Source: Phallusia mammillata (lineage: Eukaryota). From it: a stretch of 64,000 bases of DNA. Below are positions 1 through 64,000 of the stretch, one piece after another (position 1 is the stretch's first letter; the number at the start of each line of letters is the position of its first letter). The stretch is taken from assembly GCA_965637545.1 (NCBI GenBank), contig OZ281498.1:11656001-11720000 (forward strand), read 5' to 3'. The notes beneath the pieces are model-generated. The model was not told where the DNA came from and did not search any database. It saw only the letters and a list, made by a program, of their open reading frames with translations. The translations under genes and the position numbers were made by a program.

Positions 1-1560
1 ATGGAGGACTAGAAATGTTGGTGCCAAAAGCTTTGCTGCTCTTTTGAATCTCTGTGTATAACCTAGCATGGTCTATTTCGCAATGGCCAGTTCTGCACAT
101 GTACAACAATAGGTGGTTACCTACACTCCTACAGAGTTGTATGCACTTTAGTAAATCAAATTTTGCCAGCGAAAACGATACTAACTATAGAAACCATACA
201 CGAAAGTTTTACCTTGAATTAGTTCATGCCTGTTAATATTCACTTTGTCAAAACCGTACTAGACAGTCTAAAGCCCACATACTAGATTACTTTTGCTTCA
301 AGCACCGAAATAAAAGTTTAATCTCAACAAAAACCCACAGATGTTTTGCATTCGCCGCACTTGTTGCGTAAACCTTGTTATCGTTTCAATGCTGAACATT
401 TCAAACCCACAATTTGGTTGCCAAGGATACCAGGCGTGTCATCAGCAGCAATTACGTGCTGAGCATGGTGATTAGTGGCAGTGGAGGTGTGTCTTAGTGC
501 GATGTGCAACGCTCGCGGCTTGCCATTTCGAATTTTCTCGTTCTCGAAAATGTGCTTTAGCAATTATTTGACCGCGCGACCATTGTGTGTTTGGTGAATT
601 GTGTAAAAAGGCGTTTAAGCGCGTTGAATGCATTGACAGCATAATTAGGGTTTCCATACAGCGGTAAACCAAACATGCTTTTTGCAGCCGTTGGCGGAAA
701 TGTTTCCAGGAAGCCGTTTCGTTTTTAAGCTAAATGTTGTATGTGTGTAATATTTTAAACCTAATTGTTTTTTGGTCGTGGAAAGGGGAATTTAGGGATT
801 AAACACGCTTATGAGTTGGTCAATTTTTTGGTTACTTTTAAATTTTTTTACCTGTACCCCTTTGGTGAAACGATTTGAAACCGCACACAAGTGTTTCCCA
901 AAACAAATCCGCATCCTGTCGACAAAGCTAATTTGAATCAGTAACAAATAACTAAAACTTAGTCGCAAAGCAGCGTTTGTTATTTACCCGAGCCGCAATC
1001 TTGAGTTGTGCAAAGCCCATATTTGTAAACACTGCATGTACCGTCCACCGCTCTGCTAAAATCCCCACAACGCGCCACTGCGGGAGTATTTTCCAATGAA
1101 GCGACACAGAGAACCGAGCTTGTTATTACCTGGTCCCCACAGCGCAAACAGGTGTCCTGATGTTGCTGGTGTTTTAGCGACCCTGTCATGCCGTTCCTCT
1201 GTATGTAATTACACGCCTCCGTTGATTTTGGTACAGGTGGCCCCCAATCGCCCATAAACGGTTTGCCTTTGTTTGCTATAGACTTGTCACACATAGAACA
1301 TCGCTATTAGTGGCTACATTTGTTCTAGATTGATTGTTTCTGTATTACCTGGGATGTCATAACATTGCTTACAAAAAAAAATTATGTCACGTTAAAGCGC
1401 CTTTTATTTATCTTGTAGGAACCGTGACGTCTATAGTTACGTCATCGACAACTTTTTGATTCGTGGACGTTCTTACCATGTGTAACATCGTCTTTTGTTA
1501 ATTGTCGCCAGTTTATTGGTAAACACTGTAACTTACACACACTCTACTTTATTGTTGCAG

Positions 1561-4500
1561 AAATTTGGATCACAACCTGGTGAGCAGCGTCAGCATGTGG
1601 CTCTTCGACCTTGAGAAGCTTCACTCCCTGTAAGTGATTTCTGTAATGTTTTTTAATCGTAGAGTAATCACTCAGATTCACCGACCAATCTCGTTGATTG
1701 TTTCCGATGGCTTCGACATCGATTTATGGCTTTTTTGTTAGGATTTATCAAATTCTCTCCGACACTAATCAAAACATAACAATACAGTTTAGCTAAAGTC
1801 GATACCAGTGTTGCTGGTTATTGACGCAGCCAAACGTACACATAAACGGTTTCAAGCAAAATTACTGATTGGATTGGGGTATTTTTCGTATTGATCCAAA
1901 GAACAACAATCGCCTCTTAACGTTTCTAAAAATTCCCAACGCGGCTTAACTCCTCGACGCTTCCGCCTGTGGAAACATAATCATTTCCACGCGCTGTTAT
2001 TAATTCCAAATCGTGACCGGACTTGGAGTGACGCGTCACAGGTGCGCGACATTCCTCTAACTCGGCCTAATACATTTGCTGGGTATGTCTGCTTTACCAG
2101 AGAATCCACCCACCTGCCTGGGTAATGTCCTTCGTGGAAGCGTGACTGGTTTTCTTGCGGCCCTTTGATTTGTGTGGGCCAACTCAAACATTAGCGTCAT
2201 CACAAAATCCGCGAAACTGACTCGAGTTTGCTTAATAATGAGTCTATGTCCTGTCAGGTGCTTGCTCAAATTAAAACTCGGTCGCCCGCGTCTAGTTACT
2301 GCCAATTGGATCAATTTATATCAACGAGATGTGTTTCATGTGGAAATACAATTAGAGCTGCCTAAAAATGATCTTAATCTCGCAAGTGGTAAATTTGATT
2401 GGTGGTAAACGTTTAAAGCACAAAAAGGTCAGGAATATGTGGTAATTAGATTAAAGTTGGGGTATCCTATTTTGCACACGATAATCTCAGTGTGTTTTAT
2501 GCGCATCAATGGCGTTATGATTAAATGAGACACGATTTTGGCATGGACGAATAATATTTCTAAAAAAAACTTTTACATAAAAATATTTACTGCAGAACAG
2601 ACATATAACACGTGCGATTTTTTAATACATAATCAAACAACAAGAAGTACTTAATCAGGAAGGCTTAACGACAGCACGTCAAAAGTCGCTTAAGGCTCCA
2701 GATTCGGTAGACAAGTCGAAGCGAGGATGCCGAGATTTTGTTTACTGTTAACCTCGGCGGAACAGGTGCTACTTCGTGTAGGTTACCTTGCGCCGAGACG
2801 TTTTTTGTTTGCTGCTTGAAGAAAAGAAAAAAAATCAACTGCTCGCTTGACTGGATCCTTTGCATTTGACCTTCCTCATTCAGTCTACAGTGTCTTGTGT
2901 TGTCTCCGCCCACAAAAGCTTCGCTGAGCGTAAAATACGGTTTAAATTTTCGATGGGAAGCTTTATACCTCTGCACACGGAACGAACAAACTGTCGAAAC
3001 CGGGGTGCCATTATAGCGCTTTATGTAACTGTCTATATGCGGGGTTGTTAAAGTTGTCGCGACAGGGACATCCAATCTGAATAAATGCATTTTTGGATCA
3101 CTTTGAAAAAAAAAGCAGTGGAACTTATTGCAAGTTAAGTGTTTTAAGCTTTGTCGTTATGTATGATGTTGTCACGACTTGCTTGAGACATTGACGGCTA
3201 ATTTTGTGTATTTGTTATCATTCAACGCGACTTGTCACCCACCAACGTTCCATACAGCTTTCGTTTGTCGCTCGAAATAACATCGCCTTCTCGCCTCTGT
3301 TATTAGACGTAACTTAATTAATCGACAGCTGCTGTTCGCGTTGTATTGTCTGGCAATCGTGGTGAAAAACTGGCTCATCGTCACTTAATTACGTTTCGCG
3401 GTTCCAGCTCGTCGCTCTTGGTGCCAAATGATGTCGTTTGTTTTCCTTGTGAATCGCTAATGCGTTTACATCCTTTGTTTGTCTATGGTATTTAACGACC
3501 TATTGATGCTAATTCCGTATGTGGTAAGCAGTAAGAATGTCAAAGATTATTTAAACCAAGTATAGAGTAAAATGTATAGATTGCTTAATCAGTTTCCTAC
3601 ATGTAGTCCTGACCATTGTTGTGACTTAACCTCGCACAAGGGGTAATATTGGCTCATATAAAATAACTAAATGCTCTCATTCTGTCCAACTTCCCCTTTT
3701 AACACTCGTTTTCTTAACTCTTATTATGCGATTGCATAACGGACAGGATAGATATTTCCAGTACGCAAATTGCACGTCAGTATTGTCTATACTTAGAAAG
3801 TGCAGTTATCCCTTGCCCGTTTTGGACGATATTGTTAGGTTAGCGCACCCCACACCCTATCACACTAGCATTTAGGGCGGAACGTTATCGGATTGAAGTT
3901 ATCGAGTGGCTTCGGGTGCTCGTGGCCCAGAAATCATCGTGCCCAAATTGTCTGCCTGCACCTGCCTGTGTACATAATTTGCAGGCAAAAAAATAAACCC
4001 TAAGTTGTTTGTGCAGTCTCCACATCTCGCATCACAAACTACATGCAATTTCAAAACCGCCTATTACCAATACATTGTCGCAAATACATATTTTGCCGAG
4101 ACCATTTCCTTGGCCATACCAGGAAGGGAAATTATTGTGGCGCAATAACATGAACAGCGCAAACTTCCATAGTGTAGGTTAGGAGTCCTAACCAGAGTCC
4201 TAGTCCTAACTTAGGACTGACATGTGTACAGTCAAGTTTACGTCATGCTCATTGGAGCCAGATTTTCAGCAGATTTTTTAGAGATATTTGACTTTTTGAT
4301 TCCAGATATTTAATGCGTTAGAAAAACCTAAATAAAAATTTGTAACCCCATTTCCTCTTTTTATGTTGCTTTATTGACTGACAAAAGATATAGGTGGCGG
4401 TGTGTTAGTTCAAACTTTGACATAACTCATCCTAAAAAATCGCGATTTTCTAATACTGGCAACTAGAAGCCACGCTGTGATTGGTCGAAAGGTGATTCTT

Positions 4501-7500
4501 TCACAATCAAACTTTGTTGTATTGAAGACTTGAATGATTTCATCTCCCCGGGGTTATCTTGTGTCAATTCCACCGCAGCCTATAGAGTAGGATCGTTATT
4601 AAAAACGCCCGTGACGCGTCAGTGCGTGTCAACACGGACGGACAGTTTAATTTTCACGCGCTTTGTGCTTGGGGAATATGAGATCTGTTATGACGGAACG
4701 CACATTGCCTTTTCCTTTTATTAACCCTCAGGCGCGTGCTTTTTGTTACCTTTCCACTGGTGCGCAATCAAAAAAGCTTTGTTGGGGCCAAACAGGTGCT
4801 TTATTACCGGGGCGGTTTATCATTGAACGCTTATTAAAAACGCGCGATCACCGTCTGCCAATCAAAGCTGAAGAAGTTGGCCGCCGATCTTATCTGTAGA
4901 GCCTTGTTGATGCAGCGCACTTGCAACTTGTGGAAATCCCTTGTTAAGTTTCGCTGTTTTGACCACGGGCAGGATTTTCGCCCGATGTTCTGTTGTTTTT
5001 GTCCGCTCTGCCAAGTTGTCGCCGCGGCCAGCTGAAAATCGTTTCCTGTCGCGAAACTCAGTGTTGTTACAGGCTTACAGACACCTTCTACGCCTATTGA
5101 TTAACTTACTCCTCAAAAATAACGCTCGAACGGCAGTCAAGAGGCGTCGTATGTTAGCACCAATAGCGTTCCTACGACATGCCATTAGCGCGTCCAAAAA
5201 TCAAGACATCAAATTTCGATAGGGCGTGACGTGGCTACTTACAGTTTTTAGTGCTAAGACTTTCATGCAACAGCTTGTAACGCGAAAAGGCCAACATTGA
5301 AAAAGCCGTGTTTTGTTTCCATTGTAACTTTTGTATATCATATATATCGTGCAACCCGTACCGATCGCCATCATCATGGTTGGTGGATTTTTACCAATGC
5401 GGGCAAAACTCACCCCCCGTAACGCCACTATACAGTTCTGTTTTGCTTTCACACAACAGATTTTGTGGTTGTTACTATTCGATTAAAAGCTCAGCACTCT
5501 AAGAAAAGGCACGGAACACTGCCAAACGGAAATATTCCCTCCGACATGAACTATCACTTGGATTCAGCTTGACGCTAGTTAACAAATTACGCAACCCGAG
5601 CCGGAGTTTAGCCTTGAAATTCCTATCCCGGGCCTTCATCAATCAAATTAGCGTTGTGCTCGGCCTCTCTTGATATTTACGCGAACTTGACATACGAGCC
5701 AGGCGCACCTGTGCTCGCGCTGCATACCTTTTTTCCGTCATCCGTATCTCCATCAAATTGCGATTGCCAGGCGTGATTTGCGCGCCTGCCACGCACCACG
5801 TGCCCCCTCAAAGCAGCCGCGTTTGTCTCGGAGCAGTCGCAATCCTCTAATCCACAATCGGGGTCAAGGATTGCGGTAAAAAGCTTGTCAAACATGCCAT
5901 GCTAATTAAACCCTAACAGCAAAGTTAAACGATATAGTTCGGTGGATAATGTGTTGTGTTTATTGTTTCTGCTTACGCGCCGCAATTGATGCGTAAAGCA
6001 AGAATCACCGCATTATTTATGATCATGAGTGTAATTGCCTGTTTAGTAAAACCCAATCCAGGTTGTTAGGGTAAACATTTGTGATTTATGTTGGACTACA
6101 ACTATCATTTCTATGAATGAGGTGTAACGCCCAAATGTACATGTACCAGAAGCTCAAATTTCACTTCATTAATGCATCAACTTCCAACAATACTTTTTAA
6201 CATACTTCGCCAAATATCATGTATTTCATTACGTTGACAAATCAATGGAAAGCATACAAACAACATAAACATCAAATTGCTTGCATGAAGCTAAAAGAAG
6301 TTTGAAAAGGGTTTTTAAAACTAATTCTTTTTCGCAGGTCGTTACACAATAACAACGTAAGCGAAATTGTCCAGGACAGCTGGAAGTTCAGCAAAGAGAT
6401 CAAACAATTGTAAGTTGGAAAACTATGATATTTTGCAAACAATTTACGAACTTATGTTTGGTATGTGGCCGTAACAATTACCAGTAAAATACGCTTACTG
6501 CTTGCTCCAAACTTAGTGATCATGACTTCAATTGACTTTATACGGCTGCACGCGAGGAATTTGCTAAATATAACTTTTGGTCCAAACAAAGCCACTGGAC
6601 CACTGACATTTGTAAATTCAATGTGCCAACAAAGAAACAATTTTACAAAACAGCGTTCTTTTTAACCAAAGTATTTTAGCACAAAGTCTCAAAAATTAGA
6701 GTGTGGAAATTTTTTTTTTTTTTAATTTTTTTCAAAACCATAAACCAGTGACGAGAGCTTGTACCGTGTTTTTGCTGTTTTTGCATCTATTTTATTAGTG
6801 CTTTGAAACATAAACTTCGCTCATAAAATTTGGTGTGCTGTGCGAAAAGTAAATATTCTAGGAAAACTAAAACATATTCTAGGATTTAAACCCACCGATA
6901 TCAGTTCAACTGGAAAAAGTTGTTTCTGTTCAACAACACTTTTAAGAACGTTTGTGGTATGGAACAAAATATTTATTATCATCTTATTCTTCAGAAACTT
7001 GAGTTCAAACAAGCTCTCCCTGATTTCCAACGGTTTGTTTCGTCAACTTCGCAAGCTGGAAAAACTTGACCTCAGCAACAACGTCATAGAAGTCATGGAA
7101 AATAACGCGTTTGCAGGACTTGAAAAACTCAAAACTTTGTAAGTTTCAGAAAGATTTTGTAGTCCACTGTGTCCCGTTTTGTAGGGAAAACAGTACTGTT
7201 TTGACTTATCCTTTTCTACATTACAAAAGGTCAATTTTACATACAATATACTTCAGTTAAAATGTTACAAAAATAAATCGTATGGTGGCTTCACTCTAAA
7301 AATGAAGCTGTGAAGCTTAATACAGCAGAACTTTATCAAAAATAACGGTTCAAACGCTTTGCACTGCATATGTATTCGCTATCTTTAAGGCGCTTTGTAA
7401 ATTCACGAAGTTTTCTAACAAGTAAATTTGTTTAGAATTTTGGCACGGAACCGCATATCCAGCAGTGTTGAAGACATTGACGGAGCCTTCCACGGACTCT

Positions 7501-10500
7501 CAGCCTTGCAGGTCCTCAATTTAAACGACAACAAAATTCGATCTCTCTCCGCTGATGTTTTACGGGGTGCAGAGAATATCCACACCCTTGATCTACGTAG
7601 GAACAACGTCACTTCCGTACAGAACAACACATTTGTCGACGTCACCAATCTCAGTTCGTTGAAAATGGACAGGTGGGTTTTTGTTCTGACAGAATTTTTT
7701 TTTCTCAAAATGAATGTTTGTTAACGAGTTGTACTATTTGTAGTGCTTCGTTTTTGTGCGACTGTCAGCTGTCTTGGTTCGCTAATTGGCTGCACGAAGA
7801 CGGGAACGGAACATTTAATGGTGAAACAATTTGTTTTCACCCTCCCTCACTCAAGGGTCAAAGTGTTATGAAAGTCAATGCAAGTCTGTTTGAATGCGGT
7901 AAGTCACGTGACACAATTGCGATCATCCCAATCCTTATCACATCTAATCATGCATTTTGATATGTCTTGTTAAAAAATAAAATATAGTAACTTTCCGCAA
8001 ATTGGTTGAACTTCGTTAATGTAATACGGTCTTCTAACTGGCAGGCGAGCATCCGATCCCGGCGTTGGAGAGACAACCCACCGAACAATCGGCACACAAG
8101 GATGAAAACGTGACGTTGGAGTGCAGTGCGATCGCTACACTGACCGGTGGTCACTCGGAGGCTGACATGTCCACTGTTGATATGTCGGTCGTGTGGAGGA
8201 AAGGGTCATCGGATGATGTAAGGACCGTGATATCTGCGTTTAACTGAAAAAAGTTGATATGACTGGCTATGGTTTTGTCCAGCTGCGCTTTTAGTTGTTT
8301 TGTGTGGTAGATTGCTGGGGGTTGGACCTTCTCAGCATTGACTGCAGCGCCCACGTGTGGGTGATTTGCTAAATTATACATGTGGTATCCACTTAAGGGT
8401 CATTACTTACATCACTGTGTGTTTGTCGGCAAAAACGTTATTTCAATAAAGTAAAAAAGGTGTTCAGTTAAAAATGTAAGCGGCTTCGGTTCAAACGGGC
8501 TGTGTAGTTTAAACCAGGGGTCGGCAACCTTTTTTGCACTGCGGACCGTTTTTGAAAGTGAAATTTTATCGCGGACCGGTCTTCAAAAAACTACAAATAT
8601 TTAGCAATAAAAACGTTTAAATTAGTTTATCATCCCCGGAATACATAGGCAAAATGTTTTATAGCATCTACCCTGAAAAATTATACGGACCGGTAACGAA
8701 CTCCTCGCGGACCGGTACCGGGCCGCGGTCCGGCGGTTGCCGACCACTGGTTTAAACAACCTTCAACACAATTAGGATTACAGTTAAATTTTTAAATTAC
8801 TGCCTTTTCCGTCTGTTTTTTTGTTTTTTTAACGTGTTTAGGTAAATATGTTTGTTTCAATTATTTGTTCACTTTTGTTTTCAGCCTACAAGTCCAAATG
8901 AAGTGATAAAATCTTCGAAATCAGTGCGGATCCGCAACCAACAGCGTCGTGAGGGAGGACACATCTTTTTCACAAGTGTTCTGCTTCTGCATAAAGTTGG
9001 ATACGAGGACGAAAGAGTTTACAGGTAAATTTTCCACTGTCTTTTCAAGCAAAAATCCAAGGATTCTTGCCAAATATACATAGGGCAAAAATATTTGGCT
9101 GCGAAGGAAAATGCAATTATTTTTACTATATCAGTGGATTTGAATTCGATTTGTACGTAAATCTGTTGGTTTCCTCAGTCGCTATATTCAATCTAAGTGC
9201 GTCATTCCTTGCCGTAATTAGTGCATCGTCGCTGGCAAGAACCTTAATTACTGTAGTACGACATTTGTACTTCCCGCTCACGTAAATGAAATGGAAAACT
9301 ATAAACATTGTATTTAAGAATATTGAATGACTCGGCGTTTTTGGTAATTGAAACTTGTTTCCCGAAATTCTGAACATGTAACATTTTGAGGTTTTTAACG
9401 AGCTGAGCTTCAACCTTTACTACAGCCATGGCATTATTTAATTGTTCTACATTGCTTTGTATTACCCGCTCGCATGTGCCTGTAATACTTGGTTTTCCAG
9501 TAACCGATCATGACAATCTCACTTTTTCTCGCAGTTGTGTGATAAGCAACGGGTTTGGGCACGCAACTTCGACCCCTGCTCGACTGGAAGTCTACGCGCT
9601 GCCTCACATTACACGAAAACCAGAACACCAAGTGATCAAGGAAGGCTCCGAGGTGATATTCAACTGTCGAGCCGTCGGTCATCCACTCCCCGAAATCGCA
9701 TGGGAAAAGGTAGGTTGAGACTTTCCACTGCTGGTAGGGTTGATTAATCACCTGTATTGTGTCGGTAAGGGGCTGAGATTAGGTGCTCGTTCCCACACTT
9801 GACCTTGTCTGTCCTGGGCCTGACGTGAGGTCAACTACTGGCAAAGTACCAACACCTTTTATGATCCGGGTGCTAAGTGTGAGCCAAGATTGCATGGAAC
9901 TCTGTTCCAATGTGACTTTTATATTTAATACTTCCACAATATTAAACTAAACTGTGTTTTTTTGCAACTTTGGTCAAGCAAAATTAAGTTTGGGGGGTAT
10001 TGTTCTACACAGGTGTTTCTACACCAAAACAATGATTAATTATCTATCATAACTTTCGCCGATGGGAAATAGAACTGTGTGAATACATTTATGTCAGGTT
10101 GCAAAGTTAGACTAGTTATTGCAAAAACTTGCAAAATTTAATGAACTTCTGTAGGATGGTGGCATGGATTTTCCGGCTGCAGTCGAGTATCGGCTCGAGC
10201 ACGACGAGAACGAAGCTCAAGGGTCTGAATACGAAGACGGGGAAGAAGACGATGACATTGACAACAAGGGTGGACTGAGGAACGTTAAATCCTCAAGCAG
10301 CGACGCTCGGGTCTCGGAACTCCTGCATTCCCGAGCGCGGGGCGGAGGTCTCGCCGCAGACGGCGAAAAAGCACGGGAAAAGAAGCGACAAAGTCCCGCA
10401 AACGATGCAAGCCGCGTTCCTTTGCACATCACCAAGGTCAAGCCGAGCGACGCCGGCGAATACACTTGCATCGCCACAAGCGACGTTGGCAAGCGCACGG

Positions 10501-12399
10501 CATCCGCCACCCTCACTGTGCTGTGTAAGTTCACTTCACTGGACGTCAGTTTGTTGGTTTGGCATGTCGCAAAAAACACTACATAAAACACAACGGATGT
10601 TCACCATGCCGATTATCGTTTACTGTTTCTTTATTGGGAGATATCCTAACTTAAAAGTAGCCCTGACAATATAATCGTTAATTTAAACATGTCAGGTAAA
10701 AACCTTATGCAATGTCCATGCACCGTAACAGCATTTGACGCTTTGTCACTATAAACAAATTGACGTTTATACCATTGAACCATTTGTCACATCCGCAATT
10801 GTATTTACTACAGATGCCCCAGTGATCGAACCCATGAAAAAAGAAACTCAGGCCACGTACAACTCACACGTGGTGTTTCAATGCACTGCGCACGGTTATC
10901 CGCAACCTGACATTACATGGTACAAGGATGGTGGAATATTAAACATAACTGAACGTCATTTCTTCGCTGGTGACAACCAACTCCTGGTGATTTCTGGAGC
11001 TGTAGAATCTGACAAGGGCCACTACGAGTGCGCTGTGAGCAACTATCTGGGCACGATGAAAAGTGAGACAGAACTCAAACTGGTCAAACGTAAGTAAAAT
11101 CATATTATGTCTGCATGACAAACGACACAGCGAACGAGTTTTAACCGGACTAAAACTTCTGAGTTCAGTCATTTAACGAAAAAATGCTTGAAATATACAT
11201 AAAGTAAATATATGAAATATATATCAGCTTGTTGGTAAACTTATAACTCAAACGATATATTTTGAATTTCAGGCCTCGACGACGGTTGGGACATTATGGG
11301 CCCCAACGGAATTATTATAATTTCCGTGTTTGCTTGCGTCATTGTTACTTCATTAGTTTGGCTGATCGTCCTTTGTTACACACGGAAAAACCCGGAAGGC
11401 GCTCCCAGCACTCAGACTGGTACGAAATTAATTTTGCAAAATTTCACAAGCATGATTGAATGCTATTTTCAGTTTTTCATGTTATTCATAGATTTGACAG
11501 ACTGTCATCCTGGTGATTCGTCGTCTCACGACTCATTGGATCGACCCAATAGACTTCCTCCCGTCTGCAGCAACCTACCACGTCAAGGTATAACGCAAAA
11601 GCAAATATTTTGTTAGACATGGTCTTTATTGGGCTTGTATAAGATGGTTCGAGTTTTTGGTTACCACAGTGTATAGCACTATCATTTCTTTTCGATGACA
11701 GATATGGGCGGCAGATACATCGATCCTCCTGATATCCTGCCACAGTCTTCCGCCTGTCGGCCCCAGTTCCATCCTTCACTGTACCATAGCAATCCGCGCA
11801 TGCGCGCTGACGACTTCCCCGTCCACTCAGCGGTCAACTGCTACCAGCGACAAAGCAGTTCTCGCACAGACGCATGTGACAGCATCATCTGTGGTCGTGA
11901 CTCACTGCCCCGTCCCCCTCTGCGAGCACTTTCCACATCCCACATGCACAGACTTCAGGTGGAGAGTCACGCGGCAAAACCTCCACCTTTCAGCAGCACG
12001 CAGTGCATTGCTACTCGCAGTTCCCGTGCACAAAGCGAGCCACGTCGACCTCGCCACCCACATCCCAAACGCAGACGGAAACGTCGGCGGCAATACGAGG
12101 CAGGGGAGCAGGCGGAAAATGGCTCAGCGCGGACGTTTTCGTCGTCAAGCGATTCTGATACGGGCGATGAGCGAAATAGTCTAATGGGCGGACGGACTCG
12201 AGGGCTGCCTAACCCTAGTGTCTGGCAAAAGAGGACTCGAGTACCAAGCCGACCAAGGACGCCGTCGGCCGCCGAGACTGAGTCACTACTGCGAGTAAGC
12301 ACTCACGGGCGACACACAAGTTTGCAATCCACTGTTTCTGGCGAGCGACCTCCGGTGATCGAAGCAACCAATCCGTCAAACGCCACTGGTGTCCAATAA
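1561..12399 (+). CDS. LRIG: LRIG-family receptor (LRRs + 3 Ig + TM + long tail); 5' exons lie upstream of the window
   Basis: In-frame GT-AG exons: 1561-1629, 6338-6409, 6995-7138, 7436-7672, 7744-7898, 8045-8217, 8885-9024, 9535-9709, 10155-10524, 10814-11089, 11273-11419, 11492-11587, 11702-12399. Peptides match remembered LRIG landmarks: [103 protein letters not shown]. Confidence 0.93.
8515..8749. mobile_element. Non-autonomous hAT (Buster-type) MITE, family 1 copy 1, in an LRIG intron
   Basis: TIRs CAGGGGTCGGCAACC / GGTTGCCGACCACTG; perfect 8-bp TSD GTTTAAAC at 8507-8514 and 8750-8757. Confidence 0.92.
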
Positions 12400-13780
12400 C
12401 CTTTCGATTTCCACTCTCTTTTCTACTGTGATGAGTTCATTGTCATTGTTTGTTTATGTTCGTGTGCGTGCGTGTGTGAACCGCTACCTCTTGATCGACA
12501 GATCGGTTTTTGGCTCTTTTTTAGGAGTGATCACGTGACGTAATGAAGTCGTATTGGATAGACTGGCTCTAAAATTACAATCCGTTATACATCCAACTTT
12601 GAGTTAAAATTTGCCTTGTAATTTGATACAATACATTGAATATTAATATTCTATTCTGCAATAAAACAATAATTATTTCTGACTCTGGTCGTGACCCCTT
12701 CAAAGGTTCGGCAAACCACAGGTTTTCCCTGCGTTGCACACCAAGCATGATTATGTCGATGTTTTGTAACTTGCGGTGCTCGTTGCCGGTCGCGTCATGT
12801 TTTTCTCGTTTTTGTTTCTCGTCATAACATGAGCGTTATTTTCAGTCAACGTTTTTGTTCTTTTTACACACGAAAATAAATTTCATAAGAAACCAAGCGT
12901 GTCCAGCGTGTTGGGAGAAACCTCCGCATCTAAATTATACCAAGACTCAAGTATTAGGTTTCATCGAATGACGGTTTGAAACAGGATTTGCCACTCTATA
13001 ATTTTACAGTTTGTTGTCATAAAATTACCATGTCTTGTTTAAAATATTGGTTGGAAAGTAGCGTGTCTATAACGTATCTTTTCGCAGCTGTTCCTTGCTT
13101 TTTAACATGCTTGCGGGCTAGAAACGAAGCATACTTCCTGGTAAGTTGTTGGCCAACATAGTCAGCAAATACAACAGCAGCTGGCAGCATTTTATTGTCA
13201 CATAACATAATAAATAGTAAGTTATAAGGAAAAGAAAGCCATTGGAGACACAAAAAATACAGTTCCGAACTTTGCAGAGAAAAAACGAATGAACCCAATG
13301 GAAAGTAATGCGACATGTGCGACATAATGCACGTTAACCAACCAAAAAATATTTTCCCGGACAACGGTACGACGGTACATCACACAATATTTTTTGTGAT
13401 AACAGATCGGCTACAATTTAAACACTTAATACATCTCGCACCGCCATGCTGAAAAAATATTGTTGGCAACTTATTTTAACAAAATACAACTTGGAACAAC
13501 TAACACCAACTAAACAAATAAAAATTGCAACGTTTGCACATCAGACCACAACATTGGCATACTCGACTAAAAAGCATTTAGAAAACCAATATTGAAGAGA
13601 GACGCTCTGCCAATAACCGTGCCTGCAGCGTTTGGCAAAAACTGAACACATAATACTCAAAAGCGCTGAATACACAGTGGAAACACGAGTACAGACAGTA
13701 TAGCAAAACCGATTCCGTTTAAATAGTGCAGAGAGCGAGAAACAAACAAATAGCACAGCTTGAGGTATCTTGGCATTGGG

Positions 13781-16700
13781 TCAGAGCAGTATTGGAGGCT
13801 GAGTATCAGTTGGAGTCGGGGTGGGTGTGGGACCCATTAGATCCCGTTCTTCATCTTCACCAGTTGCGCCTCTGGGCCGTGTCATGCGCCCGCACCAGTG
13901 AGCAAGGAACCAGTCACAGCAAAAACGAGGAGAACGAATCTGCTGCCCTACCGATGAGAGCGATGACGACGATGAGTTGTGCGGAGCTCTTCGACGACAG
14001 TAACAGGCAACAACCACCGAAATGGCCAGAACAACTGCTGTCAAACAACCGAAGATTACCTCGACTGCGACGAGGCTAAGAGGTGACCCGGAAGGCTGTG
14101 GTTCAGGAGGAGGTTTAGTGCAATCCATACGACTTACAGCCACTACCACACTACGTGCGTACATAGCAGGAGGACCATCACATAAGTAAGATAGAGCTCC
14201 GACCACGTCGACAAGGTCATGCTTGATTTGATGACTGATCCACGTCACCAGAGGCGCCAAGTGGCAATCGCATTGGAAGTTATTGCCCGTGAGGTCAAGA
14301 GATGTCAGAGTTTGTGAATTGTTAACCATCTCGGGTAGTAAAGTGGTCAGGTTGTTGAATGACAAGTCAATGCGCTGAATCGACGGTAAATACTGTTCAA
14401 CTGGCTTGGAAACGTAACCGATGAAGTTGCGTGTAAACAGCAGAACTTTCAAAGACTGGAGATGGGTTTCCACAAATTGGTAGGCTGAACAGTCGGCAAG
14501 ATTAAGCACTGTTAAGCGTGGGGCTTCAGCGAACACCGAGTAGTTACTGAATGCAAGTTCGCTATTTTCGTGAAGATCCAACCGTAGCAGATTGGAAAGC
14601 CCCTTCAACGAACCAGTGCTTATTTCCTAAATAAAATACAAAGTTTATAAATCTACAAAGACATAAAAGCATTTGTTTCCTGTCCGCCTTTTTACCTTGC
14701 TCGACCTTGTTGCAATATAAACAAAATGTCTTTTGATGGAAATCAAAGAGCACTTATAGTTATTTTGCAGGAACAGCTAGACCAACAATTCAACTTAATA
14801 CCCAACCAATAAGATAAATAGGCACTTGGGAATTGTAAATTACGAAACAACCACAGGCAATTGAGCGACGCCTTCCCGAAAGCAGAGGTGAGAGAAGTTT
14901 ACCAGCATATTGACCCATTTGCACCGGTTTAGAAAGGATCCACACGGCAAAACAAAGTAATACAAGGCAAAAGGCCACTCACCGTCAATTCATTCTGCGA
15001 CACATCGACGTCTGTCAGGACAGGGGCGTCGATAACAGGAAATGTGGTGAGATTGTTCCTTCTCAGAACTAGTTCGACCAGGGATGGAAAGCTCTGCTTG
15101 TGCACTATAAGCAGTCGGTTGTCCGTCAAATACAAACGCGTCAGCATTGGCGTCGATCCAAACTGCTCAGGGTAAATGACTTCCAACTCATTGTTGTTGA
15201 GATAAATTTCCTGAAAAAAGTGAAGATATTCCATTTTGCAAATCTAAGCTTAGAATTATTTGCTCTTACAATATTTTTGCTGAATTGTGAAATTTGGCCT
15301 GTTGCTGCCAGGTATAATGTATAAACGAACATGCTGTTATTGTTGCTGGAAGAGCTACATACTTGTTAATATACATCTTATATACAAACTGTTAGGAGGC
15401 CAAGTTATGTAAAAACTGACACTCCTTGGTTTAAGTCAGGGGGCGTGCAACCTTTATCACTGATAGACCAAAAAATGATTAAGCGGCGTATCACATCTTT
15501 ATGTAACACTTTTCTTGTTGTGTGTACCAACCACGCATATATTACGTTAACAACTGCCAGTAAAATTCGCGATTCTTGGCGCTATGTTAAGGCGCAGAAA
15601 AAATAGCAAAATGAGTATTAATTTGCTGTGCATAAAAATAACAACCATAATCGAGCGTTAACATTGCACTAAAATAGGTAAACAAGCTACACTTTGGTTA
15701 ATTCACTCATTTCAGTGTCTTCGTTTTGACAGTAGTTGCCTTATTACCTTATGCCATCACGAACATACAAAATTGTTGCATACGAATACTAAACAGATTT
15801 TTGCTGGTACAATTGTACGTTTATACGCCTTTGGAAAAATACGAAATTCCAAGAATCGTTTCTCTATTACGGGTTGTATCGTGAACCATACCTCGACATT
15901 TCGAAGGTCACGAAGAGCATTCGGAGCGACGTCGATAAGCAAGTTGCGGGACAAGTCAAGAGTTTTGAGGCTGCCCAGACCCAGAAGCGTTCGTTCAGTG
16001 ATCTCAGTAAGGTCGTTGCTGCCAAGACGCAGTTCAAGTAGATATGAATGTGATACGAAAGCCAGATCGTCAACCACCGCAATGGCATTATTTGACAAAT
16101 CCAAGGCAAGCAGAGACGAATTTTCACTGACGTTTCTGTAGTAGAAGGAATTCGGTTTATTTTAGGAATGCTGATTTCGAAGATAAGTGCGGTGTTGGTA
16201 TTACCACAAAGTACGTCACCTCATGGACTTTGGAATGGAAAGAGAAAATATACGTGGGCGAAGGTGTGGTATCTAGGCGGTTAATTAACATGCCCACGGC
16301 CTTACCGAGTGTCTACAAGTCAAGTTTGTTTATTTCATCATCATTTCCTGGCAACTAACAGTGCGGGTATGCGACTAAGCACACGAAACAACCGTTTCTT
16401 TCTATCGCCTTCGCTGACGTTTAGCAGTTATTTCACTTTTACTAAAACTGACAAATAATGAAGTCTAAAAACAGCAGCCATTTTTTACGTTTAAGTTGAA
16501 ATTTAAATGTCCATTGTAATATCGTGGCACTGAGTATCGTGTTGTTCAATGCAATCACGATCACAAAACAATACAGTTAAATACAAATTCCATAGGTTTA
16601 CCTATCGCAAATATAGGAAAGTGTTTTAATTAAAAAATATTAAATAATCTTACCCAACAAACAAACTTTGCTCCGATATCTTCTGCAATTTGTTAGTGGA

Positions 16701-19050
16701 TAAGTTTAGCATTCGAAGTTGCAAAAGATTTGTAAATGACCCGTCTTCGATATGTCGGAGAAATCCTTTGTTAAAATCAAGAGTGACAGCGTTAGTCAAG
16801 TTTCCCAAGAAGCTTCGTGTCAATGCTACCAGATCAGTTTGAGTCATGTTGATCTCCTGGACTGAGGACGGTATAGAAGGTGGTTGCGTTAACGGATTGT
16901 TGGACAAACATATCGACGTTAAATTGTACAGCGGGTCAAGGGCACCGGGATTGATAGATGTCAAGCCGGTCGAGCATAATTTTAAATATTTGAGCTGTTT
17001 GAGATTGGACAGGTCTGTGGAACGCAAAACATCCAAAGATGTCAATGAGAGGTCCAAGTTCACAAGCGCAGGTGGAAAAATAGCGTTTGCGGTCCCGGTA
17101 GGCGATGTTACTTTCAGCCGTCTGTTTTGTGATAGATCCAAGGATTGAAGTTGCGGGTTGCACCAACGAAATGTCGGTGTTTGGGGTTGTACGTCCAACG
17201 CAGGGTCAACAGTTTTGTTTGATGTTGCAGTAGTACGCTTTTTCCGAAAGATCAGCTGATCGTCACCATCTAAGGGTGTTTTTCCCGAGTTTACAGGTGG
17301 CACAGTTAGATTTACTTTGGTGTCTGCTTGCTGTGGTATGTGCACTGTTAATTGTGGCATCTGTCGCAAGTAACTTTTCCGCAACAAAAGCGTGGTTAGG
17401 TTTGATAATTTGACGAAACTAGCACGAGGCAAGTGGCGGCAGAAACAACGGGACATATCAAGATATCGAAGCCCTGTGAGGACGTCAAAGGTTCCATCCT
17501 CGAATCGAACCGCTCCTGATGCAAGGTTGTCGCTCATTCGCAACTCCTGCAGATTGGGGGTAGTCGAGAAACTTCGTTTTGAAAATTTTCCGATCGTGGT
17601 GTAAGCGATGTTTAGCTTTATAAGAGACGCCGGTAGTTGCTCTGCGACATAAGTGGTACATGATATATATGTATTGTTTGCCTTTACGTGGTTTTGTCGG
17701 CAGATATCCAGTTCATTTGTATAGACAATTTATTTACATATATTTATATATTTTAAGTGCAAGTAACATTTATGGTTATTGGGTGTAAAGGGAGGCAATA
17801 ACTGAAACACTTCAGCACAAAATTGAATCCTCCAAGCCACTTACCGTTAGGCATTGCCTTTATTGAGTTATGTGAGACGTCCAACTCCTGCAATTGAGTC
17901 ATTTCGTCTAAAGCAGCAGGAAAGGTGGTAAGACGGTTATAGGCGACTGACAAGAACTCAATACTGTGAGAGATTCGACGTAATTCCGTCGTTGGTAGGG
18001 ACGAGAGACGGTTTAGGGAAAGATCAAGTCGTTTCAAGTTGGATCTAAAAGCAGGGATAATGCAAGCCTAAATTAATGACATATAAAAAATTGTATTATA
18101 GCTACAAGCAGCGATCTACAAAATTGCAACTGTTCAAAAAAGTTTTGTTGGTCTATCAATATTTAAAAAGTTTTCTTTTAGTTTATACAGGAATACTTTA
18201 ACGAGTTTTCTATCCAACATACTAGAGACGATCTTACCTTCCCAAACCAACGAAAGCTTCCCCTTCAATAGAACGAATTCGGTTGCCAGTCAAACGGACA
18301 TCCGTCAACGACGTATAGCGCATGAATGCATCTCTTGCGATGTAAGATAATTTGTTGAAGTCGAGTATTAACACATCCACCTGTTAGAACATTTTTTGTG
18401 CGGTAAATTACAAGATAAAAACTTCATAAAACAAACTTGTTTTTATTATGGGTTCTATATGAAACGGTTTTTAAGCTTAAGGAGACTGTACGCCGTAACA
18501 TTACTATTGGGAACGTTTCACAATTCCATGAAGGCTTTTTTTATGATGCTTTTCATAGTTATTATAATATAGCATACGATTGTATTTCAAGTGGTGGGCT
18601 GCAGGAGCATTTTCGACTTGCAACATTAGACAATCAATAAAATACATTTTACAAAATTGTTATTATTCCAAACTTATTTGCAATTACCTTAGGCAGCGAC
18701 TTAAAAGTGTTTAGATCCCAAACAGACTAATGACAGCAGTTTATAAAACGGCGAATTTGGTTCAAATGAATTTTGATTAATATAATTACGTAGAGCAACG
18801 TGCAAACAAAAATAAAACAGTTGTTTGTTATGCATACTGAAAATAATACCACAGTATTTTTTTAACTAATATATTACCACAAATCATTCAATGCCTTGAG
18901 TCGAAATATACCTGGTAAACGTCAGGAATTGGGACAGTCGTCAGGTTGAGGCCAGTGCAATTGGCTGAACTAACTTGATCTATTTGTGTGCAAGAACATT
19001 TTTCGATACATCTATATCCACCCTCCGTCATCAGAAAATTCATCGACCAA
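13781..19050 (-). CDS. Single-pass LRR receptor (LRRNT, more than 20 LRRs, LRRCT, TM, ~70-aa tail, no TIR); first/signal-peptide exon not resolved
   Basis: Exons ~19050-18912 (CIEKCSCTQIDQVSSANCTGLNLTTVP), 18380-18238, 18044-17845, 17641-16654, 16135-15892, 15210-14983, 14626-13781, with consistent phases. LRRCT NNFQCDCHL...YLCDGP; TM LSLVAVEVIFGCLTAVVLAISVVVACYC. Confidence 0.88.
15437..15470. mobile_element. Probable MITE left-end remnant (CAGGGGGCGTGCAACC)
   Basis: hAT-like terminal sequence; a matching right end GGTTGCACACCCCTG occurs at 50203-50217; no TSD pair found. Confidence 0.4.
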
Positions 19051-22000
19051 GCCTGACTCAAAACAGGTCAAGTTAATTGCTAGCGTCAGGCTGATACGTC
19101 AAGTCAATAATTTACACAAAATCGCTAGGAAAGGCATTTAACCGCTGCCTCGTGGCGTCTTCATACATGATAAACTCCATTACGGGTGAGCCGTAATAGA
19201 GTTAGACAGGTGTATCGATCACTTCATTGTCCTATAATCTGGATTTGAGTCGTGTCCAAGGCGTTCGATATTTTGTAGCCTTAGCCCAAGCCTTAATGCG
19301 TAACAATTTAACTAAGGGGCCAACCCAACTTTAGTACGTATACCCCATAAGGAAAAAAACACAAGTGTGTCCTAATCTTTGCTTACATTGTTAATGAAAA
19401 GTTTTTTCGTCATGTATACCAAGTTCTGTCCCCTATTGGCTAAACAAGCGTTTGGGGTAAATCGCATTATTGAAATTGTAAAACTTACAAGTGCAGTCAA
19501 AAAGTGAATCCCCGATCTCATGATTGTTTGAATGGTGGTTTCACTGCAACGTTCTTAATATTGTGAAGGTAGATTCAATGCCACATTCTTAATCTAAATC
19601 AAACACTCCTTTTCTAAACCATTTCACTATTGCACACACTCTGTTGAAGTGAAAATAATGTCAAATCGCATAACTTAACGAGTTCGATTTTATCTATGAC
19701 TGTTTTGTACACAGCACTCAAAATCTCAATACCAAGACCACTTATCATACAAAACGTACAGTTGATTTAAGGCATCAACACGAACTTCCTGCTCGCGCCG
19801 TGTGTTGATTAATACACAGCCTTGCGGCTATGCAACAAACCTCAAACATTTTGCTCTACCAATTAGAATTCAGATCCAGCAGTTATTTAAACATCTTTAT
19901 CACAAGTTATTTGTAACTGACAACTCAACTATGCACAAAATCTAACCGCAAACCAGCACAGGATATTGAATATTCGCATTGTCTGTATTTGGCACCAAGC
20001 CAAATACTGGGCTGAGATGGCGACGCCTTATATGGACATGGTCCTGTTACTCGTCCTGTTACCTTGTCAGGCTATTAGAAAACGTTTTTCTGGTCACCAG
20101 TTCTTACACACACACACTCTTGACATAAAACGAAACCGTCTATCATTAATAGCGAAGCCCTTAACTTATGACCTGCACTTAAATGACATACGCAACTCAA
20201 GGAGCTTTACAGCGTGTAACCGTTGTTTCACATCATCACCAATTCGCGTGGGAATTCGCTGTGCCATTACCGAGTCCGAATCGCTGAAGCAATAAATCCG
20301 TCGGCACCAGTAGAAACTGCATGGAAGGCTTCAATTACAAGTTGTCGTTCACTTTTCTATGACCTCGAATTACTGAATGCAAACCGCGCGGAGTAACCTG
20401 ACAATTACCCGCATCTACCTATCCAGTTTTTAAATTTAAAACTCTAACTTATATGTGAAAATATAGCAACAAAAACTTTTAAAAGATATCTTTCAGGTGT
20501 TTTATATAACTCGACATATTCCGTTACACATAACTGATGGTCTTAAGCCTTAACCCTCGCCATAGTATATAGCTTTCAGTTCCAGGCTTCAGCCAAGGGA
20601 AGACCGATTACGTGTGCGTCGCTTTGTTTGGTAAACAAGCCATATCTCTCGACGTAATGGCGCTTCTATTGTGTGGGGATGTGAAAATGACGCGGCATCA
20701 ACACCGACAACTCAAAAAGCGGTGCGAAATAAACACTGTCTTCGAGTTAACACACAATAGGCCATCAAAGAATTCCAGCTTTCCGTTTTGGAACACGACT
20801 ACGAATGAATGGCTTGGTCAATAAACTGATAAAACCTCATAAATAGACCCGACATTTGTAGGTCACACTTAATAATTTGACATCATACTTTACTTGTCGG
20901 CTAAGCGCAAATTTCCTCTCTCTCTCTCAATGCATGTGTTTGGTTTGTGTTTCCTGTCCATGCTGGTGCTTCGCAATCGACCAGGGAACACTTATTAGCG
21001 TACGTTGAATGACTGGAAGTGCGCAGTTACTCTATTTTGCTGACTGTAACAGGAAAGCTATATACTTTGAGACGCGATGCCCTCAACACGCGTTTTAAAA
21101 AAAGACGTATAGTTCCTTTTGACCATGTGCAAAAAATATTCTGGTCCAATCATAGCATCCTGACCTTTGCTCGACACCCGCAGTGCGAAGTTCGTGCAGG
21201 GAATCACAAACTCTCACCTAGGTGCACGCAAAGGCCACCGCTTCCTTTTCAATCTATCAAGCCAGAACTTAAGTAGAAAACACACTGACTCAGAACGGTA
21301 TGAAGTTTTTAGAATCAATCCAAAAGCAAGGAAGCTGGACGTTACTGACACCTTTTCGATTTACTGATCCCCTGATACTAAGCAAAACCGAGCTAATTTT
21401 ACAGCAGTTTTATTAAAAACTAATATTTAAAGCATAGAATCATTAGCGTGGAATATTATTGCCGCAAAAGCGCGGAAATATTTTTTTGCAATCGCTTACA
21501 TTTTAACTTAATAGAACCCCACAAGTGCATACAAAACGAAATGGTTGTGATTTAAAGTTTAACAAACTCGTCACCCTCCGGGGAAGCAAAACATATAAGT
21601 TTCGGGTAAAAAACAAACAAGTCGAACCCTGACGAACCCGTCCTGTTTTGGTTGGAGGTTTTATTATTTGATATTCCTATGCGTAGTGCATCAAGCAAAA
21701 TTTTCAATGATGCTTTTTGCTGCGAGTACCTTATAATATCCAAAGATTCGTCGCGATACCAAAATACAGCACCTTATCCTAAAAAATGACAGCCGATAAG
21801 AAGCGTGCAAAAGCCGATACCGCCGATAAGGATATAATGGCAGTCTGTAATGCGCAAATGAACGTTTATGCAGCGTTTTTTCACATCCATTTGACGTGTG
21901 TGGATATCCAGGATGGTATTAACATGTGACCAAATAAGTCGCTTCAAAGTCAAAGTTCTCCGAAGCAACGCAGTCAGGCGTTAGCCCAGTTACACCCACA

Positions 22001-23813
22001 CACAATTGAAAGATCGTTGTGTGGTGAGTACGGTACAGAATAAAACACACGAAAAAACACATTTTTTTTCATACAAACTCCAGTTGTGAGAGATTCGGCC
22101 TTGGATGTTGAGACAACGACCACACCTGCGTGAAGCTTTCCTGAATCGGTTACAAACTAATCCTGTTGAAAATCAATTCCTCCTAGAAATGATATGGTTG
22201 CCCGCATGTCAACACAAACAGCAATCCGACAGCGAAAAATGCACACACCAACCAAGCAGACACATGAGAGACGGATACGTTAAACAACCGTTGAATGGCA
22301 TGCCGAAATGTTTCTTTGTCAAGTGCTGTAGCGGCCTAACATGAACCGTATCCAAGTTTAACATGGCTATAATGCGTTTGAAAAAAATGTATATATTTAT
22401 CTCGAGTTTCGGTAAATTTTACTGTGTCAAACCATCTCCTACTGAATTCAAGGTCGCTTTGATTGACCACAGTGAATGTGCGACAATATAAATTGAATAG
22501 TTTAGAATGAGATTAAAATTCCAATACAAAAGATTTCCGAAAAAACGTTTTACATTTGACCCTATTTTCAATTCTATCTCGGAACTGCAGGTGAAATTCG
22601 TGCATTTCAATCTTGCCTATTTCCAAGACAGGTGAAGCAATTGCTTCATTGCCGTGCTAATCCTCTTGCAAACACGACTCGTGCGCCAACAGCGCTTTTG
22701 CCACGACCGGTGCTAATAACTTGTGAGTCGGGTGAATGACTAACCAAGTGGAACCGTCCATGTCACCTCCTAACTGATCTATCTGTACTTCAATGGAAAA
22801 TGCCGATTTAGGTAGCTGTTCAATCACCTGATAGTCGACAATTGATTTCTAAAAGACTGCACTCAATACCACTGAAGGCGGCCACAAAAACTCTAATCTG
22901 CATTGTAAGAATGGATATTACTGTGATAGGTGAACATTGCTACAACAAGTACTCGGTAGCAACGAAACTGCATTCCTCTGCCACACGCTAATCCCGGCTT
23001 TCCCCATGAGGATGATATATCACAAAACTTAAGTGATCGATCACATTTTACACAAAACGTTTCCTGAAACACGAAGGGTCATCAAGACTGCCTGCTTTTG
23101 TTGCTTCGCACAGAAGCTGCAACACGCTGATTTCCAAACATAAGGTTTTAAATTCAAAACTAATCATTGAATAAAAAGCTTCAATTTCCTTTCCTACACA
23201 AGTTACGGTTCCTCACATAAAACATGGACCCTTTCAAACTGTAACTGGGCATTCATGTGACTCTCAACAGCCCGTGTATTGAACTTTACTTCCCGCTTCT
23301 AAGCAGGGCAGCAGGAATAGCACACAGGATATGACCGAGGGCCAAGCGTTTAAACTAGCACGTGTTTGCTGCAAAAATGACTTCAAGCATGAATGACTGG
23401 TGCCTGTTTCACAAGCTAATTACGGTTGCCTTTTTCGCTGCTGTTTACTGAGTATGCCATACAGGACCTCATACATACACAGTCGCGCAGCAATCGCTGT
23501 CTGACCTATTGGCCTCCATTAATCTGTACACCGGAGACTAGATGTAAATATACTCAAGTTTGTTCTAAGTTGCGTTGGGTTGTTGATACCAATGCTGATG
23601 ATACCTGTTTCGCTGCAATACAAAATAACTTACATCGCGTTCAGTTTTACAATTGCGGCCAAGTGCGCCTGGCATGCGAGTAAAACAACTTGACATCACT
23701 TCAGTGTGACTGTACAACGTTGCGAAAGGTCGAGTTGGCGCTCTTTACCCAAACAATGTTTATGGAATGTACCACGTAAGCGACATGTGCGAACTAGAAG
23801 GAAGGCTTTAAAC

Positions 23814-24042
23814 CAGTGGTTCTCAAACTCGGTTTTTGGGGCCGCATGCGGTTTCCAACAACTTATTTTGCGGCTCGCACCAGACCTCAGAAAACCACCA
23901 AACATTGCTATTTTAGCTTTCAAATTCATCTTCTTTAGTGATTTTCTCAAGATTTCGTTTTTTTGCGGCTCCCTACGCACTTAAAAAATACCATTTAAAA
24001 ATACCATTTGGCCCCGACAATAAAAAAGTTTGAGAACCACTG
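23814..24042. mobile_element. hAT (Buster-type) MITE
   Basis: TIR CAGTGGTTCTCAAAC / GTTTGAGAACCACTG; TSD CTTTAAAC at 23806-23813 and 24043-24050. Confidence 0.92.
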
Positions 24043-24995
24043 CTTTAAACTGTTCTACATCCTGAAGCAACGGTGCCTGAATGTATCAAAAACGTCATAA
24101 AGAAATCTGCCTTTCCGCAAGTCGAACACAACTCAATACGAATAGTAACTTACATAGAGTAATCGTAGTACACAGTAAACGTTTTTCAGCCTACCCGCAA
24201 TTTCAAAATAGCACCTGATGGTTTTAAACAACATGTAGCAGACTTTTTGAGACATCTTTCAGCAACAATCCTCAATATGGCGTCGATCCGTCGTCATTCC
24301 CATTCAGCTTGTTTACTCAAGATTTCTTTCGGCGCGAAAGAAGCTATTCAAAGCGCCATTGTGAAATCTGGCTAAATGCCAACCTTTGTTGAGTGTTGAA
24401 ATAGTATGTTTAAGGTATACAGCTTTCGTGTGCCGATACTACTATATGTTGTTGTCCCAAACGTGGCAGTATCGTTTTTTGGAACAACACGCCGATCTTT
24501 ATAGCGATTCCGTGCCGCTTTTATCATAAATTTTAATTAAAATGCTATAGATTTCAAAACTAAGGCCTTTTAGTCAATTGCTTGATAGATATGCTTCATC
24601 TCAAACAAGGTAAATTTGCAACAACATGGCGGAGCCGCAGAATTGAGCAGTAAAACTAGTGTCATCACTCATGTTGAACTGAGAACGCACTCAGTAAGCA
24701 TATGGTTACCACGCTGCATAGTCCACTTGCACGGTCAGGTGTTTAATTCTGTTGAAAAATAGGCACCAGGGCTTTGCAATGCTAGACGCAGTTCTCTACA
24801 GTAATTGCGGTACAAAAATAACTCGAAAATTCATTTCCAAAAAGTAAACAAACAAAAGGTTACATTTCGCATGTAGGCGACAGAAGTTCGAGTGTGTTTT
24901 GTAGGCTAAGCGTAAACTTCAACAACGGCGAGAACAAGCATATCGCGGAAACAATTCAATCAATCGAAAAGCAAACATGGACTACCGCAGTTTGA

Positions 24996-25102
24996 CAACA
25001 CTACAGGGACCAAGCGCCTTGTGCCTTACACTACAAGCGCCTTGTGCCTTAGTGCCTCATGCCTTACCTTGTGCCAACACTACAGGGACCAAGCGCCTTG
25101 TG
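24996..25102. repeat. Short nested tandem repeat
   Basis: CAACACTACAGGGACCAAGCGCCTTGTG occurs at 24996 and 25075, with partial CAAGCGCCTTGTGCCTTA and GTGCCT units between. Confidence 0.75.
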
Positions 25103-26241
25103 TCTTTATTCTCACCGTAAAAAAGCGTTTGCAGCTGCAAACCGCACGACGTAACGTATGCAAACCAGAGCATGATTAATATGATTCTCTCTGCCTTATC
25201 TCATCTGATGCGCAAGCGTTGTAAATCTCAAAACATTTATTCTGCTTTAATGTTAGTCGACTATGTAAGCAGGCGGGGACCACACACCACATAACTCCGT
25301 AAACTGTCATACAGGCTCGTGGTGCAGTTAAGGGAAGACAAACTTTTAAACATTCAAACAGAAAGATGAAACGTGCACCGTCAATTATCGCGCTAAGTCA
25401 TTTTCGCCGCCCTTTCGCACTGACTCCACCAAAACAGTCATTAAACAAACAACTCGTTGCTCTGTACTCCGAATGACAGCTTCTCGCTACGCTGAGCTAT
25501 TTTAGTCAGCCTGGGCACCTTTTTGCCGTGTCGAGCGTGAGACGCGTTTGTCTACACCTCGCCGTCGGCGACCACTTAATTCAGCTATGCTTTTAATTGC
25601 CATGTTGCGTTGACGTGTAAGCGATCATCAGCAGACAAACAAGAGAGTTCTGAAAGCATGTTGAAGAGTGGTTGTTACACCACAGATCACGAGTTTATGG
25701 AATAGGGCATTTATAACTGTCTTAATATACACATTCTTTCCAATAGCTTGTCATTTATTTATCTTTCTTCGCAACTAAGAATAAAACCAAGATACGCTGA
25801 AACATTTTTGAAATAGAGGCAAGCTATATACTTCATGAAACTTGACATCTATAGAAAAATGGTGACGTTAATGTAGGCACCGCGGCTAATTTAAACTTTC
25901 TTTTTATCTAATAGTCACATACATCGTAAAGACTGACAAAGTGACATGAAAAATTGTATTTGATTAAGTCGATTTAGGAACGCAAGCAGAATTTTTACCT
26001 AACAAATGTTATAGAATACATGTAAGGTTGAAACTTTATTTTTATGTGGTACATGTTCCCATGTAGGAGACGTTAAAATACCAACTACGTTAAAAATCAG
26101 CTGATTTCTCAAGTTCTTTTCACACTCACAGCCTTCACCTCTTAGTTTGTTGATTGTTCTTGAACTTCTTGTTGTCTTTTGCCGAATGTAAGTAGAGTAG
26201 ACCAATTCGTTTTCTACTAAACCGGACGGAATTGTTTCAGC

Positions 26242-29200
26242 ATGAAAACAAATACACAAGAATGGTCAAACTTGGAAAGCACCGCTGACGATCCTCCTTT
26301 TTTTGCATACCTGCAATGTTGTAAGTTTACTATTCAGTATTCACGTTGTTATTGTGTTGCAAACTTAATTTGTAAACCATTGCTTAATTTTTGATCGTAG
26401 TTTTCCTTTCATGTAACGAACATTTTTCCAATTCGAAAAACACATGACAACTAGAATTTATACAATGTACTTCCTGTATGTAGATGTTTACCTATCCGTT
26501 ATCCTTACATTTCTGAAGGAAATATTACACTTAATTTGTTGAAAAGTTTGTTGAATATTAGTGTGTAGCTTTGCGTTTGCTCTTGGCAATTTTTGTTGAT
26601 ATCATAAAAGAGAAGATTTAAAAGCAGTATGGTAAAACATTTGGTTGGGCAAAATGAAAAATAGAAACCTCTTGGTAATGCTAAATGATTACATGTAAAT
26701 GGGACAAGCAATATAAATATGTGCCTGGTTACTTTCTATTTACAAGTTTATTTATACCACATACAATCTTTGTTTGTTTCAGTTTTTATTTCAATTGCCA
26801 CAATCCTGGGAACTGGGATACTGGGGCTTCCATTAATGTTGTCCAATTGTGGTTTTTATCCATTTGTGGTCACATTTACTATCAGCTATCTCATGCAGGT
26901 TGGTTAAACTGAAAAAAAAAAGTTATGTAATAGAATTTAGTGAAGTTAAAATATGTAATGCTATCTGTCAAGCTAGTAGATTTTGAGATGTTTGTGTAGG
27001 TACCAATTAGCTTTTAAAACCAATATTCTTAGGAACACTATACATTGACTTAAAGAGTAATTTAATCAAAAACAGAACTGCCAGAGAACTTGTGTAGAAA
27101 GAATGCATTATGCAGACGTTTTCAACAATCACTGTTGTCATCATTAGTGCAGGTTGTCAATAGAGCTATGGAACGTGGTTTATATAAGCACTTTGAAAAG
27201 GTCTCCTCTAAAATACGCAAGCTACACAATCTACTTATAAAACGTATGCAGCTTTGACCCAGATCCTAATAGCCCTAACCGTCAACATCTTAGTTAGTTT
27301 TTTTTAGTAAATTGCGTATAGATTGCGTATTTTAGTGTAGCCCCTTTGAAAAAGAGGTAAATGATGCCTTTTTTATATACAAGTTATCTGGCAGTTATGA
27401 TTTTTAATAAAACCAATATTTATTATTAAATTAGGAAAAAAAGTAATTTAATGAGACTGACAATAATGCATTTTCAAACCTAAAGATTGTCTTTTTAGAT
27501 GTTGGTTGTGACTTTAATGGTGGAAGTGTTGCAAATAAGTCAGTCAGCCATTAGCAACTCAATTCATGAGTTCTTGGGTGGAAATCATGAAAACCAAGAA
27601 TTTTTTCCATTAAGACAACACAATTCTGTTCATTCTGCTGACCATGAAGCACTGTAAGTTGTTTAATCAAACTTCAAAAAAAAGTGTCAAAAAAAAAAAT
27701 CAAAATCAAAAAAAAGTGGCCGCAGCATTGTCTACTTGTGTTTTAGCCACATAATATGTATATTTTAGATTTGTTTTGTATTTATAAACAGCTTGACTTA
27801 CTTTACCATGATTTTCCTTTTCACATGCATGGCCTCAGCAATTTGCTTTTACCAAATGTTTAACACTACTTAGTTAAGTTTGAACTAGACATATGTTTTA
27901 TTTCAGAGTGCCAATTGGCCAGACTGACTTTACATGTGAAGATTCAAGTGCAGGCAGTGATGATGATGGTGAAGATATAGGTTTGTTTAAATGGTTCCCA
28001 ACTTGATATATTTTTTGTAATGGAATTACTCTTTTACAGGGGAAAGTATCATTGGTGGCCCTAATAAAAGTGTGGAAGAAATGCATCCTAATTTGCATTT
28101 AATGGGAAAATTGTTTCTACCAAACTGGATGGGATATGTGTTCAGCATAATACTATTTTTAAACTTGTAAGTCATATTGACCTATAATAAGGATTGCCAT
28201 ACCACCCTTATTACTAAGAAGTGTTCTTATTTTGATAGACAATGTCTTATGTGTAAGAAATATGTTCAGTTTTCACTTGCTTTCATATTTGTCTTAGTTT
28301 CTTTCTGTCTCATAAAATATCATAAAAAACTACTCCCATTTAAAAAATGCAGCATTAAATTTTAACATATTGAAGCAGCTAGATTGGACGTTGGTTTTGC
28401 ACTAAAGATTCTGTATGTTTCTTTTCATATCTATCTGGCATTAATTAGTATTTTCCCCAAAAACCTTTCGTTTAATTTTGTTTCAAACATTAAGATTGGT
28501 TCCATGTCAATCTGATCATTAGACCCTGATGCATGACAATCCTAGCTAAAATGTATACACAACCAACTTTTTTTTCAAATTTTACTTGTACTAATAGCAC
28601 ATCAACTCTCATTTCATATGTGTTAGCTGGCAGCGAATCATATGGTCAACTTCTTAGTATCAAGTAAGTTTTATTTGCGAGTTTGCGAGTTTGCTATTAT
28701 TCAACTAAAGCATTCATTTTGTTCAGTTATGTCAAGGTGATACCAGTTTTTATGTGGACTTTAACTATTTTTATTTTGCTTGCATTTCAATTCTTGCAAC
28801 CAGTAATTGCCTTGATGACTTTAGCAAAGGGGTCAATTTTAATTGTTACAGTGAGTGTGTTTATTTTGTACAAAAAAAAACTTGAAATAAAACTACGTGC
28901 TTTTCTGGCAGATTATGGTAACATGTTATGTAAGTATTGAAATACACACTCCCATCTCTAACAATTGGTTAAAGCTGAACGAACCGTTTTTAATGGAAGC
29001 TGTTGCATTGGGAGGTCTTCCATTGGTAAGTAGTACACATAAAGTTAACAATATTCAATAAAATGGTATGTATTGTATTCACGACAAAGTTGGTATTGAT
29101 GTTGCTCCTTTTATAATGAGTAGGTGATGCCAATGCTTTTTGGAAGGTTTAGTGCAAAAGAAGCACATGTAAAAGGGTTTCGAGCATCAATATTTGCTGG

Positions 29201-31759
29201 TCTCACAGTTTGTATGTTGCTGAATATTGCTTGGTAAGTAGCAATTCTATATGTTTTGTTTTTAATTGTTGCCCTAATTGCATTAATTTTAGTGTGAATG
29301 TGTTTTCTCTTTGATTAAGTGAAATAAACTATTGTTGAAATAAAAACATCTATACTTTCAAAACCATGTGAAGTGGCACTGTACTGATTTGCTGCAAATA
29401 CTCAATGGTGAAGTAAAATGAGAAAATTTCATTGATAATTCAGACTTCCAATTAATATAAACCCTGTGTGTTTAGGTGTTGGGCAGTGCTTAGTGTGGTT
29501 CCTCAAATTGAATCTAATTGCAACGGGACTATTGGCGTGGCTAGTTTGATCGGCAACCAATCATCTGTGTTGCATGGAGACGAAGTCACGACTGCCACAG
29601 TCCCTGTCACAACGGCGCCAGTGGGCGCTAGTGAGTTGGTTAAATGCGACCCCGCGATGAGTTTACAAGGGTATGTTGAGCCTTGAGAAACTTTTAAAAT
29701 ATTTATCTTGTTCTTAACTAGGATTTAATGTTTTTTTTTCTTAGGATTATATATCCACGAGTTTTTTGACATACAAAGTATTGGTAATACGACATGCAGC
29801 CAATTTTTATGCAAAATCAAACTTGCATTCTTGCGCTATACTGCATTATTCTGGCCTTTTATTGACTGTGCTGTATTAGTCATACAGTGCTCAAATAGTT
29901 GAAGATAAGTCTTCATCAAAACTTGTGCGGCAAATTAATCTTAACCACATTTATTACTTACCTTTCAGGGCTAAAGAAAACGGACTAATCTCAACCGTCC
30001 CACTTACGCAGGTGCGAGGATCAACAGATTATGCTCTACTTAAAATACTCTGTTAATATGTCATATCGTACTTTTGCAGTTCATCAAAAAATACCGTCCA
30101 GATTTCGATTGGATTGCAACCCTGCTCCAACTCTTCATAATGATCAGCGTCACTGTTTCCTACCTCACCATAGGCTCAGCTATGCAGCACACCGGTAAGT
30201 CATTCAAATGGATGGTAGGATAAACTTGTATTAATCTCCTTGTAGATTCTGTTAACAGATACGTTGCTATTGTCTTTTTTTGCATTTGCAAAACATATTT
30301 TCTAGGTCAAGTCCTCGGTTGATAAAAAAATAGTGGTCAATATAAACGACATGTGTAGCAAATTCGTCCTGACACAAAGGATATTTTGCCCCAAAGAAAG
30401 TTTTTGACAGTTTGTCGGCATAAACTTTGTGTATTTCTAGTTATCGGTGCAGTGGATTACATTATTCGCTCAAGGCGTAAGTGCAAGTTGGTGAACATCT
30501 TGCCGACTTTCTGTGCACCGAATGCGTAAGTTAACTTACCCACTTCCTGTTTATTTCACCCTGAAACCATTTTTTGTATTTTTAGGTTATGGCACATTGG
30601 TTTCGGCGTCCTGGCTTTTCTCGTTGTATTCTTGGTTGCTTTGTCTGATCCCAAGGTAAGTCATGACTTCGTAAGGCTTGAAAGCTTGTGTGCGTATTGC
30701 AACCAACCGTTTAACCGACCCGCAAGTAATAGCGTAACTACGTCGTTAGGTTGAATCAAGGTTACTTTTAAACCAACTGTAATTTTGTATCATTCGTTTT
30801 GCTTTGTGCAATTTTTGCAACATGTTTAGCACTAGTTGGCCTTTTCCTTTACGTTGCGTTGTGTTACTTTCACTGTGTGTGGTTACCTTCAGGAAACCCA
30901 CACAATAATCTTTTAGGGTGATTTATGTTTGCGTGCAACAGTTCTAACCCAAAAGGAAAACCTGTATGCTTATTCGTACCCCCTGTGTCAGGTAAACAAA
31001 CTCGAGGTGATTTCACCCGAAATGTGGTTGCTTGTTCGTTCCGGTGAGCTATAGTTTCGCATATTTCGTCGCTTCCAATAACACAGTTTTTTAGTGAAAC
31101 TTTCGGCGAGCGAGCATTTAGTTCCGCTACTCAAGACTTTAAATCCCCGCACTGTTGATTCATCAACAGGGCTCGGGTCAAATGCGTGCCCGGAGGTAAT
31201 TATGCAATTTCCAACGAAACTTCACATTTTCTATCACCACTAAATGCTTTTCATTCTCTATTTACTCGAAAATTTGGGCAAAATGGGTTAAAACTGATAA
31301 AAGGATTCATTCCGCTCCTCAAATACATGCGGTTTAAAATTTAGAGCATTTTTCAATTGGCTGCAAAATTACATTTTAAAAGCTAAGTTCATAATGGAAC
31401 GAACACTTGGCACAAAATGTTCTTGACTATTTTTTTTTGCCACTTCACAATTTATGTAAAACGTTTTATTGATAAAACGACAACTAAAGATCTCATTAAT
31501 GAATCTTTGTTGATATTACCAGGGCTTTGTGAACATTCTTGATAAGATCGTCTCGTGCACTGTGAACCTTATATGTGGCCCGCTGCTCTTCCTCATGTTG
31601 GTCAAAGGTCGTTCACGAACCTTCCGCCATCTTGTCATACCGCTTCAGACACATCCCAACATACGCAAGTGGCATTATGTTCTGCCAATATTTTTCGGCG
31701 GGGCAATTTTGTACGAACTTGTTTCTGGGATAATTAACGCAATCTTAGTCACCTCATGA
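26242..31759 (+). CDS. APC-superfamily amino-acid permease (AAAP/HAAAP-like, SLC36/38-related fold)
   Basis: In-frame exons 26242-26320, 26783-26898, 27499-27653, 27907-27980, 28040-28166, 28598-28663, 28727-28850, 28912-29025, 29124-29233, 29476-29670, 29969-30011, 30080-30194, 30441-30525, 30586-30655, 31523-31759. TM1 motif ISIATILGTGILGLP; further TM segments LISYVLAGSESYGQLL, EPFLMEAVALGG, MISVTVSYLTIGSAM. Confidence 0.85.
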
Positions 31760-34102
31760 GTTTTCTGGGGTCGTGTTTGCATTTTTAGTATTTATTCTTT
31801 TAGTTTTTTTTATTTCTACGGTGCTATTATACTTAAGGTTTATTTTGAAAAACATAAACAAGTAAAGGTTAAAAATAATAACCAAGCATAAATTTCAATA
31901 ATTAAACAGAAATAGTTTTGGCTTATCACAACCTTTCGAAGTGATCTAAGTTTTAACGAATCATTAGCAGATTAAGTTGTGTTTCCAATTCCTTTTCGTT
32001 GCGACCTGTAGTTTTTGGGGTCTTGATATGCATTTACCTCCAGTCTTGTTAAATATTGTCTTACCAATAGGCAATTTACGTGTAAAAATTGCTACTTGTA
32101 CATACCTGGAAGACTCGGTACAGTGTAATACTTTGTGCAATATCTAGTTGGAATAGTTTTCTCCCCATATGATGTTTTTCCGTCGTTTGTGTTTAGACCT
32201 TCCACTTTTCTCGTTACGACAGTGATTGCAATCCTATTTCATGGCACAACATATTGCACACGCCATATAACGCAGAAATGTTGCATTTCAAAGGTGACCA
32301 TTAAGAGCACTTGCCTATTATAGTGAGAGGTTTTACCTTCCCCTTGTTTTTGGTTGTTATTTTATTTATATTATAAGAGAAAGTTTTATAAATGGTCAGA
32401 TTAATAAATATATGTTTTAAATTCATTTTACGCATCAATAGAAATATACCCGTGTACGTTGCTGATTTACAATCGCACACTTTGTTTATATTTGCAATGA
32501 CAACCTTCCAGTTTGTGCCTTGAATTACCTGTTTCGTTTTTGTGTATGAACTCAACCGTGCCTTACCTAAATACATCGTTATTCGTCTAAGGAACTTTTG
32601 ACTTCATTTCCTTTCTCGGGGTTAATTATTATGCGATATTGCCGCTTGCGTCATAAGCACGCGGTCTTAGAACACGACGCAAATCGGTTTCATGTATATT
32701 TCATGCCACAAACTACACTTCATGCCAACTCTTGGCACATGTAACCCCATACAAGTTTCCTTCTAGCCGCAGATGCGTAGGCGACGAATAGCATTCTATC
32801 TTTGTTCCATATTCCAGGAGTGACCGCATGGTTAACTACGTGCACTGCGGCTTGGTGCTTCTCCTATACCCCAGCTCTAATCTCTGACTCAGTCGTTTGA
32901 ATTACCCTAAGCCTTGTGTATTGCCGGTCTAAAATACTTTGCTATCCGAGTTTGAACTCTTACTCATGCGTATACCCATCTATACATGAGCGTTGTATCT
33001 GCCGGCTATTTAAAAAGTTCAAATTCATAAGGAAACTGTTGGTTAAACGCTGATCTTATCTGGAATTTAATACATACGCTGACAGGTAAGAGTTTCGCGG
33101 CTAAAACACCGTAGGAATGTTTCATATTATCTTATTATTTTCTGCCGCAGGTAAAAGTTCACTGCAAAATTTGATCAAGTTCGTGTCTGAAATGTCTAAA
33201 GTCCAGATGTTATGTTTACACGTCATATAATCGAATATTACAATCAATTACGTTGCTACCGACTATCTTTGGTGCTGCACCGCTGTTGTTGGACTCGCAT
33301 TTTTTACTCAATTCCTTAACTGAATCTCAAAAACAGTCGCATCGAAACAGTTTAAACAAAAGAAATGAACTTCCTTCTCTACTCCAATTTGGCCCTCTCA
33401 AGCAAGGGTTATTCTGGTCATTAAATCTGCGCCAACAGTGCTACCTCGCCAAGCGGATGTTAAGCCTCGTTTGCCCTCCCCCGCCTTATTCGCTCGTCAA
33501 CAACCTTCAAACCCCAAGAAGTGTCCCATTTTCAAAGCCGACCTTTTAATTAGACCCGTGTGTTGACAACAACGCAATTGGATACGTAATGACTGCATCA
33601 GTAGTTTGCATACACACGTTGTTGTGCCCGATTATAGCAGGATTACTGAAGCTGAATGTTGAGACCAGAAACAGTCATTAAAGTATATTTATCTCGGTGC
33701 AAAAAGCGTGATTGTTATCGTGCATGAAGTGGAAGTGGCAAGAAAACAAGTAAGTTGGCTTGAAATTCGTGGCCACACGACGTGAAGTAAAATAAGGGAT
33801 TGCAAGGAAAAAAGCACTGAACGTCATGATTGAGTCTCTTTTGAGCTAAGGATTTTGGTCAACGTACGGACCAAACGGTGTGTTTAATTATTTATGCTTC
33901 AAACAGTATCAAATTCAATTTCATAAAGTTACGTTCAAAATTCCTTAAAGAGCCCAATCACGTCTACAATCTATAAAGTCTAACTTGTCGACTCTTTAAT
34001 CACATTTAACAGTAACAAGCCTGCGAGGTAGCAGATAAATAATTAAAAACCATCATAAATAAGCGTGAAGCTTGAGTTAAGCCAAGTGCAAGAAAAACTT
34101 GG

Positions 34103-37100
34103 TCAAACACTTGTTCCATGTTGCAATCTTCCCCTTTCTTTGTCTCTGCGGGTCACGAGGTACAACGCCAAAGAGTAGAAGCAGCAGCCAAAGACCAGCT
34201 GAAGACTTGTGCAACCGAAAAAGGTTTGACGCAAACGACGCTTATCGTAAATCTGCCGACATACAAGAGATCTTGTTACACGAGTTTCATACCTGTGTAA
34301 ATTCTGAAAAATTTTAACATTTGGGAAATTAAGCTGTTTAAGTTCCTTTAAATTTTTAAACACTGCGAAAAAATTACTTTGATGTACATGTAATAAGGTT
34401 TTGAATGCGATTCCAAGGCAGGACTTTTCGATTGAAAGTTAACCAAGGAAGTGTTTTGATTATACCTAATGCGTTGGATAAATTTTTACCTTGTTTGACC
34501 ATGTCGTACAATAAAACGTTCAGGTCACGAGCTTTAAGGCACCAAACATTAAACATTGGCAGAAAAAGGGCAATATAGTGGGTGGTTAGGGTTAAGGTGT
34601 ACCCATGAACCGTGGTGTAAGTTTATTTCCGTTTGCTCATCTTTCTGGCCCTCAAAGGATCACTGCTGTTGACTTGTTGTTTTAACGAATACTCAAATTA
34701 AGAAAACGATTGTTTTAGCTGCTTCTCATGTGGAACCATTAGTTTAGAGTTAGTGTCAGAAGTTGGTTCGTTTTCAACCCTAAATCGTCACTCTACTCTT
34801 TAATTAAAATAATAAATAAGTTAATTAAACAATGCCTTTGTATTTTATTTTTGTTTTGCAATTGTTGATTAACACCAATGTGTGCTTTGAATGAGGACTG
34901 AGCCAAAAAAATCTCTGCATGTTAGATAAATTAGTTAGTACAAGCACTGATCCTGTCAAAATGGAGGACCGGCATTCTACGAGGTTTCGAAGTGATTAGC
35001 TTCAAGGCAAACAAGAAGGAAAGCTTGATTATCCGAAACAAAAATACGATCTACTGCCCATACCGGTCACACGGTGGTCGGGTTGCTATTAAGCTTCTGC
35101 GACAACAGACAGCTACTGATTTGGCTCACGTGATACTAGCATTGGTCCCGTGCCGATAGTAATGAGGTAAAAGCGTGGCAGTTTCTGACTTGATTGTAAA
35201 CGTTAGGGGCGCAAGGAAATTTTGTTTTCAAAGCCTTTTGTCCATCGAAACCTTGTCAGTGAGGGTGTTAACATTGCTGCTTTAGAACACCAGTTGTGTT
35301 AAATAGGTCTACTATAGGATACCAAAACAACACCGTAAACTGGGAAGATATTTATACAAACAGTGACTTTACGGGCTTATCAAGAAACCCAGAGCGAAAT
35401 TTGTAACAATACTCAACTGAGTTGTGATTGTAGGAATCATTGTAAAATATTGCAGTTTTCGCAACTACCCATTGCAATTTGGTCATTGTTCAACAGTCAA
35501 AGACTCAAAGCAGTAAGTTACGTAAATCAGGGGTGTCAAACTCGTGGGGTTCGAGGGCCACATTGCGGTTTGAAAATTAAGCCGAGGGCCGCATGTGATT
35601 TTTAATCAAGGTTTATACACTTAAACAACCTATTCGCTACGACGGCCGCATTGCAGATCCTTATTTCACCAACAGCCGCCAATTACCTGCTGGTTTTTGA
35701 TTTAAAATTACAGATGTAAAAAAATAGGTTTCATATATACATATACCATCTATTGACGTCCCCAAAACCCAGATTAATTTCCAACTTGATGCAGAGATCG
35801 AGCTGCACAGTATGAAGATCAGTATTAACTGTTTATTACGTCATAATCTATATTGTGACCCATTTGGTGCCTGTTTTTTCGCATTGTTTGTACACAATAG
35901 GCCTACAAAAGGTCTGTCGCATATGGCTACTAGGCTAGTAATACTCTTTTCAGTAACACAAAATCTGTTTAGGGCAGTTTGAAAATCAAAATTTTTGCCA
36001 AAGGAATTTTAATTACATATGTTTACGGCCGCTCAAACTTGTTTCTGCATGTGGGCCGTAAACTCGTTTCTGCATGTGGGACGGTTTGATGAACGGATTA
36101 ATTACTATCGTTTCTATTCATAACATATAAGACAAAATACTACAATTGTTGTTGAGTGTTCGTGGGCCGCATTGGAGAGCTTCGCGGGCCGCGAGTTTGA
36201 CACCCCTGACGTAAATAGTTACAAACATAGAGCTACTTCAGCAAAACAAGAAAACAGAAAACAGCCAGTCACCTCGCAGCGTTGCGACTTTGAAAAAGTG
36301 TCATGTGTTGAGTTGATCCACAGCAAGCATGCAGTATCAATAGCTGAACCCACGTAAACCGGGGCAGGGATCCAAGCCAACACCCGAGTAAAAACAAACA
36401 CGATCCCGATAGCGAATGCCTGCACAAAACCAAGGGCTTGGTTACCACTCATCAACAACACAAGATAAAAATCTGTTTGTAGGTTGTTAATTGTCTGGGT
36501 TTATTTTTCAAAAACCATTTATTCGACTGGAAGAAACTTTGGACGGTCAGTTTTTTTGTAGCTGTATATCGGGCACTAGTGCTCTGTTCACGTTTCTGTA
36601 GTTTAGTTTGCGTCTTAAGTTAGATGTACGCATCTTAAGAACGCCTGCCAATATTACAGACCCGCAATAGAAGCGCCAAAGAACACTGCATTAATTAACC
36701 TTATCGGCAGGCGGCACCACTTTTAAGATAGTGAGCGTTGATGGAGTGGACGAAATTCCTGCTGTCATGCTTGCAGTACCCATCACTGCAACAAAGATGG
36801 CCAACCGCTGCCAGCAACTTGGTCGCGGACACATTCCGGGTTGAACGGATATTCCAGCGCCCCTGAGTTCCATTTCGGGAAGGACTTGTTGTTTCGCCAA
36901 GCAGCGACAATCGGTGAAGATCTGCAAAAGATCGGAAACGATTTGCTGGTTATAACCGTCGCCACTGCACTTGTTTGTATCCAGTCATCGCTCGGCAATT
37001 TCCAGCAACTTGCGATTACGACTTATAGCAATGCCGCGTGGCAAAGCTTGAACTACAAACACTGGCATAATGCCACTGTGTCCATACAACAACGGCGGTC

Positions 37101-40100
37101 GTTGACACTTAGCTTTGACCTCACGTTACAAACATGCTTATCCTGGAATTAGTAAGCGGATTTGACCAAATCCTATACACTGAGGTCTCACCTGTGATCC
37201 GTCCTTCCAGTGCATTTGCGTACAGCCTGCGTGACACGCTGATCGGTACGTAATGTTCATAGTGACGTCACAGACCGGAGAGTAAGTGTCTGTGCAGGCG
37301 CAGGAGCCAATGCAAGATGACCTTTACGATAAAACGTTTTAAAGGTTAACACAGGTTCGGAAATATCCGAATCATGTATGTTCAATAAATAGTGTTCCAG
37401 CAGGAAATTATCAACAAAAAATAAAGCGATGCCACTTTTCGTTGGGCAATTAGAGATATTGTGTATGAGTATTTACGAATCAAATGGTGGTTACGATTAG
37501 TATTTTTTGGAATAAAAAAGACTTTTCTCCAGGGTGTATCAGATTTGATTTGTGTTTTGGTAGCACTCACAGCTCACGCTAACACATAACAAAAGAAATT
37601 AGCTTACGGCGCCGAATCTTTTAGGCCAACAACCTCTCCCTCCTCGCAACCGAGAAACAGTAAGATCCCCACCGCTATAGACGTCATCAAGAGGGCAAGC
37701 AGGACGACGTTAAGGGTTCTTTTCACTGTAAGGTTACGTCGCCGGATGATCCAACCGCCGAGAATGTTGCCCACAACGGCCAAAGGAAGGTTTACACAGC
37801 CTGCAGAACAAAGCCTGAATGAGGAACTGTTGGTTTTGTATAGTGATGCACCGAAGTTTCGGTTGGCCGAAACATTTCGGCCGAAACCGCTGTTTTCCAA
37901 TGTTTCGGTTTCGGCCCGAACTTTTTAGAAAATTCGGCCGAAACCGAACTTTTTTATTGCATGGAATTGAGGCCTTAAAATTTCATTTACGCCCATACGA
38001 AACATCATTAATAAACTTTTTGTTGTATCTATGAAATACCAGCCACGTTGTCTGCAAAATATTAGATGTTTAGCAAAGTTTACCCATTGTGAAAGTGATT
38101 TTAGTTTGTCAAAATTGAGTTCACTCGCATCAACAACACAAGGTTCAGTCGAAACCATCCAAAAAACGGGGATTTTAGGTTCGGCCTGATTCGGCCGAAA
38201 TTATTCGGCCTCATGGCCGAATATTCGGTTTCGGCCCGAACCTTTTTAGGCGGGTTCGGTGCATCACTAGTTTTGTACGCCTGGTGCCTGTGTTTTCAAC
38301 AATGCATTTTCTTGCTTATGTCTGGGCACATGATTGCTTGCAGGCCGCCAGAGAGATAAGGTCCACGGCCAAATATTGCTTGGGCCAACGGGCTCTCGCC
38401 CCGGTCGGACGTGCGTCACTTACAAGTGTGACGAATAGCAGCTAATCCTCAGCTGTTGGAACACTACTGTTCGGGAACTAATTTGAGAAAGCCGCACAGT
38501 CGTTAATCATAACATATTTGCTGCCTTGTTGCCCTTAGTTTACCATTTTGTTTATACTGCCGGATAAAGATACATTTGTACCACAAGTGGCTTAAAGTGT
38601 CAAACCTTGGATTAAACTATTGCTAAACCTGATGAGTATTTAGATTCCCTGTAAAGTGTTTGGAGTAACATAACGTAACTTGCTTTGTTTTGTTGTTGCG
38701 GGGTCATAGATAATTTGGCTTGCGACGTGATAGAACAGACATGGCATTCAATCGTCATTATGTGACGCAAGAAATAATCTTAAATTATTTGTTGTTGGTC
38801 GTTACTTGGTGAGTTTTACTTCCAGTGATGTAAAGCAAACTTCAATTATGACTTCCTTGTGTGGTACATCCACTGTTGAACATGATGAGCTATTTTTGCC
38901 GTCCTTATAATATTGGATTGTTTGTGAGATCCTACTGATTTTATGATGGGAAAGATGATGCCAACGCATTATTACACAGAATTAACGAGAAAAATATCTT
39001 TATCGCGGAATATTTCAAATATCTTACCGTTAAGTAGGTTGGCTCGGGATGCTGAAAGGTCGAATTGCGTTTCCATGTACTTTGACGCGTAGGTAATGGA
39101 GGCAGCAAGGAAACTTGTAAGACTGACGAATCCAAGTGTGATGGAGATGAACACGGGGTCCCGGAGGAGCCCTTTCATCGTAAACGCGAAATCTGATGCG
39201 TAAACAAACTGATAAGACGTGACGCCAAAAGCACGAATCGGCTCAACCGAATGTGGCAACCACTTTGTGGGTCTTGTAACGTTTGTGCACTCACGACCGA
39301 AGATAAGCTATTCTCCTAATTACCGCACATGCGTAGTTTGGCGTTTTATGTCATTTGCGATAGTCGCTTATCATATGGGGAATTGAGATACATGCGAAAA
39401 ATAAATGAGTCAGGCTCAATTTTTGAGAAAACCGACCAAGCAGGTTGACAGATCATAGCAATGCCAATAACTATATCGTTTCATAAATAACCTTGAATTA
39501 AAGGAAAATTAACTACGTGTCACACAACACACAAATTCTATCAACAATGCCAAATCACATATTAAATCCAAACAATAAAAATAGCTTTTAATACTGGCCT
39601 TAAGTCCAAAATTTACCTTTTAATGAAGCTGTACTGGGGGAATTGTTCAGTGTGTTCACAGTGCGGCCCCACACACCCTTGTTGATCAGACAGTCAGTTT
39701 GGTGAATGCTATAAGCACGAGACATCCTCCTCTTGTTGCTGCTGTGAATAGCAGGGGCAGAAGCCGATCGTCGAAATCGCCGCTGTCCATGGCTTGCTTG
39801 TTTTTCGTCTCCTACTGATTTGGTTCTCATCGAATCAGCGTCCAAGTAGCAGACAGTTTTGCCATTTGGTTTATGTATTGCTTCCGAGTAGGTGGAAAAG
39901 CGACAGTCGTTATCTTTGCGCTGTGGCGTCAAGTCCATGCTTTGTGACGTTCCTTCGACGCGACTATATCGAGCACGCGGTATAGAATCCTCTTCTGTTT
40001 GAAGAAGCGGTGGTTGTTCTTCATCGTCAGCTGTAGGTAAACCGTCACCATCGTCTGAAGATTCAGATTCGTCCTGGTCGGAAAAATAAACCTTGATGCA

Positions 40101-42902
40101 GGTGACGCACGTTGTGCTATCGTCTTTCGCCTCTTCTTGCTCCTTAGATATTACCCTGTTAATGTATAGGTTAAAACCTAAAACATTGGGCATTGAAATA
40201 ACCGTGTGGTTGCGTGTCTTACAAAAAAGCGACTGAGGTTTGTTACTAAAGTAAAAGCAAATGGTACTGGAACAATTACGAAATATTTGGGTGTGGTAAT
40301 GTGATAATTGTTTTGATTTAATTATCTAAAAAAAGCGTGTTCGCCAAGTACTTTGATTGCCATTTATTGTAACCATACAAATGTCATTAACTAATCAAAC
40401 AACAAAGTTCTGACCTTGGAAATGCACAGAAGGGCAGAGTTGCAACCACTAGAAGAATTCCTGTGATGAGGTAACCCATCCACCACGCGCCAACCCATAG
40501 AGAATCTTGAGGAAGAACAGGAATGTTTGTTGTGTTTACCCAACCACTGTCCACCCATATGTTGGTCGTCAGGGATCCCAGAATAAAACCGAAAGCAGGA
40601 CCCAACAGCGATAGAGCTGAAACTACCCCTGTAAATACGGGCATTGTGACATTTTTACCATCGTTAGTACAATGGATTATACATTTGAAAACTTATGAAA
40701 CGCTACATACTCTCGGGCATTGTCGATGTTTTACGCCATAGTTCATGTCAAAAAACTTTATAGCTTGTAAAACATTGAGCTGTTGCACATTTTTACGATG
40801 GTTGCAATATGTCATCGAATTATTAGTACAGAATTTCATCACGGAAATGTAACCTACAATCGTGTATTACAGACTACCTCAACAGCCATTTAAGCCACAC
40901 AGGGTGCCTGCTGTGAAGAAAAATGCATTTAGTTGGTTGAGTGGCACTAAGCATTTTTCCTGACATCGACAAACACTTTCCAACTTCTGCCGCAAGCAGA
41001 AGGCTTTCGACAGTAATCTGCGTTCGGCGGTTACGGCTTCAAAACAATAATTTTTGAGTGGCGGGTGGGATTAGGAAACCACTGAACCAACACCGTTCAT
41101 ATTAACGTCCCAGGTGGTATATTCGCTACTTGCCGAAAATCAATGTCAATAAAACAGTTTGCGGCGTATTTGAAAATGTAGAGAGTAATTTCTGTGGCAT
41201 CTTAAAGTTTCTTTGAAAATAAAAATATTTAATGAATAGGTTGTGGGAAACTCACCAATGTAAACGGCTGAATTGCTGCATGATGCGAAGTCATCGATGA
41301 AGGACATGCCCAATGGGTGAAGTGGAGAGTGACCCATACCTTTCAAAACGCTACCGATCGCAATAAACACATACAGGAAAGAATCATCGCCAGAATCGTT
41401 GCCGGCCGTGAGTTCAGTTTTACGAAAATCCTGAATCGCAGCCCAATCCACTTCGGGCATGAGAGCAGGTTTGCAGAGCTGATTTGAACTCTGGTTTGAT
41501 AACATCAGTGAAAAATCTTCGTTTTGTTGAATCTCGGGATTACGGTCATAATCCTGATTCACCTCACTTGTACCGGCCAAGTGCAGCAGCCGAGAATTGC
41601 TTGCTTGTGACATCACGGCTTCGCTACTGTCTTGTGCGGCCCGCATCTGCGCTGACCACAACTGCAAAGTCCGCCGAAGTTTCTGGATATCAGTGATATT
41701 GGCGACGTGCCTCAGTCCTGAGAGCATCGATGTGTCGTTGCTGTTTAGAAAAGCCGTCAAGTTGCTCACAATCATGACAGTTTCGTCGCGTTGAGGTGTT
41801 TCGTCGTTTTCATATTGCCTACTATTGTCTTCGTTATTGCTTGATTGCATAGGTAATAGGTTCATGAGCACAACTTGTCTTGACAAAGCGCCATTTTTGG
41901 GTAGAGCGCGTTCAAGGTCATAGCGATCACCCACAAACTGTGGCATGCATGAGATTAAACTCGAAGCAGCCATCATCAGCGATCCAATTGCAATTGCACG
42001 AGGTCTGTTAGAGGGAAAATCAAATGAATAAAACCCTGCGTAGTGTAAACGTCAGTGCAGATAGACACTGCGCATGATTGTCTCAGCATGCGCTACATAA
42101 CTCATTTCAAATTTTGTAACCGAACCTAAGCAACAGCAAACCAACAAACCTGTGCCATTTCGACCCATAATAACTGACGAATAAAATGACGCTTAGGTTA
42201 CCGATGTGAAAACAACTTTGTAAAACTCCAATTGAAAATGTGTTAAGGCGGTATCTTCGTTCAATCGATGTCAAAGCGCTTTTGCTGTATCTATCCAAAA
42301 CAAGCGCAAGGTATTTGATGGTGGATGCACAACAATGCAGCACAGAGCACTAAACACCCGCCGGCCATATCTAATTTCGACAAGCTCGTGTTTGGTGTCT
42401 TCAAATTCTTAAACTGTAAACAACTATTGTGTTTACATAAACAGTTTTTTGTCAGAAAAACAAATGTCGTTTAAAGTTGAACTATCTTGGTAACGGTTAG
42501 AAGGCATTATGTTTAATTTTTGCATATGTGCAATAATGATTCTGGCAATCCTGAAGTCACGTTTGAAGATATAGAACGCCAATATGTAACTATAAATTGC
42601 TGATGTAAACAATATTTTAGCTGCCAAATAGTTACTTACCCACTTCCCATTACTTGAACGAGTTGCAAAAGTGACAAACAAGCCACAAATGTACGAACGC
42701 GCAGAAAAACTGGGGTTGAATTTGTGTTTCGATGCAGTTGATCTTTTCCCTTTTCCATTTTCAGTTTTGTGGAACCACACTTTTTAATGTTTTCCTCCAT
42801 CAGGTTTTTCTTCTCCGTGCAACCGTTTGTGCAACTCTGTGAGCTCACTTTTTGCGTCAACAAGTTATTTTGTTCTTGATCTAATTTACCATTTTCTTTC
42901 AT
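34103..42902 (-). CDS. SLCO: Organic anion transporting polypeptide, SLCO2-like
   Basis: Exons 42902-42640, 42290-42150, 42004-41256, 40628-40415, 40155-39617, 39192-39028, 37800-37608, 37321-37192 (Kazal: CIGSCACTDTYSPVCDVTMNITYRSACHAGC), 36921-36700, 36419-36273, 34252-34103. Motifs SLLQLVQVMGSGYSKSALTSIERRY, FVSYYG, WVGAWW, RVLAWIPAP; the TM1 sequence resembles remembered SLCO2A1/2B1. Confidence 0.92.
35528..36208. mobile_element. hAT (Buster-type) non-autonomous element, 681 bp, in the last SLCO intron
   Basis: TIR CAGGGGTGTCAAACTCG / CGAGTTTGACACCCCTG; TSD ACGTAAAT at 35520-35527 and 36209-36216. Confidence 0.92.
37841..38269. mobile_element. TAG-ended hAT-like MITE with CCGAA/TTCGG subterminal repeats
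   Basis: TIR TAGTGATGCACCGAA / TTCGGTGCATCACTA; TSD GTTTTGTA at 37833-37840 and 38270-38277; inserted ~40 nt from an SLCO splice acceptor. Confidence 0.9.
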
Positions 42903-44777
42903 TGTGCTGTTTCGTTCCGCTTTCGCAGCCGTGCAATTTAACCTTTGGAAGCAGTGGCTTGGTACAATGCAGTTAACAAAACTCTATCGTAGAAAAACAA
43001 GAGGCGATTAGAGAGGGTCGTTTTAAATTATGCATTGCGTTCGCCTTCCTTGTCCGTTCCACCGAACCACGCTTAAGTCGATCGAATCCGACTGACCGTC
43101 ACGCATCCTGAAAGACTACATTAGCAGACAAGCGATGTGATCTCATAAACGATATCGAGGCAAAGCGGTGTCTATTGCGTTAAAATCTGAGGCTTCTGTA
43201 CGTAAAAATAGCTAATAAACGACGGTTCTTTGTTGTACCCGGTTTCTAGCTTCGGGTTACACAACAAACCTTGAAACTCTCTTGCATATTAACACGATTT
43301 GATGTAAAAATCGGTGCTAATGCAAACAATGCCTGTTGGTAACTAAATTTCCCACGGTACTGCAGTGATCTCAAAATAAGTGCACATCGTTAACAAACTC
43401 CTTAAAAAAACTTCCCCTTTAAATCGTCTTGCTCGTCGATGCGACACGGCTGCGCAAGTGGCCAATGCCCTATATCGGCGCCGAGACTGCTTCTTAGTGG
43501 GTCGATGGGGAAAAAGGAAAGGAAATGTTTACTTAAAAACCGTTGTCTTTTTCCCGGCTCACAAAAACACTTAACTGCTGTAAACACGTTGCTGTTACAA
43601 CTAGTAGCGGAACGTCAGCGTTCTAATTTACTAACGTGTTGTCTGACAGCTTACCCTGCATAAGCGGATCATTGGTAAGTGTGAAGTGAAGGCCTGCGTA
43701 CCGAAGGATTGACGCCATGGAGAGAAAAATCAATTCGTAGCCTTTACTGCGGTCCACACTGAACTTGCTTTTCGAAAGAATCTATTTTTAAAGCACTCCG
43801 GGTGGTCGTAACTTTGTGCCGCCTTGACTAGTTTAGGGCTCGTTGCTTGTTGGTGTAAAGACCAGCTTAAGAAATAAAGTAAACTCATTAAAAAATCAGA
43901 AACTTCCAATACTGCTCCTAAAGAAACAGCAATAATCATTCAGTTCGATGTAAAGTATAAAAAACTCTTCCGGGCTACTTTCGTGTTAACAGCGTAAATA
44001 CAAAAAATGCGTAAAATCGCACCCAGTAAATATATCAAAAAGCGCGCCTTAGCCCAACCATGATCTTACTACACATTTTTAAACATTTAATAATCTGCTG
44101 TAAGCTATTAAACGCTAAAATCAAGAGGAATAAACGCCAACAGTTTCCAGTTTAAAGAATCTTTGCAATTTTTGTCCATCGATGAACGATTAGGACCAAC
44201 TTGTAAATTTCGATCGATGCGATTCCCTAGCGTCCTGTGTTTGATCTTTAGACGGCCAAATCCCAGGAGTTGACTTAATTGCTTGCCGTGATTGGCTATT
44301 TTAAAGAAAATGTTCCGAGACGAAAAAAACTTTAACAGAACTAAGTTAGGATAATTTGAATACCATTAGTTTTCTAAGTCGTGTAGGCCTATACGTTTAA
44401 GCGTTTTTGTTTTGTGTTTTGTTTATTTTTTTCAAAGCATTGCACCAGCAGGTAGCGAATAATTGTCGCAGCAAAACGATACAAATACCATGTCTGCAAT
44501 TCGTCAGTTCATAAATTTATTGCTCTTTGTCACTGTTGGTGGTGAATAAAATACATTGAAAAATTGAAAATGTGTATTTGAGGAATGCAAGGCGCTACAG
44601 TATGTATGGTACAAATCATAGGTATTTGGTTGAAATAATGTTGAAAGATAAGATAAAAGACAAAAGAAACAGAATAAAAACAATGAATTACAGCTTAGTA
44701 TTAATTGTAATGCATTTACAATGTAAAAGACTTTAATTCCAAAATTTAGCACACCCCTGCTTATCTTTAATATAGAC

Positions 44778-45013
44778 CAGTGGTCGGCAACCGCCGGTCC
44801 GCGGCCCGGTACCGGTCCGCGAGGAGTTCGTTACCGGGCCGTATAGGTTTTCAGGTTAAATCCTATTAAACATTTTGCCCATGTATCCTGGGGATGATAA
44901 ACTAATTTAGGCGTTTTTATTGCTAAATATATGTAGTTTTTTTGAAGACCGGTCCGCGATAAAATTTTAGTTTCAAAAACGGTCCGCAGTGCAAAAAAGG
45001 TTGCCGACCCCTG
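44778..45013. mobile_element. hAT MITE family 1 copy 2, opposite orientation to 8515-8749
   Basis: Same internal sequence as 8515-8749 in reverse complement; TSD ATATAGAC at 44770-44777 and 45014-45021. Confidence 0.92.
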
Positions 45014-45343
45014 ATATAGACGACAAAACCTTACATCTTTACTGCAAATACTGAATTGTGGTTGTAAATAAGAAATATATATGGGTACAGATGGGTGAAA
45101 CAGATGGAGATAGGTATACTTCGTATGTTTTTTATCTTATTCCAGGGCCTTCTTTAGTAAATGTTTCAAACCCGTTAAAATAACAGTTTAAGAAATGTAT
45201 TATGTTGTAAAAAGCTTTACGATTTTTACTATCTTTTTAAAATGGGCAATTTTATTTATCATAAACAATCAGAAGCGAGTATATGCTCAGAAGTTTCGAT
45301 TAACCGAAAAATGAGTACATTTATCGCAGCAACTTGGCACAAA

Positions 45344-46306
45344 TCACGGAGCTGTTCTTTCACAAATAGCGCGTTGATTTCTATGGCAAGAATGATCGTC
45401 CATAAGGTATTGGTTCGGGCCGATGTGTCCGCAATCCACTGGCGGACTTCCGCCCCCACTATTGTTGGGCTCACCTGATGCCCAATGTGTATTTTCCTCT
45501 GTGGCCATGACACCATCAACCCACTTCCAGCTTCCTTCAACGTCGATGTCGCTCAGACCGATCCAATAATACTGCGGCCCGTGTGGCTTTACCAAGTGCT
45601 CTATGATATCTCTAAAATTACAAAAATCTTAATTAGGAAGAAATTTAAAGTTTAGAAAAACTTTTATGTTTACAACTAACTTAAGTTTTCAAACAAAAAT
45701 CGTATTGAATATGAGAAAACTGGTACGTTGAGATTAACGTTCGTTGTACTAATTATATAATGTTTCGTGCTTGCACTAAAAATTAAACCCTCCATATACT
45801 TGCGTGTTTGTGGATCTCTCATTCCACTTGTCACCAAATCACCACCAATGGATTGACAATATGTTCTGGCTTCTTGCCATGAGCTCAGAGTGGTACGGAC
45901 GTGGTATTGCTTCAGAATTGGTTTCCAAACTGACCCTATAAAATAGTTACACATCAAACAGACATAAAGACGTATTGGGAATTAAGATTTAGTTTTTGTA
46001 CAGCCAGCCATTACCTGTTAAAGTTCGCAGTTTCTGTTCTACATTTGAGATACGTTTTGTAGATTGTATTCCAGGCTGACCCCTAGGCCCAGGCAGACCA
46101 ACATGGCCAGGTGGACCGGATGGACCCACGGGTCCCGGATTTCCTGGAGGTCCTTGCTTTCCCGGCCTTCCCTGCATTGAAGACATATTGTATGCAGGAG
46201 ATGTCCACAAAGATCTTGCAGTTTTGCAAACAAGAATTTCATCATTTTCAGCGTGAGACAACACTTTTACAACTACGTTGATTAATACCCAAATCAAAAA
46301 CTTCAT
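45344..46306 (-). CDS. Lectin A: secreted collectin (signal peptide, Cys, 12 Gly-X-Y triplets, neck, EPN C-type CRD)
   Basis: Exons 46306-46015, 45935-45800, 45611-45344 in frame; [36 protein letters not shown]; [22 protein letters not shown]. Confidence 0.92.
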
Positions 46307-46393
46307 GGCTTAACTTTATAATGTCCTTTAAAATAAATATTTATAGAATAAAATAAAATAATCCCCGCTCATTGACTTTAAAAAAGATTAAAG

Positions 46394-46561
46394 CAGTGGT
46401 TCTTAACCTTTTTCCTTGCTGCACCCCTTTTAAATCACCAACCAATTTTCGCACCCCCTTTTGTAATTGCCTAAATAATAAAACCATTGTAAATAAATTT
46501 TTATACAAGCATGCCCGCACACCCTAGAAACAGTTCTCGCAACCCTGGTTAAGAACCCCTG
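46394..46561. mobile_element. hAT (Buster-type) MITE 87 bp upstream of the lectin A start codon
   Basis: TIR CAGTGGTTCTTAACC / GGTTAAGAACCCCTG; TSD GATTAAAG at 46386-46393 and 46562-46569. Confidence 0.9.
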
Positions 46562-46788
46562 GATTAAAGAAACACTGTTTTTATTGCGCGACGTGCTTAT
46601 AAGTTTCAAGTGTAATTCATTTTAAAGTTGAAGCAATTTCGTTTACAGTAGTTGTTTCTTTTGCCATACTATTCGTTAAATTGTGCCGTTAATCTCGATT
46701 GGTTTCAGAGCAGTTATTCCCTTATATATTTACACACTGTTTTCCCTAAACTATTTGCAACTTTTCCCACGTTTTACCGTGCTGCAAC

Positions 46789-47283
46789 CAGGGAGTCGAA
46801 CTGGAACTGAACCCGAACCCGCGAACCGGTTTGAGCGATTAATTTCATTAAAACCGAACCGAACCCGAACCGCTAATCACGATTTTCTAAAAACTCGAAC
46901 CGGAGTTGAATCCTATTTTTTGTTTGGCGTTGGACGCCGTTGGATTTTTATTTTTGTGACTTTTTTTCAAAACAGCGTACTGAAGAATACGCGAGATAAC
47001 ACTTATAGGGCGTGTCAAAAATAACAGTGCACGGTCAAAAATATTTTGGAGTTTGATAAGGCCAAGTAGATGATGGGTAGAATTAAATTGAAACGAATGA
47101 AAATTTGAACCGGTTTAAAAACCGCAAACCGGTTTGGAGCGGATAATTTGCCCAAACCGGAACAAAACCCGAACCCGAAAATATACATTTTTGAAAACCT
47201 GAACCGAACCCGAACCCTTAAAAACAAAACCAAGTGAACCCGAACCGAACTTGAACCCATATGACAAGCGATTCGATTCCCTG
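46789..47283. mobile_element. hAT-like MITE with GAACCG/GAACCC subterminal repeats
   Basis: TIR CAGGGAGTCGAA / TTCGATTCCCTG; TSD GCTGCAAC at 46781-46788 and 47284-47291. Confidence 0.88.
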
Positions 47284-47475
47284 GCTGCAACCCAACAAAA
47301 AATAAATAAATAAAACGGCGTACAAAAATTTTCTTTATAAATGCTTAGTAAGACCTAGTAAGATTTTTGCACTATTTTTAAATATTTTACAACTAATATT
47401 TAAACAAGTCTACAAAATCATGCTTTACTTTCAAGGCCTAGAACATTGTTTTCAAATCTTTGCCACGGCCTAGAA

Positions 47476-47899
47476 CAGTGGTTCCCAACCTGGGGTCTCG
47501 CGGACATTAGGGGATCCGTAGAGGCAAACAGTACAATATTTTTAAGTTTCCAAACCGTTTTTACCATCCCGCAAGAAAGTGCAGACTGTTATTAAACCTT
47601 TGGAAAAAGAAAACTTACTTTTGTATGATTGTTACATCACAACACACATGAACAATGTAACTTTTAGCGTATATTGCTTTGTTTCAAGTATTGTACACCA
47701 GAAACTGCTTCTTCGTTGCATTGACTGCTAATACAGAACTTTATTGAGATTTAAGGACTGTGGCCGTTGATTAAAATTCTGCCCAAAAAAGCGAAAATAT
47801 AATGCAGGAAACAAAAAACATAACAAGACTAAATTACTTCCGCGGACCTATAAAATTTATTAAAGGGGTCCGTGACTACAAAAAGGTTGGGAACCACTG
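47476..47899. mobile_element. hAT (Buster-type) MITE (duplicated at 48744-49167; relative at 54550-55032)
   Basis: TIR CAGTGGTTCCCAACC / GGTTGGGAACCACTG; TSD GCCTAGAA at 47468-47475 and 47900-47907. Confidence 0.92.
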
Positions 47900-47971
47900 G
47901 CCTAGAACATTGTTTTCAAATCTTTGCCACGGCCCAGAACATTGTTTTCAAATCTTTGCCAATGTCTTGAA

Positions 47972-48194
47972 CAGGGGTCAACAAACTACGGCCCGCGTGG
48001 TCATTTCTCATAAGATGAGACTAACTATACAGTTTAACAGTTGCATTCACCAGCATATCTTGACGCACCTATAAAAATCGCCTCGCAAACTAAGTTTGGA
48101 AAGACGGCACTAGGGCATGAAAACTCTGCGGCCCGCGCGAATCATTATTATTAATCTTATCCGGCCCGCAGTGAAAAAAGTTTGGTGACCCCTT
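47972..48194. mobile_element. Older hAT MITE (duplicated at 49240-49462)
   Basis: Imperfect TIR CAGGGGTCAACAAAC / GTTTGGTGACCCCTT; degenerate TSD GTCTTGAA / GCCTAGAA (6 of 8 match). Confidence 0.75.
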
Positions 48195-51100
48195 GCCTAG
48201 AACATTGTTTTCAAATCTTTTTTCTCATGCCTCAGCAATTTCATTTAAAAAAAACTTCAAAACCTTTATGCGGTGAAACAAAATCGTATTATTTCAAAAA
48301 ATCAGCTTCTTCACATTAAAAAACCTAACACAATAACAAGGTTTGAACAAAGTACAAAACCAACAGGAACCTCAAGTTGAGAAACACTGCTTTGCACACA
48401 ACTGAGCTGTATGAACTTGAAAAAAATATTTTTACGCACAGCAGGATTCAACACACACAGCTGTTGCTGAACCGAACCCGAACCCTTAAAAACAAAACCA
48501 AGTGAACCCGAACCGAACTTGAACCCATATGACAAGCGATTCGATTCCCTGGCTGCAACCCAACAGAAAATAAATAAATAAAACGGCGTACAAAAATTTT
48601 CTTTATAAATGCTTAGTAAGACCTAGTAAGATTTTTGCACTATTTTTAAATATTTTACAACTAATATTTAAACAAGTCTACAAAATCATGCTTTACTTTC
48701 AAGGCCTAGAACATTGTTTTCAAATCTTTGCCACGGCCTAGAACAGTGGTTCCCAACCTGGGGTCTCGCGGACATTAGGGGATCCGTAGAGGCAAACAGT
48801 ACAATATTTTTAAGTTTCCAAACCGTTTTTACCATCCCGCAAGAAAGTGCAGACTGTTATTAAACCTTTGGAAAAAGAAAACTTACTTTTGTATGATTGT
48901 TACATCACAACACACATGAACAATGTAACTTTTAGCGTATATTGCTTTGTTTCAAGTATTGTACACCAGAAACTGCTTCTTCGTTGCATTGACTGCTAAT
49001 ACAGAACTTTATTGAGATTTAAGGACTGTGGCCGTTGATTAAAATTCTGCCCAAAAAAGCGAAAATATAATGCAGGAAACAAAAAACATAACAAGACTAA
49101 ATTACTTCCGCGGACCTATAAAATTTATTAAAGGGGTCCGTGACTACAAAAAGGTTGGGAACCACTGGCCTAGAACATTGTTTTCAAATCTTTGCCACGG
49201 CCCAGAACATTGTTTTCAAATCTTTGCCAATGTCTTGAACAGGGATCAACAAACTACGGCCCGCGTGGTCATTTCTCATAAGATGAGACTAACTATACAG
49301 TTTAACAGTTGCATTCACCAGCATATCTTGACGCACCTATAAAAATCGCCTCGCAAACTAAGTTTGGAAAGACGGCACTAGGGCATGAAAACTCTGCGGC
49401 CCGCGCGAATCATTATTATTAATCTTATCCGGCCCGCAGTGAAAAAAGTTTGGTGACCCCTTGCCTAGAACATTGTTTTCAAATCTTTTTTCTCATGCCT
49501 CAGCAATTTCATTTAAAAAAACTTCAAAACCTTTATGCGGTGAAACAAAATCGTATTATTTCAAAAAATCAGCTTCTTCACATTAAAAACCTAACACAAT
49601 AACAAGGTTTGAACAAAGTACAAAACCAACATGAACCTCAAGTTGAGAAACACTGCTTTGCACACAACTGAGCTGTATGAACTTGAAAAAAATATTTTTA
49701 CGCACAGCAGGATTCAACACACACAGCTGTTGCCACTTCCTCAATACGCATTTTCAGCATTTAATTCTGCTGATTGTACCCGGCCAGATGTTTTAATGGT
49801 GGTGGGAGAAAGTGTCTGACTCCTCAACGACGTTGAACTAGCACACTGAAAAAAGTCGAATCTAAAATAACGTCATATGGACGTTACTCGTAGAGCTACG
49901 ATTGGTGCACCGCTACTCTACGTCATAACAATAAACAAACAACTAAAGTGACAAAATAAAACTGTGGTAAATATCATTCACTGTGGAAAATTATTAATGA
50001 TGTGCGAGAGATTCGATTTGCTCATTTTTTTGGGCGAATCAGCGGCTTTTCAAAAATAGCCGATTTGGACCAAATTACAAATATATTTTGGGATCTTGCA
50101 ACCTAAATATCGCAATAAATTTCGCGCAAAACATGTGTTTCCATCTAATTACGTAACACAAAATCTAATCTTGGCAATTGTATTTGGCCCCACAGTGACA
50201 AAGGTTGCACACCCCTGGTTTACACCATCCTCTTTTATGTGAGCCGCTATATCAGGTCTATACTCAATTAGTTTTGTGAAAGGCCCAGACAGAAAAAGTA
50301 AAAATACCAAAGGTCTGGACACTTCTGTCAATAATGCAAATGCAACATGTCTTCGCCTATTTTAGTTATAGGTAATGTGTAAAATCTTGGCCAAGATCAA
50401 CACATTTGTTTAAGCCGAATGGTTCTGTTTGCAAAACAAAAGCTTGAATTGGGCACTATACATTAAATTACTCCTCGCGAGAGTATTGACACAACGACAC
50501 ACAAAATACAGTTTATCTAGTTTGGCAGGATTACTTCGTAAGGTTATGATTCAAAATTCAGTTTATTGCGTCATAGATATATTTGTGCGCAATAAAATTT
50601 TGTTAATAATGCACTGGAATAATGGACGATTTTGTCGTCACAAAGTTGTCAATCTGGCCTTTCAAGATTTTGGAAATACTATAGGCTCCTCGCGGTACTC
50701 GGAGAATCGCTATGCGGACTCGAGTTAACTGTCGCTACATAGCAACGATCACGAAATTAACACACAATATAGCCACATCTAATACCCCAAAGGTCCGGAT
50801 AAGGACCGCGGTCCACCATTTGGGTTGCCCTGCGCTATATGCAGCCTTGCACTCATGGCTGGAAGGGAAAACGTGATTACGTCAAAACCGAACACGCCTT
50901 TGTGTGAGGCCACAAATCGTTTAGTTGTTTCGGCTTAGTTTCTTTGTCACTACTACCGATTATTCGGTTTCGTTCAGGAAAATATTTGTACATATTACTT
51001 ATTCGGTACATCACCAGAAAATATCCTAACGTCTTATCTCATTAAACAAAATGCTAGTAAATTATAATTTGTATAAATAAGACACTGAAGATGCTTGCAT

Positions 51101-51250
51101 AAGCGAAATAATATTTTCTGTCTATGATAGCTGACTGATTATAGTCTAAAAATAAATGTTTCCAAACTTGTGGCTATTAAACAAACGTTTAGTAAATACC
51201 AATAGGTGGCGCAAAGAGCATATTGTCCAAAATCTCTGGAAATGCTGACG

Positions 51251-51369
51251 GATAGGGGGCAGGAACTTGACCGAATGGTCTAGCGCGCCTGACCCATATA
51301 CAGACATAAAAAACCTGATTGAGATTCGTCCCCGGGAGTGCCCTGGGTTCGAACCCCGTGAAAAAAAAG
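51251..51369 (+). mobile_element. tRNA-derived SINE-like element, copy 1
   Basis: A-box-like TGACCGAATGGTCTAGCGCG and B-box GGGTTCGAACCC followed by an A8 tract; second copy at 63934-64000; possible short TSD GCTGACG (51244-51250 and 51370-51376). Confidence 0.65.
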
Positions 51370-51960
51370 GCTGACGCTTAGGACTATTTGGGTGTGGTTT
51401 GGTAGTTAAATGACGTTGTAAGAATGTAACTATTGCGAAAACTAATGTTTAACGCACTTAACTAGCCATGTGTGTCGTTTCACGCCACTTATCCGCATTT
51501 ATTAATTATTTTCAAATGTGAGTTATAATGTTAGTAGTTCTTCTTCTACCATCACATACAAATTTAAAACATCTTGCGAATTTTATCATTTAAAGTCTAT
51601 TTAGTGTTAGTGGTATATGCTTACTATAGTTTTGGAACTGCTGTCGTAAAGTTTACATTGCATTTCTACAATAAGACAAAAAGACGATTCGAATATGCAA
51701 TTTTTAAATTAAGTCTGACTTATTTTTTGATTTGTTGCGAAAAATAGGACTGATGCAAGCGTTAACACGAAAGTAATTGCATGTAAAACGATTTAACAAC
51801 GAAAAGTTGGAATAGCAAATGTGCGAAATTTACTCACCGTTTCGGTCCCCCAAAACACCTTAAAAAAACACTGCATGGGTGTAAATGAAATCAAAATGAT
51901 ACAACTTAAGATCATAAACTCAGGAACATAATGTGATACAATGCCTTTAAAAACTTGTGA

Positions 51961-52862
51961 TTATGGTGCAACTCTTTCGCAAATCGCACGCTGTAGTCCG
52001 CTGCAAGCATGATCATCCATTTGATAATTATAATAGTGACCAATATGCCCACAGTCAATATTTCCCCCGGTTAGCCCTGCATTATTAGGCTCCTGCGGAG
52101 CGAAATCCGTATTGTGATTGTTTGACGCCACTCCGTCAATCCATTTCCAAGTTCCCTCTCTTTCTATATCGCTCAGACCTATCCAGTAATACTCGGGACC
52201 AGCTGGTTTCACAAAATTCTCGATAATGTATCTAAAAAATATTAATTTATCCAAGTGTAAAATAGTTTTGCCTTTGAACTATTTTTTACCGGGTCACAGT
52301 GGTGCAAAAATCTCTAATAGTTTGAATTTGCAATAGCAACAAAGAATTTAATATATTTAAATGTAAATTATTGGCAACAAATATCTCTGTTAGAATCTAG
52401 AGCCCAAAATCTAGCCTATACTTTATTGCCTCGCCAAAAAATCGATTTGGTGGTTTAAATATTTCAAGCTCATACCTTCGTGTTTGTGGATCTCTCATAC
52501 CACTTGTCACCAAATCACCACCAATGGATTGACAATATGTTCTGGCTTCCTGCCATGAACTAAGAGTGGTACGAACGTGGTATTGCTTCAGAATTGGTTT
52601 CCAAACAGGCCCTTGAACAAAAACAAATCGTTTAAAGTTGTTTTAGGATTTACAATCAAATTTTATTCCTACCCGAAAAATCATTAAGTCTGCTTTCAAC
52701 ATTTTTTATTCGAGCGTCGTCATTTTTCTGAAATAAAGGCAAGCAGCCCGATTTGTGAGCGGGAACCGATTTACAAACCAGCAAATTTTCCGTTTCTCCC
52801 TGACACATCGCCGAAGATGCAAGGCAACAAACAACAAACAACCAAAATTGTACGGCATTCAT
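51961..52862 (-). CDS. Lectin B: secreted collagen-less C-type lectin (signal peptide, two Cys, neck, EPN CRD)
   Basis: Exons 52862-52673, 52611-52476, 52231-51961 in frame; same intron phases and 136-nt exon 2 as lectin A; QEPNN and MDDHAC. Confidence 0.92.
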
Positions 52863-54549
52863 TTTGGCAATCTAATTTGCGTATCAGTTACTCAACTTCA
52901 GAATACTGTGTCATTAACTAAACACGAGTAAGGTATTTGTGTAAACCGGCAATGCAAGCCTTATATACAATTTTACCACGTTTAGGAGCTTTTTTTTCTC
53001 CAGCTTAAAACTATCAAACTTGACAGGCCATTAAACATTTGGTTTGTGACTTTAAAATGTCAAAATTAAACTACAGGATGATGAGTTTTTAGTGAAATTA
53101 AATGCACCATTAATTTACGATCGTTCAACTATCACGTTTATCACGAAACCAATTACGACTAAACCGTTTGGTTTATATCCACTTTCACTGTCATGATTGA
53201 TTAATTACAAGCCGTAAGACACATTACTCTTAGATTACGACTATAAGCAGCAAGTACATACAGGTAGATACGTTAAAGTGTTTCCAGAAAACTTTCTGAA
53301 CATTGACAGCAACAAATTTAAAGTTGGTTTTCAGCTTTAAACTTTCGGTGGTACAGGGTTTACGGCTGTAATTAAACAAATAAACGATGTAGCCCAGATT
53401 TAATGTCTCAGAGCACAACCACTGTAAAATTTTTGTTTGATAACTTTAAAATAGCCTTGTTGAGTAAAGGCTTGGGGCCTTCGTTTCAAGTATTTTAAAT
53501 TATTTGAATTATTTGATTATTGACTTAAAAGGGAAAACTTTATTTGATTATTTGAATATTTAAAAACCTTTATTTGATAACAGCCCTAAGAGGGATATTA
53601 GCAAAAGCTTTTACATTTGGCTTCAAAGTCGTTCATAAACTAAAATCACAAAATTACACCTTCAGTATTCAGTATTCTGATTTCAAGCAACATGCTGAAG
53701 TATGCCAATTTTCGCAATTAGTTGAATAATCATTTCTACATGGATTTCTGAACATAACATTTAACGTTATCAATTATCAAAATTCTTTGCAGCTACGCAC
53801 TTTTCGCATTTTCCTGACACGATTATCCAAAAACGGACTAATTACAAATTAATAGTTTAGTAAGCTGCCTGCGACCTATGTGTTGGTTTTTATCTCTGTT
53901 TTACTTCCTTGCAGTGAAGAAAGAAAAACCTTCACAACGATTTCAGTTTGTTGCGTTATTTTAAATGCACTTTCTCAGCATGTAGTACACCAAAAAATAA
54001 ATGAATACAATTATGAAAATGTGTTTTGGTTTATCTGTCACATTTCCATCATGAAGTTTTTAGTCGTAATAAATTATTGCAATGTTAAATGTGGCACTTG
54101 CAAACTAACGGCTTTTCCCAAAGGGCACCGACAACTTACTAAACTAGGCATCCCAGGGCTACTACTGGGCTATGTTACTTGTGAAACAGTTATGATGCAC
54201 TTACATTTGTTGTTCATTCATTGAAGGCAAAACAGTAACAAAATCGCATTACACATAAGTAATTAACGGGCGCGGTAAGCAAAACAATATCCACGCTTTC
54301 CTGACACATGATATTCTGATAAAGGTACAAACCTTTACACAACATGTAGTTTAATAGTTTATCCCCGGGTATTGTGGACGCCTAAAAGTAAATTAAGAGG
54401 GGGGTAACATCTTACTAATCTATTAACAAACATTTTTTCAATACAATTTAGTTAGAGGACAAGAATATACAATATGTAGCACATTTTCAAAAAAAGGTGC
54501 ACTGGTCAAAGTTAATTTTTCCAAAGGAGTGCAATATATAGTTGTACAC

Positions 54550-55032
54550 CAGTGGTTCCCAACCTGGGGTTCGCGGAGCTCCGAAGGGGTCCGTAAGATG
54601 GTTTCAGGGGGTCCGTGGAGGCAAACATTTATAATACCAGAAACCAACAGTAAAATATTTGTAAGTTTTCGGAGCGTTTTTACAATCCTGCATACCCGTG
54701 CAAACTGTTAATCAAAATTTCGGGCCAGGAAAAATTACGTTTTCGTGATTGTTAGCTCCATTGTGACATCACAGCACACATGAACAATGGAAATTATAGT
54801 GCTTTGTTTCAATCTTGTACACAAGAAAATGTATCTCTTTGTTGCTACAGTACAGAACTTCATTGAGATTTAAGGCTTATTGTAAAGGTTGATTAAAATG
54901 CTACCAAAAAGTATAATAACGTTTAATGCATAAAACGAAAAACATAGAGAGACGTACGGAAAATTGGGGGGTCCGCAGACATATAAAATTTATAAAAGGG
55001 GTCCGTGACTACAAAAAGGTTGGGAACCACTG
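54550..55032. mobile_element. hAT MITE related to 47476-47899
   Basis: Same TIRs; TSD TTGTACAC / CTGTACAC (7 of 8 match); the paralogous flank near 60490 lacks the insert. Confidence 0.85.
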
Positions 55033-56373
55033 CTGTACACGATGGCGTCTAAATTTAGCTGGGTTGGGCACACTTGATTTAGTGAACTAAATTTGCCCAA
55101 CTGCGCCATCTGAGGAACTTTCATATGACTATTTTGTCCGTTATAGTATAACAATCTCAAACAAAGATATTGACAATTTAATTGAACACTTTCGTTCTAA
55201 GAAAAACGTCTTTTTGCGTGTATTAAACGTGTATTAAGGTATTACTTTCTCTCTCTATCATTCCCTCGGAAGGTTTCGATGAGAAAAAATACTTTTAATT
55301 AGTGTCTTTAACAAAATACTTTGCAAAAAAGATTTTCGCAGCTGTGTCCTGTGCTTTACCATAGCCACCTTTCCTTAGTGTGTTGCTATGTTTGTTGCTT
55401 CAAGATGTACGTGAACAAAATACAATACAATAGAATCATCACAACATAGCACATAAGATATTGTATTTGACTGTGGTGCAAGTACAGTTAGTAAAAACAT
55501 TTGTCTGAGAAAATGATAGAAAGCAACTAAGTGATATTAGTACAAGGTGACTCCTCGCCTACAGTAGGGTCAAGATTACAGTATATAAGTGTTTTTTTGT
55601 TAGGCAAGTGCAGGTTTTTTTTAAGGTTTGGTTTGGGTGACCGCTAAGTAGTTTTAAGAGACCGCAAGTGTTTCATTTAAATACCAAAAAATAGCCATAT
55701 TTAATTTTGGGTAACCGCTGGAGAAATTTGGGGGACCGTTTCGGTCCCCCAAAACACCTTAAAAAACACTGGGCAAGAGCAAAGAGTTTGTGTCGCCTTT
55801 CAAAATCCGCAATTTTGAAATGATGTTTGGTTTATTTTTTCGTTTGTTTGAATTAGAACTAAAAATTGCTTTGCAAAAAAGGTTTTCACAGTTGTGTCCA
55901 ATGTTTTTACTTTAGCTACATTGAATCAATGTGCTATGTTTAACGCGTTAAGTTAAGGTAAGCGTGAATAAAATACAATACAATTAATGGCGTAGACAGC
56001 GGAAAACTTTGGAAGAGGCAAAAAACTTTTAGTGCATGTGAAACTGACCGCTCTTAATCTGCCAGACAACTCTGATGTGTAACGAAATACGAAAACCATA
56101 ATGTGTAACGAATCTCCAGTAAGGTTGGTTTGACAAGGTAAGCATCATTTTTTTATTCTAAGTTACATTACATTTGCCGTAAAATGAAATGATGCATATT
56201 ATGTGTGAAGAATCCATTTTGCCGATGTCCTTGCAACGTTTTGGTTGTCTGTAAATGTTGACCCTGGCCCAACACTCTGGACAGCTCCACTTCTGGCACG
56301 CCAGTAATTGGCTTTTTCTAAGTGTGTGTTTCCTTCGCAGAAAAACGTGTTTGATCGTGTTCGTGATCGAAAC

Positions 56374-56750
56374 TAGAGATGCACTGAATCAGCTAATTTT
56401 CGGTTTGGCTGAAACCAGATCGTTTATGACGTCACGCAAAGTCGTACGCTACGCGTTTGATATGAAAAACATAAGTTGTTCTACCAAGAAAACAGTGCAA
56501 AACACTTGTGTTTCGTCATCGCCTCAGTTCTGTGGGGTTTAACATTGCCTCAGGCACGATTGTAAGCCCGCCAATGAATTGTTGTCTGGAGTGCGAATAC
56601 TGGACGCGATTTTAGTTGTAGCGTATAGTTTAAAAATGTGTGGTACTATATAGGGCTGAAAAGACACGTTTTTCGCTTTAAATTTGTGTTCGTAACAGAT
56701 TCGGTTTCCGCCGAATCGCAACAAATTATTCGGCCGAAACTGAATCTTTG
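56374..56750. mobile_element. Partial TAG-ended hAT-like element related to 59024-59692
   Basis: Starts TAGAGATGCAC; internal blocks are shared with 59024-59692; right end not found. Confidence 0.6.
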
Positions 56751-56835
56751 TAAAACTGGCAACATCCACGCGTTTTCAGAAATTAGATCATTTCTACATC
56801 TATATCTCATTAGATTCAGCCATATAGGCTACAAT

Positions 56836-56910
56836 CAGGGGTCGCCAAACCACGGCCCGTGGGCCGGATCCGGCCCTCGAGGTCATTTCATCTGGCCCGC
56901 GAAAAAAAAA
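56836..56910. mobile_element. hAT MITE left-end fragment related to 47972-48194
   Basis: CAGGGGTCGCCAAACCACGGCCCG...GGCCCGCG; no right TIR seen. Confidence 0.55.
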
Positions 56911-57855
56911 GTTAGGCCGCTACAAGTCTCGTAATGCCGATAGATGGTACAAAAGGGCAGTAACGTCTGTAAAAAAATTGTGAAAATACGGACGATTAGG
57001 ATTATTTGAGTTGGAATGAGGTTTGTAATGAAGTGACGTTGTAACTTGTAACTGACGTGAAACTTACTTCCTCACATTAAACGAAACTTACTTCCTCACA
57101 TTAAACGTATTCCCCATAACCATGTGCTACTGTTACATAATTATTACGTCACATGTGCTCTGTGGCGCCCCCAGTGTGCTTTCTGTAAGTAGCGATACTC
57201 GACGTGGCAAGGAATGCACGTGGTAGTCGTGATTTAGTCGTTGTGCAAGACAGATGTGATTTTCCTGTCTGGATTTTATATGCCGGTTTTTATATTGCCA
57301 ATAAAGATTGCAACAATTGTTAACTGCAGATCCATACCGAACAGAAAAAGGCGCGTTACGCTACTTCATCAGATTTTTTAACAATCGACATATATCAATC
57401 GTTTTCGGATGCAAGTTGTAATGTTGGTAGTAGTTCTTCTACCATTACATACAAAAAAATCGTTTTATACATTTTATCATTTGAAGTTTAACTATGTTCA
57501 TTTACTGTAGTGGTAAACACTTAGCGCAGTTTGGAAACCGCATGTTGTCTTTAGTGTCTATAGTGCATTTCTGCAATAGTTTTTCTGGACAAAATTGCTA
57601 TTTAAAAAATGCAATTTTAAAATGTCCGGTTTATGTTATTGTTTATTTGAAAGTTGGCAGATGTGCGAAATTTACTCGTTCTGTGAAATTGTGAATGATA
57701 AATACAAATGAAAGTTCTACATTTAATCGACTTAGAAATAAACTGGGTACATTTAATATCATGATACAGATATAAATGAAATCAAAATGATACAATTTAA
57801 GATGGTAAATACAGCAGGTATACAACGTGGTACAATGCCTTTTAAAAACTTGTGA

Positions 57856-58717
57856 TTATGGTGCAACTCTTTCGCAAATCGCACGCTGTGGTCGACTGCA
57901 AGCATGGTCATCCATTTTATAATTATAATAGTGACCAATATGCCCACAGTCAACATTTCCCCCGGTTAGCCCTGCATTATTGGGTTCACCTGAAGCGAAA
58001 TCCGTATTCTGACTGTTCGACGCCACTCCGTCATTCCATTTCCAAGTTCCCTCTCTTTCTATATCGCTCAGACCTATCCAATAATATTCGGCACCAGCTG
58101 GTTTCACAAAATTGTCTATAATGTATCTGAAAAACCATAATATTCATTTATTCTTTACGTAAAATCAATTTTACCTTTGAACGTTTTAGAGGTTAATGGT
58201 GCAAAATGGTGACTCTTAGTTTCAAATTTGCAACAGCAAATTCCAAGGATACATTAATATATTTGTAAATTATTGGCAGCAATATCTCTGTTGGAACCGA
58301 AACTATGCTTTTATTGTTTAGCCAAATATTTCAAGCTCATACTTGCGTGTTTGTGGATCTCTCATTCCACTTGTCACCAAATCACCACCAATGGATTGAC
58401 AATATGTTCTGGCTTCATGCCATGAGCTCAAAGTGGTACGGACGTGGTATTGCTTCAGAATTGGTTTCCAAACAGGCCCTTAAAAAACAAAAACAAATCG
58501 TTTAGAGTTGTTTTGCGATTTGCAATCCAACTTTATTTGTACCCGATAAATCATCAAGTCTGTTTTCAACAGTTTTTATTCGAGTGTCATTCGGCAAGCA
58601 GCCCGATCTGTCAGCCGGGACAGATTTACAAACCAGCAGATTTTCCTTTTCTCCTTGACATATCACCGAAGATGCCAGGCAACATACAATACACAACCAA
58701 AACTGTACGGCATTCAT
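57856..58717 (-). CDS. Lectin C: collagen-less C-type lectin, close paralog of B
   Basis: Exons 58717-58543, 58478-58343, 58126-57856 in frame; MNAVQFWLCIVCCLASSVICQGEKENLLVCKSVP; GEPNN and MDDHAC. Confidence 0.92.
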
Positions 58718-59023
58718 TTTGGTAATCGAATTTGAGTTCCAGTTACTCAACTTTAGAATACTGTGTCAATACCTAAACAAAAGTTAGTTGTGTAAACCGG
58801 TAACCCAAGCCTTATATACAATTTTACCACGTTTAGGAGTTTTTTTTCTCCAGCTCGAAACTACCAACTTTGGAAACGCAGTTCAAAAATTCGACTTGAA
58901 AGTGACGAAATAACGATACAGGTTGATGTGTTTTCGGTTAAAGGAAATGCACCATTAAGTTTCGATCGTTGAACTGTCACGTTTGTCACGAAAACAATTA
59001 CAGCGAAACCGCTTGGTTTATAT

Positions 59024-59692
59024 TAGAACCGAGTCGGCTAACTTTCGATTTGGCCGAAACCGAAAATTCGGCAGTTTTACCGAAAAAATCCTGCCGAATC
59101 AACCAGATCATTTATGACGTCACGCGAAGTCGTATATGCTAAGCGTTTGATACGAAAAGATAAGTTTTTCTACGAAGAAAACAGTTTAAATACTAGTTTT
59201 TCGTCATAATTTCAGTCCTGCGGGGTTTAACATTGCCTCAGGCTTGATCGCCGGCCTGCAAATGAATTACTGATTTGTTGTGTGCAGTGCGAAAAACAAT
59301 AGGCTAATACAGTGGTCGGCAACCGCCGGCCCGCGGTCCGGTACCGGTCCGCGAGGAGTTCGTTACCGGGCCGTATAAATTTTAATGTTAAACGTTTTGC
59401 CCATGTATCCCGGGCCGACCCCTGGGCTAATAGATAAAAAATATAAAATACTTAACTCGATTTTTGTTATGGCGTAGTTTGATAGATTGTGTGGTAACTT
59501 TTTGTTATGGCGTAGTTTGATAGATTGTGTGGTAAAAGGCTGAAAAGACACGGTTTACGTTTTCAATTTGTGTTCGGAAAAGATTCGGTTTCGCCCGAAT
59601 CGCAACAAATTATTCGGCCGAAACGAAATCTTGGTTAAATTGTCCGATCCGGAAGAATAAATTCGGCAAACCGAATATTCGGTACATCTCTA
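59024..59692. mobile_element. TAG-ended hAT-like element upstream of lectin C, containing a nested MITE and a 38-bp tandem duplication
   Basis: TSD GTTTATAT at 59016-59023 and 59693-59700; right end TTCGGTACATCTCTA; the homologous position upstream of lectin B (~53171) has a single GTTTATAT. Confidence 0.85.
59310..59424. mobile_element. Internally deleted copy of hAT MITE family 1, nested
   Basis: Left end CAGTGGTCGGCAACCGCCGG as at 44778; right end GCCGACCCCTG; TSD GGCTAATA at 59302-59309 and 59425-59432. Confidence 0.88.
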
Positions 59693-62029
59693 GTTTATAT
59701 CCACATTCATTGTCACGATTGATTAATTACAAACCGCCATTATTTACAAAACCGCACAACTGTTTCACCTGATGCAATTACGTTTAATGTCAACTATTTG
59801 GAATAAAATATTCATATTGACATAGGTATTTTTTGAACACATAACTCATAGAAAATGACTGTTAGCAGCAAATTGTGTTTTCAGAAAACTTTCTGAACAA
59901 TGAGAGCAACAACTTTAAAGTTGATTCGCAGGTTTAAACGTTTGTTTACAGAGGGATTATGGCTGTTATCAAACAAATAATTATTTGGAACTTTATCGAA
60001 TAACTTTTTTCCTATTCAGTATACCTCGATGTTGGTGCAAAATCAATTTAATTAAACACATTGGTGTGTTTCAGTGACATGAGATCCTTAAAAGCAACAA
60101 ATCGCATTGCCGTTTAACAGGCGACACTATTTATTGCTGTAGGCAAAACACATTCCACGATTTTCTGGCACATGATATTCTGATAAACGTACTAAATTTA
60201 AAATGCTGTACGCACTCGGTATGCTTTCACTGTATTTATATTGGTAAATAACTTACCTAGCACACAACAACTTGCAGTTTAATTGTTTATTCCCGGATCC
60301 ACTATTGTGTACGCTTTAAAGTAAATTAACAGAGGATAACATCGGTGGGACTCACTAATCCATGAACAAACCCTTTCCCAATACAATTAAGTGACAAGAC
60401 AAGAATATACAATATGATACACATTTTCTGTAGCATTTTCACAAAAGGTGCACTGGTCAGAGTCAGTTTTTCCGAAGGAGTGCAATATTTAGTTGCTCAC
60501 GATGGCGTTTAGATTTTGAGTTTTATGTTTTGTGCTATGTTTGTTGCTTCAAGGTACACGTGAACAAAATATAAAACAATATAATCATCATAACACATCA
60601 GATATTGTAGTTCATTTCGTGCCAGTACAAATACCAATCAAGGATAATGTGCTTTCGGTTCAAGGATAGGCGCAATTAAGTTTCGATAATGAGCTTCAAC
60701 TTGATAACAGTTTTACTTTTCCTAAAGGTTCGTATTCCGTGAGTCTGAATTTTGCATGTACTTTTTTTGCCTGAAGGGATAAGAATCAAATAGATTTTGA
60801 AGTGACCTCAAGCCGTTGCCAAGACAACTAATCTGATACTAATTCCTGTAACAGTATATGTGCTCATGCCAAGTCGGTTGCGTAAGTGAAATAAATATAG
60901 TTCTATTGCACGTAAATTGGATTGCCAGAAACTTTTTTGACGAATAAATTTTAGTGAGATATCTAGAAAGTGTTGGTAACGCCTAAAAGGTATGTACCGT
61001 TTTTTAAAAAACAAGCTTAAACAACAAGCTTAATATCTAAAACGGCTTTGAAAATTATGTGAAAATTTCTATCAGGTATGTACACACGTAAATTAAATAA
61101 AATGGCCCCAGATAACGATTATTTTAACGTTGGTTTCCTTTTTTGAATATCATACAACGCTGAGGCAATATCCTAAAGCGAAAATAATTGCACAATAATA
61201 AAACGATGATGTGTGGAGCAGAATTTATAATTCCAAATTACTGATGAAACTTAAAATCTTCGTGCAGCATCCGGTATGTGGTTTGAAAGTGATGTGACGA
61301 TATAGGACGTAGTGTTTTCGGTTAAAGCGTCATTAGGTTTCAATCATTGAACTTTCACGTTTGTTACGTAATCATTGATAATGAAATCTTTTGATTTATA
61401 TCCACTTTCACTGCCATGATTGATAAAATACAAACCGTAAATATTTCCCCCCATATTTAACCAGTTACAGCAGTAATGTTTATGTCAACCAGTGGATACA
61501 ATATCCATAATTATAGGTATTCGTTTGAACAGACATTTACACTTTTGAACAACTTGCGCGCAAGCCAATAACTGTGAGCAGCAAGACAGTTGATTCGCAG
61601 CTTTAAACTTTCGTTGACTGAGGATATTAGGAAAAGCTTTTACATTTGGGTTTGGAGTTGATCATAAACTAAAGTCACAAATTGCACATTAGATCAGCAT
61701 TAAACTCACTGGCAATGTTTTATAAATTTTCTCAGACAGTTAAATAATCACTTCTGTTACACATTTTTATTTTCTGTAACACATTACACATTTCGGTTAC
61801 ACATTTTTGAATCATTTTCCTGTCACGATTATCCAAAAGCGGACTAATTACAAAGTAAATGGTTTAGTTGCCTGTCTGCGACCTATGTGAGTTTTTGTTG
61901 CTGTTTCACTTGCTTGCTGAGAAGAAGGAAATACTCAAGTCATAACGATTTCAGTTCGAAGAGTTATATTACATGCACTTTCTCAGTATGCAATAAATCA
62001 TGAATTCAACTTTAAATAGAGGATTAAAC

Positions 62030-63844
62030 CTAAGCTGGCCATTTTCGTTCACACAAAGCGAAAAATTGTGCGGAACAAGACAGATCATCCATTTTGTACT
62101 TGTAAAGATTTCCAACGTAGGCACAATCAACATTGGATCCTCCACCAATGTTGTTTGGTTCACCACGTGAAAAATCTGTATTCTCATCGGTTTTGGCAAT
62201 TCCGTCCACCCATTTCCAGCTTTCCTCTTGTTCAATGTCGCTTAATCCAATCCAGTAGCTGTGCGTTCCCACAGGTCGTATAAGGAGATCGATGATTTTC
62301 CTGTAACAATATAGCATTTTAGTGCCGAAAATGATTATTTGGGCGTAAACATTTGTTACAAGTGAAACATGTGAAAGACCAGATTCCACTTACTGTCGAA
62401 TAACTTGATCTCTCATTCCTTCGGTAACCAAATCTCCTCCAATCGATTGACAATAAGTTCTTGCCTCCTGCCAGGTGCTCCCGACATCTCGCAAGTGGTA
62501 CTGCTTCAAAATCGGTTTTCACAAATGATCTACGAACATATATGTCACTACCACCCGTTCTGAGCAACTGACATTTCAAGCTACCATTTAAGGCAACTTT
62601 AGCCGATATTTTGACATCTTTACTACAAAATAAAAAACTTAAACTTACCGCATATAGTTTGAATACTGTTTGATGTTGCTGCATCTGGACTTCCAGGTGC
62701 TCCAGGAGGACCTTGACGTCCATCTAATCCAGCAACACCGGGAGGACCCCTTTTACCTGGTGGACCTCTTATTGGCAAACTTGAATTTTATTACTACTTC
62801 AGACGACAGTCCGAAGACTGAAAACAGTCCTTTGTCGTGTCACCATACGAGAAATAAACGTATTTTCAGATAAAGGGTAGTCGATAATAATAGTAAACAA
62901 AAGAGGAAAAGCGAACGAAAGAGGTTAAATGTCAATAGATCGGCAGCAGAAATCAAAATCTATTGCACGCATGCAGATATTTGTGAACGGCATGGAATAA
63001 TGACAGTGTGTGAGCGTCTGTTAAATCAGGATGACCAAATAGCATGAAACGAATAATTGCACCAGGAGAAAGACTGGAAAGAAATGATGCGTTGAACTTA
63101 GCGTTTTCTGTCAGAATATTCGAAACAGTAGAGAACAAAATTGTGCGAGGACGAACCAATAGTGGACAGTTAAGAAACAAATGTTGCGTGGTTTCTACGG
63201 CCTGACATGCACAAGGGCGAAAGTGCCTGGGATTGATATAGAACTTTGTGAAATTGAACGAGAGAGTGAACGTTGCGACGAACACGGAGGGTTGTCAAAC
63301 CAAGGTCCTGTAATATTTTATCATATGAGGTGGTCCTCATACACCCTAAAATTAGTTTAGCCGATTGGTGTTGCACATTTTCTAGTACTTCACAGTCAGA
63401 GAGGTTACAGTTATCGAATAAAATATCGCCATATTCAAGTGTAGGAAGAACGCAGGACCTATAAAGGGTAAGGATGATATGCCGGGAGACTGTGTTAGAT
63501 ATTTTGCGCAATCGGTTAACTTGGATTTGTGCTTTGTGGCATATGTAGCGAATGTGGTCGTGCCAAGAAAGTGTTGGTGTAAATATAAGGCCGAGATATG
63601 TGTGTGCACGGGTTTCAGGCAAAGCTACACCTTTGAAAAAAAATTGAGGAAGATTGAAACTTTTACAAAGCGATAGTACTTTAGATTTGGAGGAAACGAA
63701 ACTTGAATTTGCAGGTGAAGATTTCCAAAACGATCGTGCAGACTTACATACAAGCAACTCGTCTGTTTGGCAAGAGTTTGAAGCAACCTGACAGACGAAC
63801 ACAAGCAACACAAACCACATAAGTTTACTTGTTTGTTTCAGCAT
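62030..63844 (-). pseudogene. Lectin D: collectin pseudogene (LINE insertion in exon 1, TGA in exon 2)
   Basis: Exon 1 is split into 63844-63699 and 62776-62649 (GPPGKRGPPGVAGLDGRQGPPGAPGSP); exon 2 62529-62394 has TGA at 62521-62519 where paralogs have Trp (VWKP); exon 3 62300-62030 is intact (GEPNN, MDDLSC). Confidence 0.9.
62789..63698 (-). mobile_element. 5'-truncated non-LTR retrotransposon (CR1/L2/Crack-like ORF2 C-terminus)
   Basis: HTYLGLIF..LSWHDHI, LYRSCVLPTLEYG, LENVQ, LRVRR, then in another frame CACQAVETTQHLFLNCP...MLFG...CNRF; 12-bp TSD (plus strand AAACTTGAATTT) at 62777-62788 and 63699-63710. Confidence 0.92.
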
Positions 63845-63928
63845 TTTGAAGAAAACCCTACAGACACTGCAATCAACCGTTGTGCAAAACTTGCATTTCC
63901 ATATGTTTGCTGGTTGCAAAAAAACCTG

Positions 63929-63933
<5 letters not shown>

Positions 63934-63961
<28 letters not shown>

Positions 63962-64000
63962 CACGGGGTTCGAACCCAGGACACTCCCGGGGACGAATCC
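63934..64000 (-). mobile_element. tRNA-derived SINE-like element, copy 2 (runs off the window end)
   Basis: The reverse complement GATTCGTCCCCGGGAGTGTCCTGGGTTCGAACCCCGTG followed by A28 matches 51323-51368. Confidence 0.75.

Follow-up and report, generated by a model that had tools for sequence, protein, structure and literature searches.

C-type lectins with and without a collagen stalk are both known from ascidians, and lineage-specific tandem expansions accompanied by pseudogenes and gene conversion have likewise been described. In MBL, ficolins and C1q, the docking lysine lies in the middle of the stalk. Ascidian MBL-like collectins (Ciona intestinalis MBL-like, Styela plicata collectin-like and Botryllus MBL) join collagen to a lectin domain. 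The Halocynthia roretzi glucose-binding lectin (GBL) is a secreted C-type lectin that lacks collagen and has a coiled coil in its N-terminal part; it is reported to be MASP-associated and C3-activating (PMC8605247), and a passage of PMC5465252 credits the MASP association and C3 activation to Sekine et al. 2001.

Here, we analyzed a 64-kb stretch of Phallusia mammillata DNA (the window), in which four C-type lectin genes, A to D, lie adjacent on the minus strand. With gene models rebuilt from sequence, the locus is best explained, at a probability of roughly 0.7, as a tandem lectin cluster descended from one ancestor, in which A is collectin-like, B and C are intact stalk-less copies, D is dead and exon 2 of A has been converted. 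New here are the D pseudogene, the transcription and splicing of C together with purifying selection on B and C, and the conversion of A exon 2.

Four lectin genes built to one plan

All four rebuilt models have three exons separated by a phase-1 and then a phase-2 intron, with an exon 2 of 136 nt, as a preceding sequence-only reading had described, and every intron is bounded by GT..AG. Reading frames are intact in A (231 aa), B (198 aa) and C (193 aa). Pfam Lectin_C (PF00059) matched each of the four exon 3s at 41-51 bits (E 3e-13 to 4e-10; cut-off 22.6 bits), and cysteines stand at the places expected for the four-Cys short-form C-type lectin pattern. The N-terminal motif proposed as common to the genes was indeed shared, with its exact form corrected from E-x-L-L/I-V-C-K to [DE]-x-[IL]-L-V-C-K. 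Within the 64-kb window, no lectin domain was found besides those of A-D, and a tRNA scan of SINE-like elements detected no tRNA. A word-based search for proteins resembling the exon-3 ORF of D returned zero candidates.

The relatedness of B and C to A and D was borne out by an exon-3 tree with near outgroups, in which the four genes formed one clade (support 94/92). A whole-head tree with Ciona, Styela and fish outgroups was discarded because its long branches attached within the window group and gave no resolution. The cluster is a lineage-specific tandem expansion of secreted C-type lectins in an ascidian, ordinary in kind. All four genes would go back to a single ancestor, and in their common plan a signal peptide, Cys motif, stalk and neck are encoded in exon 1, ahead of a lectin-domain cassette with the conserved phase-2 intron.

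Table 1 Coordinates of the lectin genes and associated features in the window.
Feature	Position	Strand	Description
Gene A CDS	46306-46015, 45935-45800, 45611-45344	-	Rebuilt model
A exon 1	46015..46306	-	Signal peptide, D-E-I-L-V-C-K, N-M-S glycosylation sequon, 12 G-X-Y, short heptad neck
A collagen	46064-46171		12 uninterrupted G-X-Y triplets
A P-G-K-Q-G-P	46148-46165		Second triplet of collagen
A exon 2	45800..45935	-	136 nt, lectin domain start, inside gene-conversion tract
A conversion tract	about 45796-45943
A exon 3	45344..45611	-	Remaining lectin domain, E-P-N and M-D-D motifs, stop codon
Box upstream of A	46338-46345		TATAAATA
Gene B CDS	52862-52673, 52611-52476, 52231-51961	-	Rebuilt model
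B exon 1	52673..52862	-	Signal peptide, E-N-L-L-V-C-K, second Cys, neck; collagen absent
B exon 2	52476..52611	-	136 nt
B exon 3	51961..52231	-	Lectin_C
B TATA box	52959-52967		TATATAAGG
Gene C CDS	58717-58543, 58478-58343, 58126-57856	-	Rebuilt model
C exon 1	58543..58785	-	CDS from 58717; 5' UTR up to 58785, where the RNA contig has its 5' terminus
C exon 2	58343..58478	-	136 nt; likely donor for A exon 2
C exon 3	57856..58126	-	Lectin_C
C TATA box	58810-58818		TATATAAGG; ~25-33 nt upstream of the RNA contig 5' end
Pseudogene D	63844-63699 [insert] 62776-62649, 62529-62394, 62300-62030	-	Rebuilt model
D exon 1 part a	63699..63844	-	Signal peptide, D-E-L-L-V-C-K, N-S-S sequon; ends in first target-site duplication copy (63699-63710)
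LINE fragment in D exon 1	62789..63698	-	910 bp, 5'-truncated non-LTR retrotransposon 3' part, sense orientation
Second target-site duplication copy	62777-62788		AAATTCAAGTTT
D exon 1 part b	62649..62776	-	9 G-X-Y (62686-62766, with P-G-K-R-G-P), shortened neck
D exon 2	62394..62529	-	136 nt; in-frame TGA at 62519-62521
D exon 3	62030..62300	-	Lectin_C

The rebuilt exon 1 sequences reproduced the Gly-X-Y counts given earlier for the four genes (12 in A, nine in D, none in B or C). Triplets that follow the N-terminal Cys segment and precede the neck, the hallmark of a collectin, are therefore present in A, present in a broken gene in D, and absent from B and C. The A protein is laid out as one N-terminal Cys, the 12 triplets, a putative neck of ~2 heptads and a head with E-P-N, and its exon 1 scores 31.2 bits against Pfam Collagen (cut-off 27.2). 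From run X4, a single exon-2 contig that departs from C by 4 differences is consistent with expression of A without proving it.

Stalk-less copies, a dead copy and a converted exon

The second Cys ascribed to B and C was found in both, in the pattern V-C-K-S-V-P-x-x-x-S-G-C-L-P. The interval from the Cys motif to the neck, 51-56 residues in the collagen copies, is 14-19 residues including the second Cys in B and C. A 652-nt RNA contig from run X1 aligned without a single mismatch to 57856-58126, 58343-58477 and 58542-58785, the blocks meeting at GT..AG joints, and these exon joints were missing from DNA run X2. Gene C is therefore transcribed and spliced exactly as modelled, without a collagen exon. 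This transcript joins exon 1 straight to exon 2, and in B and C the first intron measures just 61-64 bp, which places the collagen difference inside exon 1 as had been proposed; the unseen collagen exon that might have been spliced into these transcripts does not occur in the C contig. Expression of B and C had been named as a point on which that reading could fail, and of the two it is C that the RNA covers.

B and C differ by ~19% at the DNA level. Between their exon 3s, dN is 0.06 and dS 0.20, and the resulting dN/dS of ~0.3 indicates that purifying selection acts on both genes. The missing stalk, in a cluster with birth-and-death turnover in which D has died, might suggest that B and C are decaying collectin remnants without a function of their own. 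We give this scarcely any credence: it is already disfavoured by intact frames and canonical splice sites in both genes, by a dN/dS held at ~0.3 after ~20% synonymous divergence, by the TATA box kept in both, and by the perfectly spliced C transcript.

D is a former second collagen-bearing copy, now a pseudogene with two independent lesions. Its exon 1 is interrupted by a LINE fragment flanked by a 12-bp target-site duplication, and excising the fragment in silico restored the exon 1 frame. In exon 2, a TGG (Trp) codon of A, B and C has become TGA. A DNA contig from run X2 matched 62467-62856 with no differences, spanning the stop codon as well as the insert's 3' junction. The inserted fragment's own reading frame is frameshifted; Pfam returned no family for it at E up to 10, and its neighbours in the atlas were weak and of LINE type only. 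On inspection of the sequence, neither alternative in-frame acceptors nor splicing-out of the LINE gave back the D frame. Thus, of the reconstructed gene D in the sequence-only reading, the nine triplets stand and the working gene does not, which leaves at most three working genes in the system.

Exon 2 of A is 97% identical to that of C (dS 0.07), and the corresponding dS between B and C is 0.19. In exon 3, A is 61% identical to B/C (pS 0.91), and its introns are ~50% identical to theirs and unalignable; the contrast between exon 2 and exon 3 was highly significant (Fisher test, p = 3e-15). Such near-identity in exon 2, set against divergent exon 3 and unalignable introns, points to recent gene conversion from the C lineage, by which exon 2 of A was evidently overwritten.

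History of the stalk and possible function

In exon 1, the segment ahead of the collagen and a P-G-K-x-G-P-P-G start are common to A and D, and the Cys motif and neck are shared by all four genes. The best inner topology on exon 3 is (D,(A,(B,C))), with support 79/74. From these comparisons, it appears slightly more likely that the ancestor of B and C lost its collagen or had it replaced than that A/D gained it. The reverse history, in which a B/C-like ancestor with signal peptide, Cys, neck and head acquired a G-X-Y tract that arose in or was inserted into exon 1 of the gene ancestral to both A and D, strikes us as somewhat less probable. An (A,D) clade survives testing on exon 3 (p-AU 0.27), and on that tree parsimony favours one gain of collagen; the nearest outgroups (Phallusia LCCL-EGF-lectins and Ciona membrane lectins) also lack collagen, and the B/C linker retains no residue of collagen-coding sequence, its similarity scoring no better than shuffled sequence. 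Against gain, the best exon-3 tree groups A with B/C and leaves D outside, which, given the clear exon 1 homology of A and D, implies that collagen was gained at the base and afterwards lost in B/C. No collagen exon was found upstream of two Logan-assembly relatives (L001, L002) on these short contigs.

The sequence-only reading had taken MBL-type collectins as its comparison; the head, however, is not of the MBL type. The nearest solved heads are those of langerin, Endo180, DC-SIGN, SRCL and TC14; SP-D follows with a match at 1e-6, and the best 60 matches listed include no MBL. The head is moreover split by the phase-2 intron rather than encoded in a single exon. E-P-N is present, and alignments to langerin and ascidian relatives show that in all four genes Val or Ile stands in for the Glu two residues ahead of the second Cys, and M-D-D takes the place of W-N-D, so that two of the five calcium/sugar ligands are non-canonical. 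Given these two replacements, sugar binding by the predicted heads is not assured.

If the proteins are made as modelled, trimers would form through the neck, where A, B and C carry the heptad pattern I-x-x-V-x-x-x-L-x-x-[LF] over ~2 heptads (judged by eye), with the collagen helix as a further contact in A. The N-terminal cysteines would link chains, and the proteins may act as soluble glycan-binding agglutinins or opsonins. Docking of a MASP-type protease through a collagen-borne Lys might be open to A only, a prospect we regard as doubtful; the candidate G-K-x-G-P motif lies in the second triplet, as P-G-K-Q-G-P in A and P-G-K-R-G-P in D. No MASP gene is present in the 64-kb window.

An extension of this idea, put forward in the sequence-only reading, makes the array a modular recognition system for complement activation, in which A recruits MASP by its collagen and B and C serve as decoys or hetero-oligomer partners that tune activation; it seems unlikely. 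It draws on the P-G-K-x-G-P motif in the collagen of A and of the dead D, on the expression of C, and on the ascidian precedent of GBL, a collagen-less lectin described as MASP-associated and C3-activating (PMC8605247 and the passage in PMC5465252). In addition, exon 2, which encodes the head part adjoining the neck, is near-identical between A and B/C, and together with the similar necks this would permit A to co-assemble with B/C. MASP recruitment, decoys and hetero-oligomers are, however, purely conjectural, the head is of the langerin/DC-SIGN rather than the MBL type with a non-canonical calcium site, the Lys sits in the second of 12 stalk triplets, and D, the other collagen-bearing copy, is dead. 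The exon-2 identity also needs no selection for co-assembly, as ordinary gene conversion explains it. It is highly improbable that homogenisation of A with B/C, limited to exon 2, is maintained by co-assembly into mixed oligomers that vary in collagen and Lys docking sites; if it were, protease recruitment would be tuned by subunit ratio, a rheostat of stalked and stalk-less paralogs. Returning to the tandem cluster with one stalked and two stalk-less working copies, its practical value lies in linked natural paralogs with a near-identical first head half and a similar neck that differ in whether they carry a short collagen stalk and, on it, a candidate docking Lys. They offer a clean experimental pair for the effect of the stalk on oligomerisation, on binding of MASP and on C3 deposition.

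Comparison with known lectins

The closest relatives of the cluster are ascidian. In a profile search of a 1.8-billion-protein representative library without the window's own proteins, the best single-domain relatives scored at most 108 bits, and the best 150 matches listed were crowded with multi-domain lectins. The closest named heads are those of Ciona intestinalis LOC100175938 ('CLEC4F-like', P0135/P0153/P0188), a type-II membrane lectin, and the Phallusia mammillata LCCL-EGF-lectins (P0074, P0152). Both share with the cluster the signature Y-C-x-S-[IL]-G-G-D-L...G-M-R-x-x-x-x-R, [MV]-D-D in place of W-N-D, a phase-1 intron before the head and the phase-2 intron at the same codon, a position also occupied in one Logan-assembly relative. 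Neither combines a signal peptide with collagen: LOC100175938 carries an N-terminal membrane anchor and a long coiled coil, and the Phallusia proteins carry N-terminal LCCL and EGF repeats.

Other ascidian lectins resemble the cluster in layout. The MBL-like collectins named above have the same collagen and lectin architecture as A, compared by layout alone. Like A, Styela clava 'collectin-11-like' (P0186) has a short stalk, in its case of 4 triplets with G-K-A-G-P; its head differs in having Q-P-D and L-N-D and is separated from the cluster by a very long branch. GBL is likened to B and C by its collagen-less layout alone, and B and C differ from it in having merely ~40 mature residues before the head.

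With vertebrate collectins (MBL, CL-K1/CL-L1, SP-A/SP-D), A shares a signal peptide, N-terminal Cys, G-X-Y triplets, a putative helical neck and a C-terminal lectin domain with E-P-N, as well as a stalk G-K-x-G-P motif resembling the MASP-docking site. In contrast to these proteins, the A stalk has 12 triplets only, all in exon 1 together with the neck, and the Lys of its motif is placed at the helix's very N-terminal end. As far as is known, a vertebrate collectin head occupies one exon; the cluster head is phase-2-split, closer to langerin, DC-SIGN and Endo180, and has M-D-D for W-N-D and Val or Ile for one calcium-binding Glu. A collectin layout can thus sit on a langerin/DC-SIGN-like, intron-split head, which argues for repeated stalk-plus-head assembly rather than direct orthology with vertebrate MBL.

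Gene models and transcripts of the lectin array

We rebuilt the gene models of A–D, the four C-type lectin genes, from the minus-strand sequence of the four regions (see table). All introns carry GT..AG borders, and 4/4 genes have a phase-1 first intron, a phase-2 second intron and a 136-nt exon 2, which bears out the three-exon plan proposed in the sequence-only reading. Pfam located Lectin_C in exon 3 of all four genes and Collagen in exon 1 of A. Also as described there, Gly-X-Y triplets number 12 in A, without interruption, and 9 in D; they are absent from the collagen-less B and C, which carry a second Cys. The N-terminal motif, given as E-x-L-L/I-V-C-K, is indeed common to all four, its exact form being [DE]-x-[IL]-L-V-C-K. 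Searched by tblastn with all four proteins, the window yielded no further lectin domains. These results confirm that the four-gene array is real, and its gene family assignment is clear.

Coordinates of the lectin genes, the putative conversion tract and neighbouring genes
Feature	Position	Strand	Remark
Gene A exons	46306-46015, 45935-45800, 45611-45344	minus	231 aa, intact
Gene B exons	52862-52673, 52611-52476, 52231-51961	minus	198 aa, intact
Gene C exons	58717-58543, 58478-58343, 58126-57856	minus	193 aa, intact
Gene D exons	63844-63699 + 62776-62649, 62529-62394, 62300-62030	minus	exon 1 split
Candidate gene-conversion tract	45796-45943 in A matching 58339-58485 in C		~148 bp
Ig-domain exons	10164-11097	plus	
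Leucine-rich-repeat membrane protein	13781-17543	minus	with R-K-K-R site
ORF with organic-anion-transporter-like signature	41146-41976	minus	judged by eye

Gene C is transcribed and spliced as modelled: a 652-nt contig from the RNA-type run X1 covers 57856-58126, 58343-58477 and 58542-58785 with 0 mismatches and 0 gaps, skipping precisely both modelled introns. A retrocopy as its source was rejected, since neither exon joint occurs in the DNA run X2; the contig is thus cDNA. Because its 5′ end lies ~25–33 nt downstream of a TATATAAGG box, it is probably near full length. An unseen collagen exon in B or C had been raised as an objection to the split; none is present in the C contig, and introns 1 of B and C, at 61 and 64 bp, leave no room for one. 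An exon-2 contig from the RNA-type run X4 differs from C at 4 positions, the A–C difference count, and its base changes exclude B as the source, which suggests that A is expressed.

Duplication, probable exon 2 conversion and the collagen difference

B and C are duplicates of a whole gene, with 81% identity across 1.3 kb. Their units sit in a larger ~5.9 kb segmental duplication (51496-55486 vs 57389-61990), broken by many indels and with colinear blocks 70–83% identical. In exon 3, their dN of 0.06 against a dS of 0.20 indicates purifying selection on both. Between A and B/C, exon 3 is 39% diverged (pS 0.91, saturated), and the introns cannot be aligned. In contrast, exon 2 of A is 97% identical to that of C (4/136 differences, dS 0.07) and 93% identical to that of B, the B–C dS being 0.19 (exon 2 vs exon 3, Fisher test, p = 3e-15). 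A constraint common to all four copies could produce such identity, yet D exon 2 is merely 68% identical to those of A, B and C, which rules it out. The simplest history would be that, once B and C had separated, a short gene conversion carried C-lineage sequence into A. Given such a conversion in A, exon 2 has to be kept out of any tree.

On exon 3 only, with Phallusia and Logan-assembly relatives as the outgroup, A–D formed one clade (support 94/92), answering the concern that B/C might be unrelated to A/D. The best inner topology was (D,(A,(B,C))) (79/74), and an A+D clade was not rejected (p-AU 0.27). In exon-1 alignments, signal peptide, Cys motif and neck are common to all four, and the middle segment measures 51–56 residues in A/D vs 14–19 in B/C; with shared ends and a differing middle, the collagen difference lies within exon 1, as the sequence-only reading had argued in leaving gain or loss open. 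A has the pre-collagen segment, N-glycosylation sequon included, and the stalk start P-G-K-x-G-P-P-G in common with D; no similarity to collagen-coding DNA was detectable in the B/C linker. We lean towards collagen having been lost or replaced in B/C (probability about 0.55–0.6).

Pseudogene D and repeats in the window

D is a pseudogene, a LINE-killed paralog. A 910-bp insert at 62789-63698 splits its exon 1. On either side stands AAATTCAAGTTT, a direct repeat of 12 bp without mismatch (63699-63710 and 62777-62788), and once the insert and one of the two copies are taken out, the exon again reads in frame into the collagen. The insert codes for a C-terminal ORF2 portion of LINE type that includes a Cys/His knuckle and is itself frameshifted; Pfam named no family in it, and its protein-atlas neighbours are LINE-type, as weak matches only. 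Its depth in X2 is roughly 10–25x that of the flanks, and copies ~96% identical occur in RNA-type runs. As an independent second lesion, the Trp codon at the exon 2 start is TGA (62519-62521), and there is no alternative acceptor in frame. An X2 contig (62467-62856) spans this stop and the 3′ junction of the insert with no differences from the assembly, X2 possibly deriving from the same individual. The three RNA-type runs yielded zero contigs on D exons.

Between A and B (47199-49733), a 1269-bp unit occurs twice, head to tail and 99.6% identical, the product of either very recent tandem duplication or duplication in the assembly. A very high-copy repeat occupies 59056-60055 (peak 59256-59855; X2 depth ~74,000–85,000 vs ~100–200 in flanks); it is abundant in RNA-type runs too, with partial copies at 56610-56758, 44778-44892 and 8635-8749. 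SINE-like elements at 51260-51375 (+) and 63941-64000 (−), the latter directly upstream of the D start and cut by the window end, end in the tRNA B-box-like GGGTTCGAACCCCGTG plus an A-tail; ARAGORN called no tRNA at either. Unrelated neighbour genes of the cluster span 10164-17543 and 39600-41976.

Relatives, lectin head and known ascidian lectins

Searches among 1.8 billion representatives, in libraries without the window's own proteins, returned ascidian proteins as nearest: Phallusia mammillata LCCL-EGF-lectins and lectin fragments, Ciona intestinalis type-II membrane 'CLEC4F-like' lectins, a Ciona savignyi fragment and contigs of one Logan assembly. The subfamily signature is Y-C-x-S-[IL]-G-G-D-L...G-M-R-x-x-x-x-R, with [MV]-D-D where W-N-D is expected. 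A Ciona intestinalis locus (L003) and a Logan contig (L002) have the phase-2 intron at the identical codon, and in Ciona the head is also preceded by a phase-1 intron, which sits ~10 codons upstream of its position in the window genes; one head cassette has thus been joined to different N-terminal parts in different ascidians. At ~7785-8359 of L003, an apparent GC..AG intron precedes the lectin-head exon. Another Logan contig (L001, 4399-4758, sample DRR090687) encodes a subfamily head without the phase-2 intron, which L002 from the same sample keeps, pointing to a putative intron loss or retrocopy in that species.

The solved structures nearest to the head are langerin, Endo180, DC-SIGN/DC-SIGNR, SRCL and the ascidian TC14 lectin; SP-D matches at 1e-6 only, and MBL is not among the best 60 structure matches. 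Aligned with langerin, the window heads keep E-P-N; M-D-D stands in place of W-N-D, and Val or Ile in place of the Glu two positions ahead of the second Cys. This makes 2/5 of the classical ligands for the sugar-binding calcium non-canonical, and E-P-N by itself is no proof of mannose-type binding.

The three intact genes are of secreted type, with signal peptide, N-terminal Cys, heptad-patterned neck and lectin head; one (A) has the 12-triplet stalk and one (C) a verified transcript. The neck would trimerise the chains, in A together with collagen, and the oligomers would be disulfide-linked; the proteins may bind glycans and act as agglutinins or opsonins. Hetero-oligomers or decoy action, earlier proposed for the collagen-less copies, are conceivable and unsupported. 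What makes the cluster useful is its detail: a stalk difference inside one exon, a putative gene conversion confined to one exon and a paralog disabled by a LINE.

In H-ficolin, 11 triplets suffice for function. The docking Lys lies mid-stalk in MBL, ficolins and C1q, whereas A has its Lys in the second triplet; docking of an MBL-associated protease (MASP) there is possible, at less than even odds. MBL-like collectins are known in Ciona, Styela and Botryllus, and Halocynthia GBL, with a coiled coil in place of collagen, is described as MASP-associated and C3-activating (PMC5465252, PMC8605247, PMC11312191).

Follow-up and report, generated by a model that had tools for sequence, protein, structure and literature searches.

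Gene D, encoded on the minus strand at one end of the window (the whole stretch of DNA that was analysed, 64,000 nucleotides), is composed of three exons with a C-type lectin domain spread across exons 2 and 3, and its splice sites are still intact. Exon 1 is interrupted by a LINE copy, and further lectin paralogs (A, B and C) lie in the same window. Features are given below by window position.

62030-62299, minus: D exon 3, frame intact, C-type lectin domain carrying an EPN motif (Lectin_C PF00059, E 4e-10)
62393-62529, minus: D exon 2, with a nonsense TGA at 62521-62519 where paralog E has TGG (Trp) in the D/E alignment
62650-62776, minus: 3' part of D exon 1, coding for nine Gly-X-Y triplets and including the donor site (border taken from a spliced E contig)
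62777-62788, minus: target-site duplication, downstream copy, 12 bp (exact repeat)
62787-62792, minus: AATAAA, formed where the element tail runs into the target-site duplication (from the sequence)
62789-63698, minus: LINE copy, 5'-truncated, internally deleted, in sense (3' part of ORF2, 3' UTR and a short tail; assigned by matches to the genome family)
63170-63844, minus: chimeric open frame of 224 aa, stop TAA at 63172-63170 (translation from the ATG at 63844)
63235-63242, minus: join of a private 323-bp deletion, with an imperfect 8-bp microhomology (323-column alignment gap)
63694-63698, minus: five extra bases at the junction, without counterpart in the LINE family (the best copies align only from insert base 6)
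63699-63710, minus: 12-bp target-site duplication, upstream copy (present once in paralog E)
63699-63844, minus: 5' part of D exon 1, 48 codons from the ATG, for a predicted signal peptide and a Cys-containing N-terminus (translation)
63925-64000 (to about 64102), minus: SINE-like repeat, absent from E, with one internal and one terminal poly-A tract and flanked by a 15-bp repeat
45345-46305: lectin paralog A, with a collagen stretch, frame looks open
51961-52852: lectin paralog B, without collagen, frame looks open
57856-58716: lectin paralog C, without collagen, frame looks open

The 5' part of D exon 1, which differs from E by 3 substitutions in 146 bp, ends in the upstream copy of the target-site duplication, and the hydropathy peak of the encoded N-terminus was located at residues 7-19. 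The collagen-like stretch scored just below the cut-off for PF01391 (E 7e-6, 26.1 bits against 27.2), and exon 3 is 93% identical to that of E. The TGA is the fourth codon of exon 2, ahead of the lectin domain; it was found together with the 3' junction of the LINE insert on one contig with 0 differences in 4/4 runs. The SINE-like repeat lies 80 bp upstream of the D ATG, is very abundant, runs about 100 bp past the window and has at least 57 matches in the genome (G000; best 40 of 1656 candidates scored). No tRNA gene was called over it; by resemblance it may be of tRNA origin. A second copy is found near 51256-51368, and some copies stand in tandem arrays, e.g. at C5:8096433-8096940.

Paralog E (G000:C5:11728741-11729601, minus strand) lies 10.7 kb from D, beyond the window, is free of the LINE and has open exons arranged as in D; the two are 87% identical over 761 bp and about 95% identical in exons. 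Paralog F (G000:C5, about 11726134-11727028, minus strand) is a lectin of the B/C kind without collagen and is broken twice, its exon 1 being frameshifted and its exon 3 carrying a stop. C plus D aligns with F plus E as a tandem-duplicated unit, and the finding that D and F are both broken suggests reciprocal loss after duplication of the two-gene unit. Between D and E, pS is 0.108 and pN 0.032, and because of this ratio of 0.30 (p 0.001), which gene conversion could distort, both coding sequences were likely constrained for much of their history. Exon 2 is nearly identical (94–97%) in the four paralogs A, B, C and F, which hints at gene conversion. To judge from the predicted proteins, the host gene belongs to a collectin-like family: gene E, and D before its lesions, resemble invertebrate and ascidian collectins and MBL-like lectins in having a signal peptide, a Cys-containing N-terminus, Gly-X-Y triplets and a lectin domain with EPN, as described in the available portion of PMC5465252, and differ from the collectins treated there in having only nine Gly-X-Y triplets. 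A homolog search with D exon 3 returned one weak fish match among 24 candidates.

The element in exon 1 is flanked by an exact 12-bp direct repeat, AAATTCAAGTTT on the minus strand, with copies at 63710-63699 and 62788-62777 that enclose 910 bp. This is the sole pair of exact 12-mers spaced 900–950 bp apart in the window, and the same 12-mer is present once at the matching place in LINE-free E. Sequencing data were available as assembled contigs, which can show presence and not absence and include no raw RNA reads. A contig bridges the 3' junction with 0 differences over 383–390 bp in 4/4 runs examined (3 studies; one run may be the assembly's own sample), so the insertion is real and no assembly error. 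The 5' junction was bridged in run X3 only, with 12 differences, among the matches listed. The initial annotation of a 910-bp LINE piece between 12-bp repeats was thus borne out by the exact repeats and, at the 3' junction, by the contigs of the 4 runs; the annotation had passed over the exon-2 stop, the twin gene E outside the window and the SINE-like insertion upstream. As expected for a non-LTR retrotransposon insertion, the copy shows a target-site duplication, 5' truncation, an intact 3' end and an A-rich tail, and it belongs to a dispersed family with endonuclease and reverse transcriptase. Because the insertion is present in all 4 runs (3 studies), it may be fixed or common in the species, a state to which drift or selection could each lead.

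The D insert has at least 63 genome matches including itself, and among the best 40 of 64 candidates scored the closest other copies are 95–97% identical. In a full-length relative, ORF2 is 1070 aa long, with Exo_endo_phos (endonuclease) and RVT_1 domains, and is preceded by an ORF of 275 aa. From the ORF layout and the short-repeat tail, the LINE may be of the CR1/L2 group. One full-length copy (L041:677-4731, G000:C3) has both ORF1 and ORF2 open. Young copies are 0.1–1.3% apart, and contigs of the family occur in runs guessed to be RNA, for which reasons the family is likely still active. The D copy starts at ORF2 residue 718, past the FADD motif at residue 677, and has lost a 323-bp stretch that is kept by 22/22 fetched loci with both halves (overlapping loci counted). 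Its tail is short and resembles those of the older copies L061 and L062; the tail type of the element is (TAA)n/A-rich, and AATAAA is present in the tail of 24/30 other copy ends. The assembly holds no near-identical copy of the insert, and the direct source element was not seen: in a search for it the best other copies reached 95% (37/37 candidates scored) and 93% over the full query (20/20), and the D-type 3' motif occurs once in G000. A splice-site scan of the insert with a simple pattern found no consensus donor and one acceptor-like site, at 63074.

Translation from the ATG at 63844 gives 48 codons of the lectin, 3 at the junction, about 151 of ORF2 (residues about 718–868, without the reverse-transcriptase active site) and 22 that are out of frame. 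The length of 224 aa and the stop at 63170 that had been annotated initially were reproduced; the final 22 codons, read as ORF2 in that annotation, are out of the ORF2 frame, since the private 323-bp deletion moves the chimera out of it and thereby brings in the stop. The extra bases at the 5' truncation (63694-63698) set the reading frame. The other two frames of the inserted ORF2 stretch contain 14 and 6 stops; a sense insertion has a 1-in-3 chance of landing in the ORF2 frame, which is open by descent, and no selection is needed to account for the long frame. The chimera matched no family in Pfam and no relative in the PDB (best E 1.2), and its look-alikes in the Atlas were only clusters of RT-associated hypothetical proteins. 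The encoded fragment is basic, contains 10 cysteines, lacks any complete domain and, judged by these features, would likely misfold if it were translated.

For analysis of selection, the insert was compared with nine young LINE copies (0.1–1.3% apart), from which it differs at 32 sites. In the ORF2 frame before the deletion 15 synonymous (S) and 5 non-synonymous (N) differences were counted (pN/pS 0.10, p 2e-6), and in the ORF2 frame after the deletion, which the chimera does not read, 7 S and 2 N (pN/pS 0.09). Differences common to at least one of 39 other copies, mostly older ones, make up 23/32 (19 S, 2 N, 2 UTR) and are therefore ancestral states that changed later in the active lineage. 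Private to the D insert are 5 N, 3 S and 1 UTR changes, which amount to about 1% of its length; those in the frame of the chimera are 4 N to 1 S (pN/pS 1.2, p 1.0). When a difference had to be common to at least two copies to be set aside, the counts were 5 N to 6 S over all ORF2 columns (0.26, p 0.025) and, in the frame read by the chimera, 4 N to 3 S (0.41, p 0.21). The in-frame private counts fit neutrality and are too small to exclude weak constraint. A reading of the low pN/pS as selection on the chimera was rejected on account of the equal ratio past the deletion and of the polarisation with older copies; the alignment of copies indicates that the value of 0.10 stems from the LINE's own lineage. 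As a rough estimate, the insertion would fall late in the history of D, because about 1–1.3% private change is small beside the roughly 5% of synonymous change that each lineage has gathered since D and E parted.

In run X8 (kind unrecorded), contigs with E letters were joined at both intron borders and across the LINE site, so E is transcribed and spliced in that sample. At sites that distinguish D from E these contigs were E-type in 13/13 cases in exon 3 and 11/11 upstream, and in exon 2 in 4 against 5 expected; one E contig reaches 199 nt further upstream, past the point of the SINE-like repeat in D. Runs X8, X12, X14 and X18 yielded no D-type and no D-LINE-junction contig, X8 being the only one that covers the lectin exons and contigs being unable to show absence; the LINE contigs in these four runs are of the undeleted family type. 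No RNA run carrying D was among the matches listed, which is no evidence of silence. The AATAAA that had been annotated at the LINE 3' junction (62792-62787) is present as the element's usual tail and sits 137 nt before the exon-1 donor. It is the only AATAAA or ATTAAA between the D ATG and stop, in a window where AATAAA occurs at 1.2 per kb per strand.

D-type and E-type contigs coexist in 4/4 runs. A joint from 62776 to 63699 in a contig of run X4, taken as a candidate empty allele, was rejected as paralog E because its differences match those of E: within 62467-62776 there are 30 substitutions and 17 gap letters (E: 29 and 17), and a further 2 differences lie upstream (E: 2). No D-type empty joint was among the contigs listed in the 4 runs, and contigs cannot show absence. 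The X3 contig over the 5' junction carries, among its 12 differences, young-family letters at four sites, and contigs of X1 and X4 have some D letters, 7 differences and a 1-base insertion behind 63542. These mixed contigs (X1, X3 and X4, window 63451-63761) may be gene-converted D alleles, sister copies or assembly mosaics.

Very probably, D is a pseudogene left by tandem duplication, with the LINE, the exon-2 stop and an intact twin E as its marks and the fusion as a chance by-product. The exon-2 stop and the intact twin 10.7 kb away are the reasons for this assignment: D combines disabling lesions in its coding sequence with an intact paralog of the same exon structure, two features expected of a duplicated pseudogene. 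Some points tell against the reading: exon 3 and the splice sites of D remain undamaged, the insertion is found in every one of the 4 runs, the private counts leave room for weak constraint, and the assembly showed no near-identical source copy. The null allele, which had been offered initially as the fallback, is thus supported beyond what was proposed, by an independent nonsense codon and by E. Removal of the LINE and one repeat, which had been annotated initially as restoring the frame of exon 1, would not restore the gene, given the second, independent lesion TGG>TGA at 62521-62519 in exon 2. The following course of events would account for the locus. A unit of a lectin and a collectin gene was duplicated in tandem, as seen in the similarity of the two units, presumably as the earliest step, and during most of the period that followed, purifying selection would have acted on both D and E (pN/pS 0.30). 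An active LINE would have entered in sense by target-primed reverse transcription, to which the target-site duplication, truncation and tail point; its target was probably a redundant or already dead duplicate, and its in-frame landing would be the one-in-three chance given above. The 323 bp would have been lost from the copy at insertion or later, and D would also have gained the Trp>stop change and the upstream SINE-like insertion, in any order relative to the LINE. A premature stop well ahead of a splice junction marks an mRNA for decay. The D pre-mRNA would most likely be spliced, because 137 nt separate the candidate poly(A) site from the donor behind it, where U1 would suppress cleavage; the spliced D mRNA would carry its premature stop 520 nt ahead of the first junction and is a predicted decay target, and E would likely supply the lectin.

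It is unlikely that D is instead transcribed and cleaved at the LINE AATAAA to give an unspliced mRNA that evades decay and yields a functionless 224-aa fragment, which would probably be degraded in the ER. The frame is open, the hexamer has no other AATAAA/ATTAAA for company between ATG and stop, and TE-derived poly(A) signals truncate immune genes elsewhere (PMC13709765, in the part seen). Against such cleavage stand the common occurrence of AATAAA in the window, the SINE-like insertion within the upstream stretch covered by E transcripts, and the position of the site ahead of a 5' splice site: the available part of PMC5499120 reports for human, mouse and fly that U1 keeps transcripts from being cleaved prematurely, and by analogy this suppression would extend to the present animal. 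Very unlikely is the further reading of D as a signal-peptide trap, in which its promoter and signal peptide export a 200-residue piece of the C-terminal region of ORF2 from an unspliced mRNA that the tail of the LINE itself terminates, the allele having spread through the species; if it were true, D would be a secreted LINE-ORF2-derived protein near birth, freed by the backup copy E. The secreted chimera that had been proposed initially found no positive support, with no sign of selection after insertion and with an AATAAA that is an ordinary tail 137 nt before the donor.

That the chimera is a co-opted secreted protein under selection, for which the exon-2 stop would be harmless as exon 2 lies outside the mRNA, is highly improbable. 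The junction in 4/4 runs and the raw pN/pS of 0.10 against the young family (0.26–0.41 after stricter polarisation) speak for it, but the ratio is equally low outside the chimera frame and is built on sites common to older copies, and the fragment is without the catalytic core and minus 323 bp. The 1-base insertion in X1 and X4 and the 12-difference X3 contig, if they represent D alleles, mean moreover that the frame is not conserved. Misassembly, or an E haplotype left uncollapsed, has a practically negligible chance of accounting for the insertion or for D as a whole: the exons are about 95% alike and X3 alone bridges the 5' junction among the matches listed, with 12 differences, yet D-type and E-type contigs stand side by side in 4/4 runs, the 3' junction is matched with 0 differences in all of them, and the two genes, both on one 28-Mb contig, differ in their neighbours and in the insertions upstream of them.

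Exonic LINE and SINE insertions are known to inactivate genes, with target-site duplications of 4–20 bp, in the portion of PMC4859970 available. D is like these knockouts in its target-site duplication within the size range, 5' truncation, A-rich tail and location in a coding exon, and unlike them, as far as that portion goes, in being a redundant tandem duplicate with a second nonsense codon and in carrying an element that is not L1 and has a (TAA)n/A-rich tail. LINE-host fusions include Lyosin (L1 ORF1-MYL4), L1-RFX5, NUP42-L1 and BCNT p97 with ORF2; the excerpted text of PMC12129022 describes them as old, species-conserved and mostly under purifying selection, with Lyosin shown to be expressed. 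The D frame shares with them LINE coding sequence in frame with host exons, a likeness in layout only, expression and selection being the evidence that defines such fusions; in contrast to the fusions covered there, it was joined by direct exon insertion and not by splicing, and it has about 1% private change. The conservation of ORF2 fusions is stated to be still to be worked out, with BCNT p97 named as one case (PMC12129022, same excerpt). Should the D chimera prove to be expressed and secreted, it would count as a rare host fusion derived from ORF2. Immune-gene isoforms that end at a TE-derived poly(A) signal are represented by IL18R1-Short and soluble PD-L1 in the accessible part of PMC13709765; as in these, a LINE gives a candidate poly(A) signal inside an immune gene, but the isoforms described there keep the ligand-binding domain, whereas D would lose collagen and lectin with 48 host residues left. 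A literature search made without the organism name, in main texts only, did not find this locus.

On this reading the locus represents birth and death in an innate-immune lectin cluster, in which a unit of two genes was doubled and each gene now has one broken copy (D by the LINE and a stop, F by a frameshift and a stop). It also carries two warnings on method: a LINE copy compared with its young family can look selected (pN/pS 0.10) through the history of the element, and a paralog can mimic an empty allele. Elsewhere in the window, 47199-49733 contains a tandem duplication of about 1269 bp with 99.6% identity, which is very recent or an assembly duplication, and long open frames are present on the minus strand at 13784-17729 and 41149-42051, which read like leucine-rich-repeat receptor exons and an organic-anion-transporter exon.
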